Origin: Candidatus Omnitrophota bacterium
Lineage (GTDB): Bacteria > Omnitrophota > Gorgyraeia > Tantalellales > Tantalellaceae
Assembly (NCBI GenBank): GCA_015231405.1
Contig: JADGBR010000003.1
Span: forward strand, 93,549 to 157,548
Length of the DNA stretch: 64,000 bases
Reading direction: 5' to 3'
Part shown: in pieces, positions 1 through 64,000 of the stretch
How positions within the stretch are numbered: the first letter of the stretch is position 1
Layout of the letters: the number at the start of each line of letters is the position of its first letter
The notes under the pieces: model-generated
Seen by the model: the letters and a program-made list of their open reading frames with translations, nothing else
The model's database searches: none
What the model was told of the DNA's origin: nothing
Translations under genes and position numbers: made by a program

Positions 1-8
1 TACGTGAA

Positions 9-395
9 GTGCTGGGGAATTTCGCGAAAATGAACAAAGAGGATTCCGCTTATGTCTCTTCGGGGATCGCTCAGGCTGTCGAATCATTCCGCGGAGCGTT
101 AACGGGACTCTTTCCCTATAAAGGCCAGATACTCGAGAAGATCTCAGAAAAGGAAGTGCTAATTAACCTCGGGTCAGCTTATGGGATCAGGCCGGGTGAC
201 AGGCTCGTCGTTTATCGCCAGCTTCCGGCGAGGGTAGATCCTAATACCGGGATGGCCATAGACGAGAGGATCCCCGGGGTATTCCTGACCGTTAAAGATG
301 TCACTTCGGGCATATCCTGTACCGCCAAGGGGAAGGCGTCCGATATCCGGGGGCTTGAGATAGGGACGGTGGTTTCGACGGCCGGGGCGCGATAA
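9..395 (+). CDS. hypothetical protein, 5'-truncated at the window edge (C-terminal about 128 aa visible)
   Basis: The ORF is open to position 1 with no upstream in-frame stop. It has no recognisable catalytic motif. It is co-directional with downstream genes. Confidence 0.4.
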   Translation: MLGNFAKMNKEDSAYVSSGIAQAVESFRGALTGLFPYKGQILEKISEKEVLINLGSAYGIRPGDRLVVYRQLPARVDPNTGMAIDERIPGVFLTVKDVTSGISCTAKGKASDIRGLEIGTVVSTAGAR

Positions 396-420
396 GCCCC
401 CGGGAAAGAAAGGGTGAGGC

Positions 421-1326
421 ATGATAAGAACCGAGACGGGTGTTCCCGGCAATAAGGCATATCCTTCCTTCAGGAAAATAACTCTCGAAGACAAACCCTT
501 CATAGAGAAGGCGCTGGCGATCGATCCGCCCGAAATATCAGAGATGACTTTCACCAATATCTATTCCTGGAGAGAACCCGAGAGGACGGAGATCGCTTTT
601 TTTGACGGGGCAGTCATTTTTCGGTCGATGGCGGGCGATATTATCCGCTATTACGCTTCTTCCGGCGATCATGATCCTCGGCTGTTCATGTCGGGTATAC
701 TTGAATATGATCATGGCGTATTTGTCCCGGTTCCGGAAAGGACGGCCGCTATGCTCTCCAAAGACGCGAGGTTCAGCGTCAGGGAAGACCGGGATAATTT
801 CGATTATCTATACAGGATGGAAGACCTCGTCGTTTTGCCCGGGAAAAAGTTTGACGGGAAAAGGAATCTCATAAGGAAATTCAAAACGGCGCACGCGTTC
901 GAGTATCTTCCGGTGGACGGCGGGAACGCCGGAGAGTGCCTGGGGTTCGAGGAGGCATGGTGCGATATTAAGGAATGCGACAAGGATAAGGGCCTTTCGG
1001 AAGAGCGGGTGGCTTTTCAGGAAATGGTAAGGCACTCGACCGCGTTCGGTCTTACGGGCGGGATGATAAAGATCGGAGGGAAAATATCCGCGGTCGCGAT
1101 ATCCGGGAAATTGAACGCGAACACCATGGTTATGTACATATTGAAAGCCGACCCGGGCGTAGCGGGACTCTATCAGACGATGATGAACGAGTTCCTGGCC
1201 AGGAACTCGGGTAGTGCGGAATTCGTGAATCTCGAACAGGACCTCGGGATCGATGGTCTCCGTAAAGCTAAATTGTCTTTCCATCCGGTCAGAATGATAA
1301 AGAAATACGAAGTATCGCTGAAATAA
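421..1326 (+). CDS. DUF2156 family protein, related to the C-terminal domain of phosphatidylglycerol lysyltransferase (MprF)
   Basis: 301-aa ORF, with an SD-like gggtgagg before the ATG. Family-typical segments are DNFDYLY...LxGKKFxxKRNLIRKFK and the downstream acyltransferase-like core. I recognise the family by eye; there was no database search. Confidence 0.55.
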   Translation: MIRTETGVPGNKAYPSFRKITLEDKPFIEKALAIDPPEISEMTFTNIYSWREPERTEIAFFDGAVIFRSMAGDIIRYYASSGDHDPRLFMSGILEYDHGVFVPVPERTAAMLSKDARFSVREDRDNFDYLYRMEDLVVLPGKKFDGKRNLIRKFKTAHAFEYLPVDGGNAGECLGFEEAWCDIKECDKDKGLSEERVAFQEMVRHSTAFGLTGGMIKIGGKISAVAISGKLNANTMVMYILKADPGVAGLYQTMMNEFLARNSGSAEFVNLEQDLGIDGLRKAKLSFHPVRMIKKYEVSLK

Positions 1327-1366
1327 ATAGGTCAAAGCGCGGCAAATATCAAAACAGGAGGTAAGT

Positions 1367-1792
1367 ATGGGCTCAGCGTTAAAAATCGAGGCACTCGAGT
1401 TCGCGAGGGGCGCTAACGTTTCCGTTCTGGCGACGGGGTCGGGAGCAAAAAGGGTCAATGCCAGGGTTATGCAGATCGTGAAAGTCGATGACGATTTTAC
1501 CGTATGGTATTCCACATACGGCGCTTCGGATAAGATATCTGAGTTAAAGAACGACCCCAGAACATGCGTAATAATGAGCAATTATAAGGTTATGACCGAT
1601 CTCCGGTTCCACGGGACCACCGAGATAATAACCGACCAGAAGACCAAAGACAGGCTTTGGCAGGATGAATGGACCCGTTATTACCCCAAAGGGAAGACCG
1701 ACCCGAATTACACGATACTTAAATTCACCCCGGGTGAGGTAGAGTTCCGGAACATGAATAAGTATGGGATGGAAGCGAAGAAGTTAAAATAG
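1367..1792 (+). CDS. pyridoxamine 5'-phosphate oxidase-like FMN-binding protein (general stress protein 26 family)
   Basis: 141 aa, with RBS aggagg 8 nt upstream. The motif pattern VSVLAT...RVM..V.VDDDFTVWYST...K..E...NP...VIM...LRFHGTAEII.D...KDRLW...YPKG..DPNYTILKFTP fits the small PNPOx-like stress proteins. Confidence 0.6.
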   Translation: MGSALKIEALEFARGANVSVLATGSGAKRVNARVMQIVKVDDDFTVWYSTYGASDKISELKNDPRTCVIMSNYKVMTDLRFHGTTEIITDQKTKDRLWQDEWTRYYPKGKTDPNYTILKFTPGEVEFRNMNKYGMEAKKLK

Positions 1793-1994
1793 AACAGGAT
1801 AAAGAATACACCTGAACGTCCTGATGATGTAACAATTTATGCTGACTTTCATCATGCTAGCGGCGAGGTGTGGACATCTTCTTCACGCCTTCGGCACGAA
1901 GCATGGAACTCTTTGAATGTCAGCAAGGTTCTTGACACTATGAACGTCCTCTTGCGGTGGGCTTAACCCTTGGGCTTGTGGTATACTGTATTGA

Positions 1995-3689
1995 ATGTTT
2001 GGAAAAGAGCTCAAGAGGTTTTTCGTGTTTTCGGTCAAGTATCCGGCGGCCTTCCTTTTAATGGCTTTCCTGATCATTCCGGACAATGTTTTTGCGGCTG
2101 TCCTGAATGATCTCTATCGGCCCATTCTTCCTCAAAAAATGTTCCTGTACTCCGGTAAAACCCGGCTATTGAGCACCGATGAGGACGGGATACACGGGCT
2201 CGACCCTTTCGGGAAGTTCGATTCGCGGCCCTTGACCGTCGATACGACGAACCGTCTATCCGCGTCAATTATGGATAACTGGGAGATCTCTTTTTCAAGC
2301 TCCGAGTATCTGCCTGCGCATTATTCAAGAAAGACATATTCAACCAACAGCTCGCTTAATATCACCCAGGAATACGATCTTGATTCGTTCAGGGATTATT
2401 CCATAGGTTCCAGGGTGAGGGTGAATAACTGTCTTGAATTATTCGGCTCTGTCGGGGCGAGATGGGGCAAGACCAACTGGGACCTTTATTCGTCGACGAC
2501 TACGCGGTTCGCTCACATATTGTCCCGCTATTCTTACGCGGATCTGGGCGCACGTTATCTTTCCGATGGAGGGAATAACGACCCCGGGAAAAACCTTTCT
2601 CTCGTATTCAGGCCGCTATTATGCCCCGGCCAGGTCAACGTGGAGACGGGGATATCCGCCGACAGGGGGACGATAGACCGCGAATATTATTATTACACTA
2701 ACGGCGGTGGCAGTACATTTTATTACGAATTCGACCACAGGCTCAAGCCTTCGTTCAATACTTACGCGCGTATCAGAACGGGCGTCGGCGGCGATATGGA
2801 AATGGGCTCCGGAATAAAGTTCAGGACGCCGCTTATTTATCGCTATACGTACAAGCTGAAAACCGTAAGCACGGGGCTTATGTCATCCGTCTCGGGGGAA
2901 TATTCGCAGTTCAACGATTTTACCGTTCCCCTCGACATGGTCTATCGCAATTCCGAAAGGTTCGAGACGCGCATATCCGCGGATACAAGGGTAACCGTAC
3001 AAAGGCTTAAATATAGGTCCGGAGCGACGACCGGCGTGATAACTGGATATCCCCAAAAAGATCTGACGGCTTTGAGCTCAAACCCGCGCGCGGACTTTTT
3101 TTATTTGCTGGGGGATTGTACGGCGGCGAAGCGCGAGAAGTTCGATCTTATCGCCCGACCGGGCCTTGCTAAGGGCCAGCTCTTGCTCAACGCCGGATCG
3201 GAGATGGACCTGGCAGCGATAATGAGGGATACCGATCATGACACATTGAACCTGATAGACCCCTATAGCGTCTTTTCGGGTCCGCTCGATTATTTTTCCC
3301 CGGGTAACGAGCAGTATGCCTTTTTTCTTGGGAATACTTCTAATTACGCGGCTAATGTGCTCCCTCAAAATTATTGGAAATATTATTTCGGCGGAAGATA
3401 CGGGTTGTCTAAGGGAGAGGAAATAAGAGTTAATATGGGTTTTTCGTCGCCTAGCTCCCTTGAACATTACACGCTGAACGATCTCAAGAAACGGTGGTAT
3501 AGATTTTGCCCGGGATATTTCTATGAGTTTGGTTATGATATGCGCCTCTCGGACAGGGCGTCATTCTCGGTCAGGTCAAGATATGTCCCTGAATACGCGA
3601 CATTTTTGATCATTGAAGGGGATCAAAGACAGTATTCATCATTGACGGAATATTTGGATGTCGCCCTATCACTGGATATCCAGTTCTAG
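1995..3689 (+). CDS. putative outer-membrane beta-barrel protein (secreted, unknown function)
   Basis: The N-terminal signal peptide is KRFFVFSVKYPAAFLLMAFLIIPDNVFA|AV. The long ORF has alternating hydrophobic and aromatic patterning and ends in an aromatic ...SLDIQF, as OMP barrels usually do. A possible promoter with an extended -10 (tgtggtatact) lies about 15 nt upstream. Confidence 0.45.
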   Translation: MFGKELKRFFVFSVKYPAAFLLMAFLIIPDNVFAAVLNDLYRPILPQKMFLYSGKTRLLSTDEDGIHGLDPFGKFDSRPLTVDTTNRLSASIMDNWEISFSSSEYLPAHYSRKTYSTNSSLNITQEYDLDSFRDYSIGSRVRVNNCLELFGSVGARWGKTNWDLYSSTTTRFAHILSRYSYADLGARYLSDGGNNDPGKNLSLVFRPLLCPGQVNVETGISADRGTIDREYYYYTNGGGSTFYYEFDHRLKPSFNTYARIRTGVGGDMEMGSGIKFRTPLIYRYTYKLKTVSTGLMSSVSGEYSQFNDFTVPLDMVYRNSERFETRISADTRVTVQRLKYRSGATTGVITGYPQKDLTALSSNPRADFFYLLGDCTAAKREKFDLIARPGLAKGQLLLNAGSEMDLAAIMRDTDHDTLNLIDPYSVFSGPLDYFSPGNEQYAFFLGNTSNYAANVLPQNYWKYYFGGRYGLSKGEEIRVNMGFSSPSSLEHYTLNDLKKRWYRFCPGYFYEFGYDMRLSDRASFSVRSRYVPEYATFLIIEGDQRQYSSLTEYLDVALSLDIQF

Positions 3690-3721
3690 ATAGAACTGGA
3701 TATCCGGATATAAAGTGGATA

Positions 3722-4372
3722 TTAAAAAGGCGACGGTTCTGGTTGTGGTTCAGGATCAGGCTGTGGTGTTGGAGTTGGAGTCGGCTCAGGATCGGGAACC
3801 GGAGTCGGATCGGGAACCGGAGTCGGATCGGGAACCGGAGTCGGATCGGGAGCCGGAGTCGGATCGGGAGCCGGAGTCGGATCGGGAGCCGGAGTCGGAT
3901 CGGGAGCCGGAGTCGGGTCAGGACCCGGAGAGTTATCTCTCATGACTCTTCCTCTATTTCCGGTAGTTTCCTTTCTGTCCGAGTCCTTATCGTGTCCATA
4001 CGGGGCGATCATCGCAACCTTTCCCATATTTCCTTGCTCACGCTTATCTCGAGGATGAAAACCCCAGTTAGATCTCATTTCTCGCATTTCTTTTACTTCG
4101 CCTCTTTCACTTCGATCAATATGTGACATTTCCTTACGATCTTGCACTATTTCTTTGCGTATTTCTTTGCGTATTTCTTTGTTTTCCCTGATACTTTCTC
4201 TGATCTCTTTCATCTCAGAACCTTTTCCATGATCCTCGTCATTACGCCCGTTATTTTCTTTAAGATCATTTTTATCATTCTTATCCTCTTTATCATTTTT
4301 CGCCAGACAAAACGAAATACTAAAAGAACATAAAAACCACCCCGCTAACATTATAATTAAAATCTTTTTCAT
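3722..4372 (-). CDS. secreted low-complexity protein: signal peptide, K/E/D/R-rich region and C-terminal (PDPTP[AV])n repeat tail
   Basis: On the minus strand, the ORF has a clear signal peptide (MKKILIIMLAGWFLCSFSISFCLA) and an RBS gagaggtga directly upstream. The C-terminal 60 aa are encoded by an 18-bp tandem repeat. The overlapping + strand ORFs (DREPES repeats) are frame artefacts of the same repeat. Confidence 0.6.
   Translation of the reverse strand: MKKILIIMLAGWFLCSFSISFCLAKNDKEDKNDKNDLKENNGRNDEDHGKGSEMKEIRESIRENKEIRKEIRKEIVQDRKEMSHIDRSERGEVKEMREMRSNWGFHPRDKREQGNMGKVAMIAPYGHDKDSDRKETTGNRGRVMRDNSPGPDPTPAPDPTPAPDPTPAPDPTPAPDPTPVPDPTPVPDPTPVPDPEPTPTPTPQPDPEPQPEPSPF
3789..3932. repeat. 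18-bp in-frame tandem repeat: ggatcggga[a/g]ccggagtc x7, plus one degenerate copy
   Basis: Counted directly from the sequence: three aacc units then four agcc units. It encodes TPVPDP/TPAPDP on the minus strand. Confidence 0.9.
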
Positions 4373-4647
4373 AGCTCACCTCTCAAGTTATACTAAGATA
4401 AAGTAAGAAATAACATAAAAACAATACTATCTAAATCTTTATACCTAACATTAAGTATACACTATTAGGAGGGTATATGCAACTTTCGAAAAAAAACCAT
4501 ACAGGTCCGATGAAAGTTTTCGATCGGTTTAATTTTCCTAAAGCCTAAGTCAGGACTGCCGAACTCGTCGAAAAAATTAACGCTGCCTGGATGGCGTTAA
4601 AAAAAACATAAGTTAAGATTATTAAAAGTAAATATTCTAGCGTGGTA

Positions 4648-4656
4648 TGTTATAAT
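4648..4656 (+). promoter_or_regulatory. possible extended -10 element (tgtTATAAT) in the AT-rich divergent intergenic region
   Basis: tggtatgttataatg lies 15 nt upstream of the ATG at 4672. There is no SD, so a leaderless or short-leader transcript is possible. It could also be a chance AT-rich match. Confidence 0.25.
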
Positions 4657-4671
4657 GTTGGCCTTATTATC

Positions 4672-7600
4672 ATGGAAAAATTATTTAGATATATTTCTTG
4701 GGTTGTGGTCCTAGCGTTTGTCTGTAGGTTAACTTCGCCCGAAGTAACATTTGCCGGAACGGATACTGCCTGCGAAATCGCGCTTAGTCCACCTTCGCGG
4801 TTAAAACCTCCCTGTGAAATAGTATGGACAGTTGGGCAGAAAGGGGGATATGAGTACGACATTGTTACCAACGATCATCCTGATATGGAAAAAGCATGGC
4901 GGGATGTGGAGAAAAATGAGGTTAAAAAGCTGGATGGAAAACTGAACGGGGAAGACACGATAATTGAAATGCTAGGAGGGCGGGTACCAGGAGGGGCCTT
5001 TAGGAACAGGTTCGCTCTGGCGGATATCGGCTGTCTTATGGCGCAGATGATCGCGATAACGAACGAACATAAGATCGAAGATCCGGCAAAGATACTTATC
5101 CCTTTAACGCTTAAACATCTTGGACGTAAGAACGGTTTAGAGGAAGTTCTTCTCGAAGGGTTTAATATCGGCGGGATAGAGGCTGTAAGGGAAGGCGGCG
5201 CGGTAACGAAATTCAGGATGCCTGTCATGAGAAATAACATTCCGGTATGGTGGCTTTGTTTTGAGCCTGCCACTATAAAAGACCCTCCCGAAGTTCCGGA
5301 TCTCGGTGTAAATATTACGACAGAGCCGTTCGGCGAGGCCGAAGACAACAAGGCCAGGGAACCGCTAAAAACCCAACCTTATCAGGACTTCATGCGCCAG
5401 GGGAACGGAGGCGTAATGCCTCTGGGGGATGATCCATTATCCGCGAATACGTCGCGAGATCTGCATCTTAAACGGCTCTGGGATCCGGAGGGTAATTCCG
5501 GCGGTAAAGAGCTGGATAACCTGGATAAGTATTTCAGCAGGGTGCCGCGTTCCTATAAGAACATACCCGACCTCGGCTCGGGCCTCCTGTCAAAGAGACT
5601 GGCCCATCCTTTGAGGGATAAACGGATGATAGAACGCTCGCAAGAGGGGATAAGGGCGATAGCGGATATGCCCGGAGAGGACCGGGAAGATCTATACAAA
5701 CATTTGGACCTCTTCTACAAGTATTTTGACGATTTCACTTATTCCTGGTTCCATAGTGATGGCGGCCGAAATCGTGATCAATACAGGAAAAGTTTGTTTT
5801 TTCTCTCTAAAATAGCGGATGAGCTCGAAGCTGTCCGCGGAATACTCAACGCCAAAGGCCGGAAGGGTAAATTTGTCCTTCCCGAAAAGATCGAGAAACT
5901 GCTTAAAGATAAGAACTTTTCGAAGGTGCGCGAATATTTCGCGAATTATCCGCTTGGAGAGGATGATATGCCGGGTCGCGATCTCGACTGGTTACATGAA
6001 TCGGCAAGGGCTTTAAGGGAAGGCTGGGGCCGCACCGATCATGAACGATACTTTTGGAGGGGGATCCCGCTGACACCGTTCTGGCAAGGCATAACAGGTT
6101 ATGATGAAAGGGACCGTAAAGGGGAATTTACTCCCGCTGTTATGAGGCGAATAGAAGAGTTCGAAAAGCTTGAAGAGGCTTTGAAAAAAGAGCCCAATGA
6201 ACGGATAGGGAATTTGCCGCGGCGTATCACGGAAAATATGAACGAGCTCCTTTTCGCGCTGGGCGGAGCGAATATGATCGAGGAAGGCCATTATTCAATT
6301 CCGGAAGGGACCGACGGGTCGGGCATCATACATCTTGAAAAGGCATGGAACCCGGTTGCCGGAACTTATGATCGTACCGATAAACTGGATATAGATCTCG
6401 GTGCGGATTCAAATTTTCTGGGTCTTACGGGTCCGAATGAGGTCGGTAAAAGCACTGCTATTGAGATGACGGCGCTATGCGTCCTGTATTACCAGATGGG
6501 GCTCCCTATACCGGCTCAGGCGGGGAAGATAGGGATATTCAGGAATATTTATACTGCCGTTCCAGGTTATGAAACACTTGAACCCGGGGAAAGCCAGCAT
6601 ACCGGCCTCATTAAGAGACTGACGGAGATAATAAAGATCGCCGGGCCCCGCGACCTGGTGCTTATAGACGAGGCCCATATGGGGTCGGACTATAAGGACC
6701 TTACGGCCTTAACGACCGTTCTCATGGAGGACCTAGTAGCTACCGGCGCGACGGTGCTCTACGCGACCCATCTCAAGAGCGCTATGCGAAGGATAGCCCA
6801 AAGCGATCCGCGGATAAATCCTAAACAGATCGTTCTAGTCGACGACGAGGACGGCATAGCGCATCGCGTCATGCTGCCGGGTATAGCGGAAAGGAGTTTA
6901 TCAATAAGAACGCTCGAATCGCTGGATTATCCTCCCGAAGTATTGAAGTGGACGGAGGAATATTATGACGCTATTTTGAGCGGTACTCCCGTTCCCGGAA
7001 CTGCCGAACGTCCGGTTATAACCAAGCGTAAACAAAAGCCCGTCCGCAAAAAAGAGGATGATAGAGGCGAAGCCATAGCCATGGAAGCCGCGAAGGCGTT
7101 GTTCCCCCAGAAGAATTTTTATTATGAGCTCGAGCTGGTCGCGTACCGGTTCGCCAGGGAAGATATCATTAAGTGGGATTCCGTCCCCGGAGCTATTGAC
7201 CTCAAAAAAGCCTTGTTCAAAAGGCCTGTTATCAGGAAATACGAGCCCGAAAAATTCGATGACATCGCCGTTTGCGTAGCGGCCCTTGATAGGATGAATA
7301 ACAGCGTGGTGAATAACTTAAAACGCAAAGCGGCTATGCTCAAAAAGATCCGAAAAGAAGGGCTGATGGATCATACTAAACCTGATGACATGAAAAGCAT
7401 GGTCGAGTTCCTTCATAAAAGTGTTGAACGTTTTAAAGGTTTCGACTTTGCCGATAGTTTTAAGGTATACGGCTGGGTAGAAGACCCTGAAACCGGAAGA
7501 AGAATGGACAGGGTGCCGGTCAACACGCCCAGAGAGATCAGAAAACACTATAGACAAAGCGTGAGACAACTGAAACACGAGTACGATACCCTCATGGGAT

Positions 7601-9012
7601 CTTTTTCCCTCCCGGAATTACGTAGGCTGGATTATCTGTCGGGTATAGCCGAGTCGATGCGCGAGAACGACCTTCATTTCGTTGAGCATTTAGGGGAAGG
7701 AGAGACTTTCAGCGTCAAGAACGCCCGTTCACCCTTTATCCCCAGGGATAAAGTCGTCGCTTTAGACTTAGAAGGGGATAGCGCTCACCCTGAGTTCATA
7801 ATAACCGGTCCGAATAAGAGCGGGAAGACGATGTCTATAAGGACTTTGGAGTCACTGGTGTATTTGGCCCGGTTGGATCTCCCGGTGCCGGCCCTGATGA
7901 GAATACCAAAATATGATAAGATGCTTACGTTTTTCGGAGGCAAAGAGGATATGGCCGGAGGCGATTCGTATTTCAGGGACGTCGCGGAGCGGCTTAACTC
8001 TATCCTGAACCAGGCGACATCGGGTTCGCTCGTCATAATGGATGAGTTGCATGGCAGCGACTACTGGGAACTTTCGGCGCTGCAGGCCGCGGTCATAAAA
8101 TATCTGGACGCCATAGGCGCTACCGTGATCCTTGTAACTCATATGCGTGAGGGTCTCGGGATGGCGCGCGAGATAAAGTCAGTGAAGTTCCTTAAGACCG
8201 GTGTCAGGCAGATCTCCGACGGAAGCCTCAAATACGATTATTCGATATCGGAAGATCCTTATCTCGAAGCTAAAAGTTTCGGAGTGGAAAGCGTTAAAGG
8301 TCTTTTAACGGCGAAACAATACAACCGGGTGCTTTCGATAAGGGCGTCAATGGAAAGGGAGGAGGGGAAAAAGGCCCCCGCCGGACCCGCGAGCGGACGG
8401 AATAACCCCGATGAATTCGTCCGTTCCGAAAGCGCGCGCGCGGCGGATCTGAGGGACGCGCTGAACTATGTCATAGGGAAGGAAATGGCCGAGACTTCGG
8501 GTATCGTAGCTCTCGGCACGGGCTGGATAAAGGGGTACGGTAAAGGGCTCTTACAGCATGATGGCCTGAACCCGCTTATTACGTCCTTGAAGGGTTTTTG
8601 CGAGGACCGGATGATACCTTTTGTCGTCGGAGAGGACGACGAACTGCCGGCACTGATAGAGGCGGAAAAAGAGCGCCGTGGAATGCCGGAAAACGCTAAG
8701 GGTATCATTCTCGCGGGCGTGAGCCGTGATGGTGACATGTCGGTCGCGGTCAGAGAACTTCTCGGAAATAAGGATCACACCGTAGTAGGGATCGACGGAC
8801 GCGAATTAACGACCGATAGTTACATAAGGATCCTGGAGATGCTCACAATAGCTCTTAATATTTCCATAGGGATAAAACCATCATTAGACAATGCCAGCAT
8901 GGACATTTTCCCGCCCGATGAGAACCACCCAATATACATCCTCACCCCCCACGCCCTGCCTATGAATTATTTCGAGTTAAAAGCCGTTTACGAAGCCCAG
9001 AAATTCGCGTGA
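4672..9012 (+). CDS. membrane-anchored or secreted protein with two tandem MutS2-like ABC ATPase domains (MutS domain V x2)
   Basis: The ORF is uninterrupted for 4.3 kb. The N-terminal hydrophobic segment is MEKLFRYISWVVVLAFVCRL. Module 1 runs IHLEKAWNPVAG...FLGLTGPNEVGKSTAIEMTALCVLYYQMGLPIPAQAGKIGIFRNIYTAV...LVLIDEAHMGSDYKDLTAL...VLYATHL. Module 2 runs NARSPFIP...FIITGPNKSGKTMSIRTLESLVYLARLDLPVPA...LVIMDELHGSDYWELSAL...VILVTHM. Both follow the MutS/MutS2 pattern GPNxxGKST ... hhhMDEhGRGT ... FATH. I see no Smr domain. The start is taken at the second in-frame ATG, where the signal-like segment begins. Confidence 0.7.
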   Translation: MEKLFRYISWVVVLAFVCRLTSPEVTFAGTDTACEIALSPPSRLKPPCEIVWTVGQKGGYEYDIVTNDHPDMEKAWRDVEKNEVKKLDGKLNGEDTIIEMLGGRVPGGAFRNRFALADIGCLMAQMIAITNEHKIEDPAKILIPLTLKHLGRKNGLEEVLLEGFNIGGIEAVREGGAVTKFRMPVMRNNIPVWWLCFEPATIKDPPEVPDLGVNITTEPFGEAEDNKAREPLKTQPYQDFMRQGNGGVMPLGDDPLSANTSRDLHLKRLWDPEGNSGGKELDNLDKYFSRVPRSYKNIPDLGSGLLSKRLAHPLRDKRMIERSQEGIRAIADMPGEDREDLYKHLDLFYKYFDDFTYSWFHSDGGRNRDQYRKSLFFLSKIADELEAVRGILNAKGRKGKFVLPEKIEKLLKDKNFSKVREYFANYPLGEDDMPGRDLDWLHESARALREGWGRTDHERYFWRGIPLTPFWQGITGYDERDRKGEFTPAVMRRIEEFEKLEEALKKEPNERIGNLPRRITENMNELLFALGGANMIEEGHYSIPEGTDGSGIIHLEKAWNPVAGTYDRTDKLDIDLGADSNFLGLTGPNEVGKSTAIEMTALCVLYYQMGLPIPAQAGKIGIFRNIYTAVPGYETLEPGESQHTGLIKRLTEIIKIAGPRDLVLIDEAHMGSDYKDLTALTTVLMEDLVATGATVLYATHLKSAMRRIAQSDPRINPKQIVLVDDEDGIAHRVMLPGIAERSLSIRTLESLDYPPEVLKWTEEYYDAILSGTPVPGTAERPVITKRKQKPVRKKEDDRGEAIAMEAAKALFPQKNFYYELELVAYRFAREDIIKWDSVPGAIDLKKALFKRPVIRKYEPEKFDDIAVCVAALDRMNNSVVNNLKRKAAMLKKIRKEGLMDHTKPDDMKSMVEFLHKSVERFKGFDFADSFKVYGWVEDPETGRRMDRVPVNTPREIRKHYRQSVRQLKHEYDTLMGSFSLPELRRLDYLSGIAESMRENDLHFVEHLGEGETFSVKNARSPFIPRDKVVALDLEGDSAHPEFIITGPNKSGKTMSIRTLESLVYLARLDLPVPALMRIPKYDKMLTFFGGKEDMAGGDSYFRDVAERLNSILNQATSGSLVIMDELHGSDYWELSALQAAVIKYLDAIGATVILVTHMREGLGMAREIKSVKFLKTGVRQISDGSLKYDYSISEDPYLEAKSFGVESVKGLLTAKQYNRVLSIRASMEREEGKKAPAGPASGRNNPDEFVRSESARAADLRDALNYVIGKEMAETSGIVALGTGWIKGYGKGLLQHDGLNPLITSLKGFCEDRMIPFVVGEDDELPALIEAEKERRGMPENAKGIILAGVSRDGDMSVAVRELLGNKDHTVVGIDGRELTTDSYIRILEMLTIALNISIGIKPSLDNASMDIFPPDENHPIYILTPHALPMNYFELKAVYEAQKFA

Positions 9013-9109
9013 TCGAAGTCAGCGTAAAAGGTCGCACTATCGTTCGCGGAACATCCTGTCGTCTGGCCTGAGGTTGTAGTATAATGCTCGGAACAAAAAA
9101 GGAGGGGTC

Positions 9110-9388
9110 ATGGTCAAGGCTGCGGCGAGGCATATTCTGGTGGAGACTAAGAAACAGGCGGAGGATATAAAGTCGAAGATCGCGAAGGGTGAGGATTTCG
9201 GAGAGATGGCAAAAAAATTTTCTCAGTGCCCTTCGGGTAAACAGGGCGGGAAACTCGGCGAGTTCACTCCGGGCCAAATGGTAAAAGAATTCGATCTGGT
9301 TGTTTTCTCCGCCGAAGTTGGAAAGGTCCACGGCCCGGTCCAGACCGAGTTCGGGTATCATCTCATAGAGATCACCAGAAGGGGATAA
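9110..9388 (+). CDS. ppiC: parvulin-type peptidyl-prolyl cis-trans isomerase (PpiC/Par10-like)
   Basis: 92 aa. A strong RBS aaaggagg and a -10 tataat sit upstream. The sequence is typical for a single-domain parvulin: HILV...FxxxAxxxSxCPSGKQGGxLGEFTPGQMVKEF...GYHLIEI. Confidence 0.85.
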   Translation: MVKAAARHILVETKKQAEDIKSKIAKGEDFGEMAKKFSQCPSGKQGGKLGEFTPGQMVKEFDLVVFSAEVGKVHGPVQTEFGYHLIEITRRG

Positions 9389-9469
9389 TAATGCCCTCAT
9401 ATTTACCGAAAATATAAAAGGATCGGGCAGGATCAGTTTGATCCGGGAGAGAAGGCCCGAAGGCAGAAC

Positions 9470-10660
9470 ATGGAACTGGTCATACACAGAGACGAAAAAA
9501 AGATCGGTGGGAGTTTGGTCGAGATACGTTCGGGTTCGTCTCGGATCGTCGTCGATCCGGGTCTTCCTTATGAGGGAGAGGCTAGGGGCGTGGATGGGGT
9601 TCTCGTTTCGCGCGCAGATCCCGATCATTACTTGTTACAGGGGCATATAAGCCCGGATATACCCGCATATATGAGCCGGGGGGCTAAAGAGCTTATCGAT
9701 ATCACGGGGATGTTCAGTTCTCTAAAGTCGCGCTTGGGCAATGTCTCAGTTATATCGAAGCCCGGGCCTTTTGCCGTTGGGGAGTTCATGATCACCCCTT
9801 ATCCGGTTGACCATTCCGCTTTCGACGCGCTGGCGTTCCTGATAGAAGCCGGAGGCAAGAGGGTGTTCTATTCAGGGGATTTCCGCGGGCATATGGGGAA
9901 AAGCCTTCTTTTTGCCCGTATGGTCAAGGACCCGCCGATTGGTGTGGATTGTTTTCTTATGGGAGGGACGACGCACATGCGCGGTGAAAGTGATTTCCCG
10001 GACGAACGAGCTGTCGAGCGGAGGATAGAAGAGATATTAAAGGGAAAAGGGAATATTAAATTCCTTTTCGCTTCATCCGTGAACATCGACAGGCTCCTCT
10101 CCGCTTACAGGGCTTGCCATCGCACCGGCTCCATCTTTGTCATCGATCTGTATACGGCGTATATCCTGGACAAGCTTCGGAAAGTCTATAAAAACATCCC
10201 TGAGTTCGACCCGAAGAACATGGCCGTCAGGTTCACAAGAGCCTACGCCGATAAACTCGAGGAGGCGGGATTGAGGGACCTCCTTTATGTTTATAATAAG
10301 AGGAAGATAGACATTTTCGATATCGGGAGGAAAAAGGAAAGGATACTCATGTTGGCCGGCGACAACCCGGTATTCCCTGTGACGCTTAAGGAGCTGGGGG
10401 GATCTGAAGGCGCTAAAATAGTATATTCCATGTGGGAGGGTTATCTCACCGAAAAGTTCAGGGCTTACGCGGCGGGGAAAGGCATATCCATCGAAACGGT
10501 GCATACGAGCGGCCACGCTGATGCAGACGATCTTAAAAAGTTCGCCTCCGCGATGAACCCAAAGACCCTCATTCCTATCCACACGCCGGACCCCGATCAG
10601 TATCCCGCGCTTTTTAATAACGTGAAAGTCCTCGCGGATAAAGAAATATTTTGCGTTTGA
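9470..10660 (+). CDS. MBL-fold metallo-hydrolase of the beta-CASP (RNase J/CPSF-like) family with an atypical motif 2
   Basis: 396 aa. The C-terminal beta-CASP motif C is ETVHTSGHADADDL...LIPIHT. Motifs VDHSAF, YSGDF and GGTTHM are present. The canonical HxHxDH is replaced by SRADPDH, so the two His are missing. Confidence 0.55.
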   Translation: MELVIHRDEKKIGGSLVEIRSGSSRIVVDPGLPYEGEARGVDGVLVSRADPDHYLLQGHISPDIPAYMSRGAKELIDITGMFSSLKSRLGNVSVISKPGPFAVGEFMITPYPVDHSAFDALAFLIEAGGKRVFYSGDFRGHMGKSLLFARMVKDPPIGVDCFLMGGTTHMRGESDFPDERAVERRIEEILKGKGNIKFLFASSVNIDRLLSAYRACHRTGSIFVIDLYTAYILDKLRKVYKNIPEFDPKNMAVRFTRAYADKLEEAGLRDLLYVYNKRKIDIFDIGRKKERILMLAGDNPVFPVTLKELGGSEGAKIVYSMWEGYLTEKFRAYAAGKGISIETVHTSGHADADDLKKFASAMNPKTLIPIHTPDPDQYPALFNNVKVLADKEIFCV

Positions 10661-10696
10661 CAAAATCACGCGGTATGGTAAAATATCAATGGCAAC

Positions 10697-10743
10697 GAAG
10701 CCCTTGAGGACGATGATGTTCTTCAAGGGCTTTTTATTTTTAT
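10697..10743 (+). terminator. Rho-independent terminator (hairpin gaagcccttgagga...tcttcaagggc followed by tttttattttt)
   Basis: A GC-rich stem-loop is followed by a T tract on the + strand, downstream of the MBL gene. Confidence 0.7.
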
Positions 10744-10774
10744 GGCCCCGGTGAAGGGGAGTAAGCGCGGCAAT

Positions 10775-10810
10775 GAAGCCCGGTGATCCTGATCACCGGG
10801 CTTTTTTTTA
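10775..10810 (+). terminator. second tandem Rho-independent terminator (gaagcccggtgatc..gatcaccgggc followed by T8)
   Basis: An 11-bp perfect stem is followed by tttttttt. Confidence 0.75.
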
Positions 10811-10861
10811 TACGTGATTGCCCAATATTTGGGCTGTTTCTGTGTAAAAAGGAGTGTGGTT

Positions 10862-11092
10862 ATGTACGCCGAGAAGATAGGAAAAGATATCGACGAGATG
10901 TTCTTCCTGGGGAATAAGAGGAACGTGTACGACAAGGTCATCACCAGTACCGAGAAGATGCTTATCGAAAAGTCGCTCGAGCGTTCTTACGGTAACCAGT
11001 CGCTTGCCGCGAAACTTCTCGGAGTTAACAGGAATACTTTACGGGCAAAAATAAAAAAATTCGGGATAAAATCCGACAGATATAAGATATAA
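10862..11092 (+). CDS. fis: Fis-family small HTH DNA-binding protein
   Basis: 77 aa from the ATG preceded by aaaaaggag. The C-terminal HTH GNQSLAAKLLGVNRNTLRAKIKKFGI matches the Fis/NtrC-type HTH. The palindrome gcccaatatttgggc in its leader may be an operator. Confidence 0.7.
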   Translation: MYAEKIGKDIDEMFFLGNKRNVYDKVITSTEKMLIEKSLERSYGNQSLAAKLLGVNRNTLRAKIKKFGIKSDRYKI

Positions 11093-11127
11093 TAACCATT
11101 CTGGGAAGAAAAGGAGAACGGAAAGAA

Positions 11128-14100
11128 ATGAGAAATGAGAATTATCCCGAAAAACAGGGATTGTACGATCCGCGTTTCGAGCATGACAGCTGCGGCGTGG
11201 GTTTTGTGTGCGATATCGCCGGAAAAAGGTCGAATGACATAGTCAGGAAAGGGCTTGAAGTGCTCGAGCATATGAGCCACCGCGGCGCGGTCGGTGCTGA
11301 CCCCCAGACCGGGGACGGCGCGGGTATACTTATCCAGATGCCTGATGAGTTCTACCGTGAGGAATGCTCGAAGGCCGGAATAAAACTTCCCGAGCCTGGG
11401 CTATATGGCGCGGGGCTGGTGTTTTTTCCGGCGAACGATAAGGACCGGTTAAAAGCCGGGGATATTTTAGGGAAAGTGATAACGGAAGAGGGAGGAGTAC
11501 TTCTGGGCATGAGAGATGTTCCCCAGGATCCGTCTATTATAGGTAAGGGCGCCAGGGACACCAGGCCCATCATAAAACAGGTGTTCATAGGTTCAGTCAT
11601 CCGGCCTGAGGATGAGCTCTCTTTTGAGAGGAAACTATACATTATCAGGAAAAGGATAGAGAACGCCGTGGCGGCGTCGGATATAGAAAAGAAGGGGAGT
11701 TTTTATGTTCCGAGCCTATCATCCAGGACGATCAGCTATAAAGGGCTCCTAATGCCGCACCAGGTGATGGGTTTTTATAAGGATCTCGGCGACCCAAGGG
11801 TTAAGAGCGCGGTCGCCCTGGTCCATTCCAGATATTCAACGAACACTTTCCCGACATGGGACCTGGCTCAACCTTTCAGGTTCCTCGCCCATAACGGCGA
11901 GATCAATACGCTACGCGGCAATATCAACTGGTTCCACGCCAGGGAAAGGCTCCTTGAGAGTGAACTATTCGGCAAAGATATCGAAAAGATCAAGCCGGTG
12001 CTCGTCGAGGGCAAGAGCGACTCCGCTATTATAGACAACGCTTTCGAGCTTCTGGTCCTCGCGGGCAGGTCGCTCCCGCACGCGATGATGATGCTGATAC
12101 CGCCTGCTTTCGAGGGTAATAATGAGATATCGGGCGACCTCAGGGAATTTTACCGGTTTCACGCCTGTTTCATGGAACCGTGGGACGGGCCCGCCGCGAT
12201 AGCGTTCACCGACGGCAGAGAGATAGGAGCTATCCTCGACAGGAATGGTCTCAGGCCGGCCAGGTATATCATAACGAAGAGCGGAATGGTCGTAATGGCG
12301 TCCGAGATGGGCGTTCTGGACATTGACCCTTCCGATATTAAAGTTTCCGGAAGGATCGAGCCGGGTAAAATGTTCTTTATAGATACCGTCCGGGGCAAGG
12401 TCGTCGACGACGCGGAAATAAAGAGTCAGGTGGCGTCGCGAAAACCTTACGGCGAGTGGAACAAGAAGAACATGCTTCTCTTGTCAAGTCTTCCCGCTAA
12501 GGGCGACGCCGGAAAATGTGTTGACGTCCGGGGGCTTCTTAAAGCCTTCGGGTACACCCGCGAAGATCTGGCTATGATAGTGAAACCTATGGCGGAAGAA
12601 GGGAAGGAGCCAGTGGGCTCAATGGCCGTGGATATACCTCACGCCTTCCTTTCGGCGAAGCCCCAGATACTTTACAATTATTTCAAACAGCTTTTCGCTC
12701 AGGTAACGAACCCGGCTATCGATCCCATAAGGGAGGAGATAGTCATGAGCCTTGAGAGCTATGTCGGACCGGAAAAGAACCTTCTCGAGGAAACGCCCGG
12801 ACATTGCCATAAACTTGTCATCGATAGGCCCGTCCTCACCGACGAGGCGCTTAAGAAGATCGAAGGGATAAATGAAGGCGGTTTTAGGGCCAAAAAGATA
12901 TCCATTCTTTTCAAGGCGGGAGACAGGGAAGATTTTAACGCCGCTCTCGGAAGAATATCGTCCGAAGCTGAGGCGGCTATCGCTAGCGGGTATTCGTTCG
13001 TTATCCTTTCGGACCGGGGCGTATCGAAAGATAAGGCGGCTCTCCCGGCGCTCCTGGCGGCGTCTTCGGTACATCATCATCTCGTACGCGGGGAGCTGCG
13101 CACCCAGGTTGCCCTCATAGTGGAAAGCGCCGAACCCCGTGAAGTGCATCATCTCGCGCTTCTTTTCGGCTACGGAGCTGACGCGGTTAACCCGTATCTG
13201 GCCTATGAGGCGATAAAATATATTATCGACGAAGGAACGTTGGACCTCCCATACGAAAAGGCGCTTAAGAATTACAGGAAAGCCTGCGACGAGGGGATCT
13301 TAAAGATACTTTCCAAAATGGGTATTTCGACCCTCCGGAGCTATCGGGGCGCCCAGATATTCGAGGCGCTCGGCGTGGGAGGAGAGGTAGTAGACAAATA
13401 TTTCACGGGCACGGTCACGAGGATCGGAGGTATAGGGCTCGACGAGATATTCCGTGAAACTGACGAAAGACACTCATCTGCTTATCTAGTCGCGAAAGAT
13501 GGGGTTCGTCTTCTGGATACCGGAGGAGTGTACCAGTGGAGGAGGGACGGCGAGTTCCATCTCTGGCGTCCGGAAAGCATATCGGCGCTTCAGGATTCGG
13601 CGCGGAAAGGGGATTACGGGATATATAAGGAATTCGCGGGATACATTAACGATCAGAGAGCGAACCCGACGACCCTTAGATCCCTTTTTAAATTCAGGCA
13701 GGCAAAAGCGGTCCCGATAGAAGAGGTCGAGCCCGCGAGCGGGATAGTTAAAAGGTTCGCGACCGGCGCCATGAGTTTCGGGTCGATAAGCCGCGGGGCG
13801 CATGAATCCATAGCGATAGCATTGAACAGGCTCGGCGGAAGGTCGAATACCGGCGAGGGCGGAGAGGACCCTGCAAGGTTCAAGCCTTACGCGAACGGCG
13901 ATTCCGCGAGGAGCTCGATAAAACAGGTAGCCTCCGGAAGGTTCGGAGTGACGTCGAATTATCTTATCAACGCGGACGAGATACAGATCAAGATATCCCA
14001 GGGCGCTAAGCCCGGCGAAGGCGGACAGCTCCCTGGCCATAAGGTGAGCGCCATTATCGCCAGGACCCGTTACACTACTCCCGGAGTGACGCTTATTTCT

Positions 14101-15648
14101 CCCCCGCCGCATCACGATATATATTCGATAGAGGACCTGGCCCAGCTCATTTTCGATCTCAAGAACGCGAACCCGACGGCCAGGATAAGCGTTAAGCTCG
14201 TTTCCGAAGTCGGAGTAGGGACTATCGCCGCGGGCGTGGCCAAAGGGCACGCCGACATGATACTCATTTCCGGAGGCGACGGCGGTACAGGCGCGTCGCC
14301 GAGGAGTTCACTTAGGCACGCGGGGCTTCCGTGGGAACTCGGTATATCCGAGACCCATCAGACGCTGGTCCTGAACGATCTCAGGTCGCGTGTCCGGTTG
14401 CAGACAGACGGGCAGATACGGACTGGAAGGGACGTAGCTATCGCCGCGTTACTGGGTGCTGAGGAATACGGGCTCTCGACGGCTGTACTAGTTACCCTGG
14501 GTTGCGTAATGCTCCGGCACTGCCATCTCAATAACTGCTCCGTGGGCGTGGCTACCCAGGACGATATACTTGAGAAGCGGTTCAGCGGCCGGCCGGAATA
14601 CGTGGTCAATTATCTTACTTTTATTGCCACGGAACTCAGGGAAATAATGTCTCAGATAGGAATAAGGAACGTGAACGAGATGATAGGCAGGACCGATCTT
14701 CTCGAGGTCGCGTCGGATATCGTTCCAAAAAAAGCCAGAGGAATGGATCTTTCAAAAATATTATACCGTCCGAAAATGCCGGCGAGCGTAGGCGTGTTCT
14801 CGTCTAAGAAGCAGGACCATGCCGTCGATAAGGTCCTCGACAGGGAACTTATAAGGCTATCTAAAGCGGCGCTCGAAAAAGGCGAAAAGGTCATCGCGAA
14901 TTTATCAATCAGGAACTTTAACAGGACAACAGGCGCTATGCTGAGTTCCGAGGTTTCGCGTTTGAACGGCGAGTCCGGCCTTCCCGAAGACACTATTAAA
15001 TGCTCATTTAAGGGTGTCGCGGGGCAGAGCTTTGGAGCGTTCCTGGCGAAAGGAGTGACCTTTGAGCTGGAGGGCCTGGCCAACGATTATGTGGGTAAGG
15101 GTATTTCCGGAGGGAAGATGATCATATACCCTTACAGAAAATCGGATTATATCCCTTCGGAAAATATTCTGATAGGGAATACCTCGTTCTACGGAGCCAT
15201 TGCCGGAGAGGCATATATCATGGGTAAGGCCGGCGAAAGGTTCTGTATAAGGAACTCCGGGCTTAACGCGGTCGTCGAGGGAGTCGGCGACCACGGCTGC
15301 GAGTATATGACGGGCGGCAAGGTTGTAATACTCGGGGAGACTGGAAGGAATTTCGGGGCGGGGATGTCAGGGGGGGCGGCGTACATCTACGATAAGGGCG
15401 AAAAATTCCGGGCGAGGTGTAACATGAGCATGGTCGAGCTGGAAACTCTACAGGATGAAGACCGTACCGATGTACATGATCTCTTGTATAATCATCATAA
15501 GTATACCGGGAGCGCCCTGGCTCTGGGTATACTCGGGAAATTCAGTTCCGAGATCAAAAAATTCGTCAAAGTGATGCCGCTCGAATATAAAAAGATACTC
15601 GAGTCGAAGAAAGCCGAGCTTGAGCTCCTGGAGGTATCCGATGGGTGA
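11128..15648 (+). CDS. gltB: glutamate synthase large subunit
   Basis: 1506 aa. The N-terminal amidotransferase motif is CGVGFVCDI...LEHMSHRGA. The FMN and GXGXG central and C-terminal domains are recognisable throughout. The RBS is aaaggag. Confidence 0.95.
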   Translation: MRNENYPEKQGLYDPRFEHDSCGVGFVCDIAGKRSNDIVRKGLEVLEHMSHRGAVGADPQTGDGAGILIQMPDEFYREECSKAGIKLPEPGLYGAGLVFFPANDKDRLKAGDILGKVITEEGGVLLGMRDVPQDPSIIGKGARDTRPIIKQVFIGSVIRPEDELSFERKLYIIRKRIENAVAASDIEKKGSFYVPSLSSRTISYKGLLMPHQVMGFYKDLGDPRVKSAVALVHSRYSTNTFPTWDLAQPFRFLAHNGEINTLRGNINWFHARERLLESELFGKDIEKIKPVLVEGKSDSAIIDNAFELLVLAGRSLPHAMMMLIPPAFEGNNEISGDLREFYRFHACFMEPWDGPAAIAFTDGREIGAILDRNGLRPARYIITKSGMVVMASEMGVLDIDPSDIKVSGRIEPGKMFFIDTVRGKVVDDAEIKSQVASRKPYGEWNKKNMLLLSSLPAKGDAGKCVDVRGLLKAFGYTREDLAMIVKPMAEEGKEPVGSMAVDIPHAFLSAKPQILYNYFKQLFAQVTNPAIDPIREEIVMSLESYVGPEKNLLEETPGHCHKLVIDRPVLTDEALKKIEGINEGGFRAKKISILFKAGDREDFNAALGRISSEAEAAIASGYSFVILSDRGVSKDKAALPALLAASSVHHHLVRGELRTQVALIVESAEPREVHHLALLFGYGADAVNPYLAYEAIKYIIDEGTLDLPYEKALKNYRKACDEGILKILSKMGISTLRSYRGAQIFEALGVGGEVVDKYFTGTVTRIGGIGLDEIFRETDERHSSAYLVAKDGVRLLDTGGVYQWRRDGEFHLWRPESISALQDSARKGDYGIYKEFAGYINDQRANPTTLRSLFKFRQAKAVPIEEVEPASGIVKRFATGAMSFGSISRGAHESIAIALNRLGGRSNTGEGGEDPARFKPYANGDSARSSIKQVASGRFGVTSNYLINADEIQIKISQGAKPGEGGQLPGHKVSAIIARTRYTTPGVTLISPPPHHDIYSIEDLAQLIFDLKNANPTARISVKLVSEVGVGTIAAGVAKGHADMILISGGDGGTGASPRSSLRHAGLPWELGISETHQTLVLNDLRSRVRLQTDGQIRTGRDVAIAALLGAEEYGLSTAVLVTLGCVMLRHCHLNNCSVGVATQDDILEKRFSGRPEYVVNYLTFIATELREIMSQIGIRNVNEMIGRTDLLEVASDIVPKKARGMDLSKILYRPKMPASVGVFSSKKQDHAVDKVLDRELIRLSKAALEKGEKVIANLSIRNFNRTTGAMLSSEVSRLNGESGLPEDTIKCSFKGVAGQSFGAFLAKGVTFELEGLANDYVGKGISGGKMIIYPYRKSDYIPSENILIGNTSFYGAIAGEAYIMGKAGERFCIRNSGLNAVVEGVGDHGCEYMTGGKVVILGETGRNFGAGMSGGAAYIYDKGEKFRARCNMSMVELETLQDEDRTDVHDLLYNHHKYTGSALALGILGKFSSEIKKFVKVMPLEYKKILESKKAELELLEVSDG

Positions 15649-17086
15649 TCCAAAAGGTTTTTTGAAATTGGAAAGGAAAACCTCGGCGTACAGGGAAGTA
15701 TGCGAGAGGGTAGCCGATTATAAAGACGTCACGATAATGCGTTCGGACGATGAGTCCGGGGCCCAGGCCTCGAGATGCATGGACTGCGGTACGCCGTTCT
15801 GCCACTGGGGTTGTCCCGTAGGGAACTATATCCCGGAATGGAACGACCTTATGTACCATAAACAGTGGGATAAGGCTTTCGCCCTTCTTGACGCGACCAA
15901 TAATCTGCCCGAGATAACGGGGCGGGTCTGCCCGGCCACCTGCGAATACGCCTGCGTCCTGGGGATAAACGACGATCCCGTGACGATAAGGGAGAACGAG
16001 CTCGCCGCGGTTGAACACGCTTTTAAAAGCGGCGCCATAAAAGCGCTTAAACCTCTCTCGGAGACCGGGAAGAAGGTCGCCGTTATAGGTTCCGGACCGT
16101 CAGGCCTCGCCGCGGCTCAGCAGTTAAGGCGCGCGGGCCATCAGGTGACCGTTTTCGAGAAAGCTGACAGGATCGGCGGTCTCCTAAGGTACGGTATACC
16201 CGATTTCAAGCTCGAAAAGAATATCGTGGACAGGCGCGTCGAACTTATGATAAAAGGAGGTATCGGGTTCAAAGCGGGAACGAATGTCGGCAGGGATATT
16301 AAAGTTAAGGATATTCTCGCCGGGTTTGACGCCATATGCCTTACCGGCGGGGCCGGCAAGCCCAGGGATATCGAGATCGAAGGGCGTGAGCTTAAGGGGA
16401 TTTATTTCGCTATGGATTATCTCGCCCAGTCCAATAAAAGGGTGGCGGGAGATAAGATATCAGCCGACACATTGATAGACGCTAAGGGGAAAAAGGTCGT
16501 CGTGATAGGCGGAGGGGATACCGGCTCCGATTGCGTAGGAACGGCTTACCGCCAGGGCGCCGTGTGTGTGGTGCAGATAGAGGTAATGCCTATGCCGCCG
16601 GAATGCCGGACGGATGAGCACCCCTGGCCGAAATACCCGCTCGTACTCAAAACGACTTCAAGCCACGAGGAAGGAGCTTCCAGGAACTGGAGCGTTCTGA
16701 CGAAAAAGTTCGTCGGGGAGAACGGGAGACTCAAAAAATTATCGTGCGGGAAAGTAGAGTTCGAGAAGAGCGGTCCGAGCGCATGCCCCGTTATGAAAGA
16801 GGTGCCGGGAAGCGATTTCGACATAGAGGCCGACATGGCGATACTGGCCGTAGGTTTTCTCGGACCTGTCCGGGAAGGCCTTCTCGCGGAACTCGGAGTG
16901 GAGCTCGATAAAAGGGGCAACGTTAAGACCGGGGACGACCATAAGACATCCATCGACAAGGTCTTCGCCGCCGGCGATATGCGCCGCGGCCAGTCTCTCG
17001 TCGTATGGGCGATATCCGAAGGCCGCCGGGCGGCGCATCATATAGACAAATATCTGATGGGTAAAAGCGACCTCCCGGTCATGTGA
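15641..17086 (+). CDS. gltD: glutamate synthase small subunit (NADPH-dependent, FAD/NAD-binding with Fe-S cysteines)
   Basis: ATGgGTGA overlaps the gltB stop, which indicates translational coupling. There are Cys clusters CMDCGTPFCHWGCP and CPATCEYAC, a GSGPSGLAAA dinucleotide-binding motif, and a C-terminal AAGDMRRGQSLVVWAI. Confidence 0.93.
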   Translation: MGDPKGFLKLERKTSAYREVCERVADYKDVTIMRSDDESGAQASRCMDCGTPFCHWGCPVGNYIPEWNDLMYHKQWDKAFALLDATNNLPEITGRVCPATCEYACVLGINDDPVTIRENELAAVEHAFKSGAIKALKPLSETGKKVAVIGSGPSGLAAAQQLRRAGHQVTVFEKADRIGGLLRYGIPDFKLEKNIVDRRVELMIKGGIGFKAGTNVGRDIKVKDILAGFDAICLTGGAGKPRDIEIEGRELKGIYFAMDYLAQSNKRVAGDKISADTLIDAKGKKVVVIGGGDTGSDCVGTAYRQGAVCVVQIEVMPMPPECRTDEHPWPKYPLVLKTTSSHEEGASRNWSVLTKKFVGENGRLKKLSCGKVEFEKSGPSACPVMKEVPGSDFDIEADMAILAVGFLGPVREGLLAELGVELDKRGNVKTGDDHKTSIDKVFAAGDMRRGQSLVVWAISEGRRAAHHIDKYLMGKSDLPVM

Positions 17087-17110
17087 TTCGTGATCCGTGA
17101 TTCGGGTTGC

Positions 17111-17186
17111 GTAGGGGCGGCCCTTGTGGCCGCCCTTAAACGATGGTCATCAATTTTATTAGGGCGGCCACAAGGGCCGTCCCTAC
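17111..17186. repeat. 25-bp near-perfect inverted repeat (gtaggggcggcccttgtggccgccc / gggcggccacaagggccgtccctac) with a 26-nt loop, between gltD and pyrG
   Basis: The arms are read directly from the sequence. No T tract follows. The motif cgtaggggcggcccttg recurs at 29567 and 32368. Confidence 0.8.
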
Positions 17187-17209
17187 GGGTATAAACGAAA
17201 AGGATAACA

Positions 17210-18850
17210 ATGACAAAATATATTTTCGTGACGGGTGGAGTTGTTTCGAGTCTGGGTAAAGGCATTGCCGCCGCGTCCATCGGCAAGCTCATGGAGTGGA
17301 ACGGCTACAAGGTCGCGATGATCAAATGCGACCCTTATATCAACGTCGACCCGGGCACGATGAACCCCTACCAGCACGGCGAAGTGTATGTCACCGATGA
17401 CGGCGCCGAAACAGACCTCGATCTCGGGCATTATTTCCGTTACACGAATTCACCCCTAGGGAGGATAAGCAACGTAACGACCGGAAAGGTATACCAGACC
17501 GTCATAACGAAAGAGCGCCGCGGCGATTTCCTGGGCGGCACCGTACAGGTTATCCCGCATATAACGAACGAGATAAAAAGCGAGATACGGGACGTGGTCA
17601 AAAAATATTCGCCCGATATCCTCATCGTTGAGATAGGCGGCACCGTCGGCGACATAGAAGGCATGCCTTTCCTTGAGGCCATACGCCAGATGAAACTTGA
17701 GGAAGGCGCGAAGAACGCTCTTAATATCCATCTGACGCTCGTACCATTCATTAAGGCCGCCGGAGAGATAAAGACAAAGCCCACACAGCATTCTGTAGGG
17801 AAGATGAGGGAGATAGGGATACAGCCTGAGATACTGATGATAAGGACCGAGATACCTCTTTCCGACGATGCCCGTTACAAAATATCCCTTTTCTGCAATG
17901 TCGAGAAGAGCTGCGTCATCGAGGCGCTTGACGTCCCGGATATTTACGAGATACCGCTTATGTTCAGGAAGAACAAACTCGACAGCATAATATTGGACAA
18001 ATTATGTCTGAAACCGAAAAAGAAGGTCTCGTCCGGTCAGTGGGAAAAGGTGGTCCACATAAGGAAGACCGCGAAACAGGAAGTGCGGATAGGCGTGGTA
18101 GGCAAATATATCACTCTCCAGGACGCCTATAAATCCATCGACGAGGCCCTGAAACACGGCGCTATCGCCAATAACCTCAGGATAGATCTCGTCAAGATAG
18201 AATCCGATAATCTGGAAAAGAAGTCGCCCGCTGAGCTTGACAAATTCTTTGACGGCATAGACGGTATCCTTGTTCCGGGAGGTTTCGGGGTGAGAGGGAT
18301 AGAAGGAAAACTTACGACAGCGCGTTACGCGCGCGAGAAAGGCGTACCCTATTTCGGCATATGCCTGGGCATGCAGATAGCCGTCATCGAATTCGCGAGG
18401 AACGTCATGGGCCTGAAGGGCGCGAATTCGACCGAGTTCGACCCCAAAACGAAATACCCGGTCATTTCACTGCTTTCCGAACAGGAACACATAAAATTTC
18501 TGGGCGGCACTATGAGGCTCGGCGAGTACAAATGCGCACTTAAACCCGGCACAAAAGCCCGTTCAAGCTACGGCTCGAACGTGATATTCGAGCGCCACAG
18601 GCACAGGTACGAATTCAACAGCGCCTACAAGAACGAGTTCCAGAGAAAAGGTCTCATTGTCTCCGGCACCCATCCGAAAGGCAACCTCGTCGAGATGATA
18701 GAGATAAAATCCCACCCCTGGTTCGTCGCCGTCCAGTCCCATCCCGAGTTCAAATCAAAACCCGATAAAGTCCACCCCCTCTTCCGAGACTTCCTGAAAG
18801 CCGCATACGACTATAACCTCTCCAAAATAATGCCCGATAAATTCAACTGA
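17210..18850 (+). CDS. pyrG: CTP synthase
   Basis: 546 aa. It starts with the family-typical [19 protein letters not shown]. The C-terminal glutamine amidotransferase has GICLGMQ and the HPEF motif. Confidence 0.95.
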
Positions 18851-18853
18851 TTT

Positions 18854-18908
18854 CCGGGGTCAAAACTTCACATCTTACAGAATATTAAATGTGAAGCTTT
18901 GACCCCGG
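18854..18908. repeat. 20-bp inverted repeat (ccggggtcaaaacttcacat / atgtgaagctttgaccccgg) after pyrG; a terminator-like hairpin without a T tract
   Basis: It is a perfect palindrome as read. It possibly acts as a transcript-end or processing hairpin. Confidence 0.6.
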
Positions 18909-18948
18909 TTGAAGATGGGAATGGCCTGATCTTTATAGGGAAAGGTCC

Positions 18949-19719
18949 ATGAGTGAATTTGCACCCGTCCCCGTATATGATATACTTATCCCCATGGGAA
19001 AACCGGTTAAACAGGATGAATTCAAGCCTAATAATTTCTGGCTGGCGACTTTTCTTATAATTCTGGCCAATATCGCCGTTTTTGTTTACTTCGGGGAGTA
19101 TAGTAAATTCAAGGGGGCGGTTGACGCTTATGTCCTTACCCCGGCCAATCTTTTCAAGGAGCATCGGATATACACGATAATAACATCCGGGTTCATACAC
19201 AAGGACGTTAAACATCTTTTTTTCAACTGTCTCGGGATATTCATTTTCGGAGGGATAGTCGAGCGCAGGTTCGGGTTCTTTAAGACCATTTTCATCTATA
19301 TAGGGGCCCTGGTACTTTCCATGGCGATATCGATGTTCATATACCTCTACTATCTGCACAAGGGAGTGGCTTTGATAGGAGCTTCGGGGGCGGTTATGGG
19401 CATGATATCCGCGGCCATGCTGTCGGAGCCGTTCCTTATAACGTACGAGACTCTTTTGCCGATACCCGTTATGATAAAAGGGTGGATGTTCATCTATGCG
19501 GACGTATTGGGTTTCCTGGGCGGTGAAAAGGATGGTATCAGCCACCTGGCGCACATGATAGGTTTTCTTTCCATAGGGGTGATAATATATTTCCTTGACA
19601 AAAAAGACAGGCGGGTCTTTCTCCATGGGTTGATAATTAACCTTGCATCATTCGGACTATTCCTATATTTTAGGAAGTATATTGAATCGACTGACATTTT
19701 TAAAGTATTTTCACGTTAA
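18949..19719 (+). CDS. rhomboid-family intramembrane serine protease
   Basis: A multi-pass membrane profile, the active-site GASGAVMG (GxSG) and the downstream His in AHMIGF. The RBS is ggaaagg. Confidence 0.8.
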   Translation: MSEFAPVPVYDILIPMGKPVKQDEFKPNNFWLATFLIILANIAVFVYFGEYSKFKGAVDAYVLTPANLFKEHRIYTIITSGFIHKDVKHLFFNCLGIFIFGGIVERRFGFFKTIFIYIGALVLSMAISMFIYLYYLHKGVALIGASGAVMGMISAAMLSEPFLITYETLLPIPVMIKGWMFIYADVLGFLGGEKDGISHLAHMIGFLSIGVIIYFLDKKDRRVFLHGLIINLASFGLFLYFRKYIESTDIFKVFSR

Positions 19720-19763
19720 CTATTGTAAAGCCACTCTCGTCTCTTTTTGCAATAACTTTACGA

Positions 19764-19792
19764 TTGACATAGCCCCCCTTTTATTTTATACT
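19764..19792 (+). promoter_or_regulatory. sigma70-like promoter TTGACA-17-TATACT upstream of the arg operon
   Basis: Consensus hexamers with 17-nt spacing are read directly at 19764-19769 and 19787-19792. Confidence 0.45.
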
Positions 19793-19831
19793 TCAACTTT
19801 ACGCTATCAGATAAGAAGTTCAACTGTCGGG

Positions 19832-19858
19832 GGTCAGGCATCTTAGCCTGACCTTTTT
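19832..19858 (+). terminator. terminator-like hairpin (ggtcaggc atctta gcctgacc + ttttt) in the argC leader
   Basis: A perfect 8-bp stem with a T5 tract. It lies between the putative promoter and the argC ATG, so it could be an attenuator, or it could be the rhomboid gene terminator. Confidence 0.45.
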
Positions 19859-19926
19859 GATTTAGAGCTATCGGCTAAAGGGATCTTAAAAGCTGATAGC
19901 TGAAAGCTAAGTTTAAAGGAGCGAAA

Positions 19927-20937
19927 ATGGTCAGGGTAGCGGTAGTAGGCGCGACGGGGTATACGGGAGAAGAACTTATAGAATGTCTTTTAAGGAATTC
20001 TAATGTCGAGATAACTTCACTCTCGGCATTGATCGATAAACCCACCAAGTTCTCTTCTCTGCACCCGAGATTCGCCGGTCGGACCGACATAACATGCAAG
20101 GAACTCAATGTGGATGAGGTGGCGGAAAAGGCAGATGTCGTTTTTCTCGCTTTGCCGCACACTTTATCCATGAAGTTCGCGCCTCAATTGCTCGCTAAGG
20201 GCAAGAGGGTCATAGATCTGTCCGCGGATTACAGGCTTCCGGCTGATGTTTATGAAAAATGGTACACGGGGCATCTCGACAAAGGCAACATAGAGAAGGC
20301 CGTGTACGGGCTTCCGGAGTTGAACAGGAAAAAAATAAAGGGTGCGGCCTTTATCTCTAATCCGGGATGCTATCCCACAAGCGTTATTTTGGCGCTTTTG
20401 CCGCTTATTAAGCTTATTACCGCGGAGGGCGTAGAGCCGATAATCGATTCCAAGAGCGGGGCTACGGGTGCCGGGAGAAAAGCCGCGCTTAGCTTATGTT
20501 TCGGAGAGGTCGACCAGAACCTCAGGTGCTATAAAGCTAACGAACATCAGCATATGCCTGAGATGGAACATGTTCTATCTAATGCGGCGGGAAAAGCGGT
20601 GAAGCTGCATTTTACGCCGCATCTTCTGCCGATACGTAGGGGTATAATGTCGACCATTTATCTGAAGGGCGAATCTTTTAAGGACGCCGGTAAATTGCAT
20701 GGCCTTATGACGGAGTATTATAGGAACGAGCCTTTTGTCAGGATAAGGCCTTTCGGGACGTTCCCGGAGATACTTGAAGTGGCCGGAACGAATTACTGCG
20801 ACATAGGCATAAAGCACGCCGGCGGCATTACGATCATAGTGTCGGTCATAGATAACCTTTTAAAAGGCGCCAGCGGTCAAGCTACGCAGAACCTGAACAT
20901 TATGTGCGGATTCGACGAACGGACAGGGCTTATTTGA
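19927..20937 (+). CDS. argC: N-acetyl-gamma-glutamyl-phosphate reductase
   Basis: 336 aa. The N-terminal NAD-binding motif is VAVVGATGYTGEEL. The active-site region is PGCYPTS. The RBS is aaaggag. Confidence 0.93.
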   Translation: MVRVAVVGATGYTGEELIECLLRNSNVEITSLSALIDKPTKFSSLHPRFAGRTDITCKELNVDEVAEKADVVFLALPHTLSMKFAPQLLAKGKRVIDLSADYRLPADVYEKWYTGHLDKGNIEKAVYGLPELNRKKIKGAAFISNPGCYPTSVILALLPLIKLITAEGVEPIIDSKSGATGAGRKAALSLCFGEVDQNLRCYKANEHQHMPEMEHVLSNAAGKAVKLHFTPHLLPIRRGIMSTIYLKGESFKDAGKLHGLMTEYYRNEPFVRIRPFGTFPEILEVAGTNYCDIGIKHAGGITIIVSVIDNLLKGASGQATQNLNIMCGFDERTGLI

Positions 20938-20940
20938 AAC

Positions 20941-20990
20941 GTAGGACGTGAGACGTAGGACGTCCTACGTCCCACATCCTACGTCCTACG
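20941..20990. repeat. palindromic heptamer-repeat hairpin (gtaggacg / gtgagacg units mirrored)
   Basis: As read: gtaggacgtgagacgtaggacgtcctacgtcccacatcctacgtcctac. Confidence 0.8.
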
Positions 20991-21027
20991 TTAACTCATG
21001 GGTTGTCGATCACGACGAGAAGGGTGG

Positions 21028-22218
21028 AATATGGGGACAAAACTACCGAAGGGATTCACGGCAAACGGCATTCACTCGGGGCTGAAAAAGAAGAGGAAGG
21101 ACCTTTCCCTTTTCTTTTCGAGCGAGCTTTGCGAGTTCGCCGCGCTTTTCACTAAAAATGTGGTCAAAGCCGCGCCGATAATAGTCGGTGAGGATATCCT
21201 CGAACGCTCGAAAGGGTTGAGGGCGGTAATAGTCAATTCAGGTAACGCGAACTGTATGACAGGTGACGAGGGTATTAAGGACGCTAAAAGGATGTGCTCA
21301 ATAACGGCTAAGGCCCTGGGTGTTAAGGAGAACGAAGTATTCGTGTCCTCTACAGGGATAATAGGCCGGCGTATGGACCTCACCCCGGTCGAGAAAGGCA
21401 TGAAGGACCTGGTGGGCGGATTGTCAGTGGATGGGTTCCAGCTGGCCGCCGAAGGGATAATGACGACGGATAAATTCATGAAGGTAGCTACGGCGGAGTT
21501 TAAACTGAACGGAAAGAAAGTGATCATTTCGGGAGTGACGAAAGGGGCCGGCATGGTAAAGCCGGAAATGGCTACCATGCTCGCGTATATTCTCACGGAC
21601 GCGTCGATCTCGAAGAGCGCCCTTCTTAACCTGCTCAAGGAAGTGAACGACGAGACATTCAACGCCATAACAGTGGACGGCGATATGAGTACCAACGATA
21701 CGGTTGTTTTACTGGCGAACGGCAAAGCCGGGAACAGGAAGATAGAATCGGGGGATAGCGGGTACTTGCTGTTCAAGGAGCACCTGGCGGATGTTATGAC
21801 ACGCCTTGCAAAGATGATAGTCGAGGACGGTGAAGGCGCCTCGAGGATAATGGACATCAAAGTGAAAGGGGCTGGGACTAAAAAGGAAGCCAGGCAGGTA
21901 GCCGGGGCTATAGCCGATTCTCTTCTCCTCAAGTGCGCCGTGCATGGCGGCGACCCCAACTGGGGAAGAGTGGCCGCGGCGGCTGGAGCCGCCGGCGTGG
22001 ATTTCGACCCGGATAAAATGGAGATAGCGCTCGACAATGTGGTCTTTTTCAGGAACGCGAAGTGCATAGTGCCGTCCAAAGCTAAGAGGAACAAGGTATT
22101 TAAGGGTAAAGAGGTCGAGATAACGGTCGATCTCCACGAAGGGCAGTGCGATGCCAGAATGTGGGCGAGCGATATGACGAGGGAGTATATAAAGATCAAC
22201 TCGTTCTATTCGACATAG
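21028..22218 (+). CDS. argJ: bifunctional ornithine acetyltransferase / N-acetylglutamate synthase
   Basis: The self-cleavage and active-site region is ATMLAYILTDA. The N-terminal is GF.A.GI. The start is taken at the ATG with RBS gaagggtgg (MGTKLPKGF) rather than at the upstream in-frame ATG. Confidence 0.9.
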   Translation, partial: NMGTKLPKGFTANGIHSGLKKKRKDLSLFFSSELCEFAALFTKNVVKAAPIIVGEDILERSKGLRAVIVNSGNANCMTGDEGIKDAKRMCSITAKALGVKENEVFVSSTGIIGRRMDLTPVEKGMKDLVGGLSVDGFQLAAEGIMTTDKFMKVATAEFKLNGKKVIISGVTKGAGMVKPEMATMLAYILTDASISKSALLNLLKEVNDETFNAITVDGDMSTNDTVVLLANGKAGNRKIESGDSGYLLFKEHLADVMTRLAKMIVEDGEGASRIMDIKVKGAGTKKEARQVAGAIADSLLLKCAVHGGDPNWGRVAAAAGAAGVDFDPDKMEIALDNVVFFRNAKCIVPSKAKRNKVFKGKEVEITVDLHEGQCDARMWASDMTREYIKINSFYST

Positions 22219-22254
22219 GGATTGCTTCGGGCACTTCGTGCCCTCGCAATGACG
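22219..22254. repeat. fragment of the MITE-like intergenic element (3' core half: gattgcttcgggcacttcgtgccctcgcaatgacgg)
   Basis: It is identical to the core 3' half of the full copies at 25364, 29590 and 36284. It accounts for the spurious MLRALRALAMT N-terminal extension of the argB ORF. Confidence 0.8.
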
Positions 22255-22269
22255 GAAATAAAGGACAAT

Positions 22270-23130
22270 ATGCAGGAAGCGATAAGAAAGAGCGAGGTGC
22301 TGATAGAGGCGTTGCCGTATATAAAGAAATTTTACGGCAAGATCGTGGTCATTAAGTACGGCGGCAGTTCCATCCACAGGGAAGAGGAAAGGGACAAGGT
22401 CCTCCAGGATATTATTTTCATGAAATACGCCGGGATGAAGCCGATACTTGTCCATGGCGGCGGACCTAACATCAGCCAGAAGCTTAAGGAAGCTAACATA
22501 GTCACCCAGTTCATAGACGGGCTCAGGGTGACCTGCGAAAGGACCATGGGGATCGTGGATTCGGTCCTTACCGGTATTAACAGGGACCTTGTCGCGGAGA
22601 TCAACCAGCTAGGGGGAGAAGCGTTCGGCTTGTCGGGAAAAGAGAATAATCTTATCCAGACAAGGCCCAAGGACGGGGCTAATGGGTTGGGATATGTAGG
22701 GACTATTAACGCGGTTGATACTACCATTATAGCCAGACTTATAGAAACGAACATGATACCCGTCGTCTCTCCGGTCGGTAAGGGCGACGACGATAAATTA
22801 TATAACGTGAACGCGGACGAAGCGGCGTACAGTGTGGCGTCTGCGCTCAGGGCTGAAAAGATAGTTTTTATGACGGATGTGATCGGCGTTATGGCGAACA
22901 AGGACGACGCCGGTTCGCTCTATCATTCGCTTACGGCCGATAACGTGAAGAAGCTTATCAATGACGGAGTGATAACCGGGGGAATGCTGCCCAAAGTGAA
23001 CGCCTGTTTAAGGGCCATCGAGGGCGGAGTGCAGAAAGCGCATATAGTACTGGCCGGTCTTCCGCACGCGCTTCTTCTCGAGATATTCACAGATAAAGGT
23101 ATCGGAACGGAGATAGTGGGGAGTAAGTAG
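22270..23130 (+). CDS. argB: acetylglutamate kinase
   Basis: The motifs are IKYGGS and VLVHGGGP, and the amino-acid kinase fold is recognisable. The start is moved to the ATG after the repeat fragment (MQEAIRKSEVL...). Confidence 0.9.
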   Translation: MQEAIRKSEVLIEALPYIKKFYGKIVVIKYGGSSIHREEERDKVLQDIIFMKYAGMKPILVHGGGPNISQKLKEANIVTQFIDGLRVTCERTMGIVDSVLTGINRDLVAEINQLGGEAFGLSGKENNLIQTRPKDGANGLGYVGTINAVDTTIIARLIETNMIPVVSPVGKGDDDKLYNVNADEAAYSVASALRAEKIVFMTDVIGVMANKDDAGSLYHSLTADNVKKLINDGVITGGMLPKVNACLRAIEGGVQKAHIVLAGLPHALLLEIFTDKGIGTEIVGSK

Positions 23131-23225
23131 ATTGTGCACCCTCCTTCGCCAAGGCTTCGGAGGGCAGGCGGGTGCACGGGTTGTTGTAAAGGACCATAGT
23201 CCATGGTCCATGGTCCATGGTCAAA
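23131..23225. repeat. composite intergenic hairpins: gtgcaccctcc...ggagggcaggcgggtgcac, then a (ggaccatgg)-type palindrome
   Basis: Read directly. The ggaccatgg-type palindrome also occurs at 26839-26873 and 53144-53184. Confidence 0.8.
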
Positions 23226-23249
23226 CGGTGTTGATACAAAGGAAGCAAA

Positions 23250-24437
23250 ATGAACTTATCTGAAATAAAGGAACTATACGGCAATTACGTCCTGAATACC
23301 TATTTCAAACAGGATCTCTGTCTCGTTAAGGGCAGGGGCGCGAAGGTCGAGGACTCGGAGGGGAAGAAGTATCTGGATTTCTTTCCGGGCTGGGCCGTGA
23401 GCGGTATCGGGCATTGTCACCCGCTCGTCGTGAAAAGGGTGAAGGAACAGCTCTCTAAAATAATGCATGTCTCGAATAATTTTTACAGCGAGCTTCAGCC
23501 GCTTCTGGCTAAAAAAATAATCGAGTATTCTTTCCCCGGCAGGGTCTTTTTCGCGAATAGCGGGGCCGAGGCCAACGAAGGCGCGATAAAACTGGCGAGG
23601 AAATACGGCTCCGCTTCCGGGCGGTACGAGATCATCACCATGGAGAAGTCTTTTCACGGACGTACGATGGCGGCTATCAGCGCGACCGGGCAGGATAAGG
23701 TAAAGCACGGGTTCGAGCCGCTCCTTGAAGGGTTTAAACACGTGCCTTTTAACGATATAAATGCCGTTCTTCAAGCCGTTACGCCTAAAACGGTAGCCGT
23801 GATGGTTGAGCCCATACAGGGTGAAGGCGGGATAAACGTTCCTGACAAGGAATATATGAAGGCTCTTTCGGCTATATGTAAAGAGAAGGATCTGCTCCTC
23901 ATCCTGGACGAAGTTCAGACCTGCATGGGCCGTACGGGCGAGATGTTCGCGTACAGGCTCTTTGATGTCGAGCCCGCGGCGATAACGCTCGCGAAATCGC
24001 TTGGGGGAGGCATGCCCATAGGGGCGCTTGTCGTGGCCGAACGGTTCAAGGATGTTCTTGTTCCTGGAAATCACGCCTCGACTTTCGGCGGGAGCCCCAT
24101 AGTATGCTCGGCGGCTTTGGCGGTATTCGAGGCTATCGAGAACGAAGGGCTTCTTGAAAATACGCGTTCCATGGGTGAATATCTCAGGGAAAAGCTGGAG
24201 AAGATAAAGAAAAAGACCGGTCTTATAAGCAAGGTGAAGGGACACGGCCTCATGGTGGGCGTCGAGCTCAATATGGAGGATGGCGGTCCTCTCGCGGTAA
24301 AATGCCTCGGAGGCGGTCTTCTCATAAACTGCACACAGAAGAATATTCTCCGGATAATGCCGCCGATGAATGTCGGTAAAAAGGATATAGATAAGGCCAT
24401 GAAAATACTCCAAAAAGCCATGGAGTCGACACAGTAA
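23250..24437 (+). CDS. argD: acetylornithine aminotransferase (class III PLP-dependent)
   Basis: 395 aa. The motifs are FANSGAEANEGAIKLAR, ILDEVQTCMGRTG and LAKSLGGGMPIGA. The RBS is aaaggaag. Confidence 0.9.
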   Translation: MNLSEIKELYGNYVLNTYFKQDLCLVKGRGAKVEDSEGKKYLDFFPGWAVSGIGHCHPLVVKRVKEQLSKIMHVSNNFYSELQPLLAKKIIEYSFPGRVFFANSGAEANEGAIKLARKYGSASGRYEIITMEKSFHGRTMAAISATGQDKVKHGFEPLLEGFKHVPFNDINAVLQAVTPKTVAVMVEPIQGEGGINVPDKEYMKALSAICKEKDLLLILDEVQTCMGRTGEMFAYRLFDVEPAAITLAKSLGGGMPIGALVVAERFKDVLVPGNHASTFGGSPIVCSAALAVFEAIENEGLLENTRSMGEYLREKLEKIKKKTGLISKVKGHGLMVGVELNMEDGGPLAVKCLGGGLLINCTQKNILRIMPPMNVGKKDIDKAMKILQKAMESTQ

Positions 24438-25354
24438 TGAATAAGGACCTGGTAACGATATCGAGTTTGAGCGAATCCGAGATAAGGGAGCTCCTGGTCC
24501 TTACGGGTAAGCTCAAGAAGTCCCCTTTCCTAATGGGAGAGCCGTTAAAACAGAGGACGCTGGCGCTTCTTTTTCAGAAGCCCTCGAACCGGACGCGCAT
24601 ATCTTTCGAGGTCGCTATGACCCATCTCGGCGGATATACGTTATACCTGAGCCCCGGAGAGATCGACATGGGAAGGCGTGAGCCGCCCAAGGACGTGGCC
24701 CAGGTCCTTTCACGCTACGTGGATTGCATAGTGGCGAGGGTATACGCCCACGACGATATAATCACGCTTGCCGAAAATTCGAGCGTCCCGGTGATAAACG
24801 GCCTTTCGGACAGGGCGCATCCGTGCCAGGCGCTATCCGATATTTTTACGGTATTGGAAAAATTCGGGACCTTCAAAGGGATAAAGCTCGCTTATGTGGG
24901 CGACGGGAACAATGTCCTTAATTCGCTCATGATAGCCTGCGCCAAGGTTGGCCTGGATATCGTTACGGCTACGCCCCGCGGGTATGAGCCGACGGAATCT
25001 ATTGTTAGCGAGGGTATCGAGATAGCCGCGAAGACCGGCTCTTCCGTCAAGGTGATGAAAGATCCGTTCGAAGCGGTGCGCGGCGCGGACATCGTTTACA
25101 CAGACGTCTGGGTCAGTATGGGGCAGGAAGACGAAAGGGATAAGAGGCTTAAGGATTTCAGGGACTACCAGATAAACGAGAAGTTAATGAAAAGTACGGA
25201 AAAAAAGACGCTTCTCATGCATTGTCTACCGGCGCATCGCGGCGAAGAGGTAACGGACGTCATAGACGGTCCGAACTCGATCATATACGATCAGGCGGAG
25301 AACCGCATGCATATGCAGAAGGCGATATTATATACTTTGTTGGCAAAAAGATAA
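24437..25354 (+). CDS. argF: ornithine carbamoyltransferase
   Basis: The carbamoyl-phosphate binding motif is SNRTRISFE. The ornithine site is HCLPAHRGEEV. The ATG overlaps the argD TAA by one nucleotide (taATG). Confidence 0.93.
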   Translation: MNKDLVTISSLSESEIRELLVLTGKLKKSPFLMGEPLKQRTLALLFQKPSNRTRISFEVAMTHLGGYTLYLSPGEIDMGRREPPKDVAQVLSRYVDCIVARVYAHDDIITLAENSSVPVINGLSDRAHPCQALSDIFTVLEKFGTFKGIKLAYVGDGNNVLNSLMIACAKVGLDIVTATPRGYEPTESIVSEGIEIAAKTGSSVKVMKDPFEAVRGADIVYTDVWVSMGQEDERDKRLKDFRDYQINEKLMKSTEKKTLLMHCLPAHRGEEVTDVIDGPNSIIYDQAENRMHMQKAILYTLLAKR

Positions 25355-25363
25355 GTAACCAGT

Positions 25364-25534
25364 CAGATTGTGTCGCAATTCGAATATTAGCTCAATTCGT
25401 CATTGCGGGGAGTGAGCGACGAAGGAGCGAATGACGAAGCAATCCCTGTAAAAATAATTTATAGAGATTGCTTCGGGCACTTCGTGCCCTCGCAAAGACG
25501 GTCATTTTGTTGAAAATTGTTATTGTGACAAAGT
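25364..25534 (+). mobile_element. MITE-like nonautonomous element, copy 1 (3' terminal inverted repeat degenerate)
   Basis: 5' TIR cagattgtgtcgcaat; internal aattcgaatattagc; double-palindromic core (tcgtcattgcgggg..gacgaagcaatcc ... gattgcttcgggcacttcgtgccctcgcaaagacgg); 3' end ttgttattgtgacaaagt. It is alignable end to end with copies at 29590 and 36284. Confidence 0.75.
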
Positions 25535-25618
25535 ATGAGTGGCCAGTAAACAGATGCAATAAAGACAGGGCGTTTAACGCTCTGGTTACTATTTCGTAAC
25601 ATTTATGGAGGATGGAGC

Positions 25619-26791
25619 ATGTCTAAGAAGAAAGTAGTACTCGCGTATTCCGGCGGGCTCGACACATCAGTGGCGATACGCTGGCTGATGGATAAGGGGT
25701 ATGAGGTTATCTGCTACATGGCGGATGTCGGGCAGGGGGCGGATACTAAGGACGCCAGGGACAGGGCTTTTAAAATAGGGGCGAAAAAATGTTTCGTGGG
25801 CGACCTTAAGAAGAAGTTCGTCACGGATTACGTGTTTCCCGCGATCAAGGCCGGGGCGCTCTACCAGGGAAAGTACAACCTGGCGACAGCCCTTTCGAGG
25901 CCCATAATAGCCGACGCCATGGTCGAAGTCGCGAAAAAGGAAAAAGCCGATTTTGTCGCGCACGGCTGCACCGGTAAAGGCAATGACCAGGTCAGGTTCG
26001 AGGTGACGTTCCACGTTAAAGCGCCGGGTATCAAGGTGTTCGCTCCTGTACGCGAATGGGAGCTTAAAACCCGCGAGGATGAGATCGACTACGCGGCTAA
26101 AAAAGGTATCCCGATAAACCAGACAAAGAAGAAACTTTATTCCATAGACCACAACCTCTGGGGGATAAGCGTAGAAGGCGGCCCTCTCGAGGACCCGTGG
26201 CTGGAGCCGCTGGACAATACCTATGTATCCGTCGTGCCGCCGGAGAAGGCGCCGTCCAAGCCGGAATACGTGAGCGTCTCTTTTAAAAAAGGCGTACCGG
26301 TTGCTGTCAACGGAAAGACCATGGACCCGGTCGAGCTGATCATGAAACTGAATAAGATAGGCGCAAAACACTCACTCGGCAGGATAGACATGATAGAGGA
26401 CAGGTTGGTTGGTATCAAATCGCGCGAATTGTACGAAGCTCCCGCGTCGGCGATACTTTACGAAGCCCATACGGCGCTCGAGGAACTCGCGCTCGACAGG
26501 GAGACCAGGCGCTTCAAAAAAGGCGTTTCGGACTGTTATTCGGAGCTCGTGTATTACGGGCTTTGGTTCACTCCTCTTAAAGTCGCGCTGGACGCTTTCG
26601 TCGACGTCACACAGGAAAGGGTCACCGGTGAAGTGAGGATAAAGATGTATAAAGGTAAAGCCTCGGTAGCTTCGAGGAAAAGCCCGTTCTCGAGATATTC
26701 GAAGAAGCTGGCGACTTACGGCGAAGGCGACGTCTTCGACCAGTCGCTCGCGAAAGGATTTATAGACATTTGGGCAATGCCTTACAAATGA
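25619..26791 (+). CDS. argG: argininosuccinate synthase
   Basis: The N-terminal PP-loop is AYSGGLDTSV. The motif is AHGCTGKGNDQVRFE. The RBS is ggaggatggagc. Confidence 0.93.
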   Translation: MSKKKVVLAYSGGLDTSVAIRWLMDKGYEVICYMADVGQGADTKDARDRAFKIGAKKCFVGDLKKKFVTDYVFPAIKAGALYQGKYNLATALSRPIIADAMVEVAKKEKADFVAHGCTGKGNDQVRFEVTFHVKAPGIKVFAPVREWELKTREDEIDYAAKKGIPINQTKKKLYSIDHNLWGISVEGGPLEDPWLEPLDNTYVSVVPPEKAPSKPEYVSVSFKKGVPVAVNGKTMDPVELIMKLNKIGAKHSLGRIDMIEDRLVGIKSRELYEAPASAILYEAHTALEELALDRETRRFKKGVSDCYSELVYYGLWFTPLKVALDAFVDVTQERVTGEVRIKMYKGKASVASRKSPFSRYSKKLATYGEGDVFDQSLAKGFIDIWAMPYK

Positions 26792-26809
26792 GTAATGGGA
26801 TAAGCGTAA

Positions 26810-26873
26810 GGTCGAAGGTGGAAGGTCGAAGGTCGAGGGGCCATGGTCTATGGTCCATAGTCCATGGTCTGAC
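26810..26873. repeat. heptamer tandem repeat (ggtcgaa/ggtggaa x4) followed by a ggccatggtctatggtccatagtccatggtc palindrome
   Basis: Read directly between argG and argH. Confidence 0.8.
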
Positions 26874-26885
26874 AAGGAGGCTAAA

Positions 26886-28265
26886 ATGAGCGCGAAGCTG
26901 TGGGGCGGGCGTTTCCGGAAGGACTCGATGGACTCACTTGTCATGAAATTCACTTCCAGCCTCGATGTGGACAAGATCCTCTTGAAGTATGACTGTTTGA
27001 GCACAAAGGTCCATGTGGAGATGCTCGAGAAAACGGGATATGTCACCCCAAAAGAGAGAAAGGAGATAACCCGGGCTCTCGACCTCCTCATTAAAGACCA
27101 TGATAAGATACTCGCCGGCGTGAAAGGCTACGAGGATATACATTCTTTTGTCCAGGACTTCGTCGAGTCTAAGGCACCCCAGGCGGCGAAAAAAATGCAT
27201 ACGGGGAGGTCCAGGAACGAGCAGGTGGTCAACGACGTGAGGCTCTACTGTATGGAAGAGATAACGGCGATACGGCGCCTTATAGCGGAACTCGAGATGT
27301 CGCTGGTCGAACTCGCCGAGGAGAACATAAAGGTCATCATCCCGGGATACACCCACTTGAACCATGCCCAGCCGATACTTTTTTCGCATCTCGTTATGTC
27401 ATATGTCGAGATGCTTGAAAGGGACTCTTCGAGACTTCTGGACGCCAGGAAGCGCGTCGATATGTCAGTGATGGGTTCGGGCGCGATAGCCGGTTCCGCT
27501 CTCAGGCTGGACAGGGAGTTCACCGCCCGAAAGTCAGGTTTCAGCGGGATATCGGCCAATAGTATCGATTCGGTCAGTGACAGGGATTTTATTGTCGAGA
27601 TAGTCTCGGCGATAAGCATGCTGGGCGTGCATCTTTCGAGGATCAGCGAGGACTTCATCCTATATTCGACGGGCGAGTTCGGTTTTATAGACATAGGGGA
27701 AGAGTATTGTACCGGGAGCTCTCTCATGCCGCAGAAGAAAAATGCGGACGTACTTGAGCTGGCTAGGGGCCGATCATCGTTCTTTATAGGAGCGCTCGCT
27801 TCGCTCCTTACTCTTCTCAAGGGACTGCCGCACGCCTATAACAGGGACCTGCAGGAGGACAAGAGGCATCTTTTCGAGTCGGTCTCGGCCGTAAAGGACG
27901 AGCTCCTTGTTCTATCGAGGCTGGTCGGGACGATCACCGTGGAAGAGGCCGGCATCGCCGCGCAGATGGACGACGAGTTCCTTCTCTCGACCGACGTCGC
28001 CGAGTATCTGGTGGAAAAGGGCATGCCTTTTAGGGAAGCCCACGCGGTCGTGGGGGCCATGGTCAGGTATTGCATCGATAACGGCAAGGGATTTACCGGG
28101 CTGGATGTTCGAGAGCTCAAGGGGTTTTCGGAGGTTATCGGCGGCGACATATCCCGGATACTCAGCCACGAGTATTCCGTAAAGAACAAAAAAACGCCCG
28201 GCGGGACAAATCCCCGACATGTCGGGAAAGAGATAAAACGCTGGAAACGAAAACTGGAGATATAA
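26886..28265 (+). CDS. argH: argininosuccinate lyase
   Basis: It begins MSAKLWGGRF, and the fumarate lyase signature GSSLMPQKKN is present. The start is chosen at the ATG with RBS aaggagg rather than at the upstream ATG, which lies within the repeat. Confidence 0.93.
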   Translation: MSAKLWGGRFRKDSMDSLVMKFTSSLDVDKILLKYDCLSTKVHVEMLEKTGYVTPKERKEITRALDLLIKDHDKILAGVKGYEDIHSFVQDFVESKAPQAAKKMHTGRSRNEQVVNDVRLYCMEEITAIRRLIAELEMSLVELAEENIKVIIPGYTHLNHAQPILFSHLVMSYVEMLERDSSRLLDARKRVDMSVMGSGAIAGSALRLDREFTARKSGFSGISANSIDSVSDRDFIVEIVSAISMLGVHLSRISEDFILYSTGEFGFIDIGEEYCTGSSLMPQKKNADVLELARGRSSFFIGALASLLTLLKGLPHAYNRDLQEDKRHLFESVSAVKDELLVLSRLVGTITVEEAGIAAQMDDEFLLSTDVAEYLVEKGMPFREAHAVVGAMVRYCIDNGKGFTGLDVRELKGFSEVIGGDISRILSHEYSVKNKKTPGGTNPRHVGKEIKRWKRKLEI

Positions 28266-28268
28266 TTT

Positions 28269-29519
28269 ATGAATGACTTCACGTATAAGGACAACGCTCT
28301 GTATTGCGAGAACGTGCCTGTCAAGGCGATAGCGGATAAGTTCCCGACGCCGTTTTACCTGTACAGCTACGCCACATTTATGGACCATTTCAGGAAGATA
28401 AAAAAAGCTTTCGAAGCGGTAGATCCGCTTATCTGTTTTTCGATGAAGTCGAACTCGAATCTCAGTATAGCCAGAGCGCTGGTCAGGGAAGGGGCCGGGC
28501 TCGATATCGTTTCGGGAGGGGAGCTTTTCAAGGCTCTCAAGGTTGGGTGCCCCGCTGATAGGATAGTTTACGCGAGCGTTGGGAAGACCGAAGCGGAGAT
28601 AGAGTCCGCGATAAGGAGCAACATCCTTTTTTTTAACGTCGAGTCAGTGCCGGAACTTATCATGATAGACACCGTGTCGCGCAGGCTGAAAGAGAAGCCG
28701 AGGGTCGCTCTCAGGGTCAACCCGGACGTTTCGGCCGATACGCACGAATACATAACTACCGGAAAAAAGGAAAACAAGTTCGGGATAGATTTTACGACCG
28801 CCGAGGATATTTTCGATAACGAGAACAAGTACTCGAATGTAAGTCTTGAAGGCATACACGTACATATAGGCTCGCAGATAACCGATACCGAGCCTTTTGT
28901 GAAAGCGATATCGAAGGTGATAGAATTCCTGGAGAAGAGCGCCGTTTCCGTTAAGTGGCTCAATATAGGAGGCGGGTTCGGCATAACCTACGGCCAGGAG
29001 AAAGCCAAGACCGCGGAAGAATTCGCCTCCAGGATCATTCCGCTTGTAAAGGGTAAGGGGTTCAGGCTGATACTCGAGCCGGGCAGGTTCATCATAGGTA
29101 ACGCGGGTATACTGGTGGCGAAGGTGCTGTACATAAAGACAACTTCGGGTGGTAAACGTTTCGCGATAGTGAACGCCGGCATGAACGACCTTATAAGGCC
29201 GAGCCTGTATGACGCCTATCACGAAATAACGCCGGTAGTTAAGCTCCGGTCGGAAACGCACATGTATGATATAGTCGGCCCGATATGCGAAAGCGGGGAT
29301 TTTCTGGGCAAGAACAGGGAACTGCCGGAGCTTGTGGAGGACGAATATCTCGCTGTGATGTCGACCGGCGCTTACGGTTTCGCGATGGCGTCGAATTATA
29401 ATTCACGTCCGAGGCCGGCGGAGCTTCTGGTGAAGAACGGCAGGGTCAGGGTCATACGCCGCGCGGAGACGTATAAAGACCTGATCAGCTGCGAGAAGAT
29501 GCTTAAGGAGTTAAAGTAG
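28269..29519 (+). CDS. lysA: diaminopimelate decarboxylase
   Basis: A PLP-dependent decarboxylase of the alanine-racemase fold: FYLYS...CFSMKSN, HVHIGSQ, and GGGFGITY followed by the C-terminal beta-domain EPGR. Confidence 0.9.
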   Translation: MNDFTYKDNALYCENVPVKAIADKFPTPFYLYSYATFMDHFRKIKKAFEAVDPLICFSMKSNSNLSIARALVREGAGLDIVSGGELFKALKVGCPADRIVYASVGKTEAEIESAIRSNILFFNVESVPELIMIDTVSRRLKEKPRVALRVNPDVSADTHEYITTGKKENKFGIDFTTAEDIFDNENKYSNVSLEGIHVHIGSQITDTEPFVKAISKVIEFLEKSAVSVKWLNIGGGFGITYGQEKAKTAEEFASRIIPLVKGKGFRLILEPGRFIIGNAGILVAKVLYIKTTSGGKRFAIVNAGMNDLIRPSLYDAYHEITPVVKLRSETHMYDIVGPICESGDFLGKNRELPELVEDEYLAVMSTGAYGFAMASNYNSRPRPAELLVKNGRVRVIRRAETYKDLISCEKMLKELK

Positions 29520-29533
29520 GGACGACTGGTTTT

Positions 29534-29589
29534 GTGCACGGGTTTGGAAAAGTGCACGGGTGCACGTGTTCAACGTAGGGGAGGCCCTT
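29534..29589. repeat. intergenic repeats: gtgcacggg direct repeats, then gttcaacgtaggggaggcccttgcag (family shared with 32368 and 17111)
   Basis: Read directly after the lysA stop. Confidence 0.75.
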
Positions 29590-29767
29590 GCAGGCTGTGT
29601 CGCAATTCGAATATTAGCATAATTCGTCATTGCGAGGAGTGAGCGACGAAGGAGCGAACGACGAAGCAATCCCTGTGAAAATAATAAGTTACAGAGATTG
29701 CTTCGGGCACTTCATGCCCTCGCAATGACGGCCAATTTGTTCGAAATTGTTATTACGACACAGTCTG
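29590..29767 (+). mobile_element. MITE-like element, copy 2 (178 bp; TIRs caggctgtgtcgcaat / attacgacacagtctg)
   Basis: A full-length copy with the internal double palindrome. The ORF caller extended dapF into it (MLRALHALAMT...). Confidence 0.8.
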
Positions 29768-29793
29768 TTGTGGCCGCCCTTGACGAGGTAAAA

Positions 29794-30615
29794 ATGATAT
29801 TTAAATACAACATTAATTTCACAAAAGCAGTCGCGACGGGCAATGATTTTATCATTCTTGACGACAAAGACGGTAGGATCGGGAAGCGGAAGTTGGATTA
29901 TGCGGAGCTCGCCAGGGATCTTTGCAGGAGGAGCCTGTCGGTCGGGGCGGACGGGATACTGGTCCTTGAAGGCTCTAAAAAGTCCGATTTCAGGATGCGG
30001 ATATTCAATCCCGACGGGTCCGAGGCTGATATGTGCGGGAACGGCGCCAGGTGCAGCTCCATGTACGCGAGCCTGAACGGATGGGGGGATACTCTCAAGT
30101 TCGAGACCGGAGCCGGGATAATAAAAGCCGAGGTTAAAGGCGGTAATATCAAACTTAAAATGAGCGACCCGTCGGATATCAGGCTTGGGATCGCCATTGA
30201 TGTCCTGGGATGCAAACTTAAGATAAATTTCGTCAATACCGGAGTGCCTCACACTGTGGTCTTGGTCGAAGACTTGAATAGCTGCCAGGTGAAAGAGACC
30301 GGGCGCGCGATAAGGGAACATGCTTATTTTACCCCTGAGGGGACCAACGTGAATTTTGTCGAGGCCGAAGAGCGCGGGAAACACCGCGTGAGGACTTACG
30401 AGAGGGGCGTCGAGGATGAGACGCTGGCCTGCGGCACCGGGAGCGTGGCTTCGGCCATAATACTCTATCTTCGCGGGAAAGCCGTTTCGCCCGTAAAGAT
30501 GCTGACCAAAAGCGGTGAAACGCTTGTCGTCTGTTTTAGAAAGTCCGGGAAAAACCGGGTTAAAGATGTTTACCTGGAAGGTCCCGCGCAATTAGTTTAC
30601 GAAGGGAGGGTTTAG
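29794..30615 (+). CDS. dapF: diaminopimelate epimerase
   Basis: It starts MIFKYNINFTKAVATGNDFIILDD (the NDF motif). The catalytic Cys motifs are NPDGSEADMCGNGARC and GVEDETLACGTGSVA. The start is moved downstream of the MITE. Confidence 0.9.
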   Translation: MIFKYNINFTKAVATGNDFIILDDKDGRIGKRKLDYAELARDLCRRSLSVGADGILVLEGSKKSDFRMRIFNPDGSEADMCGNGARCSSMYASLNGWGDTLKFETGAGIIKAEVKGGNIKLKMSDPSDIRLGIAIDVLGCKLKINFVNTGVPHTVVLVEDLNSCQVKETGRAIREHAYFTPEGTNVNFVEAEERGKHRVRTYERGVEDETLACGTGSVASAIILYLRGKAVSPVKMLTKSGETLVVCFRKSGKNRVKDVYLEGPAQLVYEGRV

Positions 30616-30617
30616 TC

Positions 30618-31490
30618 ATGTTCAAGGGTTCATTTGTGGCGCTCGCTACGCCGTTCAAAAAGGGCAAAGTCGACGAAAAAGCGTACAGGGCGCTTATCGA
30701 GTTCCAGATAAAGAACGGCACCGACGGTATTGTGCCATGCGGTTGTACGGGCGAGGCCGCGACGCTTTCGATCGAGGAGCAGAAAAGCGTCATAAAAATA
30801 GCGCTTGAAACCATAGGTAAAAGGGCGAAGGTCGTGGCCGGTACCGGTTCGAATTGTACGCACGAGGCTATGGAACTGACGATGTTCGCTAAGAAAGCGG
30901 GTTGCGACGGTGCTCTCATCATAACCCCTTACTACAATAAGCCGACGCCTGAAGGACAGTACAGGCATTACAGGGATATAGCGGAGAAATCCCAGCTCCC
31001 GATAATGCTTTACAACGTGCCTTCGCGTACGGGACTTTGCCTTTCACCGGAAACGGTAGCTCGTTTATCCAAAGTCGAGAACATCGTCGCGATAAAGGAA
31101 GCGGCCGGCAGCGTTCAGCAGGTGATGGATATAATCTCGTTATGCGATATCACAGTAATGAGCGGGGACGACGCGATGACCCTCCCATTTATGGCGGTTG
31201 GGGCTATGGGCGTGGTAAGCGTTGTCGCTAATATCATCCCGGATAAAATACACAAGCTGACGAAAAACTATCTCGACGGAAAGATAGACTCAGCGAAGAA
31301 GGTCCATTACGAAATACTCGGACTCGTAAAGGCCATGTTCATCGAGACCAACCCGATACCTGTCAAGACGGCATTAAGCCTTATGGGCATGATCGGCGAG
31401 GAATGGCGTATGCCGCTCTGCGAGATGATGCCGGAGAACCGCGCGAAACTTCGTGATGTGCTTGTTAAGTATGGGCTTATTAGGAAGTGA
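30618..31490 (+). CDS. dapA: 4-hydroxy-tetrahydrodipicolinate synthase
   Basis: The DapA/NAL family is recognised from GSFVALATPF, GTDGIVPCGCTGEAATLS and the active-site Lys region VAIKEAAG. Confidence 0.9.
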   Translation: MFKGSFVALATPFKKGKVDEKAYRALIEFQIKNGTDGIVPCGCTGEAATLSIEEQKSVIKIALETIGKRAKVVAGTGSNCTHEAMELTMFAKKAGCDGALIITPYYNKPTPEGQYRHYRDIAEKSQLPIMLYNVPSRTGLCLSPETVARLSKVENIVAIKEAAGSVQQVMDIISLCDITVMSGDDAMTLPFMAVGAMGVVSVVANIIPDKIHKLTKNYLDGKIDSAKKVHYEILGLVKAMFIETNPIPVKTALSLMGMIGEEWRMPLCEMMPENRAKLRDVLVKYGLIRK

Positions 31491-31514
31491 AGAGTAAGAC
31501 CGGATTAAGAGAGC

Positions 31515-31607
31515 AATACTTCGTCATTGCGAGGAGCGACCGAAGGGAGAGACGAAGCAATCCAAATAGATTGCTTCGTTGGCCTTTGGCCTCCTCGCAA
31601 TGACGGG
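31515..31607. repeat. core-only variant of the MITE-like element (double palindrome without TIRs)
   Basis: As read: cttcgtcattgcgaggagcgaccgaagggagagacgaagcaatcc..gattgcttcgttggcctttggcctcctcgcaatgacggg. It sits between dapA and dapB. Confidence 0.7.
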
Positions 31608-31622
31608 AAATGGAGGTTGTAT

Positions 31623-32366
31623 ATGATCCGACTCGGAATATGCGGCGCATGCGGTAAGATGGGAAAGATGATAGCCAACCTCGCCGCTAAAGATAAGGAA
31701 TTCAGGATAGTTACGGCCCTCGAAAGGGAAGGCCATGAGTTGGCGGGGAAGGACTTGAAAACGGCGATCGGAATAGATGCCCCGGGGGTAAAGGTAACAA
31801 CGGACCTTAACGCCGCGTTCACGGGGATAGACTGTATGATAGATTTTACTCTGCCGGAGCCCACTCTTACGCATCTTAAAGCCGCGGTCAGTCACAAAGT
31901 CGCTATGGTCATAGGTACCACCGGGCTTAAGGCCGAGGATGAAAAACTCATTTCCGAAGCGGCTAAGACCATCCCGATAATATTTTCGCCGAACATGGCC
32001 CCGGGGGTTCACCTGCTTTTCAATATCGTCGCCGCCGCGGCAAAGGCCCTCGGTAAGGATTTCTCGATATCGGTTGACGAGACGCATCACGTGCATAAGA
32101 AAGACTCACCGAGCGGTACGGCCAAAATGATAGCGAAGGTGATAAAGGAAGCCTCGGGTAAGGACGTTCCGGTAGAGGCTTTCCGTGAAGGCGAAGTCGT
32201 GGGAAATCACGGTATAATCTTTAAAAGCGAATTCGAGACCCTCGAAATAAGGCATGACGCCAAGACGCGCGAAGTTTTCGCCGCGGGGTCGTTAAAGGCC
32301 GCAAAGTTCCTGGCGGGGAAGCCCGCGGGGTTGTATCGTATGGCGGACGCGTTAGGTCTTTCGTAA
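31623..32366 (+). CDS. dapB: 4-hydroxy-tetrahydrodipicolinate reductase
   Basis: It starts MIRLGICGACGKMGKMI (NAD(P)-binding). The E.HHxxKxDxPSGTA motif is DETHHVHKKDSPSGTA. The RBS is ggagg. The start is moved out of the repeat. Confidence 0.88.
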   Translation: MIRLGICGACGKMGKMIANLAAKDKEFRIVTALEREGHELAGKDLKTAIGIDAPGVKVTTDLNAAFTGIDCMIDFTLPEPTLTHLKAAVSHKVAMVIGTTGLKAEDEKLISEAAKTIPIIFSPNMAPGVHLLFNIVAAAAKALGKDFSISVDETHHVHKKDSPSGTAKMIAKVIKEASGKDVPVEAFREGEVVGNHGIIFKSEFETLEIRHDAKTREVFAAGSLKAAKFLAGKPAGLYRMADALGLS

Positions 32367-32367
32367 T

Positions 32368-32452
32368 GTTCAACGTAGGGGCGGCCCTTGCATGTCCTCC
32401 GAAGCCGGATAATATCTATTGATTCGGCGAAGGAGGATGGCCGCCCTAAATA
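32368..32452. repeat. intergenic palindromic element gttcaacgtaggggcggcccttgca ... ggatggccgccctaaata with nested hairpins
   Basis: Read directly after the dapB stop. Confidence 0.7.
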
Positions 32453-32510
32453 AGGCGTTTCGTTGGATTGGGAACGCCATGCGTAATACGGTATATAAAA
32501 AAGGAGCCGA

Positions 32511-33680
32511 ATGAATATCGAGTTTTCCGAGAGATTGAAACAACTTCCGCCGTATCTATTCGGCGAGATTGATAAGGCTAAGAAGAAAGCCATGGACGAG
32601 GGGCGGCCCGTGATCGACCTGGGCGTGGGCGACCCGGATACTCCGACGCCGGATATTATCGTGAAAAAATTGCAGGAGGCTTCGACCGACCCTTCGACGC
32701 ACAAATACGCGCTAAATAAAGGGCTAAGATCTCTCAGGGTCGCTATGGCCGAATGGTACAAGAAGAGGTTCGGTGTTATTCTTGACCCGGATACGGAGAT
32801 CCTCCCTTTAATGGGTTCGAAGGACGGGATAGCCCATATACCGATGGCTTTCGTTAATCCCGGTGACGCGGTCCTCGCTTCAAACCCCGGCTACCCGCCA
32901 TATATCTCGGGTGCGATATTCGCCGGAGGAGAAGCGCATATGCTGCCGCTATTAAAAGAGAACAGTTTTATCCCTGACCTCGACCGCGTCGATAAGAGCG
33001 TGGCGAAGCGCTCGAAGCTCATGCACATCAATTATCCCAACAATCCGACCGGTGCCGTATGCGGCAAGGATTTTTACGCTAGGACGGTCGAGTTCGCCCA
33101 AAAGAACGGCACTATCGTCTGTTCGGACGCGGCTTATACGGAACTTTCTTACGACGGCTATAACCCTCCGAGTTTTCTCGAGGTCCCGGGGGCCAAAGAG
33201 GTGGGCATAGAGTTCCACTCGCTTTCCAAGACTTTCAATATGACCGGATGGCGCGTGGGCATGGCCGTTGGCAACGCTAAAGTGCTGGAAGGGCTGGGAA
33301 ACGTTAAATCGAATATAGACTCCGGTATTTTTACGGCGGTGCAGGTAGCGTCCATAGAGGCCCTCAAGAACTCAGAGAGCATAAAGGCCCGGATGAATAA
33401 GGTATATACCGAAAGGCGCGACACGTTGGTCGACGGGTTGAACAGGATAGGCTGGATAGTGGATAAACCTAAAGCCGCGTTCTACGTATGGGCGCCTGTC
33501 TTCGGGAAATATGATTCCGCCGCGCTCGCCAAGGCGATGCTGGAAAAAGCCGATCTCATAATCACTCCCGGGAACGGTTTTGGAAAATACGGTGAAGGCT
33601 ATGTCCGTTTCGCGCTTACCGTAGGCGTGGATAAGCTCAAGGAAGCGGTCGAACGGATAAGGCGCAGTTTTTTTGTATAG
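32511..33680 (+). CDS. dapL: LL-diaminopimelate aminotransferase-type class I PLP aminotransferase
   Basis: N-terminal RLKQLPPYLFGEIDKAKKKAMDEGRPVIDLGVGDPDTPTP. The PLP lysine region is SLSKTFNMTGWRVG. The call fits its position within a lysA-dapF-dapA-dapB run and the absence of dapD/dapC/dapE here. Confidence 0.75.
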   Translation: MNIEFSERLKQLPPYLFGEIDKAKKKAMDEGRPVIDLGVGDPDTPTPDIIVKKLQEASTDPSTHKYALNKGLRSLRVAMAEWYKKRFGVILDPDTEILPLMGSKDGIAHIPMAFVNPGDAVLASNPGYPPYISGAIFAGGEAHMLPLLKENSFIPDLDRVDKSVAKRSKLMHINYPNNPTGAVCGKDFYARTVEFAQKNGTIVCSDAAYTELSYDGYNPPSFLEVPGAKEVGIEFHSLSKTFNMTGWRVGMAVGNAKVLEGLGNVKSNIDSGIFTAVQVASIEALKNSESIKARMNKVYTERRDTLVDGLNRIGWIVDKPKAAFYVWAPVFGKYDSAALAKAMLEKADLIITPGNGFGKYGEGYVRFALTVGVDKLKEAVERIRRSFFV

Positions 33681-33685
33681 AGGTT

Positions 33686-33756
33686 CCGTGGGACGTGGGA
33701 CGTAGGACGTGGGACGAAAAGTTAACGTCCTACGTCCTACATCCCGTGTCCTACGG
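33686..33756. repeat. palindromic heptamer-repeat hairpin (gtgggac/gtaggac units mirrored around aaaagttaa)
   Basis: As read: ccgtgggacgtgggacgtaggacgtgggacgaaaagttaacgtcctacgtcctacatcccgtgtcctacgg. Confidence 0.85.
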
Positions 33757-33758
33757 TA

Positions 33759-34274
33759 ATGAATATGTCAAAAGTCTACTTATCGATAGGTTCGAACATC
33801 GGCGACAGGTACGAGAACTGTAACGAGGCGGTGCGCCTCGTAGGAGGGACCCAGGGGATAGAGATACAGAGAGTATCCTCTTTATACCTGACGAAGCCCG
33901 TGGGAGGTCCCCCGAACCAGCGGGAGTACATGAACGGTGTCGTAGAGATGGAAACCGTTCTTCTCCCCGAAGCGTGCCTTGACGTTCTCAAGGATATAGA
34001 GAAACAAATGGGCCGAACCCCAGCCGAAAAAGACCATCCGCGTATCATTGATATAGATATCTTATTCTATGACTCCCTGGTCATGGAAGAACCCGACCTC
34101 ATTATCCCGCATCCCGGAGCCCATACAAGGGAATTCGTTCTCAGGGGATTGAACGAGCTGGCTCCCGATATGGTTCACCCTTATATGGGAGCGACGATGG
34201 CGGAGTTATACGCTAGTGTCAAGGGAGAGAGTGAAGTGGGGAGTAGGCGGAGTAACGTGGGACGTACGACGTAG
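33759..34274 (+). CDS. folK: 2-amino-4-hydroxy-6-hydroxymethyldihydropteridine pyrophosphokinase
   Basis: HPPK motifs: VYLSIGSNIGDR, GPPNQREYMNGVVEMET, RIIDIDILFYD, PHPGAHTREFVL. The C-terminal codons run into the heptamer repeat. Confidence 0.88.
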   Translation: MNMSKVYLSIGSNIGDRYENCNEAVRLVGGTQGIEIQRVSSLYLTKPVGGPPNQREYMNGVVEMETVLLPEACLDVLKDIEKQMGRTPAEKDHPRIIDIDILFYDSLVMEEPDLIIPHPGAHTREFVLRGLNELAPDMVHPYMGATMAELYASVKGESEVGSRRSNVGRTT

Positions 34275-34307
34275 GACGTAGGACGTAGGACGTGGGACGT
34301 CCTATTT
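34254..34307 (+). repeat. tandem heptamer array (gtgggac/gtacgac/gtaggac x6) ending in the hairpin aggacgtgggacgtcct + T tract; a terminator-like element
   Basis: Read directly. It overlaps the folK stop and precedes panC. Confidence 0.75.
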
Positions 34308-34315
34308 TAAAAGTT

Positions 34316-35161
34316 ATGATAACGATAACGACTATAAAAGACATGCGGGATTACTCGGCCGAGGTGCGGCGGAATGGGAAGACCATTGGGTTCGTTCCTA
34401 CTATGGGGTATCTTCATGAAGGGCATCTCGGCCTTGTCCGGGAGTCGGTCCTTACCAGTTTCAGGACGGTAGCTAGCATTTTCGTCAATCCCGCTCAATT
34501 CGGACCGAACGAGGACCTCGATAAATATCCGCGTAATACAGAAAAAGATAAAGAACTTCTTGAAGGTGTAAAGGCCGATGTTCTTTTTTTTCCTTCCGTC
34601 AGGGAGATGTATCCGGAAGGATACTCTACCTACGTGACGGTCGAAGGCGCTCTCACCGATACTTTATGCGGGGCTTTGAGGCCCGGCCATTTCAGGGGCG
34701 TCGCTACCGTCGTACTTAAACTTCTTAATATTGTCGATCCCGACAGGGCCTTTTTCGGTCAGAAGGACGCCCAGCAGGCTATTGTCATAAAGCGGATGGC
34801 TAAAGATCTCGATCTCCGGGCGGATATCAGGGTAATGCCGATAATCAGGGACGAGGACGGACTCGCCATGAGCTCAAGGAATGTTTATCTTTCCCCCATT
34901 GAGAGGGCGAAAGCTACGGTTATTTATAAGTCGTTATCGGCGGCCGTAGACCTTGTTAAAAAAGGCGAACGCTCGGTCCGCGAGATAAAACTGGCTATGA
35001 GCGCTATGCTTGAGGCGGAAGGGGTAAGGACTGATTATATCGCCGCTGTAGGCGCGGATGATCTCCGGCCGGTCGAAAAAATAAAAGGGAGGACCCTTAT
35101 CGCCGTCGCGGCGTGGGTCGGTTCGACGCGGCTTATTGATAACGTGATCGTTGAAAGGTAG
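34316..35161 (+). CDS. panC: pantoate--beta-alanine ligase
   Basis: The HIGH-class motif is GFVPTMGYLHEGHLGL. The motif is FGQKDAQQA. The start is at MITITTIKD. An upstream in-frame ATG at 34292 is also possible. Confidence 0.88.
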   Translation: MITITTIKDMRDYSAEVRRNGKTIGFVPTMGYLHEGHLGLVRESVLTSFRTVASIFVNPAQFGPNEDLDKYPRNTEKDKELLEGVKADVLFFPSVREMYPEGYSTYVTVEGALTDTLCGALRPGHFRGVATVVLKLLNIVDPDRAFFGQKDAQQAIVIKRMAKDLDLRADIRVMPIIRDEDGLAMSSRNVYLSPIERAKATVIYKSLSAAVDLVKKGERSVREIKLAMSAMLEAEGVRTDYIAAVGADDLRPVEKIKGRTLIAVAAWVGSTRLIDNVIVER

Positions 35162-35328
35162 TAGTTAGCGGTTGCTTGCGGTAGTTATAGAAATAGAAAT
35201 AGTAGGCGCGGACCCCCGTGTCCGCGCGTGAAAGAGATTAATCAACGAATTTATACCCCGGCACGGGGGCCGGGGTCTACTGTTTTTATTTTGTCCGACA
35301 ACCGACAACTGACGAGGAGGCATGACTG

Positions 35329-36264
35329 GTGACCGACGCGCGTTTCGATCAGAAGTACAAAGAACATCTTCAGCGTAAGATCAAGGACCTCAAGGACAAG
35401 CATGACGCGGTGATACTGGCGCATAATTACCAGCGCGACGAGGTGCAGGAGATCGCGGATATAACCGGGGACTCTTACGCCCTCGCGGTGGCGGCGACGA
35501 AAGTGAAACAGAAAGTCATAGTTTTCTGCGGGGTGTCGTTCATGGCCGAGAGCGCGGCCATCCTTAATCCCGATAAGACCGTCCTTCTCCCTGTAGCCGA
35601 GGCGGGCTGTCCGCTCGCCGAGATGATAACCGTTGAAAAACTCCGGCTTAAGAAGAACGAATATCCTGAAGCCGCCGTCGTCTGTTACGTTAACACCTCC
35701 GCTTCCGTTAAAGCGGAAAGCGACATATGCTGTACTTCGTCGAACGCGATAAAGGTGGTCAAGTCGATGAAAGAGGAGAAAATAATTTTTGTCCCGGACA
35801 AGAATCTTGGCAGATACGTGAGGGAACACGTTCCTGAAAAGGAGCTCATTCTCTGGGACGGATATTGCGTGACGCATCAGCGCCTGACCAGGGAAATGGT
35901 CGAGAAGACGAAGAAGCTCTGCCCCAACGCGCTTTTCCTCGCGCACCCGGAATGCCGTAAAGAGGTACTGGAACTCGCGGATTATACCGGGAGTACCGCT
36001 GGAATCGTCAATTATGTTAAAGATTCGAACCATAAGGAATTCATAATAGGTACGGAAAAGGGTATCATCTATAAGCTGCAGGCGGACAGCCCCGACAAAA
36101 AATTCTATCTACCCACGGATAATTTCATATGCGCGAACATGAAACTTACGACGCTCGGCTGGGTCGCGCGGTCGCTCGAACAGATGGTCTATCATGTAAC
36201 CGTCCCGGAAGATATCGCAGATAAAGCCCGTAAGGCGCTTGAGCGGATGATTGCGGTTAAGTAG
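35329..36264 (+). CDS. nadA: quinolinate synthase
   Basis: The GTG start has a strong RBS gaggagg 8 nt upstream. The NadA motifs are ILAHNYQ and the Fe-S ligands in FCGVSFMAES, YVNTSA and CVTHQ. Confidence 0.9.
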   Translation: MTDARFDQKYKEHLQRKIKDLKDKHDAVILAHNYQRDEVQEIADITGDSYALAVAATKVKQKVIVFCGVSFMAESAAILNPDKTVLLPVAEAGCPLAEMITVEKLRLKKNEYPEAAVVCYVNTSASVKAESDICCTSSNAIKVVKSMKEEKIIFVPDKNLGRYVREHVPEKELILWDGYCVTHQRLTREMVEKTKKLCPNALFLAHPECRKEVLELADYTGSTAGIVNYVKDSNHKEFIIGTEKGIIYKLQADSPDKKFYLPTDNFICANMKLTTLGWVARSLEQMVYHVTVPEDIADKARKALERMIAVK

Positions 36265-36283
36265 GAAGTGTATAGTAAGTAGT

Positions 36284-36460
36284 CAGACTGTGTAGCAATT
36301 CGAATATTAGCTTAATTCGTCATTGCGAGGAGTGAACGACGAAGGAGCGAATGACGAAGCAATCCCTGTAAAAACAATAAGTTACAGAGATTGCTTCGGG
36401 CACTTCGTGCCCTCGCAATGACGGCCAATTTGTTCAAAACTGTTATTGCGACACAGTCTG
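36284..36460 (+). mobile_element. MITE-like element, copy 3 (177 bp; TIRs cagactgtgtagcaat / attgcgacacagtctg)
   Basis: The best-preserved copy. Its 16-bp termini are perfect reverse complements apart from one mismatch. It lies between nadA and nadX. Confidence 0.85.
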
Positions 36461-36573
36461 AGTAAGGAGTAGGGAGTAAAGAGAAAATACGGGCTGTCCT
36501 TACAAACACGTCTGCAAATTTTACTGCATACTCCTTTCTGCCTACTGCATACTATTGTAAATGGGCTAAGAAT

Positions 36574-37386
36574 ATGAATAAAATAACTATCGGAATGATC
36601 GGTTGCGGGAACATCGGCGGAGCGATAGTTAAGGCCGTCAACGAGAGATTTGCCGCGAATATCCGCGAAACCGTTATCTATGACCTGGACGCCGCGAAAA
36701 TGTCCTCGATAAAAAAGAACTTTCCCACGGTAAGAGAGGCACCCGGCATAGACGAACTTATCGCTCTCTCCGACCTCGTTTTTGAGGCTGTATCCCCGGC
36801 GGTAGCTGCGTCGGTACTCGGGAAATGCGTCAGCGGGGGTAAAGACGTCATGATAATGAGCATCGGCGGCGTAATAGGGAACGAGAAACTCATCGATGAG
36901 GCCAGGAGTAAAGGTGTTAAGGTCATACTTCCGTCCGGGGCCATAGCGGGGCTTGACGCCGTTAAGGCCATGAAAATATCCGGTATAGACAGCGTTACGC
37001 TCACGACCCGTAAGCCCCCCAAGTCTCTTAAAGGCGCTAAATATCTCGAAGAGAAAGGAATCGACCCGGATTCGATAAAGAAAGAGACCGTTATCTTCGA
37101 CGGAGCGGCTCTTGAAGCCATAAAAGCCTTTCCGCAGAATATTAACGTTTCGGCCATTCTCTCTCTGGCCGGCATAGGCCCCGAAAAGACCCGTGTCCGC
37201 ATCATTTCGTCCCCGGAATATACCACAAATTCGCACGAGGTTACGGTAAAAAGTAAAGCCGGCACACTGACCGCGCTTACCGATAACGTACCCTCGCCGT
37301 CAAACCCCAAAACGAGCTACCTAGCCATATTATCCGCCATCTCCGCGATCGAGGACTACTTCTCCTCGGTCAGGCTAGGTAATTAG
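36574..37386 (+). CDS. nadX: L-aspartate dehydrogenase
   Basis: 270 aa. N-terminal Rossmann IGMIGCGNIGGAIV. The size and the motifs IMSIGG and ALAGLDA fit the NadX/Asp-DH family. Its position next to nadA fits the NadX/NadA route, since no nadB is present. Confidence 0.7.
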   Translation: MNKITIGMIGCGNIGGAIVKAVNERFAANIRETVIYDLDAAKMSSIKKNFPTVREAPGIDELIALSDLVFEAVSPAVAASVLGKCVSGGKDVMIMSIGGVIGNEKLIDEARSKGVKVILPSGAIAGLDAVKAMKISGIDSVTLTTRKPPKSLKGAKYLEEKGIDPDSIKKETVIFDGAALEAIKAFPQNINVSAILSLAGIGPEKTRVRIISSPEYTTNSHEVTVKSKAGTLTALTDNVPSPSNPKTSYLAILSAISAIEDYFSSVRLGN

Positions 37387-37448
37387 GGACGTCACCCGAT
37401 TAATTATTAATTCAACCTGGTAACATTCTGGTAACAGTAGTTACACCG

Positions 37449-37627
37449 ACAAGCTGGCCGGGACGTCTCGGCCAGGGACGTTCGGCCTGCTCCAGCGGCA
37501 GTCCTCACTCTCTGAGCTCGGTTTTACCGGAGGGATACGCACCGATAGGAACAGCGAATCCCTCCGGACCAAGCTAAAACCGAGCTCACAAGCCCTGGCC
37601 GAAACATCCCGGCCAGCTTGTTCAGCG
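37449..37627. other. about 180-nt highly structured element (candidate ncRNA, or a palindromic repeat) upstream of the giant gene
   Basis: The nested perfect helices are acaagctggccggga/tcccggccagcttgt (15 bp), cggccaggg/ccctggccg (9 bp), gagctcggtttta/taaaaccgagctc (13 bp) and ccggagggat/atccctccgg (10 bp). There is a 36-nt asymmetric internal loop and a 21-nt apical loop. The strand is undetermined. Confidence 0.35.
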
Positions 37628-37824
37628 ATAATAATACCCACAACGACCCAACTACTCGAATAAACCCCCGTTGCTCTCAGAAGTTAGGGCGAGGAGGTGC
37701 ACTTTTGTATCAAACGTTAAGACAACAAAATTCAGCATACCATCTATTGTATTTGTTAACCATATGGGTATATTTAATAAGAATGTAATTAATAACAATT
37801 GTGAAGGGAAAACTGTGCCCAATT

Positions 37825-40800
37825 ATGAATAACTTTAATAAACAATTAATACTAAGAATTATCTCCTTGTCCACCGCTATCGTATTTCTGTTCCAGAGTA
37901 CGGTATACGGGGAAGCTCCGGCAATTACGGAAAGGTCGATAGAAAAGATAATTATCCCGGGGGAACTGGCTTCTGTGAAAAGCTCGAGCTTCACGGGGGG
38001 CGGGGATATTATCGTCCATATACAGGACGCGCATTGCGATCTTAACGGACAGCTTGCCATATCCAAAATACTTGAATATCTGGAAAAGAGATACGCCCTT
38101 AAGGATATTTATCTTGAAGGAGGGTCCGGAGGGTATGACCTTTCGATATTTAAAAGCATAGCGGATACCGGTGTCAGGCGGCAGGTTTCGGAAAAGTTCC
38201 TTGCTATGGGAGAGATAAGTGCGGCGGAATATTACGCAGTGAACGCGGATATAGCGCCTCTCCTTCAAGGCGTCGAGGACCCTGAACTGTATATCAGGAA
38301 CCTCGACGTATACAGGGGATCAAAGCTATATCGTGATAAAGCCCTGGAAATAGTGAACGCGGCCGGCAAGCGTTTGGACGAGCTCAAAACCCGGATAATG
38401 GGAAAAGAGCTTTTGGAACTGGAAACAAAATACGCCGCTTATTCGAACGATTCTCTTAAGATCAGGGATTACCTGGCATATCTATTCGTCGCAGCCGCTA
38501 AAACCGGATGCGATATCGGCGGTCTTCCGGAAGGGATATCACGATTGAAGAGCGTTCTCGACTCTGAGGAAAAAGTCAATTTCGGCAAGGCCGAAATTGA
38601 CCGGGAAAAGCTTTTGGGCATTCTTTTGGCGAGGTTGCCAGAGACGCGGAAAGAAGATCTTGTAAGGATGGTAGTCGCCTTCAAGCGCGGGGAGATATCG
38701 GGAGCGGAGTTTTACGGGTACCTTACAAAGAGAGCCGAAGAATCCGGCGTGGACGTCTCGTCCCAAATGAAAGATCTCGTGGCCTATGCCGGGTATGTCA
38801 GGGATTACGCCGAAATAGACAGGTCTTCGATCATGGACGGTATCGAGGCTCTTAAGACCGCTATATCCGAAAAATTTATTACCCGGGATGAAGAAAGAAC
38901 GCTTATCCGGCTCGATGAAGGGTTCGGGATGATCAAAAAGATATTCAATTTCAGCGTAACGAGCTCGGAATACAAAAAAGCCCTTAGTATGGATATCGCT
39001 GAGATGTATGGGGAGCTAGAGGCGCTTAACGGGAAGGGAGAGAACTCCGTGGACGCTCCGGAGCTTAAAGACTATTTCGATAGGATCAAGCCTTTTTATG
39101 AACACTCACTTCGAAGGGATGAGGTATTCATTGGCAATATACCCAGTGGGAACAAAGGCTCAGCCCCCCGCGTCATCGCTCTCGTTACCGGAGGGTTCCA
39201 TTCGGAAAACCTGTATGAGTTATTCAAAAAAAGAGGGTTTTCATATATTTCTGTCATACCTGAATTTTCGATATCCGAAGGTGAGAACCGCTATTTTGAT
39301 ATCCTTTCGGGCGAACAGTGCGGGCTTTCAAAAAGGATAAGTGCGGCCGTATCGTCTCTTCAGGTGGCGAGCAAATTGAACTTAGGGCTTGGAACAAAAA
39401 TATGGGGCGAGAGGGGCATCGAGGATTTCGAGGCGGCGCTGTATACGGAAGCGCTGGCCGAAAGCGGGTACAGGGTAGAGATAACGGATGAAAGCACCGG
39501 GGAGGTCGTATTCTCTAACGGGGACGAAAAAAACACCCTAATAAAGATCGGCAAAAACCGATTTTTATCGGACGTCCATCAAGAGTTCATCGATAAGGTC
39601 ATGACGGAAGACGAGAAGAATTACCGTGACCTTAACCCTATGGAAAGAAGCGCGGCCGAAAGGGCAGTTAGAGATATTATCGCGATAATGCCGGATACCA
39701 CGACACAGGATAGATCGGCCCGGTCGTCAGTTGAGGGACTGCTTGGGGTTAAGGCGCTTACCGGAAAAGAAGGCATCCGCGTATCGCTGAAACTTGAAGA
39801 AAGTAGACGCGACGGGCATGCCGGGGGCTGGGGAATAAGGATACGTGAGGAGCTCACCGACGAAGACGCGGTCTATAAAGTGATAAGGCATGAGATCCTT
39901 GCGGGGTTACTCAGGAATCACTCTATGGTCGGGGCGGTCGAAGGGTTTATGGATACGGATGAAACCCAAAGCGCCAGGGCATTCATGGCCGACGCGGAGA
40001 ACCGGCATGAAGGGATGAATGCCCTGTGGGATATCGAAGACAACGCGCGGCATAACATCGAAAGGGATCATTCGACTAAGGGCGGCGAAAAAGAGATAAA
40101 GGACGAGGATGTGCGTGAAATACTCGCCGAAAGGAAGTTCCTTGAACCGTCCGAAAGAGAAGAGCTGGTCAGGTTCATTATGGGATTTCATAAAGATTAT
40201 GACAAATACCTGAGCGTGATGAGGTCGAATAGCCCGGATCCTGCTAGATATAAAATATCTATCAGGGAGATAAAACGGTTCGCCGTGGAGGTCGAGAGGA
40301 TATTTAAAAAAGTGCTGAGCGAGAAAGAGACACGCGTGGAAGCGCTTAGTGTCGCCCGCGGGCAGTCTCTTTTTAATGTATACCTGGATTTTGTGGCCGG
40401 TGACGAAATAGTGGAGGCGAATAGGCGTACAGGGTATAAATTCCCTGATGTGGAATTGGGAGTGTGGAGTCAGAACCTTATCACGAGCTATGGGGCAGCT
40501 GATCGTTATTATGTAGATGGCCTCGCGAGAAAAGGCGAACAATTCGATACTAATATTTTCCAGAACACTGAGAGGAAACTGGGATACGCCCTGGAAAGCG
40601 GCATGCCGTCGCTTTTTATCAAGAACGATAACTCCCTTGGGGCCTTCGAGCAAGCGCTTTCAAAATATGTTTCCGAGAACAACGCCGAACTCCATTCCAT
40701 GCAGTGCACCCCATACAGCGACACGACCCAGCTCCTTGGCGGATATGTCCCCCGGGAAAGGGTGAATAAGGGCGAGGCGTACAAAATAATAGAGGGGATA

Positions 40801-43800
40801 ATAGGGGATGACGCCGAGATACGCGGAATACTCGAAAAACTCCTTTCGAGAGAACCCCTCGATAAGGAAATACGGGATTTTAAGGAACTATACGCTAAAA
40901 AAGAAGCCGACGGGTTAATTATAGCCGCGGCGATGGTCAAAAAGAACCCGGATAACTGGCGGAAGAAGCTGGTTTACGAAAAGGGGCTATTGGCCCGTAT
41001 CATCGAAAAATGCAATAAGGAGGGTGGTAAGACATTTATCCTTAACCTTGAGAACGTCGAGGCCCTGCCCGGGAGGGTGCGAGCCCAGCTTAATACGTTC
41101 CTACTTAACGGCGAAATGAGAGTTCCCGGGGCGGACTCGGAAGAGATGCGAAAACTGGTCATGCCGTCTAACCTCAGGATAATAGCGACGATGGGCGAAG
41201 GGTCGGTCCTCGAGGACGGAGCTTTTTATGACAGGTTCGTGAGGAAAAGCGTCGGCGAATGCGATCCCGGAGATCTCAGGGAAGCTATCGAGCGGGACTA
41301 TCCCGGCTTTCCGGAAAGCGTTGTCAAATTGCTCATAATAACATATCACAAATTCAGGGAAAAAGGGATCGAATGCACTGCCAGGGATTTTTTGAATATC
41401 TCGGGTTATGTGTACGGGAGAGCGAAAAACGGGAGTGTCCAAAAAATGTTCAAAGCAGCGGTGGAGGAGATCATCGGCTATTTTACCGTAAGGGACGAAA
41501 ACAGGTATTCATTCACCGATTACGCCGTGGAAATAGAAGCGGCGGCCGAAAATAGCTTTGACGCAAATTTTCTCAGGAAAGTCGGCCCGTCCATCAGGGA
41601 GATGGACCCGTTTGAGATAAAGATAGAATATTCCAAGGGAAGAAAAGAGCTGGTGGTGAACGGGATAGGCCTCCCGGTCAGAAAGGAGATGGGGTCTGCC
41701 ATGCAAGGGGTCATAGACGCCATGAATAAAGCGTCGGAAGGGTTGCCTGAAGAGTTGGCGATAAAACAGGCCCTTGTTGACGAGCTGGATTTTGTGCTCA
41801 CAAAAGATTCAAAAAAGATGTTATGGGCCGTCGCGCGCGCGTATAAGTACGGCAACGGTTTCGTCTGCCTCGAGGGTGTTACCGGAGCAGGTAAGACTTA
41901 TACCGCCGAGATGCTGAGTAAACTCATAGATTTCAAGCGTCCCCAAGGTGAAAGCCGTTTTTACTCCGAACCCGTCGACGCCCAGACGAAAATATCCAGG
42001 TATGTCGGCATGTTCAGGACGGATGAATACGGCTACTATTCGCTCGATAAGACAACCCCTTTCCTCGATATCATAGAGAACGGCGGCGTCGCGGCCATAT
42101 CCGAGATGAACACGGCCGTCAAGGACGACTACGCCAAGCTCGGCTGGTGGTTCAACCAGTTCGCCCGCGGCGACGAAGTCATTTCATTGACGGAATACCC
42201 GGGTTACGGCCCTCTCGGGGCGATGAGCCGTACGGTGAAGAGAAACCCGAGATGTATAGTGATCGTCGACATCAACCCCGAGGATTATGAGGCGAGGGGA
42301 AAACTTCCGGAGGAATTGAGGTCTTATGCCCAAAGGGTATCGGTATCCAAGACCGAAAATAAAGATGACCTTGAATTCGCCGCGTGGGCCTTTCTTAAAC
42401 AGATAACGGATGATAGGAAACGCTGGGCCATTGCTAAACAATTAGCTCTTTATCATCAGGCGCTGGAGGCTGAAGTGATAGCCGCCAATGGAAGAGGTGA
42501 AAGGCATCCGCCGTTAAGTTTCAGGGAGCTTAAAAGGATTTGTAAGGGCGTGAATAATGACTCTGACGTCTTTGCCGCTATAAAAGATGTAAGGGCCCTG
42601 ATCGGGAAGTACTATATCCCGGCGTTCAGGTCAAAAGAAAAACAAGCTGAACTGAGAGACCAGTTCGGAATAAAGGACTATAGCCCTGAAAAAGTGGTAG
42701 AAGAGCTTATTCTCGCTCCGGCCGGAGAAAGGTCCCCTCCGGCGATGGTATTTACATCCGCCGAAGACGATCCGATGGCGGAGCTTGATACCATTACAAA
42801 AGATAAGGACATGGTCACCGTTGAAAAGACTTTGATCACACTTTTTATCGACGAGTTTAAACTTTTGGGCGGATATGTGCCGGTCTCTAACGACTTAACC
42901 CCTGAAAAAGCGGCTGAGCGCATCGGCGTATACTCGAAAGAAGCTCCGGAAAATATAGGATATCTGGGGGAACTATTTCAGGAAATCGCCCAAAAACCTC
43001 TTCCCGCAGATCTGGAACAACTTACCCATCCTGAAGTGCTGAGTCTCGCCGCTGCCCTGGATTCGCTCCGAAACGGCCGTGACTGGCGCGAAAAACTGCG
43101 TTGGGAAAGAGGGATAATACCTCGTCTGATGAAAGAAGCGAGAGAAAACCCAACCAGGACATACATTCTCGCCCTCGAGAATTTTCACAGGATCCGCCCG
43201 GGCGTGGCCGTAGCCTTGAACAGCATCCTCCAGGAAGGCGAATATTACGACCCGGTCTCGAAAAAGAAAGAGACCGTTCCGCCTAACCTCAGGTTCTACG
43301 CGACCGCGATAGAGGAAGCCGAGCTCCCCATATCCATGGCGGAGGAATCGAGGTGGGTGAGGATACATAAGGGGATGAAAACTCAGGGTGAAAAGAAAAG
43401 TGAATTGATCGAATATGCCCGGAAACTCGTTTTGGAAAAGATCAACGCCGGGGAACTACAGTTTGTCGGTAATTATTCCCCCATTGGGTTTACTCGTAGT
43501 GAACAGGCTTTAACCGTGTCTGAAACGATCGTCAGTTCCATCGGAGATGAATTCTTGGAGCTATTCAATGTACCGCAACATAAGGAATACATAGATTCCG
43601 TTATAAACCAGGCTTTTTCTGAAGGGCCGGTAACTACCTCTGAGAGGTGGATTTATGCCCAAAGAATGAGCAAGTATTTGGTATATGGGGCTGCGATGAA
43701 AGCATCTGATAAAGCGGAACATTTTGAAAAAGGTAAACCTTCGCTATGTCCGAGATTATCCGAAAAGGATCAAGACATAAATCTATACGCCATTAAAATG

Positions 43801-46800
43801 TCCAAGAGAAGGATGGAGTGGCGTATTTATGCCGAATTCATCGAATTGTTCGATAGGAACTTTTTCGATTACATAAGCGAAATAAAAGATATGATGTCCA
43901 TGCCTGATATTCTTGCTTGCGTAGACGGGATAATTGAAGAATACGCTGAATATCATGAAAGTCTGAAACCCGGTATGGTCATTGGTAACTATGATTTATT
44001 GCAGAAAATATCGTTAAGGCAGATCAATAAATACATAAGCCGCAACTGTTTTGATAATAATCTTGCTGATAAAACCCCTATGGCAGGCTCGACAGCTAAT
44101 CTCCTCGAAGAAGTCGACGAACTCGTCGAGATCGAAGCCGCTACCTTCCAGGCTTTCAAGAACGGCAAAGTCGTCATTTACGAAGGCGCTCCCGGCGGCG
44201 GCAAGACCGACATGGGTATAGACGTAGCGAACCGCATGGGCCTTAAGAACTTCGTCTATTCCTGCCATGGGAGAGTTCACTCATCTGACCTTCTCGGCGG
44301 GTTCAGACAGGACAAAAGGGGCAATTTCATTTTTACCGGCGAGCCGGACGACGCCGGCAATTTTAAATATAACCCGTTCCTCCAAATGCTCACCCACGGA
44401 GGCGTATTCATATTCGACGAAGGGGCCATAGGCAAAAGGTCACAGGAACTTCTCAGTCTCCTCTCTGGCATCGCGAGGGGCGATAAAGACTTCTTCGTTA
44501 ACGAGCTCCCCGGAAAACCGGCGAGAAAACTTGAGGTCCATAAAGATTTTCACATAATAATTACGATGAACCCCGCCGAAGATACTCCCGGCCGCGAGCC
44601 ACTGCCGCTCGAACTCTATAACCACGCGAGAAGGATCTGGGTGCCGGGGAAAATGTCGGAAGAGTCTTACCGGAAGATAATCACGCGCTTCTTCAAAGAC
44701 GCTTGCGCCAGAAATAAAGTAAACCCTGAGGATATCTTCGCCTCCAACGAAAAAAGCCGCAAAATGTTCTCGGACCTCATAACCGAGATCCATTTCATCA
44801 TCAACGAAATGGTAGGCGAAAGCGTGAGCCTTGAAGAGAGCACAAACCTTCATCTTCTTACACTCAGAGATATGAAGAAACTGGTTAAAGACTTCGTGAA
44901 ACTCTACGCCGCCGGGGTGGATAAAACGGAAGCGCTGAGGCTAGCCATAAGAACAGAATACTTAAGTCAGTTCGACGCGAGATCCGACCGCAACCTCATC
45001 AAGCTCCGTCTCGACGGTACTTTCCTCGGCGCCGGCAAAAAGGAGATGGCCGACCAATTCCAAACCGAAAAAATATACCTGGGGACGGTGATATCGACCA
45101 TGGGGAAACCAGTCGACCCGGAGACGCTTAAGCTGATAGACAGGAAACGGCAAAAACAAGGTGAGCTGCAAACTCCCGGAATGAGGACGGAAAAACCATT
45201 ATCTCCATTTGAGCCCGGTAATGTTGCCCGCCTCCCCGGCGACGTTTTAAAGAAGCCCGCCAGATTCGCGAAAGACTGGCGGGAGATAAATGGGGATCCG
45301 GGTATCGATCAGGGACGGGAACGGGGGACGGTCGAGGTGGCCGAAGAGAAGTCTTTGGCGCTTTTTGACAGGTTCAGCCCTACCGACGGTGAAGCGGTCT
45401 ATTGGAAGGAAACAGCGAAGGATCGTATAGCCACACCCCAGACCGTTGTTCCGCTAGAAGGCCCGGGTGAACTACCAGCCGATCTGGATACCCGAATGGC
45501 ATTCGAGCAAAAAGCCTTTACCTATAGTGAGACTGTTCCCGAGATCATCGCGGGAAAGTTGGGCGAGGGTAAGGGCGTTATGAACGCTTTATACTCCGAA
45601 TGGTCAATTACGGAACTTTACAAGACATTGAAGATTGGAGATAAGCGTGTTACGGGTATAGAGGTAATAGAGATCGGAGGCGAAGAATGCCTGGTCACAT
45701 CGGCCGGTAAGGCTGTTCAGGTGTGGCGGAAGACGCCCTCGGGATGGGATGTAACGACGCTTCTCGGGAGTACCCGGGGTATCAACGTTTTAAGAACGAT
45801 AAAGCGCGGCGGTAAAACATGCATAGTGACAGGTTCTGTCTCTGGTCTAGTGATGATGTGGGAACCGGACGGAGGCGGGTGGAAAGCTACTCGGTTATAC
45901 GGCTATGCCGGCAATGACGTAACAGCTTTAGCCGTTATGAGGAGAGTTGTCGACGGAGAGGAAAAAGAATGCCTGGTTACCGGCGGAAGTGACGGGAAGA
46001 TCTATCTATACGAGGAAGGTAAAGACGGGTGGGGATACACTTGTTTTAAAGTGGGATCGGAGCCTATACTCAGTCTGGAAGTCATGAAATTTAAAGACAA
46101 GGGTAACAGTATTGTAGCGGCCGGCGGATACGGTACCGTAAAGGCTCTATATTCTCCTGGCGGGAATGACTGGGCCGGGGAGTATGTTTTCAGCGAGAGG
46201 TGGTCTACGGGATCTTTTATCTGCCCCGATAAAACTGAGAACGGAACGTTTTTTACGAGCGGGTACGTCGATAATGTGACGGATATGTCGGGTGTCTGGC
46301 GCTTCGAGCCGGGCGCGACGGACAATGCGGGTGTTATTTACGACGCACATGCTAAAGGAGCCGTCCGGGACATGAAAGGATTCGGGCTTAACGGTGAAAA
46401 TATGTACGTTTCGGCGGGTCTTGACGGTAGGATCATATTATGGAAAGAGGCAAAAGAGAAACCCGCTTCCGGTGAACAGCCGTCGCTTATGCCGATAAAC
46501 GTCCTCTTTGAAAAAGAAGACGTAAAGTTCAATAAACTCCTGGTCACCGACATCGAGATAGGAGGTAAATCACGGAAATGCGTCCTCGCCGGGACCACGA
46601 CCGGCGAGGTCATGATCTTCAACCTCGAGCAGGAGAAGTATATCGAGGAGAACAAGCGGCGCCTCGCTCCGGAGGATCCGGAAGCCGCTCTGCCCGTGCC
46701 GGAAAAGCCCGAACTCCCGTACGGTTTGGGCGAAGAAGCTATTTTCAGGCCTACTGAATTCGCGGATGCGGGGCGGATATTCGATAGGGAGATAACGGGG

Positions 46801-49800
46801 GATGAGATAGACGCGATGAGTGCCGGACTGGTCGCGAAGGCCGGGCGAATGGTGTCGAAAGAGGTCCCTTCAAGAAGCGTAACGGGCGGAGCGGATATGC
46901 CCCGTCAAAAAGACATTGCATGCTATAAAACTGACGAATTCGAGGATGCTTTAGGTGCTCCTGTGGAAGAGAAAGCGTCCTTTTCTGATATGCCGGATGA
47001 CATGGAAGGGTTAATGGATGGAGAGAAATACTTCATGTATATTGAGCGGAATAAATACGCGGACGTCTTGAAAAATACGACTTTTAGACAAAAAGATAAA
47101 AGATTAAGCGAGCTGATCAATAAAATAGACCTGAAATGCAAAGTTAGCGGCATCAAGGTGTTTAAGGTCGGGAGCAAAGAGTGTATCGCTTATAGCGATT
47201 ATAACGGATGGTTAAGGATAATCGATTTCTCTACAGGGACGGTGCTGAACATAAAAGCCAATTCATCGATCATTTGCGGTATTTACAGCATGGAAATATT
47301 ACAACACGGAGATGAGACCGTCATAGTTACCTCCGGCGAGAAGAATAAACTTCGCAGATGGTCGATGACTGAAAAAGGGCTTACCGAAGGGAAAGTCACC
47401 GTCAGGAGTATGGATATATATACAGGGGAAATACCGATACGCAAAATGCGAAAGGGCGGGAAAGAATGTATCGTTGTCTGCGGAAGGGACAATACGATAA
47501 TGATCATTGAAGAGTTCGTTCAAGAAGATAATGCCGGGCGTGTAGTGGATAAGATAAAACGAACGATACTCGCGTCCAGGAATTGGCAGCTTAATCGTTT
47601 TTCTGTTTTGGAAGAGCTTGACGGTAACGACAGTATTGTCGCTTCTCATTCGACTCACACCGGGCAGCCTGACGGGGCTGACGCGTTGTGTCTGTGGAGT
47701 AATACCGGGGACGGATGGGATATGAAAATGATCGAGCCGGTGGATGGTTCGGGGAATGAAGTTAAAAGGCAAAATGATGTCCCGTTCATCGAGGGTGAAG
47801 AATGCCAGCTCCTGGACACGATATCGCTTTCCGGGGGTGGCAATAACTTGATAGTTACGGCTCCCAAGGATCCGGGCAATGAGATACTCGCTAAACATCT
47901 CAGGATATACAAAATGGACGGGAAAAGCGGTTGGGAAGTAATGAATTTATACGGTGTATTTGAAGGATACACAGCTCCCTCGGGACGTGATCTGATCGGA
48001 AAGGTTCAAAATGTGAAAACAGTCAAAGCCGGCGGGAGATCGTACGTTTTGATCAACGATATTCTTCAAAATCTGAGAGTTTGTGATTTTGCCTCGAATA
48101 CGGTCAGAATTTTGGAAATAGTCGATGAAGATCAGCTACATTGGAATTCAATAGTAGGAGCCGAGGGAATGGAGACGGGGGGATTATTAGTGACTTGTTC
48201 GAATGGAGGCGAACTGAAATTCTGGGACTTAAACCTTCAAGATAAAATAAAATACGAGAAAGTTGCCGTCGCGGCTGCGAAGTCGGGGTCGGGTGAGGGT
48301 GATGCCTTTCCTTCTCCTTCCGATGAAGCGTATCCCGAGATCGAGCTTCCGGAAGAGCCGGCTATTAACGAGACGCGTCTTGCGCTGAAACTTTCCGGGC
48401 GGGTGCTGCTTATCGCGCAGCCGGGGGCTAGGGAGAAGGTTATCGTTGATGAATCGGCGAAGCGCGAAGGGATAAAGGACGTGTATTCCATTGAAGGCAG
48501 TCCGTCGCTCACCGTTTTCGATATGTTCGGCGGGCTTTTTCCTCTGCTTGAGGGTGAGGAAAGGCCGTCCGGGGAGGATCTGGTCTTTAAAAAAGGATTT
48601 TTCACAAGGCACATGATCACCGAGGAGGAATATCTTAGGGATTACGGCGAGGATGACGAGCCCCGGCTTCTTGTCATACACAATATTGACGCCGTGCCCG
48701 AGAAAGTCAGGGCGGCGGTCAATAATCTTCTCCTTAACGGCTTCATAGAGATACCCGGCGAGGGTGAGAACGGCCGGCTTTATCTTCCGGAGAACATAAA
48801 GATCATAGCCACGATAAACGCTAACAGCCAGCGGGATTTCTCGAGCGCTTTCCCAAACAGGTTTACCCGGGTCAACGCATCGGAAATGGAAACGTCGCCT
48901 TACTGGCTTAGCCAGTTCGTTCAATATGTGATGAGGGTTTACGGGTTCGATAATGAGCTGGCCGGAAGCATCGAGATGGTGCATTGCATGATAAAAAGGC
49001 TGGAGGACGGAGGCAGTTTCTGGCCTTCGGGTTACGTGTACGGGTTCACGGTCAAAGACGCTTTGACGGCGGCGAAATTCATTTCGCTCGGGCTAAAAGA
49101 AAGGGCAATGTTAGGGCAGGCTGTTACTAAGAAGGATGAGACGGAAATAGCCGTAAGGGAGATCATCAGGGCTTACGGTTTACGTCTTAAACAGAGCGAT
49201 AAAGATTATGACAATTTTGTGGACCTGATCCTGAAGAGGATATTCGACCACGATAAAGATATGGTCGACGCCGTTTCGGGCGAGATAAGGATATCCGGCG
49301 GGAAATTGTCATCCATATCGGATATCCCGGTGAACCCGACCCAGAAAGGTAAACACCCGTACGCGATAGACAAGAATTACAGGCTGACCATGGTGAAAAG
49401 CATCGTCCGTACCATATCCGGCGTTCTACGCGGATTCCAGGCCGGGAAGATCGTCTCCCTGACCGGCGAAACCGGCGTCGCCAAGACCACGATAGGAGTC
49501 GCGCTCGCTGAAAGCCTGGGGATGGATAGCTATGTCTTCAGCATGCATAAAGATGTTAAGTCTTACGATTTTACGGCAGGTATCAGGGCGACAGATGCCG
49601 GTCAGTACCGGCTTGACTTGTCGGATTTCGCCGAAAAATTAAAGTCCGGGAACACCGTCCTTGTTGTCGACGAAGCTAACATTAAACCCGAGATATTATG
49701 GATACTCTCAGGGATCGCCCGCGGCGAGAGGAAATTCTCCATCGAAGTGCCCGGAGAAAAGCCTATAGAATTCCGGCTCGGAGATAACATATATATCCTC

Positions 49801-52800
49801 TTTACGATGAATCCCGAGGATTACGAAGGCGGAAGGGATATCATCCCACAGCCTGTCAAGGAGGATATATTCAATATATGGGCCCCGTCGGAGTATCCGG
49901 ACCCGGAGCTTACGGCGATCGTCAACGAGTTCTTCGACGGGTATAGCGTTCTTGATAATATTAAGGAGGAAAAAAAGAAGGAAGAGATAGAAGGCATGGA
50001 TCTGGACGAGAGGATGCTCCGGCTTTTCAAATACTTGCGCCATGGCTACGCTCTTACGACCATAGAGGATATCGTCGCCTCTATAGAAGAGAAAGGTTTT
50101 AAGGCCGCGCTTATGGAATATCTCGCTGTAAAGCCGGCGGACGATACTAGAGAGGCTAAAAAAGCGGCAAGGAAAGAGGCCAAGGCGCGAAGAATAGAGC
50201 TCAAATCTATCGAGAAAGAAATGCTGGAACGCGGCGAGGTCAAAACGAAGATGGACAAAATAAGGTTCCTCGTCAAATCCTCATGGGATATTCAGAAAGA
50301 CTTGAACGACGAGGACGAGGTCGAGATAAAATTCAGTCTATTCACGTGGTGGAGCACGACGGTCGTGGAAAGGACGCGCGCCGGAGGGAGGGTTAAGGTC
50401 CGGGTAATTTATGTGCCTTTATATGAGCTTGTGAAGAGGAAGGGCGAGCCGGGAGCCGCACCAAAAGAGAAAAGCGAGGGGGTCATTGCCGCGGTTATTC
50501 TTCACGAGTTCAGGCACAAACTGTACTCACCCAGGTCCGAAGAATATCGGGATGAGATCAAACCGTTGTTGGAGGGGTCTCTTACCCCCGAAGAAATGGA
50601 GTTTTTCGCAAATCTTACCCGAGAGAAACAGAAGATCGACGGCGAGTTCATGGGGTTTGATAACCTGATCGAGGATATAAGGATAAATAACATAGAGAAC
50701 CCGAGACTGAAAGGGGAAAAAAGGCTTTTTAACGCGCTCTTGGAACATCAGTACGGGAATATCCTTGTTCCGGAGCCGGATATGCTCCCGAATATATTTG
50801 AGCGGGCGCAAATGGCGCCGCATACATTACTGCACGATGATCTTCTCGCCTATGGCGCTTTCGGACGGCACAGCTGGTATTTTGATTCGCTTCCGGACGA
50901 GCTAAGGGAGGATATAAGGAGCTTGACCGACGGCCCGGATTCTCCGGTTTACAGGGCTACACTCCATAGATCGGTAAAACCGGATCTCACAGGCGTCAAA
51001 AGTCACTTCGATATGAAAAAAGAAAAACTGAGAGCCGAGGCTGAACGGATCAAAGTTTTTCTTAAGGAGATAAACCCGGTTTTCCAGAAATGGCTTAAAA
51101 GAGCCGCGGAGGCCCCCAAAGATGGAGAAGCCGGCAAGGGAGGCGCGGGCGGAGCCCAGGGAGTGCCTTCGTTCATAGACCTCCCTCCGGAGTTCGCGGA
51201 TATGTTCGATAAGCCTGAAGGCGGCGAGGGAGAGGAAGGGTCAGAAGGCGGATCCAGCGTGAATATCGTGGGTGAGGATGGATCCCGGGAGGAATTAGGT
51301 GAGGGTGATGGGGAGGGGGCCGAAGAAGGCGAAGCGGATGGAACGGAAACCCCCGGAGGAATAGAAGAAGCTACTCCTTCCGCCGGTAACCCTGACCATA
51401 CTGAAGAAGGTGAAAAAGCCTCGGGCTCCGCAAAGCCGCCGCTACCCGGTGAAGGCGGCGAGGAGCCTTCGAGAGGCGACAAGTTCGACAAGAGCGTTAA
51501 GGATATCGAGAAGAAAAGGAAGGAAGAGCTTAAACAGGAGCCTTTCAACGAGCGTTTGACGGAAGTGAGTGAGGTGGCGAAAAGGCTGGCCAAAGGGTTT
51601 ATAAATATTTTCCGCGTGCCGGGCGAGCCGGATGTTGAGGAGACCCCCTTCGGCCGCATTATAAACGCCGTGCGTTATATCATCGGCAGCAATGTTCCGT
51701 TCGACGAAGACGCCGATACTTTGGGCGCGCCCGACCTCGCGTTCGGCATGACTATCGACGCGAGCGGAAGCATGGTAGACGCTTACCCGGCGCTTAAACG
51801 CCTGAGCGCTATACTCTTATCCGCTTTTCAGCAGATAGGTAATAAGGCGGAACTGTCCATCACGATGGATAATAAGGAAGTATCGACCATAAAAAGTTTC
51901 AGCCAGAAATTCAAGCAGGAACACCTTAACGCCATGCAGACAAAAATAGAGGATAAAATAGGGGAGGGCGGTAACGGCATACATCTCTACGACACGATGA
52001 TGGAGATAATCAATAAGTATAAAGGGTGCAGGAAGAATAATAAGCTGGAGGTGATATTTACCGACGCGGGCGATACGGGTAAGGATCTGTACCTGGATCG
52101 TGGCGGGAAATTGTGCTGCACCGAAAGGCTGGACGAAGCTTTCAAAAAAGCGAAAAGCATGGGGATAACTATTATCGGCGTAGGTTTTGGCGACAGTTAT
52201 GTCGAGGTTTTTGATAGTTACCTTAACCTCAATAAGGACAATGTCGACGCCATAGTCGGCGCGATGCTATCCATAGGGAGCGTCAAAGCCAAAACCGGTA
52301 AAGTCCCGTCGGGTGACCTTTCGGAAGTACTTGACCTCGGGAAAAGCGGGACTTTGAAAAGCGGGGCATCCGGGAGATCAAGGCTTTCGGGGGAAAGGAA
52401 ATATACGGTCGTAAAGATGAGCGAAGCGCCGAAAGCGAATAATTTATCCGAAACTCGTAACTTATCGACGACTGTCTCCCCGCGGACAAAGGCTATGTCC
52501 GAACTATGGAAGAACATGACAAGGGATATAGTCATCCTTCCCGAGACCGAACTTTACACTTCCGACGAAATGGGCGCGAGGAAAAACGCTAGAGTACTCG
52601 ATAAAAAATACGCTCAGACCACCGTTACGTTCGGGTACGCCTATAACGGTGATTGGAAAAATAACCTGAAGGGCGTAATGGAGAAAGCAAAAGAACAGCT
52701 ATCCGGAGACCTCGCGAAGGGTGATTCCAAGACCAGGGCGATAGTGTATGTGCCGGAAGAGGCTGACGGTGATCTCATGGAAGCCATGTTCGGCGAGCTG

Positions 52801-53139
52801 GAGATCGGAGAAACGCTTAAGGAAAGAATTACCGTCGTCAGGGAAAGAAACCTTGAGAATGATATCCCCATCGAGGTCGCGCGGCATATAACCCTCGGCA
52901 AGGTCCTCCTTAACTATGAAAGGTTCAGAAAAAAAGATTTCGATATAGAGATGAACGCCGGAGAAATATCCGCCCTTATAGGCATGGTGAGAGACGCTGT
53001 AAAAGGTCACGGGAATATAACTCTCGCCTTCGTAGAGGAACTAGTTAAAGGCCTCGCCGTATTTGAGGCTGAAAAGTTCGCCTTCACGACAATAACCGAC
53101 TGGAAAGCGCGCGAAGAGAAGTTCATTAAGTCGGTGTAA
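37825..53139 (+). CDS. giant midasin/MoxR-like protein: signal/anchor + about 1000-aa N-terminal region + six AAA_5-type ATPase modules (three active, three degenerate) + WD40-like beta-propellers + D/E-rich tract + C-terminal VWA (MIDAS) domain
   Basis: The ORF is uninterrupted for 15.3 kb. The N-terminus is MNNFNKQLILRIISLSTAIVFLFQSTVYG. The Walker A motifs are GVTGAGKT (nt 41875), GAPGGGKT (nt 44185) and GETGVAKT (nt 49465), with Walker B IFDEG and VVDEAN. Dynein/midasin-type sensor segments are ...LNGEMRVPG...NLRIIATM, FHIIITMNPAED and IYILFTMNPEDY. The acidic tract is nt 51190-51480. The MIDAS motif is DASGSM...TDAGDTG (nt 51757). Confidence 0.85.
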   Translation: MNNFNKQLILRIISLSTAIVFLFQSTVYGEAPAITERSIEKIIIPGELASVKSSSFTGGGDIIVHIQDAHCDLNGQLAISKILEYLEKRYALKDIYLEGGSGGYDLSIFKSIADTGVRRQVSEKFLAMGEISAAEYYAVNADIAPLLQGVEDPELYIRNLDVYRGSKLYRDKALEIVNAAGKRLDELKTRIMGKELLELETKYAAYSNDSLKIRDYLAYLFVAAAKTGCDIGGLPEGISRLKSVLDSEEKVNFGKAEIDREKLLGILLARLPETRKEDLVRMVVAFKRGEISGAEFYGYLTKRAEESGVDVSSQMKDLVAYAGYVRDYAEIDRSSIMDGIEALKTAISEKFITRDEERTLIRLDEGFGMIKKIFNFSVTSSEYKKALSMDIAEMYGELEALNGKGENSVDAPELKDYFDRIKPFYEHSLRRDEVFIGNIPSGNKGSAPRVIALVTGGFHSENLYELFKKRGFSYISVIPEFSISEGENRYFDILSGEQCGLSKRISAAVSSLQVASKLNLGLGTKIWGERGIEDFEAALYTEALAESGYRVEITDESTGEVVFSNGDEKNTLIKIGKNRFLSDVHQEFIDKVMTEDEKNYRDLNPMERSAAERAVRDIIAIMPDTTTQDRSARSSVEGLLGVKALTGKEGIRVSLKLEESRRDGHAGGWGIRIREELTDEDAVYKVIRHEILAGLLRNHSMVGAVEGFMDTDETQSARAFMADAENRHEGMNALWDIEDNARHNIERDHSTKGGEKEIKDEDVREILAERKFLEPSEREELVRFIMGFHKDYDKYLSVMRSNSPDPARYKISIREIKRFAVEVERIFKKVLSEKETRVEALSVARGQSLFNVYLDFVAGDEIVEANRRTGYKFPDVELGVWSQNLITSYGAADRYYVDGLARKGEQFDTNIFQNTERKLGYALESGMPSLFIKNDNSLGAFEQALSKYVSENNAELHSMQCTPYSDTTQLLGGYVPRERVNKGEAYKIIEGIIGDDAEIRGILEKLLSREPLDKEIRDFKELYAKKEADGLIIAAAMVKKNPDNWRKKLVYEKGLLARIIEKCNKEGGKTFILNLENVEALPGRVRAQLNTFLLNGEMRVPGADSEEMRKLVMPSNLRIIATMGEGSVLEDGAFYDRFVRKSVGECDPGDLREAIERDYPGFPESVVKLLIITYHKFREKGIECTARDFLNISGYVYGRAKNGSVQKMFKAAVEEIIGYFTVRDENRYSFTDYAVEIEAAAENSFDANFLRKVGPSIREMDPFEIKIEYSKGRKELVVNGIGLPVRKEMGSAMQGVIDAMNKASEGLPEELAIKQALVDELDFVLTKDSKKMLWAVARAYKYGNGFVCLEGVTGAGKTYTAEMLSKLIDFKRPQGESRFYSEPVDAQTKISRYVGMFRTDEYGYYSLDKTTPFLDIIENGGVAAISEMNTAVKDDYAKLGWWFNQFARGDEVISLTEYPGYGPLGAMSRTVKRNPRCIVIVDINPEDYEARGKLPEELRSYAQRVSVSKTENKDDLEFAAWAFLKQITDDRKRWAIAKQLALYHQALEAEVIAANGRGERHPPLSFRELKRICKGVNNDSDVFAAIKDVRALIGKYYIPAFRSKEKQAELRDQFGIKDYSPEKVVEELILAPAGERSPPAMVFTSAEDDPMAELDTITKDKDMVTVEKTLITLFIDEFKLLGGYVPVSNDLTPEKAAERIGVYSKEAPENIGYLGELFQEIAQKPLPADLEQLTHPEVLSLAAALDSLRNGRDWREKLRWERGIIPRLMKEARENPTRTYILALENFHRIRPGVAVALNSILQEGEYYDPVSKKKETVPPNLRFYATAIEEAELPISMAEESRWVRIHKGMKTQGEKKSELIEYARKLVLEKINAGELQFVGNYSPIGFTRSEQALTVSETIVSSIGDEFLELFNVPQHKEYIDSVINQAFSEGPVTTSERWIYAQRMSKYLVYGAAMKASDKAEHFEKGKPSLCPRLSEKDQDINLYAIKMSKRRMEWRIYAEFIELFDRNFFDYISEIKDMMSMPDILACVDGIIEEYAEYHESLKPGMVIGNYDLLQKISLRQINKYISRNCFDNNLADKTPMAGSTANLLEEVDELVEIEAATFQAFKNGKVVIYEGAPGGGKTDMGIDVANRMGLKNFVYSCHGRVHSSDLLGGFRQDKRGNFIFTGEPDDAGNFKYNPFLQMLTHGGVFIFDEGAIGKRSQELLSLLSGIARGDKDFFVNELPGKPARKLEVHKDFHIIITMNPAEDTPGREPLPLELYNHARRIWVPGKMSEESYRKIITRFFKDACARNKVNPEDIFASNEKSRKMFSDLITEIHFIINEMVGESVSLEESTNLHLLTLRDMKKLVKDFVKLYAAGVDKTEALRLAIRTEYLSQFDARSDRNLIKLRLDGTFLGAGKKEMADQFQTEKIYLGTVISTMGKPVDPETLKLIDRKRQKQGELQTPGMRTEKPLSPFEPGNVARLPGDVLKKPARFAKDWREINGDPGIDQGRERGTVEVAEEKSLALFDRFSPTDGEAVYWKETAKDRIATPQTVVPLEGPGELPADLDTRMAFEQKAFTYSETVPEIIAGKLGEGKGVMNALYSEWSITELYKTLKIGDKRVTGIEVIEIGGEECLVTSAGKAVQVWRKTPSGWDVTTLLGSTRGINVLRTIKRGGKTCIVTGSVSGLVMMWEPDGGGWKATRLYGYAGNDVTALAVMRRVVDGEEKECLVTGGSDGKIYLYEEGKDGWGYTCFKVGSEPILSLEVMKFKDKGNSIVAAGGYGTVKALYSPGGNDWAGEYVFSERWSTGSFICPDKTENGTFFTSGYVDNVTDMSGVWRFEPGATDNAGVIYDAHAKGAVRDMKGFGLNGENMYVSAGLDGRIILWKEAKEKPASGEQPSLMPINVLFEKEDVKFNKLLVTDIEIGGKSRKCVLAGTTTGEVMIFNLEQEKYIEENKRRLAPEDPEAALPVPEKPELPYGLGEEAIFRPTEFADAGRIFDREITGDEIDAMSAGLVAKAGRMVSKEVPSRSVTGGADMPRQKDIACYKTDEFEDALGAPVEEKASFSDMPDDMEGLMDGEKYFMYIERNKYADVLKNTTFRQKDKRLSELINKIDLKCKVSGIKVFKVGSKECIAYSDYNGWLRIIDFSTGTVLNIKANSSIICGIYSMEILQHGDETVIVTSGEKNKLRRWSMTEKGLTEGKVTVRSMDIYTGEIPIRKMRKGGKECIVVCGRDNTIMIIEEFVQEDNAGRVVDKIKRTILASRNWQLNRFSVLEELDGNDSIVASHSTHTGQPDGADALCLWSNTGDGWDMKMIEPVDGSGNEVKRQNDVPFIEGEECQLLDTISLSGGGNNLIVTAPKDPGNEILAKHLRIYKMDGKSGWEVMNLYGVFEGYTAPSGRDLIGKVQNVKTVKAGGRSYVLINDILQNLRVCDFASNTVRILEIVDEDQLHWNSIVGAEGMETGGLLVTCSNGGELKFWDLNLQDKIKYEKVAVAAAKSGSGEGDAFPSPSDEAYPEIELPEEPAINETRLALKLSGRVLLIAQPGAREKVIVDESAKREGIKDVYSIEGSPSLTVFDMFGGLFPLLEGEERPSGEDLVFKKGFFTRHMITEEEYLRDYGEDDEPRLLVIHNIDAVPEKVRAAVNNLLLNGFIEIPGEGENGRLYLPENIKIIATINANSQRDFSSAFPNRFTRVNASEMETSPYWLSQFVQYVMRVYGFDNELAGSIEMVHCMIKRLEDGGSFWPSGYVYGFTVKDALTAAKFISLGLKERAMLGQAVTKKDETEIAVREIIRAYGLRLKQSDKDYDNFVDLILKRIFDHDKDMVDAVSGEIRISGGKLSSISDIPVNPTQKGKHPYAIDKNYRLTMVKSIVRTISGVLRGFQAGKIVSLTGETGVAKTTIGVALAESLGMDSYVFSMHKDVKSYDFTAGIRATDAGQYRLDLSDFAEKLKSGNTVLVVDEANIKPEILWILSGIARGERKFSIEVPGEKPIEFRLGDNIYILFTMNPEDYEGGRDIIPQPVKEDIFNIWAPSEYPDPELTAIVNEFFDGYSVLDNIKEEKKKEEIEGMDLDERMLRLFKYLRHGYALTTIEDIVASIEEKGFKAALMEYLAVKPADDTREAKKAARKEAKARRIELKSIEKEMLERGEVKTKMDKIRFLVKSSWDIQKDLNDEDEVEIKFSLFTWWSTTVVERTRAGGRVKVRVIYVPLYELVKRKGEPGAAPKEKSEGVIAAVILHEFRHKLYSPRSEEYRDEIKPLLEGSLTPEEMEFFANLTREKQKIDGEFMGFDNLIEDIRINNIENPRLKGEKRLFNALLEHQYGNILVPEPDMLPNIFERAQMAPHTLLHDDLLAYGAFGRHSWYFDSLPDELREDIRSLTDGPDSPVYRATLHRSVKPDLTGVKSHFDMKKEKLRAEAERIKVFLKEINPVFQKWLKRAAEAPKDGEAGKGGAGGAQGVPSFIDLPPEFADMFDKPEGGEGEEGSEGGSSVNIVGEDGSREELGEGDGEGAEEGEADGTETPGGIEEATPSAGNPDHTEEGEKASGSAKPPLPGEGGEEPSRGDKFDKSVKDIEKKRKEELKQEPFNERLTEVSEVAKRLAKGFINIFRVPGEPDVEETPFGRIINAVRYIIGSNVPFDEDADTLGAPDLAFGMTIDASGSMVDAYPALKRLSAILLSAFQQIGNKAELSITMDNKEVSTIKSFSQKFKQEHLNAMQTKIEDKIGEGGNGIHLYDTMMEIINKYKGCRKNNKLEVIFTDAGDTGKDLYLDRGGKLCCTERLDEAFKKAKSMGITIIGVGFGDSYVEVFDSYLNLNKDNVDAIVGAMLSIGSVKAKTGKVPSGDLSEVLDLGKSGTLKSGASGRSRLSGERKYTVVKMSEAPKANNLSETRNLSTTVSPRTKAMSELWKNMTRDIVILPETELYTSDEMGARKNARVLDKKYAQTTVTFGYAYNGDWKNNLKGVMEKAKEQLSGDLAKGDSKTRAIVYVPEEADGDLMEAMFGELEIGETLKERITVVRERNLENDIPIEVARHITLGKVLLNYERFRKKDFDIEMNAGEISALIGMVRDAVKGHGNITLAFVEELVKGLAVFEAEKFAFTTITDWKAREEKFIKSV

Positions 53140-53143
53140 CGAC

Positions 53144-53205
53144 GGGACTGTGGACCCTAGACTATGGACCATGGACAATAGTCCGGCGTCCGGGTCAGCC
53201 GACCC
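53144..53205. repeat. ggaccatgg-type palindrome (gggactgtggaccctagactatggaccatggacaatagtcc) plus a small GC hairpin
   Basis: Read directly after the giant gene's stop. Confidence 0.75.
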
Positions 53206-53216
53206 GATCGCGGCAA

Positions 53217-53476
53217 GACTTACAATAACGGTTTTGGACAAACTGGCCGTAGAAACGAAGGCACGAAGTGCCCGTGGACAAAGGCCCGTCAAAGCGAAGG
53301 TACGAATTGCCTGTGAACAAATTGGACGTCATTGCGAGGGCACGCCTGCCTGCCGGCAGGCAGGAAGTGCCCGAAGCAATCTCTGTAAAAATAGCAATTC
53401 ACAGGGATTGCTTCGTCGTTCACTCCTTCGTCGCTCACTCCTCGCAATGACGGATCAAGCTAATATTTGAATTATG
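53217..53476 (-). mobile_element. MITE-like element, copy 4, inverted and rearranged (internal partial duplications and a cctgcctgccggcaggcagg insertion)
   Basis: It ends attatgacacagtctg, the reverse complement of the 5' TIR. Its core is the reverse complement of the other copies. A spurious 106-aa ORF lies inside it. Confidence 0.75.
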
Positions 53477-53593
53477 ACACAGTCTGCTCGCGGGAATGAC
53501 ACCCTTTTCTCTCAATGTGGCGGTAGAAGGTTCCCATCATTATCATCGCTAATTTGCTTTTCCCGGAAAATGCGTATATATTTGCCTTAGTTA

Positions 53594-56500
53594 ATGAGAA
53601 ACTTCGCTATACTACTGTTAATATCCTTCATTATCCTCGCAGCGTCGAGCGTGTCGTTCTCTGCCGAAGAATTAAAAACCGTTGAGTTGTACGGCGTCCA
53701 GGGTGACGTGCAGATATTCAAATCGGAGGATCAGACCTGGCACCCCGGGAGTTTGGGGATGAAGCTCATGCCGGGGTATAAGATAAAGACATTAGCCGAC
53801 TCTTACGCCGAGATATCCTTTGACCCAGAAAAAAAAGCGCGTATGCGCGTTGACCCCAATAGTGATCTTGTTGTGACTTTGGACAATGACCAGAAAGTTT
53901 TTCTCATGAACGGCGCGGTATTCACTAAGATCATGAAACTTGAACCCGGCCGTAAGTTTGAAGTGAGAACGCCGACAGCCGCGATAGGCGCACGCGGGAC
54001 AGGGTGGGGCACGGAGACTAACGGCGAGTGGACTAAGGCTGAGGCTTTTGAGAACGATATCTATATACGCGGCGTTGATGAGTCAGGCGAGCCCGGTGAG
54101 GAAGAAACGACGCTCAGCGAAGGCGATAAGATGACCGTCGACGAGGGCGGAGAGTTTTCAGAACCCGAAAAAATGACGGAAGAGGACGCCGCCCGCTGGG
54201 ACCAGGGGCGCGAGGACTTTGTCGGTGAAACGGTAAAGGAATTCCTGGAGACGTCCGGCGAAGAGGAAGGCGAGGAAAAGAAAGAGGAAGAGGAGGAAAA
54301 GGCGGCAGAAGAAGAAAAGGCTCCGGAAGAGGAAAAACCGGCCGAGAATGAAAAATCGGCTGAGGAGCAAAAAGGAGAGGATGAAGGCGCTTCTGACGAT
54401 AAAGGCGGATATGAAGGCGACGGTTCGAGCGATACGGGAGGTTTCGGCGATATAACGAACGACGATCCGAATAACTATAAGCCCGATGACGGTACAAATG
54501 ACAACGGCGGGGATAACGGTGGCGGGAGTCAGGTAACTGAATATTACGCCTACATATGCAATGCCAGCGACGTTATTGCCGTGAATTTATCGAACAGTTA
54601 TTCTACTGTAGGGCGGGTAAGCGGTCTTGCTAACCCGTCAGGAATAGTTGCGAATCCAACAGGTGATAAGGTGTGGTTCGTGGATACCAGTGGCGTTAAA
54701 ATCGTTGATAGAGCACAATTTGATAATGGTCATAAAACGAGTGTTGCCTTAACCAATGCTCGAAACATCGCGTTTTATCAAAGCGATGTCTATGTTGCAG
54801 TATATGAACCCGACCCTACTTCTACAGGGATCGATATCGCGAAAGTGGATGCTAATAGTACGATTCCATTGGCAACCCCGTTTGTCCAGCAAGAGCGGTT
54901 GCGGAACGCATCTGGGATCGCAGTTAATTCGGATGGAACATTTATTTATGCTTTGGGAACGGATAAAGATAATATGAATAAGCCGGCATTGTTCAAATTG
55001 GCTCGCGATACAGGGTCTATTCAGTCGACATCCGCGTCGTTGGCAACAGCTACTCCGTTTGATCTTGCTTATGTGCCCGGAAGCGAGCGTATTCTTGTGA
55101 CCTCCGAGCCTACAACCGGTGTAGGGATGGGTGGGTATCTGGATATTTTCGACAAGGATTGTTCCCCCGTATCCATTAATATCCAGGTTTCCGCTGTTGC
55201 CAATAATGGTCGGCGGGCCATAGCGATATCACCTGATGAAAAATTCGCCTATGTCGCGAGTGTGGATGATAATTCAGTTGCGCTTGTTGACTTAAGCGAT
55301 AACAGTATGATTAAATTAAAAGATCCTAATTATTACCAGTTCAATGCCCCTTCTGGTGTAGCGGTGCTTCCGGATGATAGTGGAAGTAAGATCTATGTGA
55401 CAAACAGCGGGAACAATACGATCACGGTTATCGATAGAACCGGTGATATTCACACTCAGGAAACAATTATTGATTTAGTGACCATCCCGGGATTGAGTTC
55501 TCCCGGTGACATATGCGTAGTTAAAGTGGCGACAACTCAGACCATCACCAAAACCTGCAACAAAAAACAAGCGAGCGTCGGAGATATCCTGACCTATACG
55601 CTTGACGTCCATAATGGTGAGGCGCAGTCCATGTCGAACGTTGTGGTCGCTGACGTAATGCCGGGGGCGTTCACATACATACAAGGCAGCGCTTTCGACC
55701 AGGACAGGAACGCTATACAGACTATGGTCGAAGGGAATAAACTTACCTTCAAGATCAACAGCCTCGCCGTCGGAGAACGCCAGTTCATTAAATACTCCGT
55801 GGTTGTCAATCCGGGCGTTATAGAAGGTGACTATGTCAATACCGCGTCAGCCTCCTCCACTCTCGCTAACGGGACAGCCTATAACTTCAACGTTTCAAAA
55901 TGCAGGGTCACTATCATTCCCGATCCACTGTTCGACGAAGGCACGATAATGGGCAAGGTGTTCTCGGACGGAAACGGTAACGGCGTCCAGGATAAAGGCG
56001 AGAAAGGCCTGCCGTTCGTAAGGCTTATGATGGAGGACGGTACGGCGGTCGTGACGGATAAATACGGTAAATACCATATCCCGGCGGTATACCCGACGAC
56101 GCATTTACTGAAAATTGACAAGAGTACTCTGCCGACAAACTCGGTCGTTACGACAGAATCGACGAGGACCATAAGGATGACCAATGGTCTCCTCGCTAAA
56201 GAGAGTTTCGGCGTTAAAGTTAACGAGAATACGCCAGGCGTAATTATCCCCATGCCGTCGAGGCCATTGGCGCCGAGAGAGGATAATCCCCTCCCTGGCT
56301 TATTCGAAAAATTCTCGATGGTGGCTTTGACTGAAGGCGAGGCTGTGGGATATCGTACTGAAGACGCCGCGGAGACATTAAAGAACGACGGCCGTTTCAA
56401 GAACATGGTCCATTATGACGGCCGTCTGGCGTATAACCTGGACGCGGTGGTGAAAGGCGATTACAAGGTGACGTCGTCCCTTGATACCGAAAGGAAGAAT

Positions 56501-58939
56501 AGATACCTTTTCAGGAACCTCGACCCGGATAAATATTACCCGACCTACGGCGACGATTCACAAATAGACTATTCCTCTACCAATACTTCGGGAGACCTGT
56601 ACCTAAAGGTAGCCAAAGACAGATCGTACGGGCTATTCGGCAATTACCGTACGGACCTCGGCTGGCCGTCCCTGGCGAAATACGACAAGACTCTGTACGG
56701 CGGCAAACTGAATATCGAGTCCAAGGAGAAGACGGCGTATAAGGACCCGATATACAAGGCGAAGGGCTTTATCGCCGAGGAGAAGAACGTAGCGGCGTTC
56801 GCGCGGTTCAGGGCGACTGGCACGTCGCTGTATTACCTGAAACATAACAACATAGTCGAAGGCTCGGAAACTCTTACCATGGAAGTGCAGGACAGGCTGT
56901 CGTCGCTGACGGTAAAGTCGGTGACCCTGTCGAGGGCGGATTACGACATAGATTATGACCGGGGTCGTATCATCCTCAAAAAGCCGGTACAAAGCGTGCA
57001 CGACTCGGGATCTATCATCTCGGACGCCATAAATAACGGCAACCCGGTGCATATGAACGTAGCGTACGAGTACGCGCCCGAGACGATGTCGAACGACAGG
57101 AATAACGGCGGAAGTTTCAGCATATCTCCGGTTAACGGTCTCATATTGGGCGGTACCTGCGTCGAGGAAAGGCGCGACGGAGCGGATTATGAGCTCGAGG
57201 GAGCGGGTGCGACCCTTAAGCTGAACGAGAACACTCAAATTTCCTGCGAGGCAGCCCAGAGTTACAGGCAGCAGTTGTCGATATGGTCGTCGAATAACGG
57301 GGGGCTTGATTTCAGCGACACGCCGATGGGCGAGACGGATTCGGGCAGGGCGTATTCGGTAAGCGGTAACTCGAAGCTCATGGATAAGATGCCGGCGACG
57401 GCGTATTACAAATTCGTCGACCAGAGTTTTTCGAACACGTCGGTCGTGAGCACCCAGGGCAAGGAAACGATCGGCGGCGGGATAGGTATTCCCGTGAACG
57501 ATAAGTTAAGGTTAGGGGTGCGGGAGGACGTCGCGAGGTCGCTTCGTCCGGAGCTCCTAAGCGTATCGAGCGACCAGAAAGGCCGGCTTGTGTATACGAG
57601 CACGGCGACGGCTGATTATAAAGCCACCGAGAAACTCGATCTGGCCGGGGAATACAGGTACGACAAGTCCGATGACGTGTCGTCCACGTTTTACCAGCGG
57701 GATATGCAGGCATTGGCCGGAAAAGCTTCTTACAAGGTGAACGACCGTCTGACGCTCATAACGCGTGACCAGATAACGCTGGAAGGTAAGGAGAATAACC
57801 AGGTAAGCGGGGGGTTCGGGTATAAGGCGGACGATAAGACGAACGTATCCATAATGGAAACGGTCGGGAATAGGGGAGACGGGACATTGCTGGGTATATC
57901 AAGGACGTTCAACGAGACGGACGAAATATACATGAATTATGACCTTCTGGATACCGGGACCAGGTCGGTGGTAGGCGATTCCCGGAAGTTTGATGAGACG
58001 ACACAAATAAGGAGGGAATCGTCAAAGTTCCAGGGTACCGGCCCCGGCCGGGATTCGGGATATCGCGACACATCTCTTTATGCTGAGGAAGAGGAAGGGG
58101 GGGATGGTTCGGGAGATCTTGTCTCAATGTCTAAGGAGATCAACCCGGGATCGACGGTTACCGGTGATTATGAACGGAGCCAGTTCTATAATAAAGGATA
58201 CTATACGACGCGTGACGCGGTAGCTGCGGGATACAGGAGTAAGCTGTCTGAGAAACTTGAATATTCGGTCAAAGGCGAATACTGGTACGACAAGAGCAGT
58301 AACGGTAAGGATTACCAGATCGGATCATACAATAATCTGAAATGGCTGATCGACCGGGACACGACGCTTAAAGCGAAAGCGTATTACGGCATAACGTTCG
58401 ACGACCTCATCTCGTCGAGAAGCGCGGAGTTCGGTGAGTTCGTTGTGGGCATGGGATACAGGCCGATAGACTATGACCGGTTCAACGCGCTAACACAATA
58501 CAAGTATCTATTGGACCAGCGTCCGCCGTCGCAGTATGGGATATTGAACGGTATAAAAGAAGACCGGGCGCATATAGCGAGTATCGAAGGCGCATACGAT
58601 ATAAACAGATATTTCCAGATAGTCGAGAAAGAAGCCGGGAAAGTTGTCGTGGACAAATGCGCGTCCGATAAACTGACGGTAGTCTATACGAATCTCATCG
58701 TGAACAGGCTGAATTATCATATAGACGACCAGTGGAATATCGGCGCCGAATACCGGATACTTTCGGAATTCGTCACCAAGACCCATAGGACCGGAGTTTA
58801 CGTCGAACTCGACCGCAACATAACGAAATTCATGCAGGTAGCCGTTGGTTACAACTTCGCCGATTTCGACGACGAGCTCACCTTGAACCGAGGCTATACC
58901 TACCAGGGCTGGACGGCGAAACTACGCGGGAAGTATTAG
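53594..58939 (+). CDS. large multidomain surface/outer-membrane protein: signal peptide, FecR domain, E/K-acidic and G/D-rich low-complexity tracts, YVTN-type beta-propeller, DUF11, SdrD-B-like (Cna-B) domain, and a long C-terminal putative beta-barrel region
   Basis: Signal MRNFAILLLISFIILAASSVSFSA. FecR-like LYGVQGDVQIF...W.PGSLGMKLMPGYKIKTLADSYAEISF...RVDPNSDLVV. YVTN-like repeats (KVWFVDTSG.., FIYALGTD.., FAYVASVDDNSVALVDL, KIYVTNSGNNTITVID). DUF11 TITKTC..VGDILTYTLDVHN...VVVADVMPGAFTY. SdrD-B-like GKVFSDGNGNGVQDKGEKGLPFVRLMMEDGTAVVTDKYGKYHI. The C-terminus ends ...GWTAKLRGKY. Confidence 0.8.
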   Translation: MRNFAILLLISFIILAASSVSFSAEELKTVELYGVQGDVQIFKSEDQTWHPGSLGMKLMPGYKIKTLADSYAEISFDPEKKARMRVDPNSDLVVTLDNDQKVFLMNGAVFTKIMKLEPGRKFEVRTPTAAIGARGTGWGTETNGEWTKAEAFENDIYIRGVDESGEPGEEETTLSEGDKMTVDEGGEFSEPEKMTEEDAARWDQGREDFVGETVKEFLETSGEEEGEEKKEEEEEKAAEEEKAPEEEKPAENEKSAEEQKGEDEGASDDKGGYEGDGSSDTGGFGDITNDDPNNYKPDDGTNDNGGDNGGGSQVTEYYAYICNASDVIAVNLSNSYSTVGRVSGLANPSGIVANPTGDKVWFVDTSGVKIVDRAQFDNGHKTSVALTNARNIAFYQSDVYVAVYEPDPTSTGIDIAKVDANSTIPLATPFVQQERLRNASGIAVNSDGTFIYALGTDKDNMNKPALFKLARDTGSIQSTSASLATATPFDLAYVPGSERILVTSEPTTGVGMGGYLDIFDKDCSPVSINIQVSAVANNGRRAIAISPDEKFAYVASVDDNSVALVDLSDNSMIKLKDPNYYQFNAPSGVAVLPDDSGSKIYVTNSGNNTITVIDRTGDIHTQETIIDLVTIPGLSSPGDICVVKVATTQTITKTCNKKQASVGDILTYTLDVHNGEAQSMSNVVVADVMPGAFTYIQGSAFDQDRNAIQTMVEGNKLTFKINSLAVGERQFIKYSVVVNPGVIEGDYVNTASASSTLANGTAYNFNVSKCRVTIIPDPLFDEGTIMGKVFSDGNGNGVQDKGEKGLPFVRLMMEDGTAVVTDKYGKYHIPAVYPTTHLLKIDKSTLPTNSVVTTESTRTIRMTNGLLAKESFGVKVNENTPGVIIPMPSRPLAPREDNPLPGLFEKFSMVALTEGEAVGYRTEDAAETLKNDGRFKNMVHYDGRLAYNLDAVVKGDYKVTSSLDTERKNRYLFRNLDPDKYYPTYGDDSQIDYSSTNTSGDLYLKVAKDRSYGLFGNYRTDLGWPSLAKYDKTLYGGKLNIESKEKTAYKDPIYKAKGFIAEEKNVAAFARFRATGTSLYYLKHNNIVEGSETLTMEVQDRLSSLTVKSVTLSRADYDIDYDRGRIILKKPVQSVHDSGSIISDAINNGNPVHMNVAYEYAPETMSNDRNNGGSFSISPVNGLILGGTCVEERRDGADYELEGAGATLKLNENTQISCEAAQSYRQQLSIWSSNNGGLDFSDTPMGETDSGRAYSVSGNSKLMDKMPATAYYKFVDQSFSNTSVVSTQGKETIGGGIGIPVNDKLRLGVREDVARSLRPELLSVSSDQKGRLVYTSTATADYKATEKLDLAGEYRYDKSDDVSSTFYQRDMQALAGKASYKVNDRLTLITRDQITLEGKENNQVSGGFGYKADDKTNVSIMETVGNRGDGTLLGISRTFNETDEIYMNYDLLDTGTRSVVGDSRKFDETTQIRRESSKFQGTGPGRDSGYRDTSLYAEEEEGGDGSGDLVSMSKEINPGSTVTGDYERSQFYNKGYYTTRDAVAAGYRSKLSEKLEYSVKGEYWYDKSSNGKDYQIGSYNNLKWLIDRDTTLKAKAYYGITFDDLISSRSAEFGEFVVGMGYRPIDYDRFNALTQYKYLLDQRPPSQYGILNGIKEDRAHIASIEGAYDINRYFQIVEKEAGKVVVDKCASDKLTVVYTNLIVNRLNYHIDDQWNIGAEYRILSEFVTKTHRTGVYVELDRNITKFMQVAVGYNFADFDDELTLNRGYTYQGWTAKLRGKY

Positions 58940-59128
58940 TGAGCGACTTGGGCCTGAAGGAGATGGGGTTCTTCGTACGGCACATGGCCTGTCCCCCAAC
59001 CAAAATCGCCTTATGCGTGGACCCTGGAAATATTACATTGCACAGCACATGCCTAACTAGAAGTTCGCAAAGTGCCGGTAGAAGGTTCCCATCTCCTTCA
59101 CGCCATCGGCGAGCGACTAACCGACCTT

Positions 59129-59161
59129 GACAAAATACTCCCCCTCTTGTAATATACGTTA
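59129..59161 (+). promoter_or_regulatory. sigma70-like promoter TTGACA-17-TAATAT with a roughly 100-nt AT-rich leader
   Basis: Read directly as ccTTGACAaaatactccccctcttgTAATATacg. It is followed by RBS acaggagg and then the ATG at 59256. Confidence 0.5.
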
Positions 59162-59255
59162 GTTACTTTACAGACTTCCTTATATCGACAAATAATATCG
59201 TTTTTCAACACGTGTAAACTTTTTATTTTTTTAGCCTTTTTTACAGGAGGATACC

Positions 59256-60416
59256 ATGGGAATGTGGGTTGGGATGGGCAGGAAAGCCAGGCGCAGTTAC
59301 GGGTTCGACGAGATCGCTCTTGTTCCCGGGAGTTTGACGATAAACCCGGACGACGTCGATACGTCTTGTGAGATAGGCGGCATTAAATTCGCCATCCCGA
59401 TAATGGCTTCTTCCATGGACGGCGTGGTAGATGTCAACTTCGCGATATCTCTCGGCAAGATAGGAGGGGTGGCCGTTCTTCACCTGGAAGGAGTTTCGAC
59501 GCGTTACGAGGATCCAGCCGAGGCCGTCGAGAGGATCGTGAACGCCGACGTGACTGAGGTCACGAAGGTCATACAGGACGTTTACTCCAAACCCATAAAG
59601 AAAGACCTTGTTTCAAGGCGGATCGACGAGCTCAAGAAAGCTAAAGTCCCGGCAGTAGTGAGTTGTAACCCGCAGGTGGCCGGCGAGTTCGGGCCGATAG
59701 CGCGCGAGGCAGGATGCGATATTTTCATCGTGCAGTCCACCGTCATAACCGTAAGGCACGAGTCCAGTAAGTACAAGTCGCTGGACCTTACCAGATTCTG
59801 CAAGGATATGAAGATACCGGTACTTTTGGGCAATTGCGTCGATTATCAGGTGGCGCTCGAGCTTATGGAGACCGGCTGCCAGGGAATATTCGTCGGGATA
59901 GGGCCGGGGACGGCTTGTACATCCCGGGGAGTTCTCGGGATAGGTGTTCCTCAGATAACGGCGACCTGTGACGCGGCCGCGGCCAGAGATTTTTATTACA
60001 AAAGGACCGGGAAATATTTTTCGATAATCACGGACGGGGGCATGGCTACCGGAGGGGATATTTGCAAGGCTTTCGCGGCCGGAGCTGACGCGGTGATGCT
60101 GGGGAACGCCTTCGCGCGCAGCAAGGAAGCGCCCGGAAAGGGATATCACTGGGGAATGGCGATGCCTCACCCGAACCTGCCGAGAGGGACGAGGATAAGG
60201 GTCGGCACATCCGGGTCTTTGCAGGAGATCCTTTTCGGCCCGGCGCAGACTGACGATGGGACGCAGAACCTGATGGGGGCCCTTGCGACGAGTATGGGCA
60301 ATCTTGGCGCGCACAATATCAAGGAAATGCAGCTTGTAAGGATGATAATCGCTCCGTCCATCCAGACCGAGGGCAAGGTCTACCAGACCGCGCAGCGGGT
60401 GGGGATGCGTAAATAA
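59256..60416 (+). CDS. IMP dehydrogenase/GMP reductase family protein lacking the CBS subdomain (GuaB1-like)
   Basis: 386 aa. The TIM-barrel IMPDH-family motifs are present: FDEIALVPG, IPIMASSMDGV, and the catalytic Cys loop GIGPGTACTSRGVLGIGVPQITA. There is no CBS pair insertion. Confidence 0.65.
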   Translation: MGMWVGMGRKARRSYGFDEIALVPGSLTINPDDVDTSCEIGGIKFAIPIMASSMDGVVDVNFAISLGKIGGVAVLHLEGVSTRYEDPAEAVERIVNADVTEVTKVIQDVYSKPIKKDLVSRRIDELKKAKVPAVVSCNPQVAGEFGPIAREAGCDIFIVQSTVITVRHESSKYKSLDLTRFCKDMKIPVLLGNCVDYQVALELMETGCQGIFVGIGPGTACTSRGVLGIGVPQITATCDAAAARDFYYKRTGKYFSIITDGGMATGGDICKAFAAGADAVMLGNAFARSKEAPGKGYHWGMAMPHPNLPRGTRIRVGTSGSLQEILFGPAQTDDGTQNLMGALATSMGNLGAHNIKEMQLVRMIIAPSIQTEGKVYQTAQRVGMRK

Positions 60417-60418
60417 CG

Positions 60419-60519
60419 GTGATGGGTGATGAGTGATGGGTTTTTGGGATAAATTTCTGAAAACTTTCGTGTATGCAGGACGACCCGACACCCATCATTC
60501 GTCACTCGTCACCCATCAC
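60419..60519. repeat. inverted heptamer-repeat arms (ggtgatgggtgatgagtgatggg ... cccatcattcgtcactcgtcacccatcac) flanking a 49-nt loop, upstream of dnaE
   Basis: Read directly. The left arm is followed by ttttt. Confidence 0.75.
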
Positions 60520-60532
60520 AGTTTCACATAAA

Positions 60533-63500
60533 ATGACGACAACAAGATCCGAGTTCGTTCACCTGCACGTGCATACGCAGTACAGCCTCCTTGACGGGGC
60601 CTGCCGATTGGATGACCTTCTAGACCTCGCAAAAACTTATAATATGCCCGCCTGCGCCATAACCGATCACGGCAACATGTTCGGCGCGATAGAGTTCTAC
60701 AAGAAAGCCGCTAAAAAGGGTATTAAGCCCATCATAGGCGCCGAGGTATATGTCGCCCCGAAAAGCCGGTTGGATAAAGTGAGCGACGACGAGATCGGCG
60801 TGGGTTTTCATCTTGTGCTTCTCGCCCGTGACATTACCGGATACAAGAACCTCATCCACATAATCTCGTCGGGTTTCATCGAAGGCTTTTATTACAAGCC
60901 GAGGGTAGACAGGGAGATACTTGGCCAGTACTCTGGGGGTCTCATCGCTTTGAGCGCCTGCCTGAAAGGGGAAGTCGCGTTCTATCTTGCCGCTGGAAAG
61001 CCGGAAAAAGCGGTCGAGTCGGCGAAGTTTTACGAACGGCTTTTCGGCAAGGACCATTTTTATCTGGAGATACAGGCTAACGGACTCCCGGAGCAGGAGA
61101 AGCTCAATAAGAAAATGATAAAATTCGCGCGGGAGAATTCCTTCGATCTTGTGGCGACTAACGACGTGCATTACCTGAAGAAAGGCGACGACAAGGCCCA
61201 TGACGTCCTGCTTTGTATCCAGACGCAGAGCGTCCTGGACGATAAGAACAGGATGCAGTTCAGGACCGACCAGCTGTATTTCAAATCCCCGGACGAGATG
61301 AAGGCGTTCTTTCCGGACGCTCCGGAAGCTCTCCGGAACACACTGAAGATAGCCGACAGCTGCGATCTGAAACTCGATATGGATAAACTTTTCCTTCCCC
61401 ATTTCGAGCCTCCCAACGGCGAGGATAACGTAACTTTTTTTAAGGACCTCATAAGGGAAGGGATAGCGAAGCGCTACAAGAACGCGACGGACGAGATAAA
61501 GAACCGCGTGAAACACGAATTCAGGATAATAGAGAAGCTCGGATATATAAGTTATTTTCTCATTGTGTGGGATTTTATCCGGAAGGCCCGGGAGTTGAAG
61601 ATCCCTGTCGGACCCGGAAGAGGTTCCGCCGCCGGGAGCATAATTTCCTACGCTTTGGGGATAACTAATATCGACCCTATCAAATACGGGTTGATCTTCG
61701 AAAGGTTCCTTAACCCCGACAGGGTCAGCATGCCGGATATCGATATAGATTTCTGTTTCGAAAGGCGCTCAGAGATAATAGATTACGTCATCAGCAAATA
61801 TTCCGAGGCGAACGTGGCGCAGATCATCACTTTCGGGACGATGAAGGCTAAGGCCGCTATAAGGGACGTCGGGCGCGTGATGGGCCTTCCTTACGCCGAT
61901 GTCGACAAGATAGCCAAGCTCGTTCCTGGTGATCTGGGGATCACGATAGATCAGGCGTTGGAGAAAGAGCCTGATCTAAGAACCGCGTACGACGAGGATC
62001 CGGTGATACACGAGCTCATCGACATATCTAATAAGCTGGAAGGGCTTAACCGTCACGCCTCGGTGCATGCCGCCGGGGTCGTGATATCCGATAGACCTTT
62101 AAGGGAAAGAGTGCCGCTATACCGGGCCGGTGACGGTCCGGTCACCACCGGATACACCATGGATTCGCTTACGGATATCGGCATGCTGAAAATGGATTTC
62201 CTCGGCTTAAAGACACTTACGGTTATTGACGGAACTATAAAGATAGCCAAGCGGACCAGGGACGTCGATATTGATATCGATGATCTTCCGGAATGCGACA
62301 CGAGGACCTTTGAACTCTTTTGTTCCGGCGCGACAGCGGGAGTGTTCCAGCTTGAGTCCAGCGGTATGCGCGATCTCCTGCGGAAGCTGAGGCCGGGTAA
62401 ATTCGAGGATATCATCGCCATACTGGCGTTGTACAGGCCCGGGCCTCTCGGCAGCGGCATGGTCGACAAGTTCATAAAAGGGAAGAACGGGACCATAGAG
62501 GTAAAATACGATCACCCGCTCCTTGAGCCTATCCTCAAGGAGACATACGGTATTATCGTCTACCAGGAACAGGTAATGCAGATAGTTTCCGCTTTGGCGG
62601 GTTTTACCATGGCCGAGGCCGATAATGTCAGGAAGGTCATGGGTAAGAAAAAGACCGACGCCATGCCGGCGATCAGGGCCAAATTCACCGAAGGCGCGGA
62701 CAAGAAGGGTATCGACAGGAAAACATCGGAGTTGATATTCGATCAGATAGAAGAGTTCGGAGGGTATGGTTTCAACAAATCCCATAGCGCCGCTTACGCC
62801 GTCATAAGCTATCAGACAGCTTATCTTAAGGCCAATTTTCCGGTCGAGTTCATGGCAGCCCTTCTGACCAGCGAGCGGAACAACAGCGAAAAGATAGCGG
62901 ATTATATAACCGAATCGCAGCATATGGGCATAGAGGTCCTCGCCGCTGATATCAACGAGAGTTTTAAGAATTTCACGGTCGTCGGAGGGAGCATAAGGTT
63001 CGGTCTGGTTGCCGTTAAGAATGTCGGAGAGGGAGCGGTCGAGCATATCATCGAAGTGCGCAGGGATAAGGGGAATTTCAAGACCGTCTTCGATTTCGCC
63101 GAAAAAGTCGATCCGCGCAACGTCAACAAGAAAGTAATGGAAAGCCTCGTGAAATGCGGGGCTTTCGATTCGACCGGGATAAAAAGAGCGCAGGCTATGA
63201 GCATGGTGGATCAACTTCTCGATATCTCTCAGAATATGCAGAAGGACAGGCATAACGGTCAGCGGACCTTCTTTGACGACGGCCAGTCAACGGGAGGTTT
63301 CAAAGAATCATATGATCTCCCGAATATACCTGAATGGGGGGAAAAAGAGCTTCTCGCCAACGAAAAAGAAATGTTGGGGTTCTACATATCCCGGCACCCT
63401 TTGAAAGCTTACGAGAAGATCCTCGACGCGTACTCGACCTGCAATACTTCCGAACTCGCGAGGTGCACGGAAGGGCAGAGGGTACTGGTGGGCGGGATGC

Positions 63501-63985
63501 TGTCTAAAGTCAAGATCACGGTGACAAAGGCGAAGGGCGAGAAAATGGCGATAGCCAGAATTGAGGACCTTTACGGCAGCGTGAGCGTTCTCATCTTCCC
63601 GAACTCCTACAGGGAGTCTTCGAAAATGATAATCGAGGATTCGGTCCTCTTTATCGACGGCCGGCTCAAGATCTCCGGCGAAGAAGAGCCGAAGATAATC
63701 GCTGAAAAGATCATACCGATAGAGAACATAAAAGAGCTTTTCACAAAATCGGTGCTTGTTAAATTGACCACCGTCGGCCTTGAAAAGCTCCAGATGATGA
63801 AGATAAAGGGAGTTATTCAGCAGCATAGAGGCAAGATCCCTATCTACATAGATCTTTGCACCCCGGAAGGCCGAAAGGTCAGGCTATCCACGGGCGAGGA
63901 TATATTCGTCACCCCGACGGACAACTTCCTTCAGGACATGGAAAAGCTGGTGGGGGCGGGGAATGTGAAGTTCCTTTCGAAGTAG
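60533..63985 (+). CDS. dnaE: DNA polymerase III alpha subunit
   Basis: The PHP domain starts MTTTRSEFVHLHVHTQYSLLDGA. The polymerase core motifs are GPGRGSAAGS, DIDIDF and YRPGP. The C-terminus has an OB fold. The start is moved to the ATG after the hairpin repeat. Confidence 0.95.
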   Translation: MTTTRSEFVHLHVHTQYSLLDGACRLDDLLDLAKTYNMPACAITDHGNMFGAIEFYKKAAKKGIKPIIGAEVYVAPKSRLDKVSDDEIGVGFHLVLLARDITGYKNLIHIISSGFIEGFYYKPRVDREILGQYSGGLIALSACLKGEVAFYLAAGKPEKAVESAKFYERLFGKDHFYLEIQANGLPEQEKLNKKMIKFARENSFDLVATNDVHYLKKGDDKAHDVLLCIQTQSVLDDKNRMQFRTDQLYFKSPDEMKAFFPDAPEALRNTLKIADSCDLKLDMDKLFLPHFEPPNGEDNVTFFKDLIREGIAKRYKNATDEIKNRVKHEFRIIEKLGYISYFLIVWDFIRKARELKIPVGPGRGSAAGSIISYALGITNIDPIKYGLIFERFLNPDRVSMPDIDIDFCFERRSEIIDYVISKYSEANVAQIITFGTMKAKAAIRDVGRVMGLPYADVDKIAKLVPGDLGITIDQALEKEPDLRTAYDEDPVIHELIDISNKLEGLNRHASVHAAGVVISDRPLRERVPLYRAGDGPVTTGYTMDSLTDIGMLKMDFLGLKTLTVIDGTIKIAKRTRDVDIDIDDLPECDTRTFELFCSGATAGVFQLESSGMRDLLRKLRPGKFEDIIAILALYRPGPLGSGMVDKFIKGKNGTIEVKYDHPLLEPILKETYGIIVYQEQVMQIVSALAGFTMAEADNVRKVMGKKKTDAMPAIRAKFTEGADKKGIDRKTSELIFDQIEEFGGYGFNKSHSAAYAVISYQTAYLKANFPVEFMAALLTSERNNSEKIADYITESQHMGIEVLAADINESFKNFTVVGGSIRFGLVAVKNVGEGAVEHIIEVRRDKGNFKTVFDFAEKVDPRNVNKKVMESLVKCGAFDSTGIKRAQAMSMVDQLLDISQNMQKDRHNGQRTFFDDGQSTGGFKESYDLPNIPEWGEKELLANEKEMLGFYISRHPLKAYEKILDAYSTCNTSELARCTEGQRVLVGGMLSKVKITVTKAKGEKMAIARIEDLYGSVSVLIFPNSYRESSKMIIEDSVLFIDGRLKISGEEEPKIIAEKIIPIENIKELFTKSVLVKLTTVGLEKLQMMKIKGVIQQHRGKIPIYIDLCTPEGRKVRLSTGEDIFVTPTDNFLQDMEKLVGAGNVKFLSK

Positions 63986-64000
63986 GAGGGAAGAAGGACC

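Follow-up and report, generated by a model that had tools for sequence, protein, structure and literature searches.

The giant open reading frame in this window (the whole 64,000-nucleotide stretch analysed) probably encodes a single-chain, midasin-like AAA+ machine, in which degenerate modules (O1, O3 and O5) alternate with ATP-site modules (E2, E4 and E6) around a ring with three composite ATP sites and a VWA/MIDAS domain as its output. The NCBI model of the gene, MBF0215968.1, comes from a Candidatus Omnitrophota MAG and starts 8 codons downstream of the GTG used here. The six AAA motifs on which an earlier note had based its module list all lie within this one frame at the places given for them, beginning with EGGKT (aa 1074-1078, nt 41020) and the FILNLEN that follows it (Table 1).

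The six-module alternation is a trait common to a whole family rather than the oddity of a single gene. The order O1-E2-O3-E4-O5-E6 recurs in each of 34 full-length homologues, sampled as one per 50%-identity cluster, and in many fragments, a recurrence that far exceeds chance and bears out the arrangement of three degenerate-plus-active pairs proposed earlier. The family is diverse, comprising at least 34 clusters below 50% identity whose members are about 20-45% identical to one another pairwise, and this one Omnitrophota MAG has four or more paralogues; its hosts are Omnitrophota, one Chlamydiota MAG and one Elusimicrobia MAG. JGI annotates homologues as 'MoxR-like ATPase', the neighbouring genes at this locus and at one homologue's locus are unrelated housekeeping genes, and no description of this bacterial six-module family was found in the searchable literature. 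About 20 of the 34 members carry an N-terminal segment comparable to the signal-peptide-like one of the window protein. Were this segment cleaved and the protein exported, the ATPase would find itself in a place free of ATP, which speaks against a midasin-like machine.

Table 1. Features of the giant protein, with positions in the window
Feature	Residues (aa)	Position (nt)	Strand	Basis	Motifs and remarks
Giant ORF, 5112 aa		37801..53139	+		GTG start
Signal-peptide-like hydrophobic N-terminal segment		37846..37893	+	sequence	LILRIISLSTAIVFLF
Lid 0, orphan E-type AAA lid before O1	~751-860	40051..40380	+	hhalign	sensor-2-like ISIREIKRF 819-827
O1, degenerate AAA+ module	~930-1260	40588..41580	+	Pfam, BLASTP, family motifs, AlphaFold	P-loop remnant 937-953; Walker-B-like FILNLEN 1079-1085; Arg finger FYDRFVRK 1142-1149
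E2, ATP-site module	~1310-1640	41728..42720	+	BLASTP, family motifs, AlphaFold	Walker A GVTGAGKT 1359-1366; Walker B AAISEMN (Ser-Glu) 1430-1437; sensor 1 INP 1491-1493; lid LSFRELKR 1572-1579
O3, degenerate AAA+ module	~1645-1960	42733..43680	+		YILALEN 1788-1794; Arg finger EESRWVRI 1848-1855
E4, ATP-site module	~2080-2420	44038..45060	+	BLASTP, family motifs	Walker A GAPGGGKT 2129-2136; Walker B VFIFDEG 2202-2208; sensor 1 TMNP; lid LTLRDMKK 2353-2360
WD40-like beta-propeller region, between E4 lid and O5		45598..48240	+	Pfam WD40 (27.8 bits) and several propeller families	
O5, degenerate AAA+ module	~3510-3790	48328..49170	+	BLASTP, hhalign, family motifs	P-loop remnant QPGAREK; LLVIHNID 3623-3630; Arg finger FPNRFTRV 3684-3691
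E6, ATP-site module, large domain alone	~3840-4080	49318..50040	+	Pfam AAA_5 (32 bits)	Walker A GETGVAKT 3889-3896; Walker B VLVVDEAN 3953-3960 (nt 49657-49680); sensor 1 TMNP
Post-ring helical/sheet domain		50134..51111	+	sequence and predicted structure	HExxH motif HEFRH 4235-4239
Disordered Gly/Asp/Glu-rich tether		51118..51480	+	pLDDT < 40	
VWA domain, intact MIDAS	4621-4849	51661..52347	+		DASGS 4653-4657; TDAGD

The O modules have lost the equipment for hydrolysis and kept the fold. Across the 34 homologues the P-loop with its Walker A Lys and sensor 1 are gone at all three positions, and the catalytic Glu is replaced by Asn in 91, 76 and 61% of O1, O3 and O5, respectively. The earlier reading of a Walker B Asp-to-Asn change was thus right about the Asn but not about the residue replaced, the change being from DE to (E/D/H)N. 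The GGKT that it cites at about aa 1075 is a P-loop look-alike and no true remnant: it directly precedes the Walker B strand, the real P-loop position is at aa 937-953, and the tetrapeptide is not conserved (P0002 ends 'NKDKEFILNLEN', and the P0004 segment has KDTTYIFNIEN). That the degenerate modules are complete AAA folds, as the same reading assumed, is supported by hhalign against midasin, in which the O modules score 96-100% probability over the whole module (profile F1 with midasin AAA3 99.5% over 240 columns, decayed P-loop included; F3 and F5 96-99%), and by the AlphaFold (AF2) model, where O1 and O3 show the beta-alpha-beta pattern at pLDDT 80-95. This full fold with its position-specific conservation, together with the Gly-Ala-Arg that the O5 family consensus retains at the P-loop position (a conserved E-x-G-A-R), might mean that the O modules are not inert and hold a nucleotide or other ligand through non-canonical loops, in the regulatory manner of the non-catalytic alpha subunits of F1-ATPase; we consider this very improbable in view of the lost Lys and sensor 1 and of the adjoining E modules, which supply no arginine finger.

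What the O modules do retain is an SRF-type arginine finger, the Arg of a D/S/N-R-F motif being present in 100, 85 and 100% of O1, O3 and O5 in the same sample. The E modules are their complement. Walker A Lys, Walker B Glu and sensor-1 Asn are each 100% conserved in E2, E4 and E6, but the finger column there is Y, N or D (20-29%) and the SRF-type finger is missing. Since only the O modules kept the finger, three composite live sites are predicted, E2/O3, E4/O5 and E6/O1; they would lie between the pairs originally noted, from each E to the next O, and not inside them. ATP binding and hydrolysis would be confined to E2, E4 and E6, each site being completed in trans by the finger of the degenerate module that follows. 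At the three O/E interfaces the O side has lost its P-loop, catalytic Glu and sensor 1, and the E side offers no finger; these interfaces would be dead and are probably fixed joints, so that the ring may behave as a trimer of rigid O-E bodies flexing at three ATP sites. E2, listed earlier as active, has a non-canonical Ser-Glu Walker B beside its intact Lys, Glu and sensor 1: the first acidic residue is Ser in 79% of homologues, as against Asp in 100% for E4 and E6. This replacement speaks against three full ATP sites; E2 may bind ATP yet hydrolyse it poorly, and if so the fully canonical sites would be down to two.

The repeat unit itself is displaced from the one first proposed. Lid motifs occur in E2 and in E4, and a sensor-2-like one in the orphan lid 0, while a search of E6 for an E-type lid found none. 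The region before O1 aligns in hhalign with the E4 profile at 95%, with the E2 profile at 92.6% and with the E2/E4 lids at 96.4%, and the Arg of its sensor-2-like motif is invariant (34/34). A lidless E6 and an E-type lid upstream of O1 imply that the encoded repeat is [E-lid][O][E-large], three times over, at about 780 aa each; the threefold two-module repeat stands, with its frame shifted. The triplication may have taken place in this lineage or may have come down from a midasin-like ancestor. The upstream lid would substitute for the one missing from E6 and so clasp the ring shut.

Two clades of modules, odd and even, had been anticipated, and both pairwise BLASTP of the modules and hhalign of the family profiles recover them. 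BLASTP gives E values of 2e-13 (modules 1 and 3), 5e-12 (1 and 5) and 0.01 (3 and 5) within the O group and of 2e-10 (2 and 4), 4e-6 (2 and 6) and 2e-24 (4 and 6) within the E group, and E > 0.2 for every odd-even pair; the hhalign values are 140-190 for O-O, 184-305 for E-E and just 32-68 for O-E. Each of positions 1 to 6 forms a pure clade of 34 members, which indicates that the ancestor of the family already had all six in distinct form. The count of six also holds, no seventh or cryptic ATPase module having turned up in the giant itself or in a profile search of the 330 aa on either side of the ring.

Most likely the six AAA_5-type modules form one hexameric ring. Structural modelling covers three consecutive modules, O1-E2-O3 (pLDDT 78, pTM 0.71), and this arc matches dynein AAA2-4 (7mi3; TMq 0.51, E 3e-19) and the Rea1 ring (6i27; TMq 0.54) in alignments of about 1150 columns. 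An unlikely alternative is that no single intramolecular ring exists and that the O-E pairs act as separate two-module units, or that several chains together build mixed or stacked rings like the BchI/BchD Mg-chelatase. In BchD a degenerate AAA+ module is indeed combined with a VWA domain and an acidic linker, a layout that the giant recalls; the modelled arc is three modules long, and an insert of about 1000 aa separates E4 from O5. Yet there are exactly six modules in each of 34 diverged homologues, the connectors at the remaining junctions are short, the arc superposes on rings that are single chains, and an orphan lid before O1 with a lidless E6 can be understood only if the ends of the ring come together. 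The insert itself, with a WD40-like region of about 880 aa read by eye as two propellers, interrupts the E4-O5 junction, which speaks against a midasin-like ring; other members have large inserts at different ring junctions. Insert content was analysed for two proteins, the window protein and P0013, and both have WD40-like repeats. Within the ring such propellers are likely docking surfaces.

Behind the ring, 33 of the 34 members have a VWA/MIDAS domain. Its D.SGS and TDG motifs are conserved in at least 80%, and its fold resembles the NorD VWA and the human MDN1 MIDAS in structure comparison. It follows E6 after 544 aa in this protein and after about 435-610 aa across the family. This spacer contains the HExxH domain, for which a Pfam search gave no match, and a short acidic stretch of about 100 aa (37% D+E in its richest 60-aa window). 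Force would be transmitted over this linker of some 540 aa to the MIDAS metal site, which may grip a substrate for pulling in the manner of midasin and of the MoxR-VWA systems.

The likeness to midasin and dynein suggested by the earlier note is apt, and among relatives of solved structure midasin is the closest by a wide margin. A search of PDB sequences with the O1-E2-O3 profile yields 3e-48 for Rea1, 5e-40 for Mdn1, 5e-11 for dynein and 4e-8 for McrB, with NorQ, CbbQ and RavA absent among the best 60 matches; E6 matches S. pombe midasin at E 2.8e-12. Midasin (Rea1/Mdn1), the eukaryotic ribosome-assembly motor, likewise has, in one chain, six AAA_5-type modules, some with degenerate sites, and then a linker and an acidic stretch that lead to a MIDAS/VWA at the C-terminus. 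However, the active sites of Rea1 are four consecutive ones, AAA2-5 (PMC6286127), whereas the bacterial giant has active motifs at positions 2, 4 and 6 alone and is fully dead at 1, 3 and 5. Midasin modules keep the Walker A Lys in 89-100% at all six positions, against none in the O modules, and have R in the finger column in 78-100% of AAA2-6; H4 of Rea1 AAA5 provides the arginine finger to the AAA4 site (PMC6286127), the same direction as predicted for the fingers of the giant. The giant further differs in its in-ring propellers, HExxH motif and signal-like N-terminus, in an N-terminal region not detectably related to that of midasin, and in having its 544 aa in place of the midasin-type linker of about 1700 aa. 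A bacterial host, moreover, has none of the substrates known for midasin, namely Rsa4/Ytm1 on pre-60S particles.

These comparisons bear on whether the giant could be a eukaryotic midasin that reached bacteria by horizontal transfer and diverged, its alternation being secondary decay of an all-active ring. Besides that closest match, the shared order of ring, linker, acidic stretch and MIDAS would fit such an origin, as would midasin AAA6, which likewise has an Asp-Asn Walker B and is lidless (PMC6286127). We nevertheless regard it as quite improbable. The midasin N-terminal domain matches the pre-O1 region at 0.1% probability, the post-ring region matched just 2 of 65 six-E-type proteins, and no one-to-one module correspondence was found by hhalign (O profiles give 96-164 with midasin AAA1/3/5 and 71-113 with AAA2/4/6). 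HMMER places O1-E2 collinear with Rea1 AAA1-AAA2 but also O1-E2-O3 on Rea1 residues 1489-2229, in a register that we take to be shifted in parity (about AAA4-AAA6). The family is, in addition, deeply diversified, with the spread of hosts given above and with positions differentiated since its ancestor.

Cytoplasmic and axonemal dyneins share the single-chain six-module ring with live and dead sites mixed, and in dynein, too, a remnant resembling a lid precedes AAA1, as part of the linker (PMC4047620). Their dead sites are clustered (AAA5/6), they have no VWA but a stalk with a microtubule-binding domain, and their sequence similarity to O1-E2-O3 is much weaker than that of midasin. The MoxR-VWA systems (NorQ/NorD, CbbQ/CbbO, RavA/ViaA) and BchI/BchD pair a ring of the same helix-2-insert clade with a VWA/MIDAS partner, but as homo-hexamers of one-module subunits with the VWA on a separate protein, whereas the giant fuses it to six differentiated modules; NorQ matches module 4 at just E 0.03. 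The F1/V1-ATPase alpha3beta3 (A3B3) ring is alike in working principle, not by homology within AAA+: catalytic and non-catalytic subunits alternate and the non-catalytic one gives the arginine finger, making three live and three dead interfaces, but the polypeptides are separate, the fold is RecA-like, the non-catalytic sites bind nucleotide and the output is a rotary shaft. RNF213 (mysterin), with a minority of its AAA sites active, is a eukaryotic E3 ligase whose active sites are adjacent rather than alternating and which has no VWA. Its core is described as giant, single-chain, six-AAA and dynein-like (PMC7311170).

Archaeal six-module-plus-VWA proteins exist as well, P0058 for example, and midasin shows a weaker odd/even similarity of its own, its four highest module pairs being 2-4, 3-5, 1-3 and 2-6. 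The layout of a six-module ring with MIDAS, as in midasin, is thought to have arisen in eukaryotes. We suggest, quite tentatively, that single-chain six-module rings with a tethered MIDAS might not be a eukaryotic invention, that the bacterial family and the archaeal P0058-type proteins could be sister or precursor to midasin and dynein, and that the odd/even similarity in midasin could be a relic of a shared odd-plus-even cassette. If so, the bacterial family would have taken the ancestral two-module cassette to full dead/live specialisation.

All of the six-module motifs are carried by one open reading frame, the giant MBF0215968.1, which is found on a MAG contig of 178 kb, is deposited as 'AAA family ATPase [Candidatus Omnitrophota bacterium]' and is identical to our translation from residue 9 on. 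Its modules run in the order O1-E2-O3-E4-O5-E6, O standing for the degenerate AAA+ modules and E for those with ATP-site motifs, and every AAA motif quoted in the earlier note lies at the residue number given there. The genes around the giant are bacterial housekeeping genes (nadA, aspartate dehydrogenase, glutamate synthase, CTP synthase and dnaE), and no conserved gene neighbourhood was seen in the window and at one homologue locus. The product of the next gene downstream looks like an outer-membrane-anchored surface protein, for which no link with the giant ATPase was established. Elsewhere in the window is a protein with an unusual double MutS-ATPase architecture.

Coordinates of the giant ATPase, its features and other genes in the window
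Feature	Window positions	Strand	Residues or length	Description
Giant ATPase (MBF0215968.1)	37801-53139	+	5112 aa	Single ORF
Signal-like N-terminus	37846-37893		aa 16-31	Basic residues, hydrophobic core, then 'VYG-EA'
Start of the range in the earlier note	41020			First base of 'EGGKT'
Ring insert	45598-48240			WD40-like propeller sequence at the E4/O5 junction
End of the range in the earlier note	49700			Just past Walker B of module 6
Post-ring linker	50134-51111			Contains the HExxH motif
HExxH motif	50503-50517		aa 4235-4239	HEFRH
Next gene downstream	53594-58939		1781 aa	FecR, DUF11, lactonase-like beta-propeller, SdrD-B-like and BBP2 porin-like domains
MutS-like protein	4642-9012		1456 aa	Two MutS domain V stretches (147 bits) and a weak AAA_22 match
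Other ORF	1995-3689		564 aa	No Pfam match at E <= 0.001

A module count taken from Pfam alone would be wrong, as most of the single modules fall below threshold: module 6 passes as AAA_5 with 32 bits, modules 1 and 3 reach about 16 bits each and module 2 reaches 12, module 4 has only a faint AAA_6 match, and module 5 has none. Pairwise BLASTP separates the six cleanly into two kinds, as the earlier note had proposed for modules 1/3/5 and 2/4/6. The degenerate modules match one another (1-3, E 2e-13; 1-5, 5e-12; 3-5, 0.01), as do the active ones (2-4, E 2e-10; 2-6, 4e-6; 4-6, 2e-24), and all of the mixed pairs have E > 0.2. Searching the whole protein with an O HMM and an E HMM, each made from its three modules, brought up no further copy of either kind. 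An apparent extra module behind E6, with an 85% match to the E6 profile, proved to be an artefact of a segment that overlapped the E6 alignment.

Matches to E2 and E4 run to about position 311 of the 314-position E model; those to E6 stop near position 231, with only two of the 34 full-length homologues in the family reaching 90% of the model, and E6 therefore has no E-type lid. In the 330 aa that precede O1 there are matches to the lid part of the E4 profile (95%), to the E2 profile (92.6%) and, across 106 columns, to a profile of lids alone (96.4%). A sensor-2-like lid arginine is present in this upstream segment in 34 of 34 members, in 100% of E2 lids and in 85% of E4 lids, and the window protein has exactly three copies of the motif [ST]xR[ED][LIM]x[RK], at aa 820, 1573 and 2354. 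With E6 lidless and a lid in front of O1, the encoded unit is thus [E-lid][O large+lid][E large], about 780 aa long by our estimate of its boundaries and present in three copies, the third of them split by about 1000 aa of propellers. The threefold repeat of a two-module unit described in the earlier note accordingly holds as to its three copies, with the frame shifted such that each unit begins with an E-lid; the cryptic material that might have altered the count comes to a single additional piece, a lid alone, and there is no seventh ATPase domain. By completing E6, the N-terminal lid suggests a possible route of ring closure. The AAA6 module of yeast Rea1 also has no lid, its N-terminal domain taking that place (PMC6286127). 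Homology of the orphan lid with this midasin domain was considered and rejected (probability 0.1%, no sequence similarity).

The alternating dead/live order is a trait of the whole family. Word-indexed searching with the segment aa 901-2450 and with a three-unit profile returned two fragments only; an exhaustive HMMER search with the profile of the three [O+E] units gave 2039 proteins at E <= 1e-3, 348 of them at E <= 1e-30. Among the best 150, sorted with O and E HMMs in two rounds, are the 34 full-length O-E-O-E-O-E proteins (2800-6900 aa), several dozen fragments with alternating O/E order, and 65 proteins of the form E-E-E-E-E-E, whose source names include two insect midasins and one Thermoproteota archaeon. 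The named O/E family members are all from Omnitrophota except two, which come from a Chlamydiota and an Elusimicrobia MAG; scanning GTDB genome contigs with module E4 brought up no relative. Neighbour-joining trees resolve all six positions as pure clades, each containing every one of the 34 members, so the six-module layout is older than the diversification of the family. The source MAG itself holds at least four paralogues including the window protein, the others being P0004 (MBF0215721.1, 6162 aa), P0049 (MBF0215716.1, 5055 aa) and P0008 (MBF0215528.1, 4144 aa). These three share one 491-kb contig, and two of their accession numbers are just five apart.

Residue frequencies counted across the 34 members are collected in the second table, in which the informative row is the last, with its reciprocal pattern of an arginine in the O modules and none in the E modules.

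Catalytic positions of the six modules across 34 family members
Position	O1	O3	O5	E2	E4	E6
Walker A Lys	no P-loop	no P-loop	no P-loop	100%	100%	100%
Walker B first acidic position	variable	variable	variable	Ser 79%	Asp 100%	Asp 100%
Walker B catalytic Glu	Asn 91%	Asn 76%	Asn 61%	100%	100%	100%
Sensor-1 Asn	not conserved	not conserved	not conserved	100%	100%	100%
(D/S/N)-R-F Arg	100%	85%	100%	no Arg (Tyr 29%)	no Arg (Asn 29%)	no Arg (Asp 20%)

In the alignment this arginine column coincides with the N-R-F arginine of midasin, which is R in 78-100% of AAA2-6. Its counterpart in MCM is the SRF arginine finger. In Rea1, the finger for site i comes from the H4 helix of module i+1 (PMC6286127). Applying that rule, each E site would receive its finger from the O module that follows it, at the interfaces E2|O3, E4|O5 and E6|O1. 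E2, with Ser-Glu the least canonical of the sites, pairs with the least conserved finger, that of O3. By the Rea1 rule, the three O sites lack every catalytic element on both sides of the interface.

That the degenerate modules are nonetheless AAA+ folds, as the earlier note took them to be, is agreed on by profile matches, an AlphaFold2 model and Foldseek. At the profile level, O1, O3 and O5 of the family match midasin modules with 96-100% probability, and the alignment of O1 to a midasin module (240 columns, 99.5%) passes in order through the beta-1 strand, a decayed P-loop, the Walker B strand, the sensor-1 strand, the finger helix and the lid. The model of O1-E2-O3 (aa 930-1939, from an 11-sequence alignment) has a mean pLDDT of 78 and a pTM of 0.71. 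Foldseek aligns it over about 1150 columns to AAA2-AAA4 of dynein (7mi3; E 3e-19, TMq 0.51) and to the ring of Rea1 (6i27; TMq 0.54). The predicted arrangement of the three consecutive modules is thus the arc known from single-chain rings.

When the O1-E2-O3 profile was searched against all PDB sequences, the best matches were yeast Rea1 (E 3e-48) and S. pombe Mdn1 (E 5e-40), followed by dynein (E 5e-11), McrB (E 4e-8) and Lon / Clp (E about 1e-6); NorQ, CbbQ and RavA were outside the best 60 PDB matches. Of all solved AAA+ proteins, midasin is the one closest to the family. The Rea1 alignment is collinear over two modules, O1 and the start of E2 against AAA1 and the start of AAA2, and a second alignment is read as a shifted register. 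Neither profile scores nor alignments revealed a one-to-one orthology with midasin AAA1-6. Profile scores suggest a greater resemblance of the O modules to midasin AAA1/3/5 (96-164) than to AAA2/4/6 (71-113), and hhalign comparison of midasin module profiles, built from P0058-P0151 of the numbered homologues, gives 504 for modules 2-4, 490 for 3-5, 394 for 1-3 and 393 for 2-6, vs. 266-388 for mixed pairs, the same odd/even preference among the modules of midasin itself. GETGx(A/G)KTT, the Walker A consensus of E6, agrees with GETGxGKTT in midasin AAA2/AAA4. These similarities hint at a two-module ancestry common to midasin and the bacterial family. Midasin AAA6 also carries Asp-Asn in its Walker B, as the O modules do. 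Compared as a test for co-duplication of the cassette, the branching orders of O1/O3/O5 and E2/E4/E6 by hhalign scores are non-congruent in either frame, likely due to unequal rates, O3 being the fastest. Since the active-site pattern, the N-terminal domain and the linker domain that define midasin are not shared by the giant, and its host is bacterial, we treat it as a separate bacterial family on the midasin plan rather than as a midasin. The Thermoproteota protein P0058 (MFC1753351.1, 4005 aa), in which six modules of the E type, like those of midasin, are combined with a VWA domain at the C-terminus (aa 3818-3999), is a second prokaryotic kind with six modules plus VWA, without dead/live alternation.

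A VWA domain follows the ring in 33 of the 34 members, the exception being truncated. It usually lies 435-610 aa beyond E6, with its MIDAS residues D.SGS and TDG conserved at >=80%, and is joined to the ring by a disordered tether rich in Gly, Asp and Glu; as modelled it matches the VWA of NorD, the MIDAS of human MDN1 and other VWA domains. The folded post-ring domain contains an HExxH motif, as HE[LIFM][GR]H, in 21 of 32 members (chance expectation about 0.01 per sequence), placed by the model on a helix after a three-stranded sheet, as in zinc metallopeptidases. No Pfam family matched this region, and a fold search with the linker+VWA model returned VWA matches only, so that the HExxH domain is at most a candidate peptidase.

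Ring inserts vary in position among the members compared (P0010, P0013, P0020-P0031, P0035 and P0037), a large one being found at the O3/E4 junction in some and absent in others. P0013, the only other member whose insert content was checked, has WD40-like repeats at the E2/O3 junction. Such inserts have the look of modules for cargo or docking that were swapped in. About 20 of the 34 members have a signal-peptide-like N-terminal segment. For a machine that depends on ATP this is a paradox, unless the segment stays uncleaved as an anchor or the giant acts in the cytoplasm of another cell. Several TM-like segments are also present in some family members.

Motif pattern, homology, folds and conservation are all matters of observation here, and the reading that they support best, which we consider probable, is a single-chain ring that would act as a trimer of rigid [O.E] bodies. 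Three ATP sites would be located at the E|O junctions, with the O modules as finger donors, in a geometry that we infer, and as scaffolds. The N-terminal lid may clasp the ring shut, the tethered MIDAS domain would grip the substrate, and the propellers could be used for docking. In the logic of its sites the ring is like F1-ATPase, where catalytic and non-catalytic subunits alternate; in its output it is like midasin.

Dynein and midasin have been described as unusual in carrying six modules in one chain (PMC4047620), and the six-in-one-chain AAA+ ring has been assigned an early-eukaryotic origin, from single-module bacterial MoxR ATPases (PMC3495828). We found no description of a bacterial midasin-like six-AAA family in the searchable literature; an earlier mention of it, or of the odd/even similarity among midasin modules, is possible. 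Two papers on Omnitrophota giant proteins (bioRxiv 10.1101/2023.11.21.568195, PMC10066038) do not describe the family, AAA_5 appearing in one figure legend only, and in PMC11573180 'midasin' is the eukaryotic protein only.

The whole plan of six-module ring, tether and MIDAS domain is common to a diverse bacterial family, mainly of Omnitrophota. With this plan complete in bacteria and midasin as its closest solved relative, the origin of single-chain motors becomes testable with prokaryotic sequences. The family is also a natural experiment: its ring is covalently joined, and live sites occupy exactly three alternating positions. This would place an F1-like alpha3beta3 logic within an AAA+ ring, Walker motifs coming from one module and the finger from the next, dead one, and a circularly permuted lid could serve as clasp. 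The family offers a simpler setting in which to study the number of sites that a ring motor requires and the communication between them, as well as a first handle on giant Omnitrophota proteins that are now labelled just 'AAA family ATPase'.

What the first reader, a model, noticed from the sequence alone, without database searches (positions are those of the whole stretch)
45640..48240. WD40-like beta-propeller repeat region embedded between AAA pairs 2 and 3 of the giant protein
Repeats of about 45 aa recur at least 10 times. Their pattern is [KE]ECLVTG..DG.I.LWE....GW, with variants KTCIVTGSVSGLVMMWEPDGGGW, KECLVTGGSDGKIYLYEEGKDGW, KCVLAGTTTGEVMIFNL, ETVIVTSGEKNKLRRWSM, KECIVVCGRDNTIMIIEE and GLLVTCSNGGELKFWDL. 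That is enough for one or two propellers. In eukaryotes the midasin MIDAS docks onto WD40-repeat assembly factors (Ytm1, Rsa4). Here a propeller is part of the same chain. That suggests a self-contained substrate-handling machine, or an intramolecular MIDAS ligand.
Basis: partly seen in the sequence, partly recalled or inferred. Interest (0 to 1): 0.6.

Follow-up and report, generated by a model that had tools for sequence, protein, structure and literature searches.

The report
Two WD40 propellers inside bacterial midasin-like ATPase
A 5,112-residue Omnitrophota protein built like the eukaryotic motor midasin carries two seven-bladed WD40 propellers between its fourth and fifth ATPase modules, and because this cassette changes in number and sequence between relatives it is probably the part that recognises the machine's target.

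Summary
Window 45619-48240 (aa 2607-3480 of the 5,112-aa ORF 37801-53139) holds 14 blade repeats. They form two seven-bladed WD40-type propellers joined by a disordered linker of about 170 aa. Support: Pfam WD40 scores above its threshold; phmmer E is 2e-15 against 1.8 billion proteins; blade HMMs cross-validate between the two halves; an AlphaFold model gives pLDDT 85 and 73; Foldseek hits are tandem-propeller proteins such as Elp2, Utp and Apaf-1.

The pair lies exactly between AAA4 (catalytic) and AAA5 (degenerate) of a six-module AAA_5 chain. That chain continues into a conserved HExxH motif, an acidic tether and a MIDAS/VWA domain.

Homologues carry 0, 1, 2 or at least 3 propellers at this junction. 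The propellers diverge much faster than the AAA core (about 18% against 57% identity). They resemble each other within a protein more than across orthologues. Their nearest outside relatives are the 14-WD40 sensor arrays of bacterial STAND NTPases.

I infer a swappable target-recognition cassette. This is a new variant of known parts, of moderate to high interest.

The parts
37801..53139 (+). Giant ORF of 5,112 aa (GenBank MBF0215968.1, 'AAA family ATPase', starting 8 codons later), from a Candidatus Omnitrophota MAG
44101..44973 (+). AAA4. AAA_5 module with Walker A GAPGGGKT (aa 2129) and Walker B FIFDE. It is the last module before the insert.
   Evidence: Pfam AAA_5 E 6e-11; motifs; homologue maps
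44974..45618 (+). Pre-insert linker (aa 2392-2606). No recognisable domain. The first 'ELP' unit-start motif lies at aa 2557 (nt 45469-45477).
45619..46638 (+). Propeller 1 (aa 2607-2946). Seven four-stranded WD40-type blades. The N-terminal strand YKTLK closes blade 7.
46639..47142 (+). Inter-propeller linker (aa 2947-3114). Short helical tail, then a Pro- and acid-rich segment (22% D+E) containing PEKPELP (aa 2971). Predicted disordered.
   Evidence: pLDDT about 36; composition; motif; no PDB match
47143..48240 (+). Propeller 2 (aa 3115-3480). Seven blades, more divergent, with long inserts in blades 4 and 5. Blade 5 also resembles FG-GAP_2 repeats.
48241..48399 (+). Tail plus third ELP motif (aa 3515), leading into ETRLALKLSGRVLLIAQPGAREK at the start of AAA5
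   Evidence: the same junction sequence is seen in P0001, L005 and L002
48400..48915 (+). AAA5. Degenerate AAA+ module: P-loop QPGAREKV, with 'HN' in place of the Walker B 'DE'.
49378..49950 (+). AAA6. AAA_5 module with Walker A GETGVAKT and Walker B LVVDE. Its best PDB sequence match is midasin.
50503..50517 (+). HEFRH (HExxH) motif, conserved in five homologues. Context only.
51118..51492 (+). Acidic, Gly-rich tether of 125 aa (34 D/E, 30 G). Context only.
51739..52320 (+). VWA domain with MIDAS motif DASGS (aa 4653). Context only.

Best explanation
Shown. The region encodes two tandem seven-bladed WD40-type beta-propellers. Each is followed by a short helical tail and a Pro-rich 'ELP' connector. 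The pair is inserted as a flexibly tethered cassette in the interdomain link between AAA4 and AAA5 of a single-chain, six-module MoxR/midasin-type AAA+ protein. That protein also carries a conserved HExxH motif, an acidic tether and a C-terminal MIDAS/VWA domain. Among homologues the cassette varies in copy number (0, 1, 2 or at least 3), and its sequence diverges much faster than the ATPase core.

Inferred. The propellers are the machine's exchangeable target-recognition or docking platform. They would hold the ring on a protein or complex. The MIDAS domain, on its acidic tether, would grip an acidic ligand residue. ATP turnover in AAA4 and AAA6 would supply the pulling or remodelling force. 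This resembles the way tandem WD40 arrays act as ligand sensors in STAND NTPases, and the way Rea1/midasin works on WD40-anchored substrates. The target itself is unknown.
For: Fold and count:
- Pfam WD40 scores above its gathering threshold.
- phmmer E values are 2e-15 to 1e-12 to canonical WD40 proteins in a library of 1.84 billion proteins.
- Blade HMMs cross-validate between the two halves and hit nothing elsewhere in the protein.
- 14-blade WD40 arrays align colinearly: 7 blades on each half and a gap over the linker.
- The AlphaFold model built on that alignment has pLDDT 85 for propeller 1, 73 for propeller 2 and 36 for the linker.
- Foldseek top hits are tandem double-propeller proteins (Elp2, SSU-processome WD proteins, Aip1, DDB1, Apaf-1), all at probability 1.0 and E about 1e-15.

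Position:
- In P0002 the gap between AAA4 and AAA5 is about 47 aa, against 1,143 aa here.

Variable cassette:
- No propeller in P0002/L004 and L001. One in L003. Two in the window and L002. At least three in P0001/L007. One is visible directly upstream of AAA5 in the short fragment L005.

Fast evolution:
- P0001 is 57% identical in AAA5-6. BLAST finds nothing in its propeller part, and MAFFT identity there is 18%.
- Propellers within one protein are more alike (Smith-Waterman z = 12, 45 and 17.5) than propellers of orthologues (z of 10 or less).

Relatives:
- The best outside hits are proteins of 1,200-1,400 aa with NB-ARC/APAF1_C or NACHT-type NTPase domains, one also with EAD8, and a 14-WD40 C-terminal array.

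Flexible tethering:
- The flanking segments have no domain match, and the inter-propeller linker (the only flanking segment that was modelled) has low model confidence.
Against: - No binding partner, ligand or structural interface has been observed. The function is inferred from architecture and evolutionary pattern only.
- The AlphaFold alignment was made of WD40 proteins, so the model is not fully independent of the hypothesis. This matters most for propeller 2, which has no significant single-sequence PDB hit.
- Only seven related loci or fragments are known, several truncated or frameshifted. Copy-number counts and rate comparisons therefore rest on few genomes.
- Fast divergence could reflect relaxed constraint rather than changing specificity.
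- The N-terminal signal-peptide-like segment leaves the cellular compartment uncertain.
Confidence: 0.5

Rival explanations
1. Regulatory clutch. The propellers fold back onto the AAA ring near AAA4/AAA5 and gate ATPase activity or MIDAS docking. This would be like the two WD40 propellers of Lis1, which bind dynein at AAA3/AAA4 and at the stalk (own knowledge).
For: - The insert emerges next to AAA4, one of only two modules with a full Walker A and Walker B.
- There are two propellers, as in a Lis1 dimer.
- The position is topologically comparable to the dynein stalk region.
Against: - A clutch that contacts a conserved ring should itself be conserved. Instead copy number ranges from 0 to at least 3, and sequence diverges far faster than the ring.
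- The cassette is flanked by long linkers: about 215 aa before it, about 170 aa between the propellers (predicted disordered) and about 50 aa after it (the outer two were not modelled).
Confidence: 0.12
2. Scaffold or anchor. The propellers mediate self-association of the giant protein, or attach it to an envelope structure such as the neighbouring secreted FecR/DUF11/OmpL-like protein. They would not select a substrate.
For: - WD40 propellers are generic assembly platforms.
- The next gene (53594-58939) encodes a signal-peptide protein with FecR, DUF11, SdrD_B and beta-barrel porin domains.
- The giant protein has an N-terminal hydrophobic segment.
- Kaur et al. proposed homotypic propeller contacts in MoxR-vWA propeller systems (PMC7159879).
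Against: - The downstream gene is not conserved next to the L002 homologue (no BLAST similarity).
- An anchor to a fixed cellular structure would be expected to be conserved in number and sequence.
Confidence: 0.15
3. Intramolecular MIDAS ligand. An acidic residue on a propeller loop or on the adjacent acidic linker occupies the C-terminal MIDAS site, giving autoinhibition or a closed mechanical loop.
For: - The MIDAS motif is intact (DASGS).
- The inter-propeller linker is 22% D+E.
- The acidic tether is long enough to reach back.
Against: - In midasin the MIDAS ligand is a UBL domain, not the WD40, and no UBL was found here.
- Homologues without propellers (L001; P0002 lacks the insert at the junction) and homologues with unrelated-looking propellers keep the same MIDAS motif.
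- No conserved acidic loop can be identified among the propellers.
Confidence: 0.08
4. Largely neutral repeat expansion. A propeller-forming repeat was amplified in a linker of an already giant protein and persists without a specific role.
For: - Giant Omnitrophota proteins are rich in repeats and poorly conserved (PMC10066038).
- Within-protein similarity of the propellers suggests repeated local duplication.
Against: - A propeller cassette occupies the same junction in at least five loci, whose ATPase cores are 33-59% identical to the window protein.
- The reading frame is intact over 874 codons.
- The blades keep the hydrophobic core pattern needed to fold.
Confidence: 0.08

Closest known systems
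Tandem WD40 sensor arrays of STAND NTPases (bacterial NB-ARC/NACHT-WD40 proteins; Apaf-1)
   Same: - Closest in sequence: E 2e-15 to 1e-12.
- The 14 blades align colinearly as 7 + 7.
- Apaf-1 is among the structural hits.
- In both cases a P-loop NTPase is joined to two propellers.
- These arrays are known as variable ligand-sensing modules (own knowledge).
   Different: - Here the NTPase is a six-module AAA_5 (MoxR/midasin-type) chain, not a STAND domain.
- The propellers are internal, between two ATPase modules, rather than C-terminal.
- The two propellers are separated by a disordered linker of about 170 aa.
- The blades lack the GH...WD signature.
Midasin (Rea1/Mdn1) with its WD40-containing substrates Rsa4 and Ytm1
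   Same: - One chain with six AAA+ modules, an acidic unstructured stretch and a C-terminal MIDAS domain.
- Midasin is the best PDB sequence match.
- WD40 propellers take part in the eukaryotic system.
   Different: - In eukaryotes the WD40 propellers belong to separate substrate proteins, and the MIDAS binds their UBL domains. Here the propellers are part of the motor chain and no UBL is detected.
- The bacterial protein alternates degenerate and Walker-A modules.
- It has about 390 aa with an HExxH motif in place of the ~1,700-aa linker.
- It has a signal-peptide-like N-terminus.
MoxR-vWA beta-propeller ternary systems of bacteroidetes, planctomycetes, verrucomicrobia and proteobacteria (Kaur, Burroughs, Iyer, Aravind 2020, PMC7159879)
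   Same: A MoxR-clade AAA+ ATPase, a vWA/MIDAS domain and beta-propellers are combined. These systems occur in planctomycetes and verrucomicrobia among other phyla; Omnitrophota is usually grouped with those two phyla in the PVC superphylum (own knowledge).
   Different: - There the three parts are separate proteins.
[quoted passage not shown]
- Here everything is one polypeptide, the propellers have seven blades, and they lie about 1,170 aa upstream of the vWA, inside the AAA array.
- No PADLOC or NCBIfam model matches.
Dynein heavy chain with Lis1 (own knowledge)
   Same: A single-chain AAA+ ring with an appendage or regulator at the AAA4/AAA5 side. Lis1 contributes two WD40 propellers that bind AAA3/AAA4 and the stalk.
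   Different: - In dynein the propellers are a separate dimeric protein, and the covalent insert is a coiled-coil stalk.
- No coiled coil or microtubule-binding domain is present here.
- The resemblance is positional only and was not tested.

Membership tests
WD40 repeat / beta-propeller (Pfam PF00400, clan CL0186) | Sequence matches the WD40 profile above the curated threshold | tested here: met
   PF00400: E 2.9e-8, 34.3 bits against a cut-off of 27. phmmer hits to canonical WD40 proteins at E 2e-15.
WD40 repeat / beta-propeller (Pfam PF00400, clan CL0186) | Repeats of about 40-60 aa, each forming a four-stranded antiparallel blade, with about seven blades closing into a ring | tested here: met
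   There are 14 repeats. The AlphaFold model has 7 + 7 blades of 3-4 strands that match the repeats. An N-terminal strand completes blade 7 of propeller 1. Foldseek hits are to double propellers. Caveat: the model was guided by a WD40 alignment.
WD40 repeat / beta-propeller (Pfam PF00400, clan CL0186) | GH ... WD dipeptide signature in each repeat | tested here: not met
   In the blade alignment no blade has GH. Trp ends strand C in 7 of 14 blades, and 'WD' occurs once (FWD, blade 14). The signature is typical but not obligatory, so this is a divergent WD40-type propeller.
Midasin / Rea1 / MDN1 | Six AAA+ modules in one polypeptide | tested here: met
   Three Walker-A AAA_5 modules (aa 1359, 2129, 3889) alternate with three degenerate modules. 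A profile of the degenerate modules hits midasin at E 5e-7 and McrB at E 2e-3. Internal homology of the pairs is shown by BLAST.
Midasin / Rea1 / MDN1 | C-terminal MIDAS (DxSxS) domain preceded by an acidic unstructured region | tested here: met
   DASGS at aa 4653, conserved in five homologues. VWA has only a weak Pfam hit (E 0.011, 16.4 bits, below the 23.8-bit cut-off). The 125-aa stretch aa 4440-4564 has 34 D/E and 30 G.
Midasin / Rea1 / MDN1 | Structured helical linker of about 1,700 aa between AAA6 and the acidic region | tested here: not met
   Only about 390 aa separate AAA6 (ends about aa 4050) from the acidic region (aa 4440). They contain a conserved HExxH motif that midasin lacks.
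Midasin / Rea1 / MDN1 | Extracts UBL-WD40 assembly factors (Rsa4, Ytm1) from pre-60S particles in the eukaryotic nucleus | not testable with these tools
   The organism is a bacterium (Candidatus Omnitrophota). No UBL domain was detected. No functional data exist.
MoxR-vWA beta-propeller ternary system (PMC7159879) | Separate MoxR and vWA proteins; a propeller of about four blades fused C-terminal to the vWA; a third variable component with TPR plus propeller | tested here: not met
   Here there is a single polypeptide. The propellers have seven blades and lie upstream of the vWA. No TPR component is seen next to the gene.
STAND NTPase with WD40 array (Apaf-1-like) | NB-ARC or NACHT NTPase domain N-terminal to the propellers | tested here: not met
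   The ATPase modules are AAA_5. STAND profiles gave only a sub-threshold hit (nSTAND3, E 0.0084, 16.3 bits against a cut-off of 27.2). The propeller module alone resembles the STAND arrays.

The most novel reading that the evidence does not exclude
This Omnitrophota/Auribacterota family may be a true bacterial counterpart of the eukaryotic six-AAA mechanoenzymes (ring + acidic tether + MIDAS). Its junction between AAA4 and AAA5, on the side where dynein carries its stalk and binds the WD40 regulator Lis1, would be a built-in socket for rapidly evolving WD40 'heads' whose number varies and which choose the target. If so, single-chain AAA+ rings with an appendage at AAA4/5 arose, or arose in parallel, in bacteria. 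The published view is that six tandem AAA+ domains appeared early in eukaryotic evolution (PMC3495828). In these putatively predatory or parasitic nanobacteria the heads could be tuned to host or prey proteins.
Probability: 0.2. Interest if true: 0.85.

Novelty: new variant of a known kind. Interest (0 to 1): 0.55.

Why it matters
WD40 propellers and MoxR/midasin-type ATPases are both well known. A propeller pair built into the chain of a single-polypeptide AAA+ ring, at one fixed junction, with copy number and sequence changing between relatives, was not described in any library or paper I could search.

It gives a concrete handle on an otherwise uncharacterised giant bacterial machine. The propellers are small, foldable domains that can be expressed alone and used to fish for the target.

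It also bears on how the midasin/dynein design evolved. The published view is that six tandem AAA+ modules arose early in eukaryotes. Here a bacterial lineage has six modules, an acidic tether and a MIDAS domain, plus an appendage on the AAA4/AAA5 side.

Tried and rejected
- The word-indexed homologue search with the whole 897-aa region returned nothing. The exhaustive HMMER search was needed.
- Single-sequence AlphaFold gave an unusable model with pLDDT 37.
- A whole-region alignment that included single-propeller WD40 proteins was rejected. MAFFT split each seven-blade homologue across both target propellers. MAFFT on full-length STAND proteins timed out. The alignment finally used has only natural 14-blade arrays.
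- Two metagenome scans and one viral scan found no relatives.
- The exact protein is not in the gene-position index.
- TRF found no DNA-level repeat.
- NCBIfam and PADLOC gave only sub-threshold noise.
- PDB sequence searches with the two linkers and with propeller 2 alone were negative.
- Literature searches for a bacterial midasin-like protein, or for AAA/WD40 content in the Omnitrophota giant-gene papers, found only a legend listing AAA_5 among frequent domains.
- I considered PQQ, FG-GAP and lactonase propeller families. Only one blade (aa 3339-3378) resembles FG-GAP_2, whereas WD40 families dominate the Pfam hits.
- I considered that the downstream DUF11/FecR gene is a conserved partner. 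It was rejected because the gene next to the L002 homologue is unrelated.

Full report
**What is there.**

The finding lies inside one uninterrupted ORF, window 37801..53139 (+), of 5,112 codons. The same protein is in GenBank as MBF0215968.1, 'AAA family ATPase', starting 8 codons later. It comes from a 178-kb contig of a Candidatus Omnitrophota MAG and forms a singleton cluster at 90% identity. The surrounding genes are ordinary chromosomal genes: glutamate synthase, CTP synthase, NadA and DnaE.

All the quoted peptide strings are present.

**Are the repeats real?**

I delimited 14 repeats of 30-71 aa, with a mean of about 50. Seven lie in aa 2617-2946 and seven in aa 3115-3480.

- A blade HMM built only from the first group finds the second group as seven periodic hits (E 2.9e-9). 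The reverse search gives E 2.7e-13. Neither profile finds anything in the remaining ~4,200 residues.
- Pfam's WD40 model scores 34.3 bits against a gathering score of 27 (E 2.9e-8). Several whole-propeller WD40 families give partial hits in both halves.
- An exhaustive phmmer search of 1.84 billion representatives returned the protein itself. It then returned canonical WD40 proteins at E 2e-15 to 1e-12, some aligned colinearly over about 260 residues (six blades) of the first half.
- TRF finds no DNA-level repeat, so this is an old protein-level repeat.

**Fold.**

Single-sequence AlphaFold failed with pLDDT 37. The best outside hits turned out to be proteins of 1,200-1,400 aa whose C-terminal 600-700 residues are 14 WD40 repeats.

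Aligned to the region, these arrays place seven blades on each half and leave a gap over the middle linker. With a 35-row alignment of such natural 14-blade arrays plus the orthologue fragment P0001, AlphaFold gave mean pLDDT 71. Broken down, that is about 85 for aa 2605-2945, about 36 for the linker and about 73 for aa 3115-3484.

The DSSP strands group into 7 + 7 blades of four strands (three in two blades). They coincide with my sequence repeats. The N-terminal strand YKTLK completes the last blade of propeller 1.

Foldseek against the PDB returns tandem double-propeller proteins at probability 1.0 and E about 1e-15. They include Elp2, the WD proteins of the SSU processome, Aip1, DDB1 and Apaf-1.

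There is a caveat. The alignment consisted of WD40 proteins, so the model is not independent of the hypothesis. Propeller 2 alone has no significant PDB sequence hit, while propeller 1 has weak hits to ARPC1 and a G-beta-like protein. The case for propeller 2 therefore rests on the shared blade profile, the colinear alignment, the Pfam partial hits and the model together.

The blades are divergent. None has the GH dipeptide. Trp ends strand C in 7 of 14 blades. 'WD' occurs once. The family-specific signature is GG[KE]EC[LI]VT ... W.E..GGW.

**Where it sits.**

The protein has Walker A motifs at aa 1359, 2129 and 3889, inside Pfam AAA_5 modules. Each is preceded by a degenerate module with no P-loop lysine and with 'EN' or 'HN' instead of the Walker B 'DE'. 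A profile of these odd-numbered modules hits midasin (6or5, E 5e-7) and McrB. The AAA5-6 segment has midasin as its best PDB match at E 1.6e-10.

The chain is therefore AAA1(degenerate)-AAA2-AAA3(degenerate)-AAA4-[insert]-AAA5(degenerate)-AAA6. Full Walker A and Walker B motifs occur only in AAA4 and AAA6. Downstream come:

- a conserved HE.RH motif (aa 4235);
- a 125-aa acidic, Gly-rich stretch (aa 4440-4564);
- a VWA domain with a DxSxS MIDAS motif (aa 4653).

The HE.RH and DxSxS motifs are conserved in five homologues; the position and composition of the acidic stretch are.

In the Omnitrophota fragment P0002, AAA4 and AAA5 are about 47 residues apart, against 1,143 here.

**Relatives.**

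| Locus or protein | Source | Identity to the window protein | Propellers at the AAA4/AAA5 junction |
|---|---|---|---|
| Window | Omnitrophota MAG | – | 2 |
| P0001 / L007 | ENA metagenome | 57% (AAA5-6) | at least 3 units (2 canonical WD40, the first more degenerate and cut by the contig end), each ending in the same helical tail and P.PELPE connector |
| L005 | 1.5-kb fragment of a bin labelled Planctomycetia | 59% (AAA5) | at least 1, directly upstream of AAA5 |
| L002 | Omnitrophota, complete 4,972-aa ORF | 35-43% | 2, in a ~930-aa insert; very divergent, motif G.L.IV....I.W.E...G.F |
| L003 | Omnitrophota | 33-41% | 1, of the L002 type |
| L001 | Auribacterota | 34-43% | 0 |
| P0002 / L004 | Omnitrophota | 41-43% | 0 |

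My blade HMM detects the L005, L003 and L002 inserts weakly (E 2e-5, 2e-4 and 0.02). It detects nothing in the other ~4,000 aa of the L002 protein.

Propeller number at this one junction is therefore 0, 1, 2 or at least 3. In the window, three 'ELP' motifs (aa 2557, 2971 and 3515) delimit two units of the form connector-linker-propeller-tail. The residues after the first and the third ELP are alike ([DE]TR[ML]A[FL]), as expected if the unit was duplicated at the AAA5 boundary (this is inference).

**Evolutionary pattern.**

Between the window and P0001 the AAA5-6 core is 57% identical. BLAST finds no similarity in the propeller part, and MAFFT identity there is 18%.

Smith-Waterman z-scores show that propellers within one protein resemble each other more than they resemble propellers in orthologues. 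Within-protein z is 12 for the window, 45 for P0001 and 17.5 for L002. Across orthologues z is 10 or less. This means lineage-specific duplication or concerted evolution.

The closest relatives outside the family are the C-terminal WD40 arrays of bacterial STAND NTPases. These carry NB-ARC with the APAF1 helical domain, or NACHT/NPHP3_N, and one has an effector-associated domain EAD8. In such proteins the arrays are regarded as ligand sensors (own knowledge).

**How it most likely works.**

Shown: two propellers sit at a fixed junction of a six-module AAA+ chain that ends in an acidic tether and a MIDAS domain. The cassette varies in number and evolves fast. The inter-propeller linker is predicted disordered, and neither it nor the pre-insert linker matches any known domain.

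Inferred: the propellers are an exchangeable recognition or docking head. They would position the motor on its target while the tethered MIDAS grips an acidic residue and AAA4/AAA6 hydrolysis provides force. The conserved HExxH motif hints that cleavage may follow. The target is unknown. I put this at about 0.5.

Rivals, with confidences:

- A Lis1-like clutch on the ring (0.12). It is disfavoured by the variability of the cassette and its loose tethering.
- A scaffold or envelope anchor (0.15). The neighbouring FecR/DUF11/porin-like gene is not conserved next to the L002 homologue.
- Neutral repeat expansion (0.08). This is disfavoured because a propeller recurs at the same site in five loci.

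Midasin's MIDAS binds the ubiquitin-like domains of Rsa4 and Ytm1. Their WD repeat domains are a separate part of those proteins (PMC8837202). No UBL or other domain is detectable in the linkers here. Homologues lacking propellers keep the MIDAS motif. The intramolecular-ligand idea is thus not excluded, but it has no support.

**Comparison with what is known.**

The propeller module works like, and is most similar in sequence to, STAND/Apaf-1-type tandem WD40 sensors. However, the attached NTPase is not a STAND domain.

The whole protein has midasin's order of parts. It lacks the ~1,700-aa linker, alternates dead and live modules, has an HExxH motif and is bacterial.

[quoted passage not shown] Those are three separate proteins, with a ~4-bladed propeller C-terminal to the vWA (PMC7159879).

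Zhang et al. state that six tandem AAA+ domains arose early in eukaryotic evolution from MoxR (PMC3495828). I found no paper describing a bacterial six-module MIDAS protein. The Omnitrophota giant-gene preprint only lists AAA_5 among frequent domains. NCBIfam and PADLOC have no model for it.

**Verdict.**

This is a new variant of known kinds: WD40 tandem propellers used as an internal, variable cassette of a single-chain AAA+ ring. Interest is 0.55. The propellers themselves are ordinary domains. Their position, their variability and the midasin-like host protein make them a useful and somewhat surprising handle on an uncharacterised bacterial machine.

Noticed in passing
window 37801-53139: The host protein has the midasin order of parts in a bacterium: six AAA+ modules in one chain, a 125-aa acidic/Gly-rich stretch and a C-terminal VWA with DxSxS MIDAS. 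Midasin is the best PDB sequence match. The literature I could search places the origin of six tandem AAA+ modules in early eukaryotes.
   Followed up: partly
window 50503-50517 (aa 4235-4239): An HExxH motif ([IL]HE.RH..[YF]S) lies between AAA6 and the acidic tether. It is conserved in all five homologues examined and may be a metallopeptidase site. The ~530 aa around it have no Pfam match.
   Followed up: partly
window 37846-37905 (aa 16-35); L002 29-150 and 14952-15100: The only strongly hydrophobic segment of the giant protein is an N-terminal, signal-peptide-like stretch (LILRIISLSTAIVFLFQSTV, then YG/EAP). That is odd for an ATP-dependent machine. In L002 the homologue and the next ORF (1,883 aa) share a nearly identical N-terminal stretch of about 80 aa with a similar signal-peptide-like hydrophobic start.
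   Followed up: partly
window 40588-43395, 48400-48915: AAA modules alternate. The odd modules lack the P-loop lysine and have EN/HN in place of the Walker B 'DE'. AAA2 has a Walker A but 'SE' at the Walker B position. Only AAA4 and AAA6 have both motifs. This suggests triplication of a dead-plus-live pair.
   Followed up: partly
window 47815-47934 (aa 3339-3378, blade 5 of propeller 2): This single blade matches FG-GAP_2 repeat proteins (E about 1e-11 to 1e-5) rather than WD40 proteins. The sequence is DTISLSGGGNNLIVTAPKD...RIYKMDGKSGW.
   Followed up: partly
window 53594-58939: The next gene encodes a 1,781-aa signal-peptide protein with FecR, DUF11, SdrD_B and OmpL-like beta-barrel porin domains, likely a surface or outer-membrane protein. 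It is not conserved beside the L002 homologue.
   Followed up: partly
window 4642-9012: A 1,456-aa ORF in which Pfam reports two matched stretches of MutS domain V, plus further weak P-loop hits. That is unusually long for a MutS2-like protein.
   Followed up: no
window 47299-47898 (-) and 48229-48984 (-): ORFs of 199 and 251 aa lie on the opposite strand inside the giant gene. They are probably shadows of the long coding frame. I did not examine them.
   Followed up: no
L007 1-10884: The orthologue contig (ENA, coverage 1.97x) carries the giant gene broken into many short called genes, probably by frameshift errors. Protein P0001 is therefore only a fragment.
   Followed up: partly
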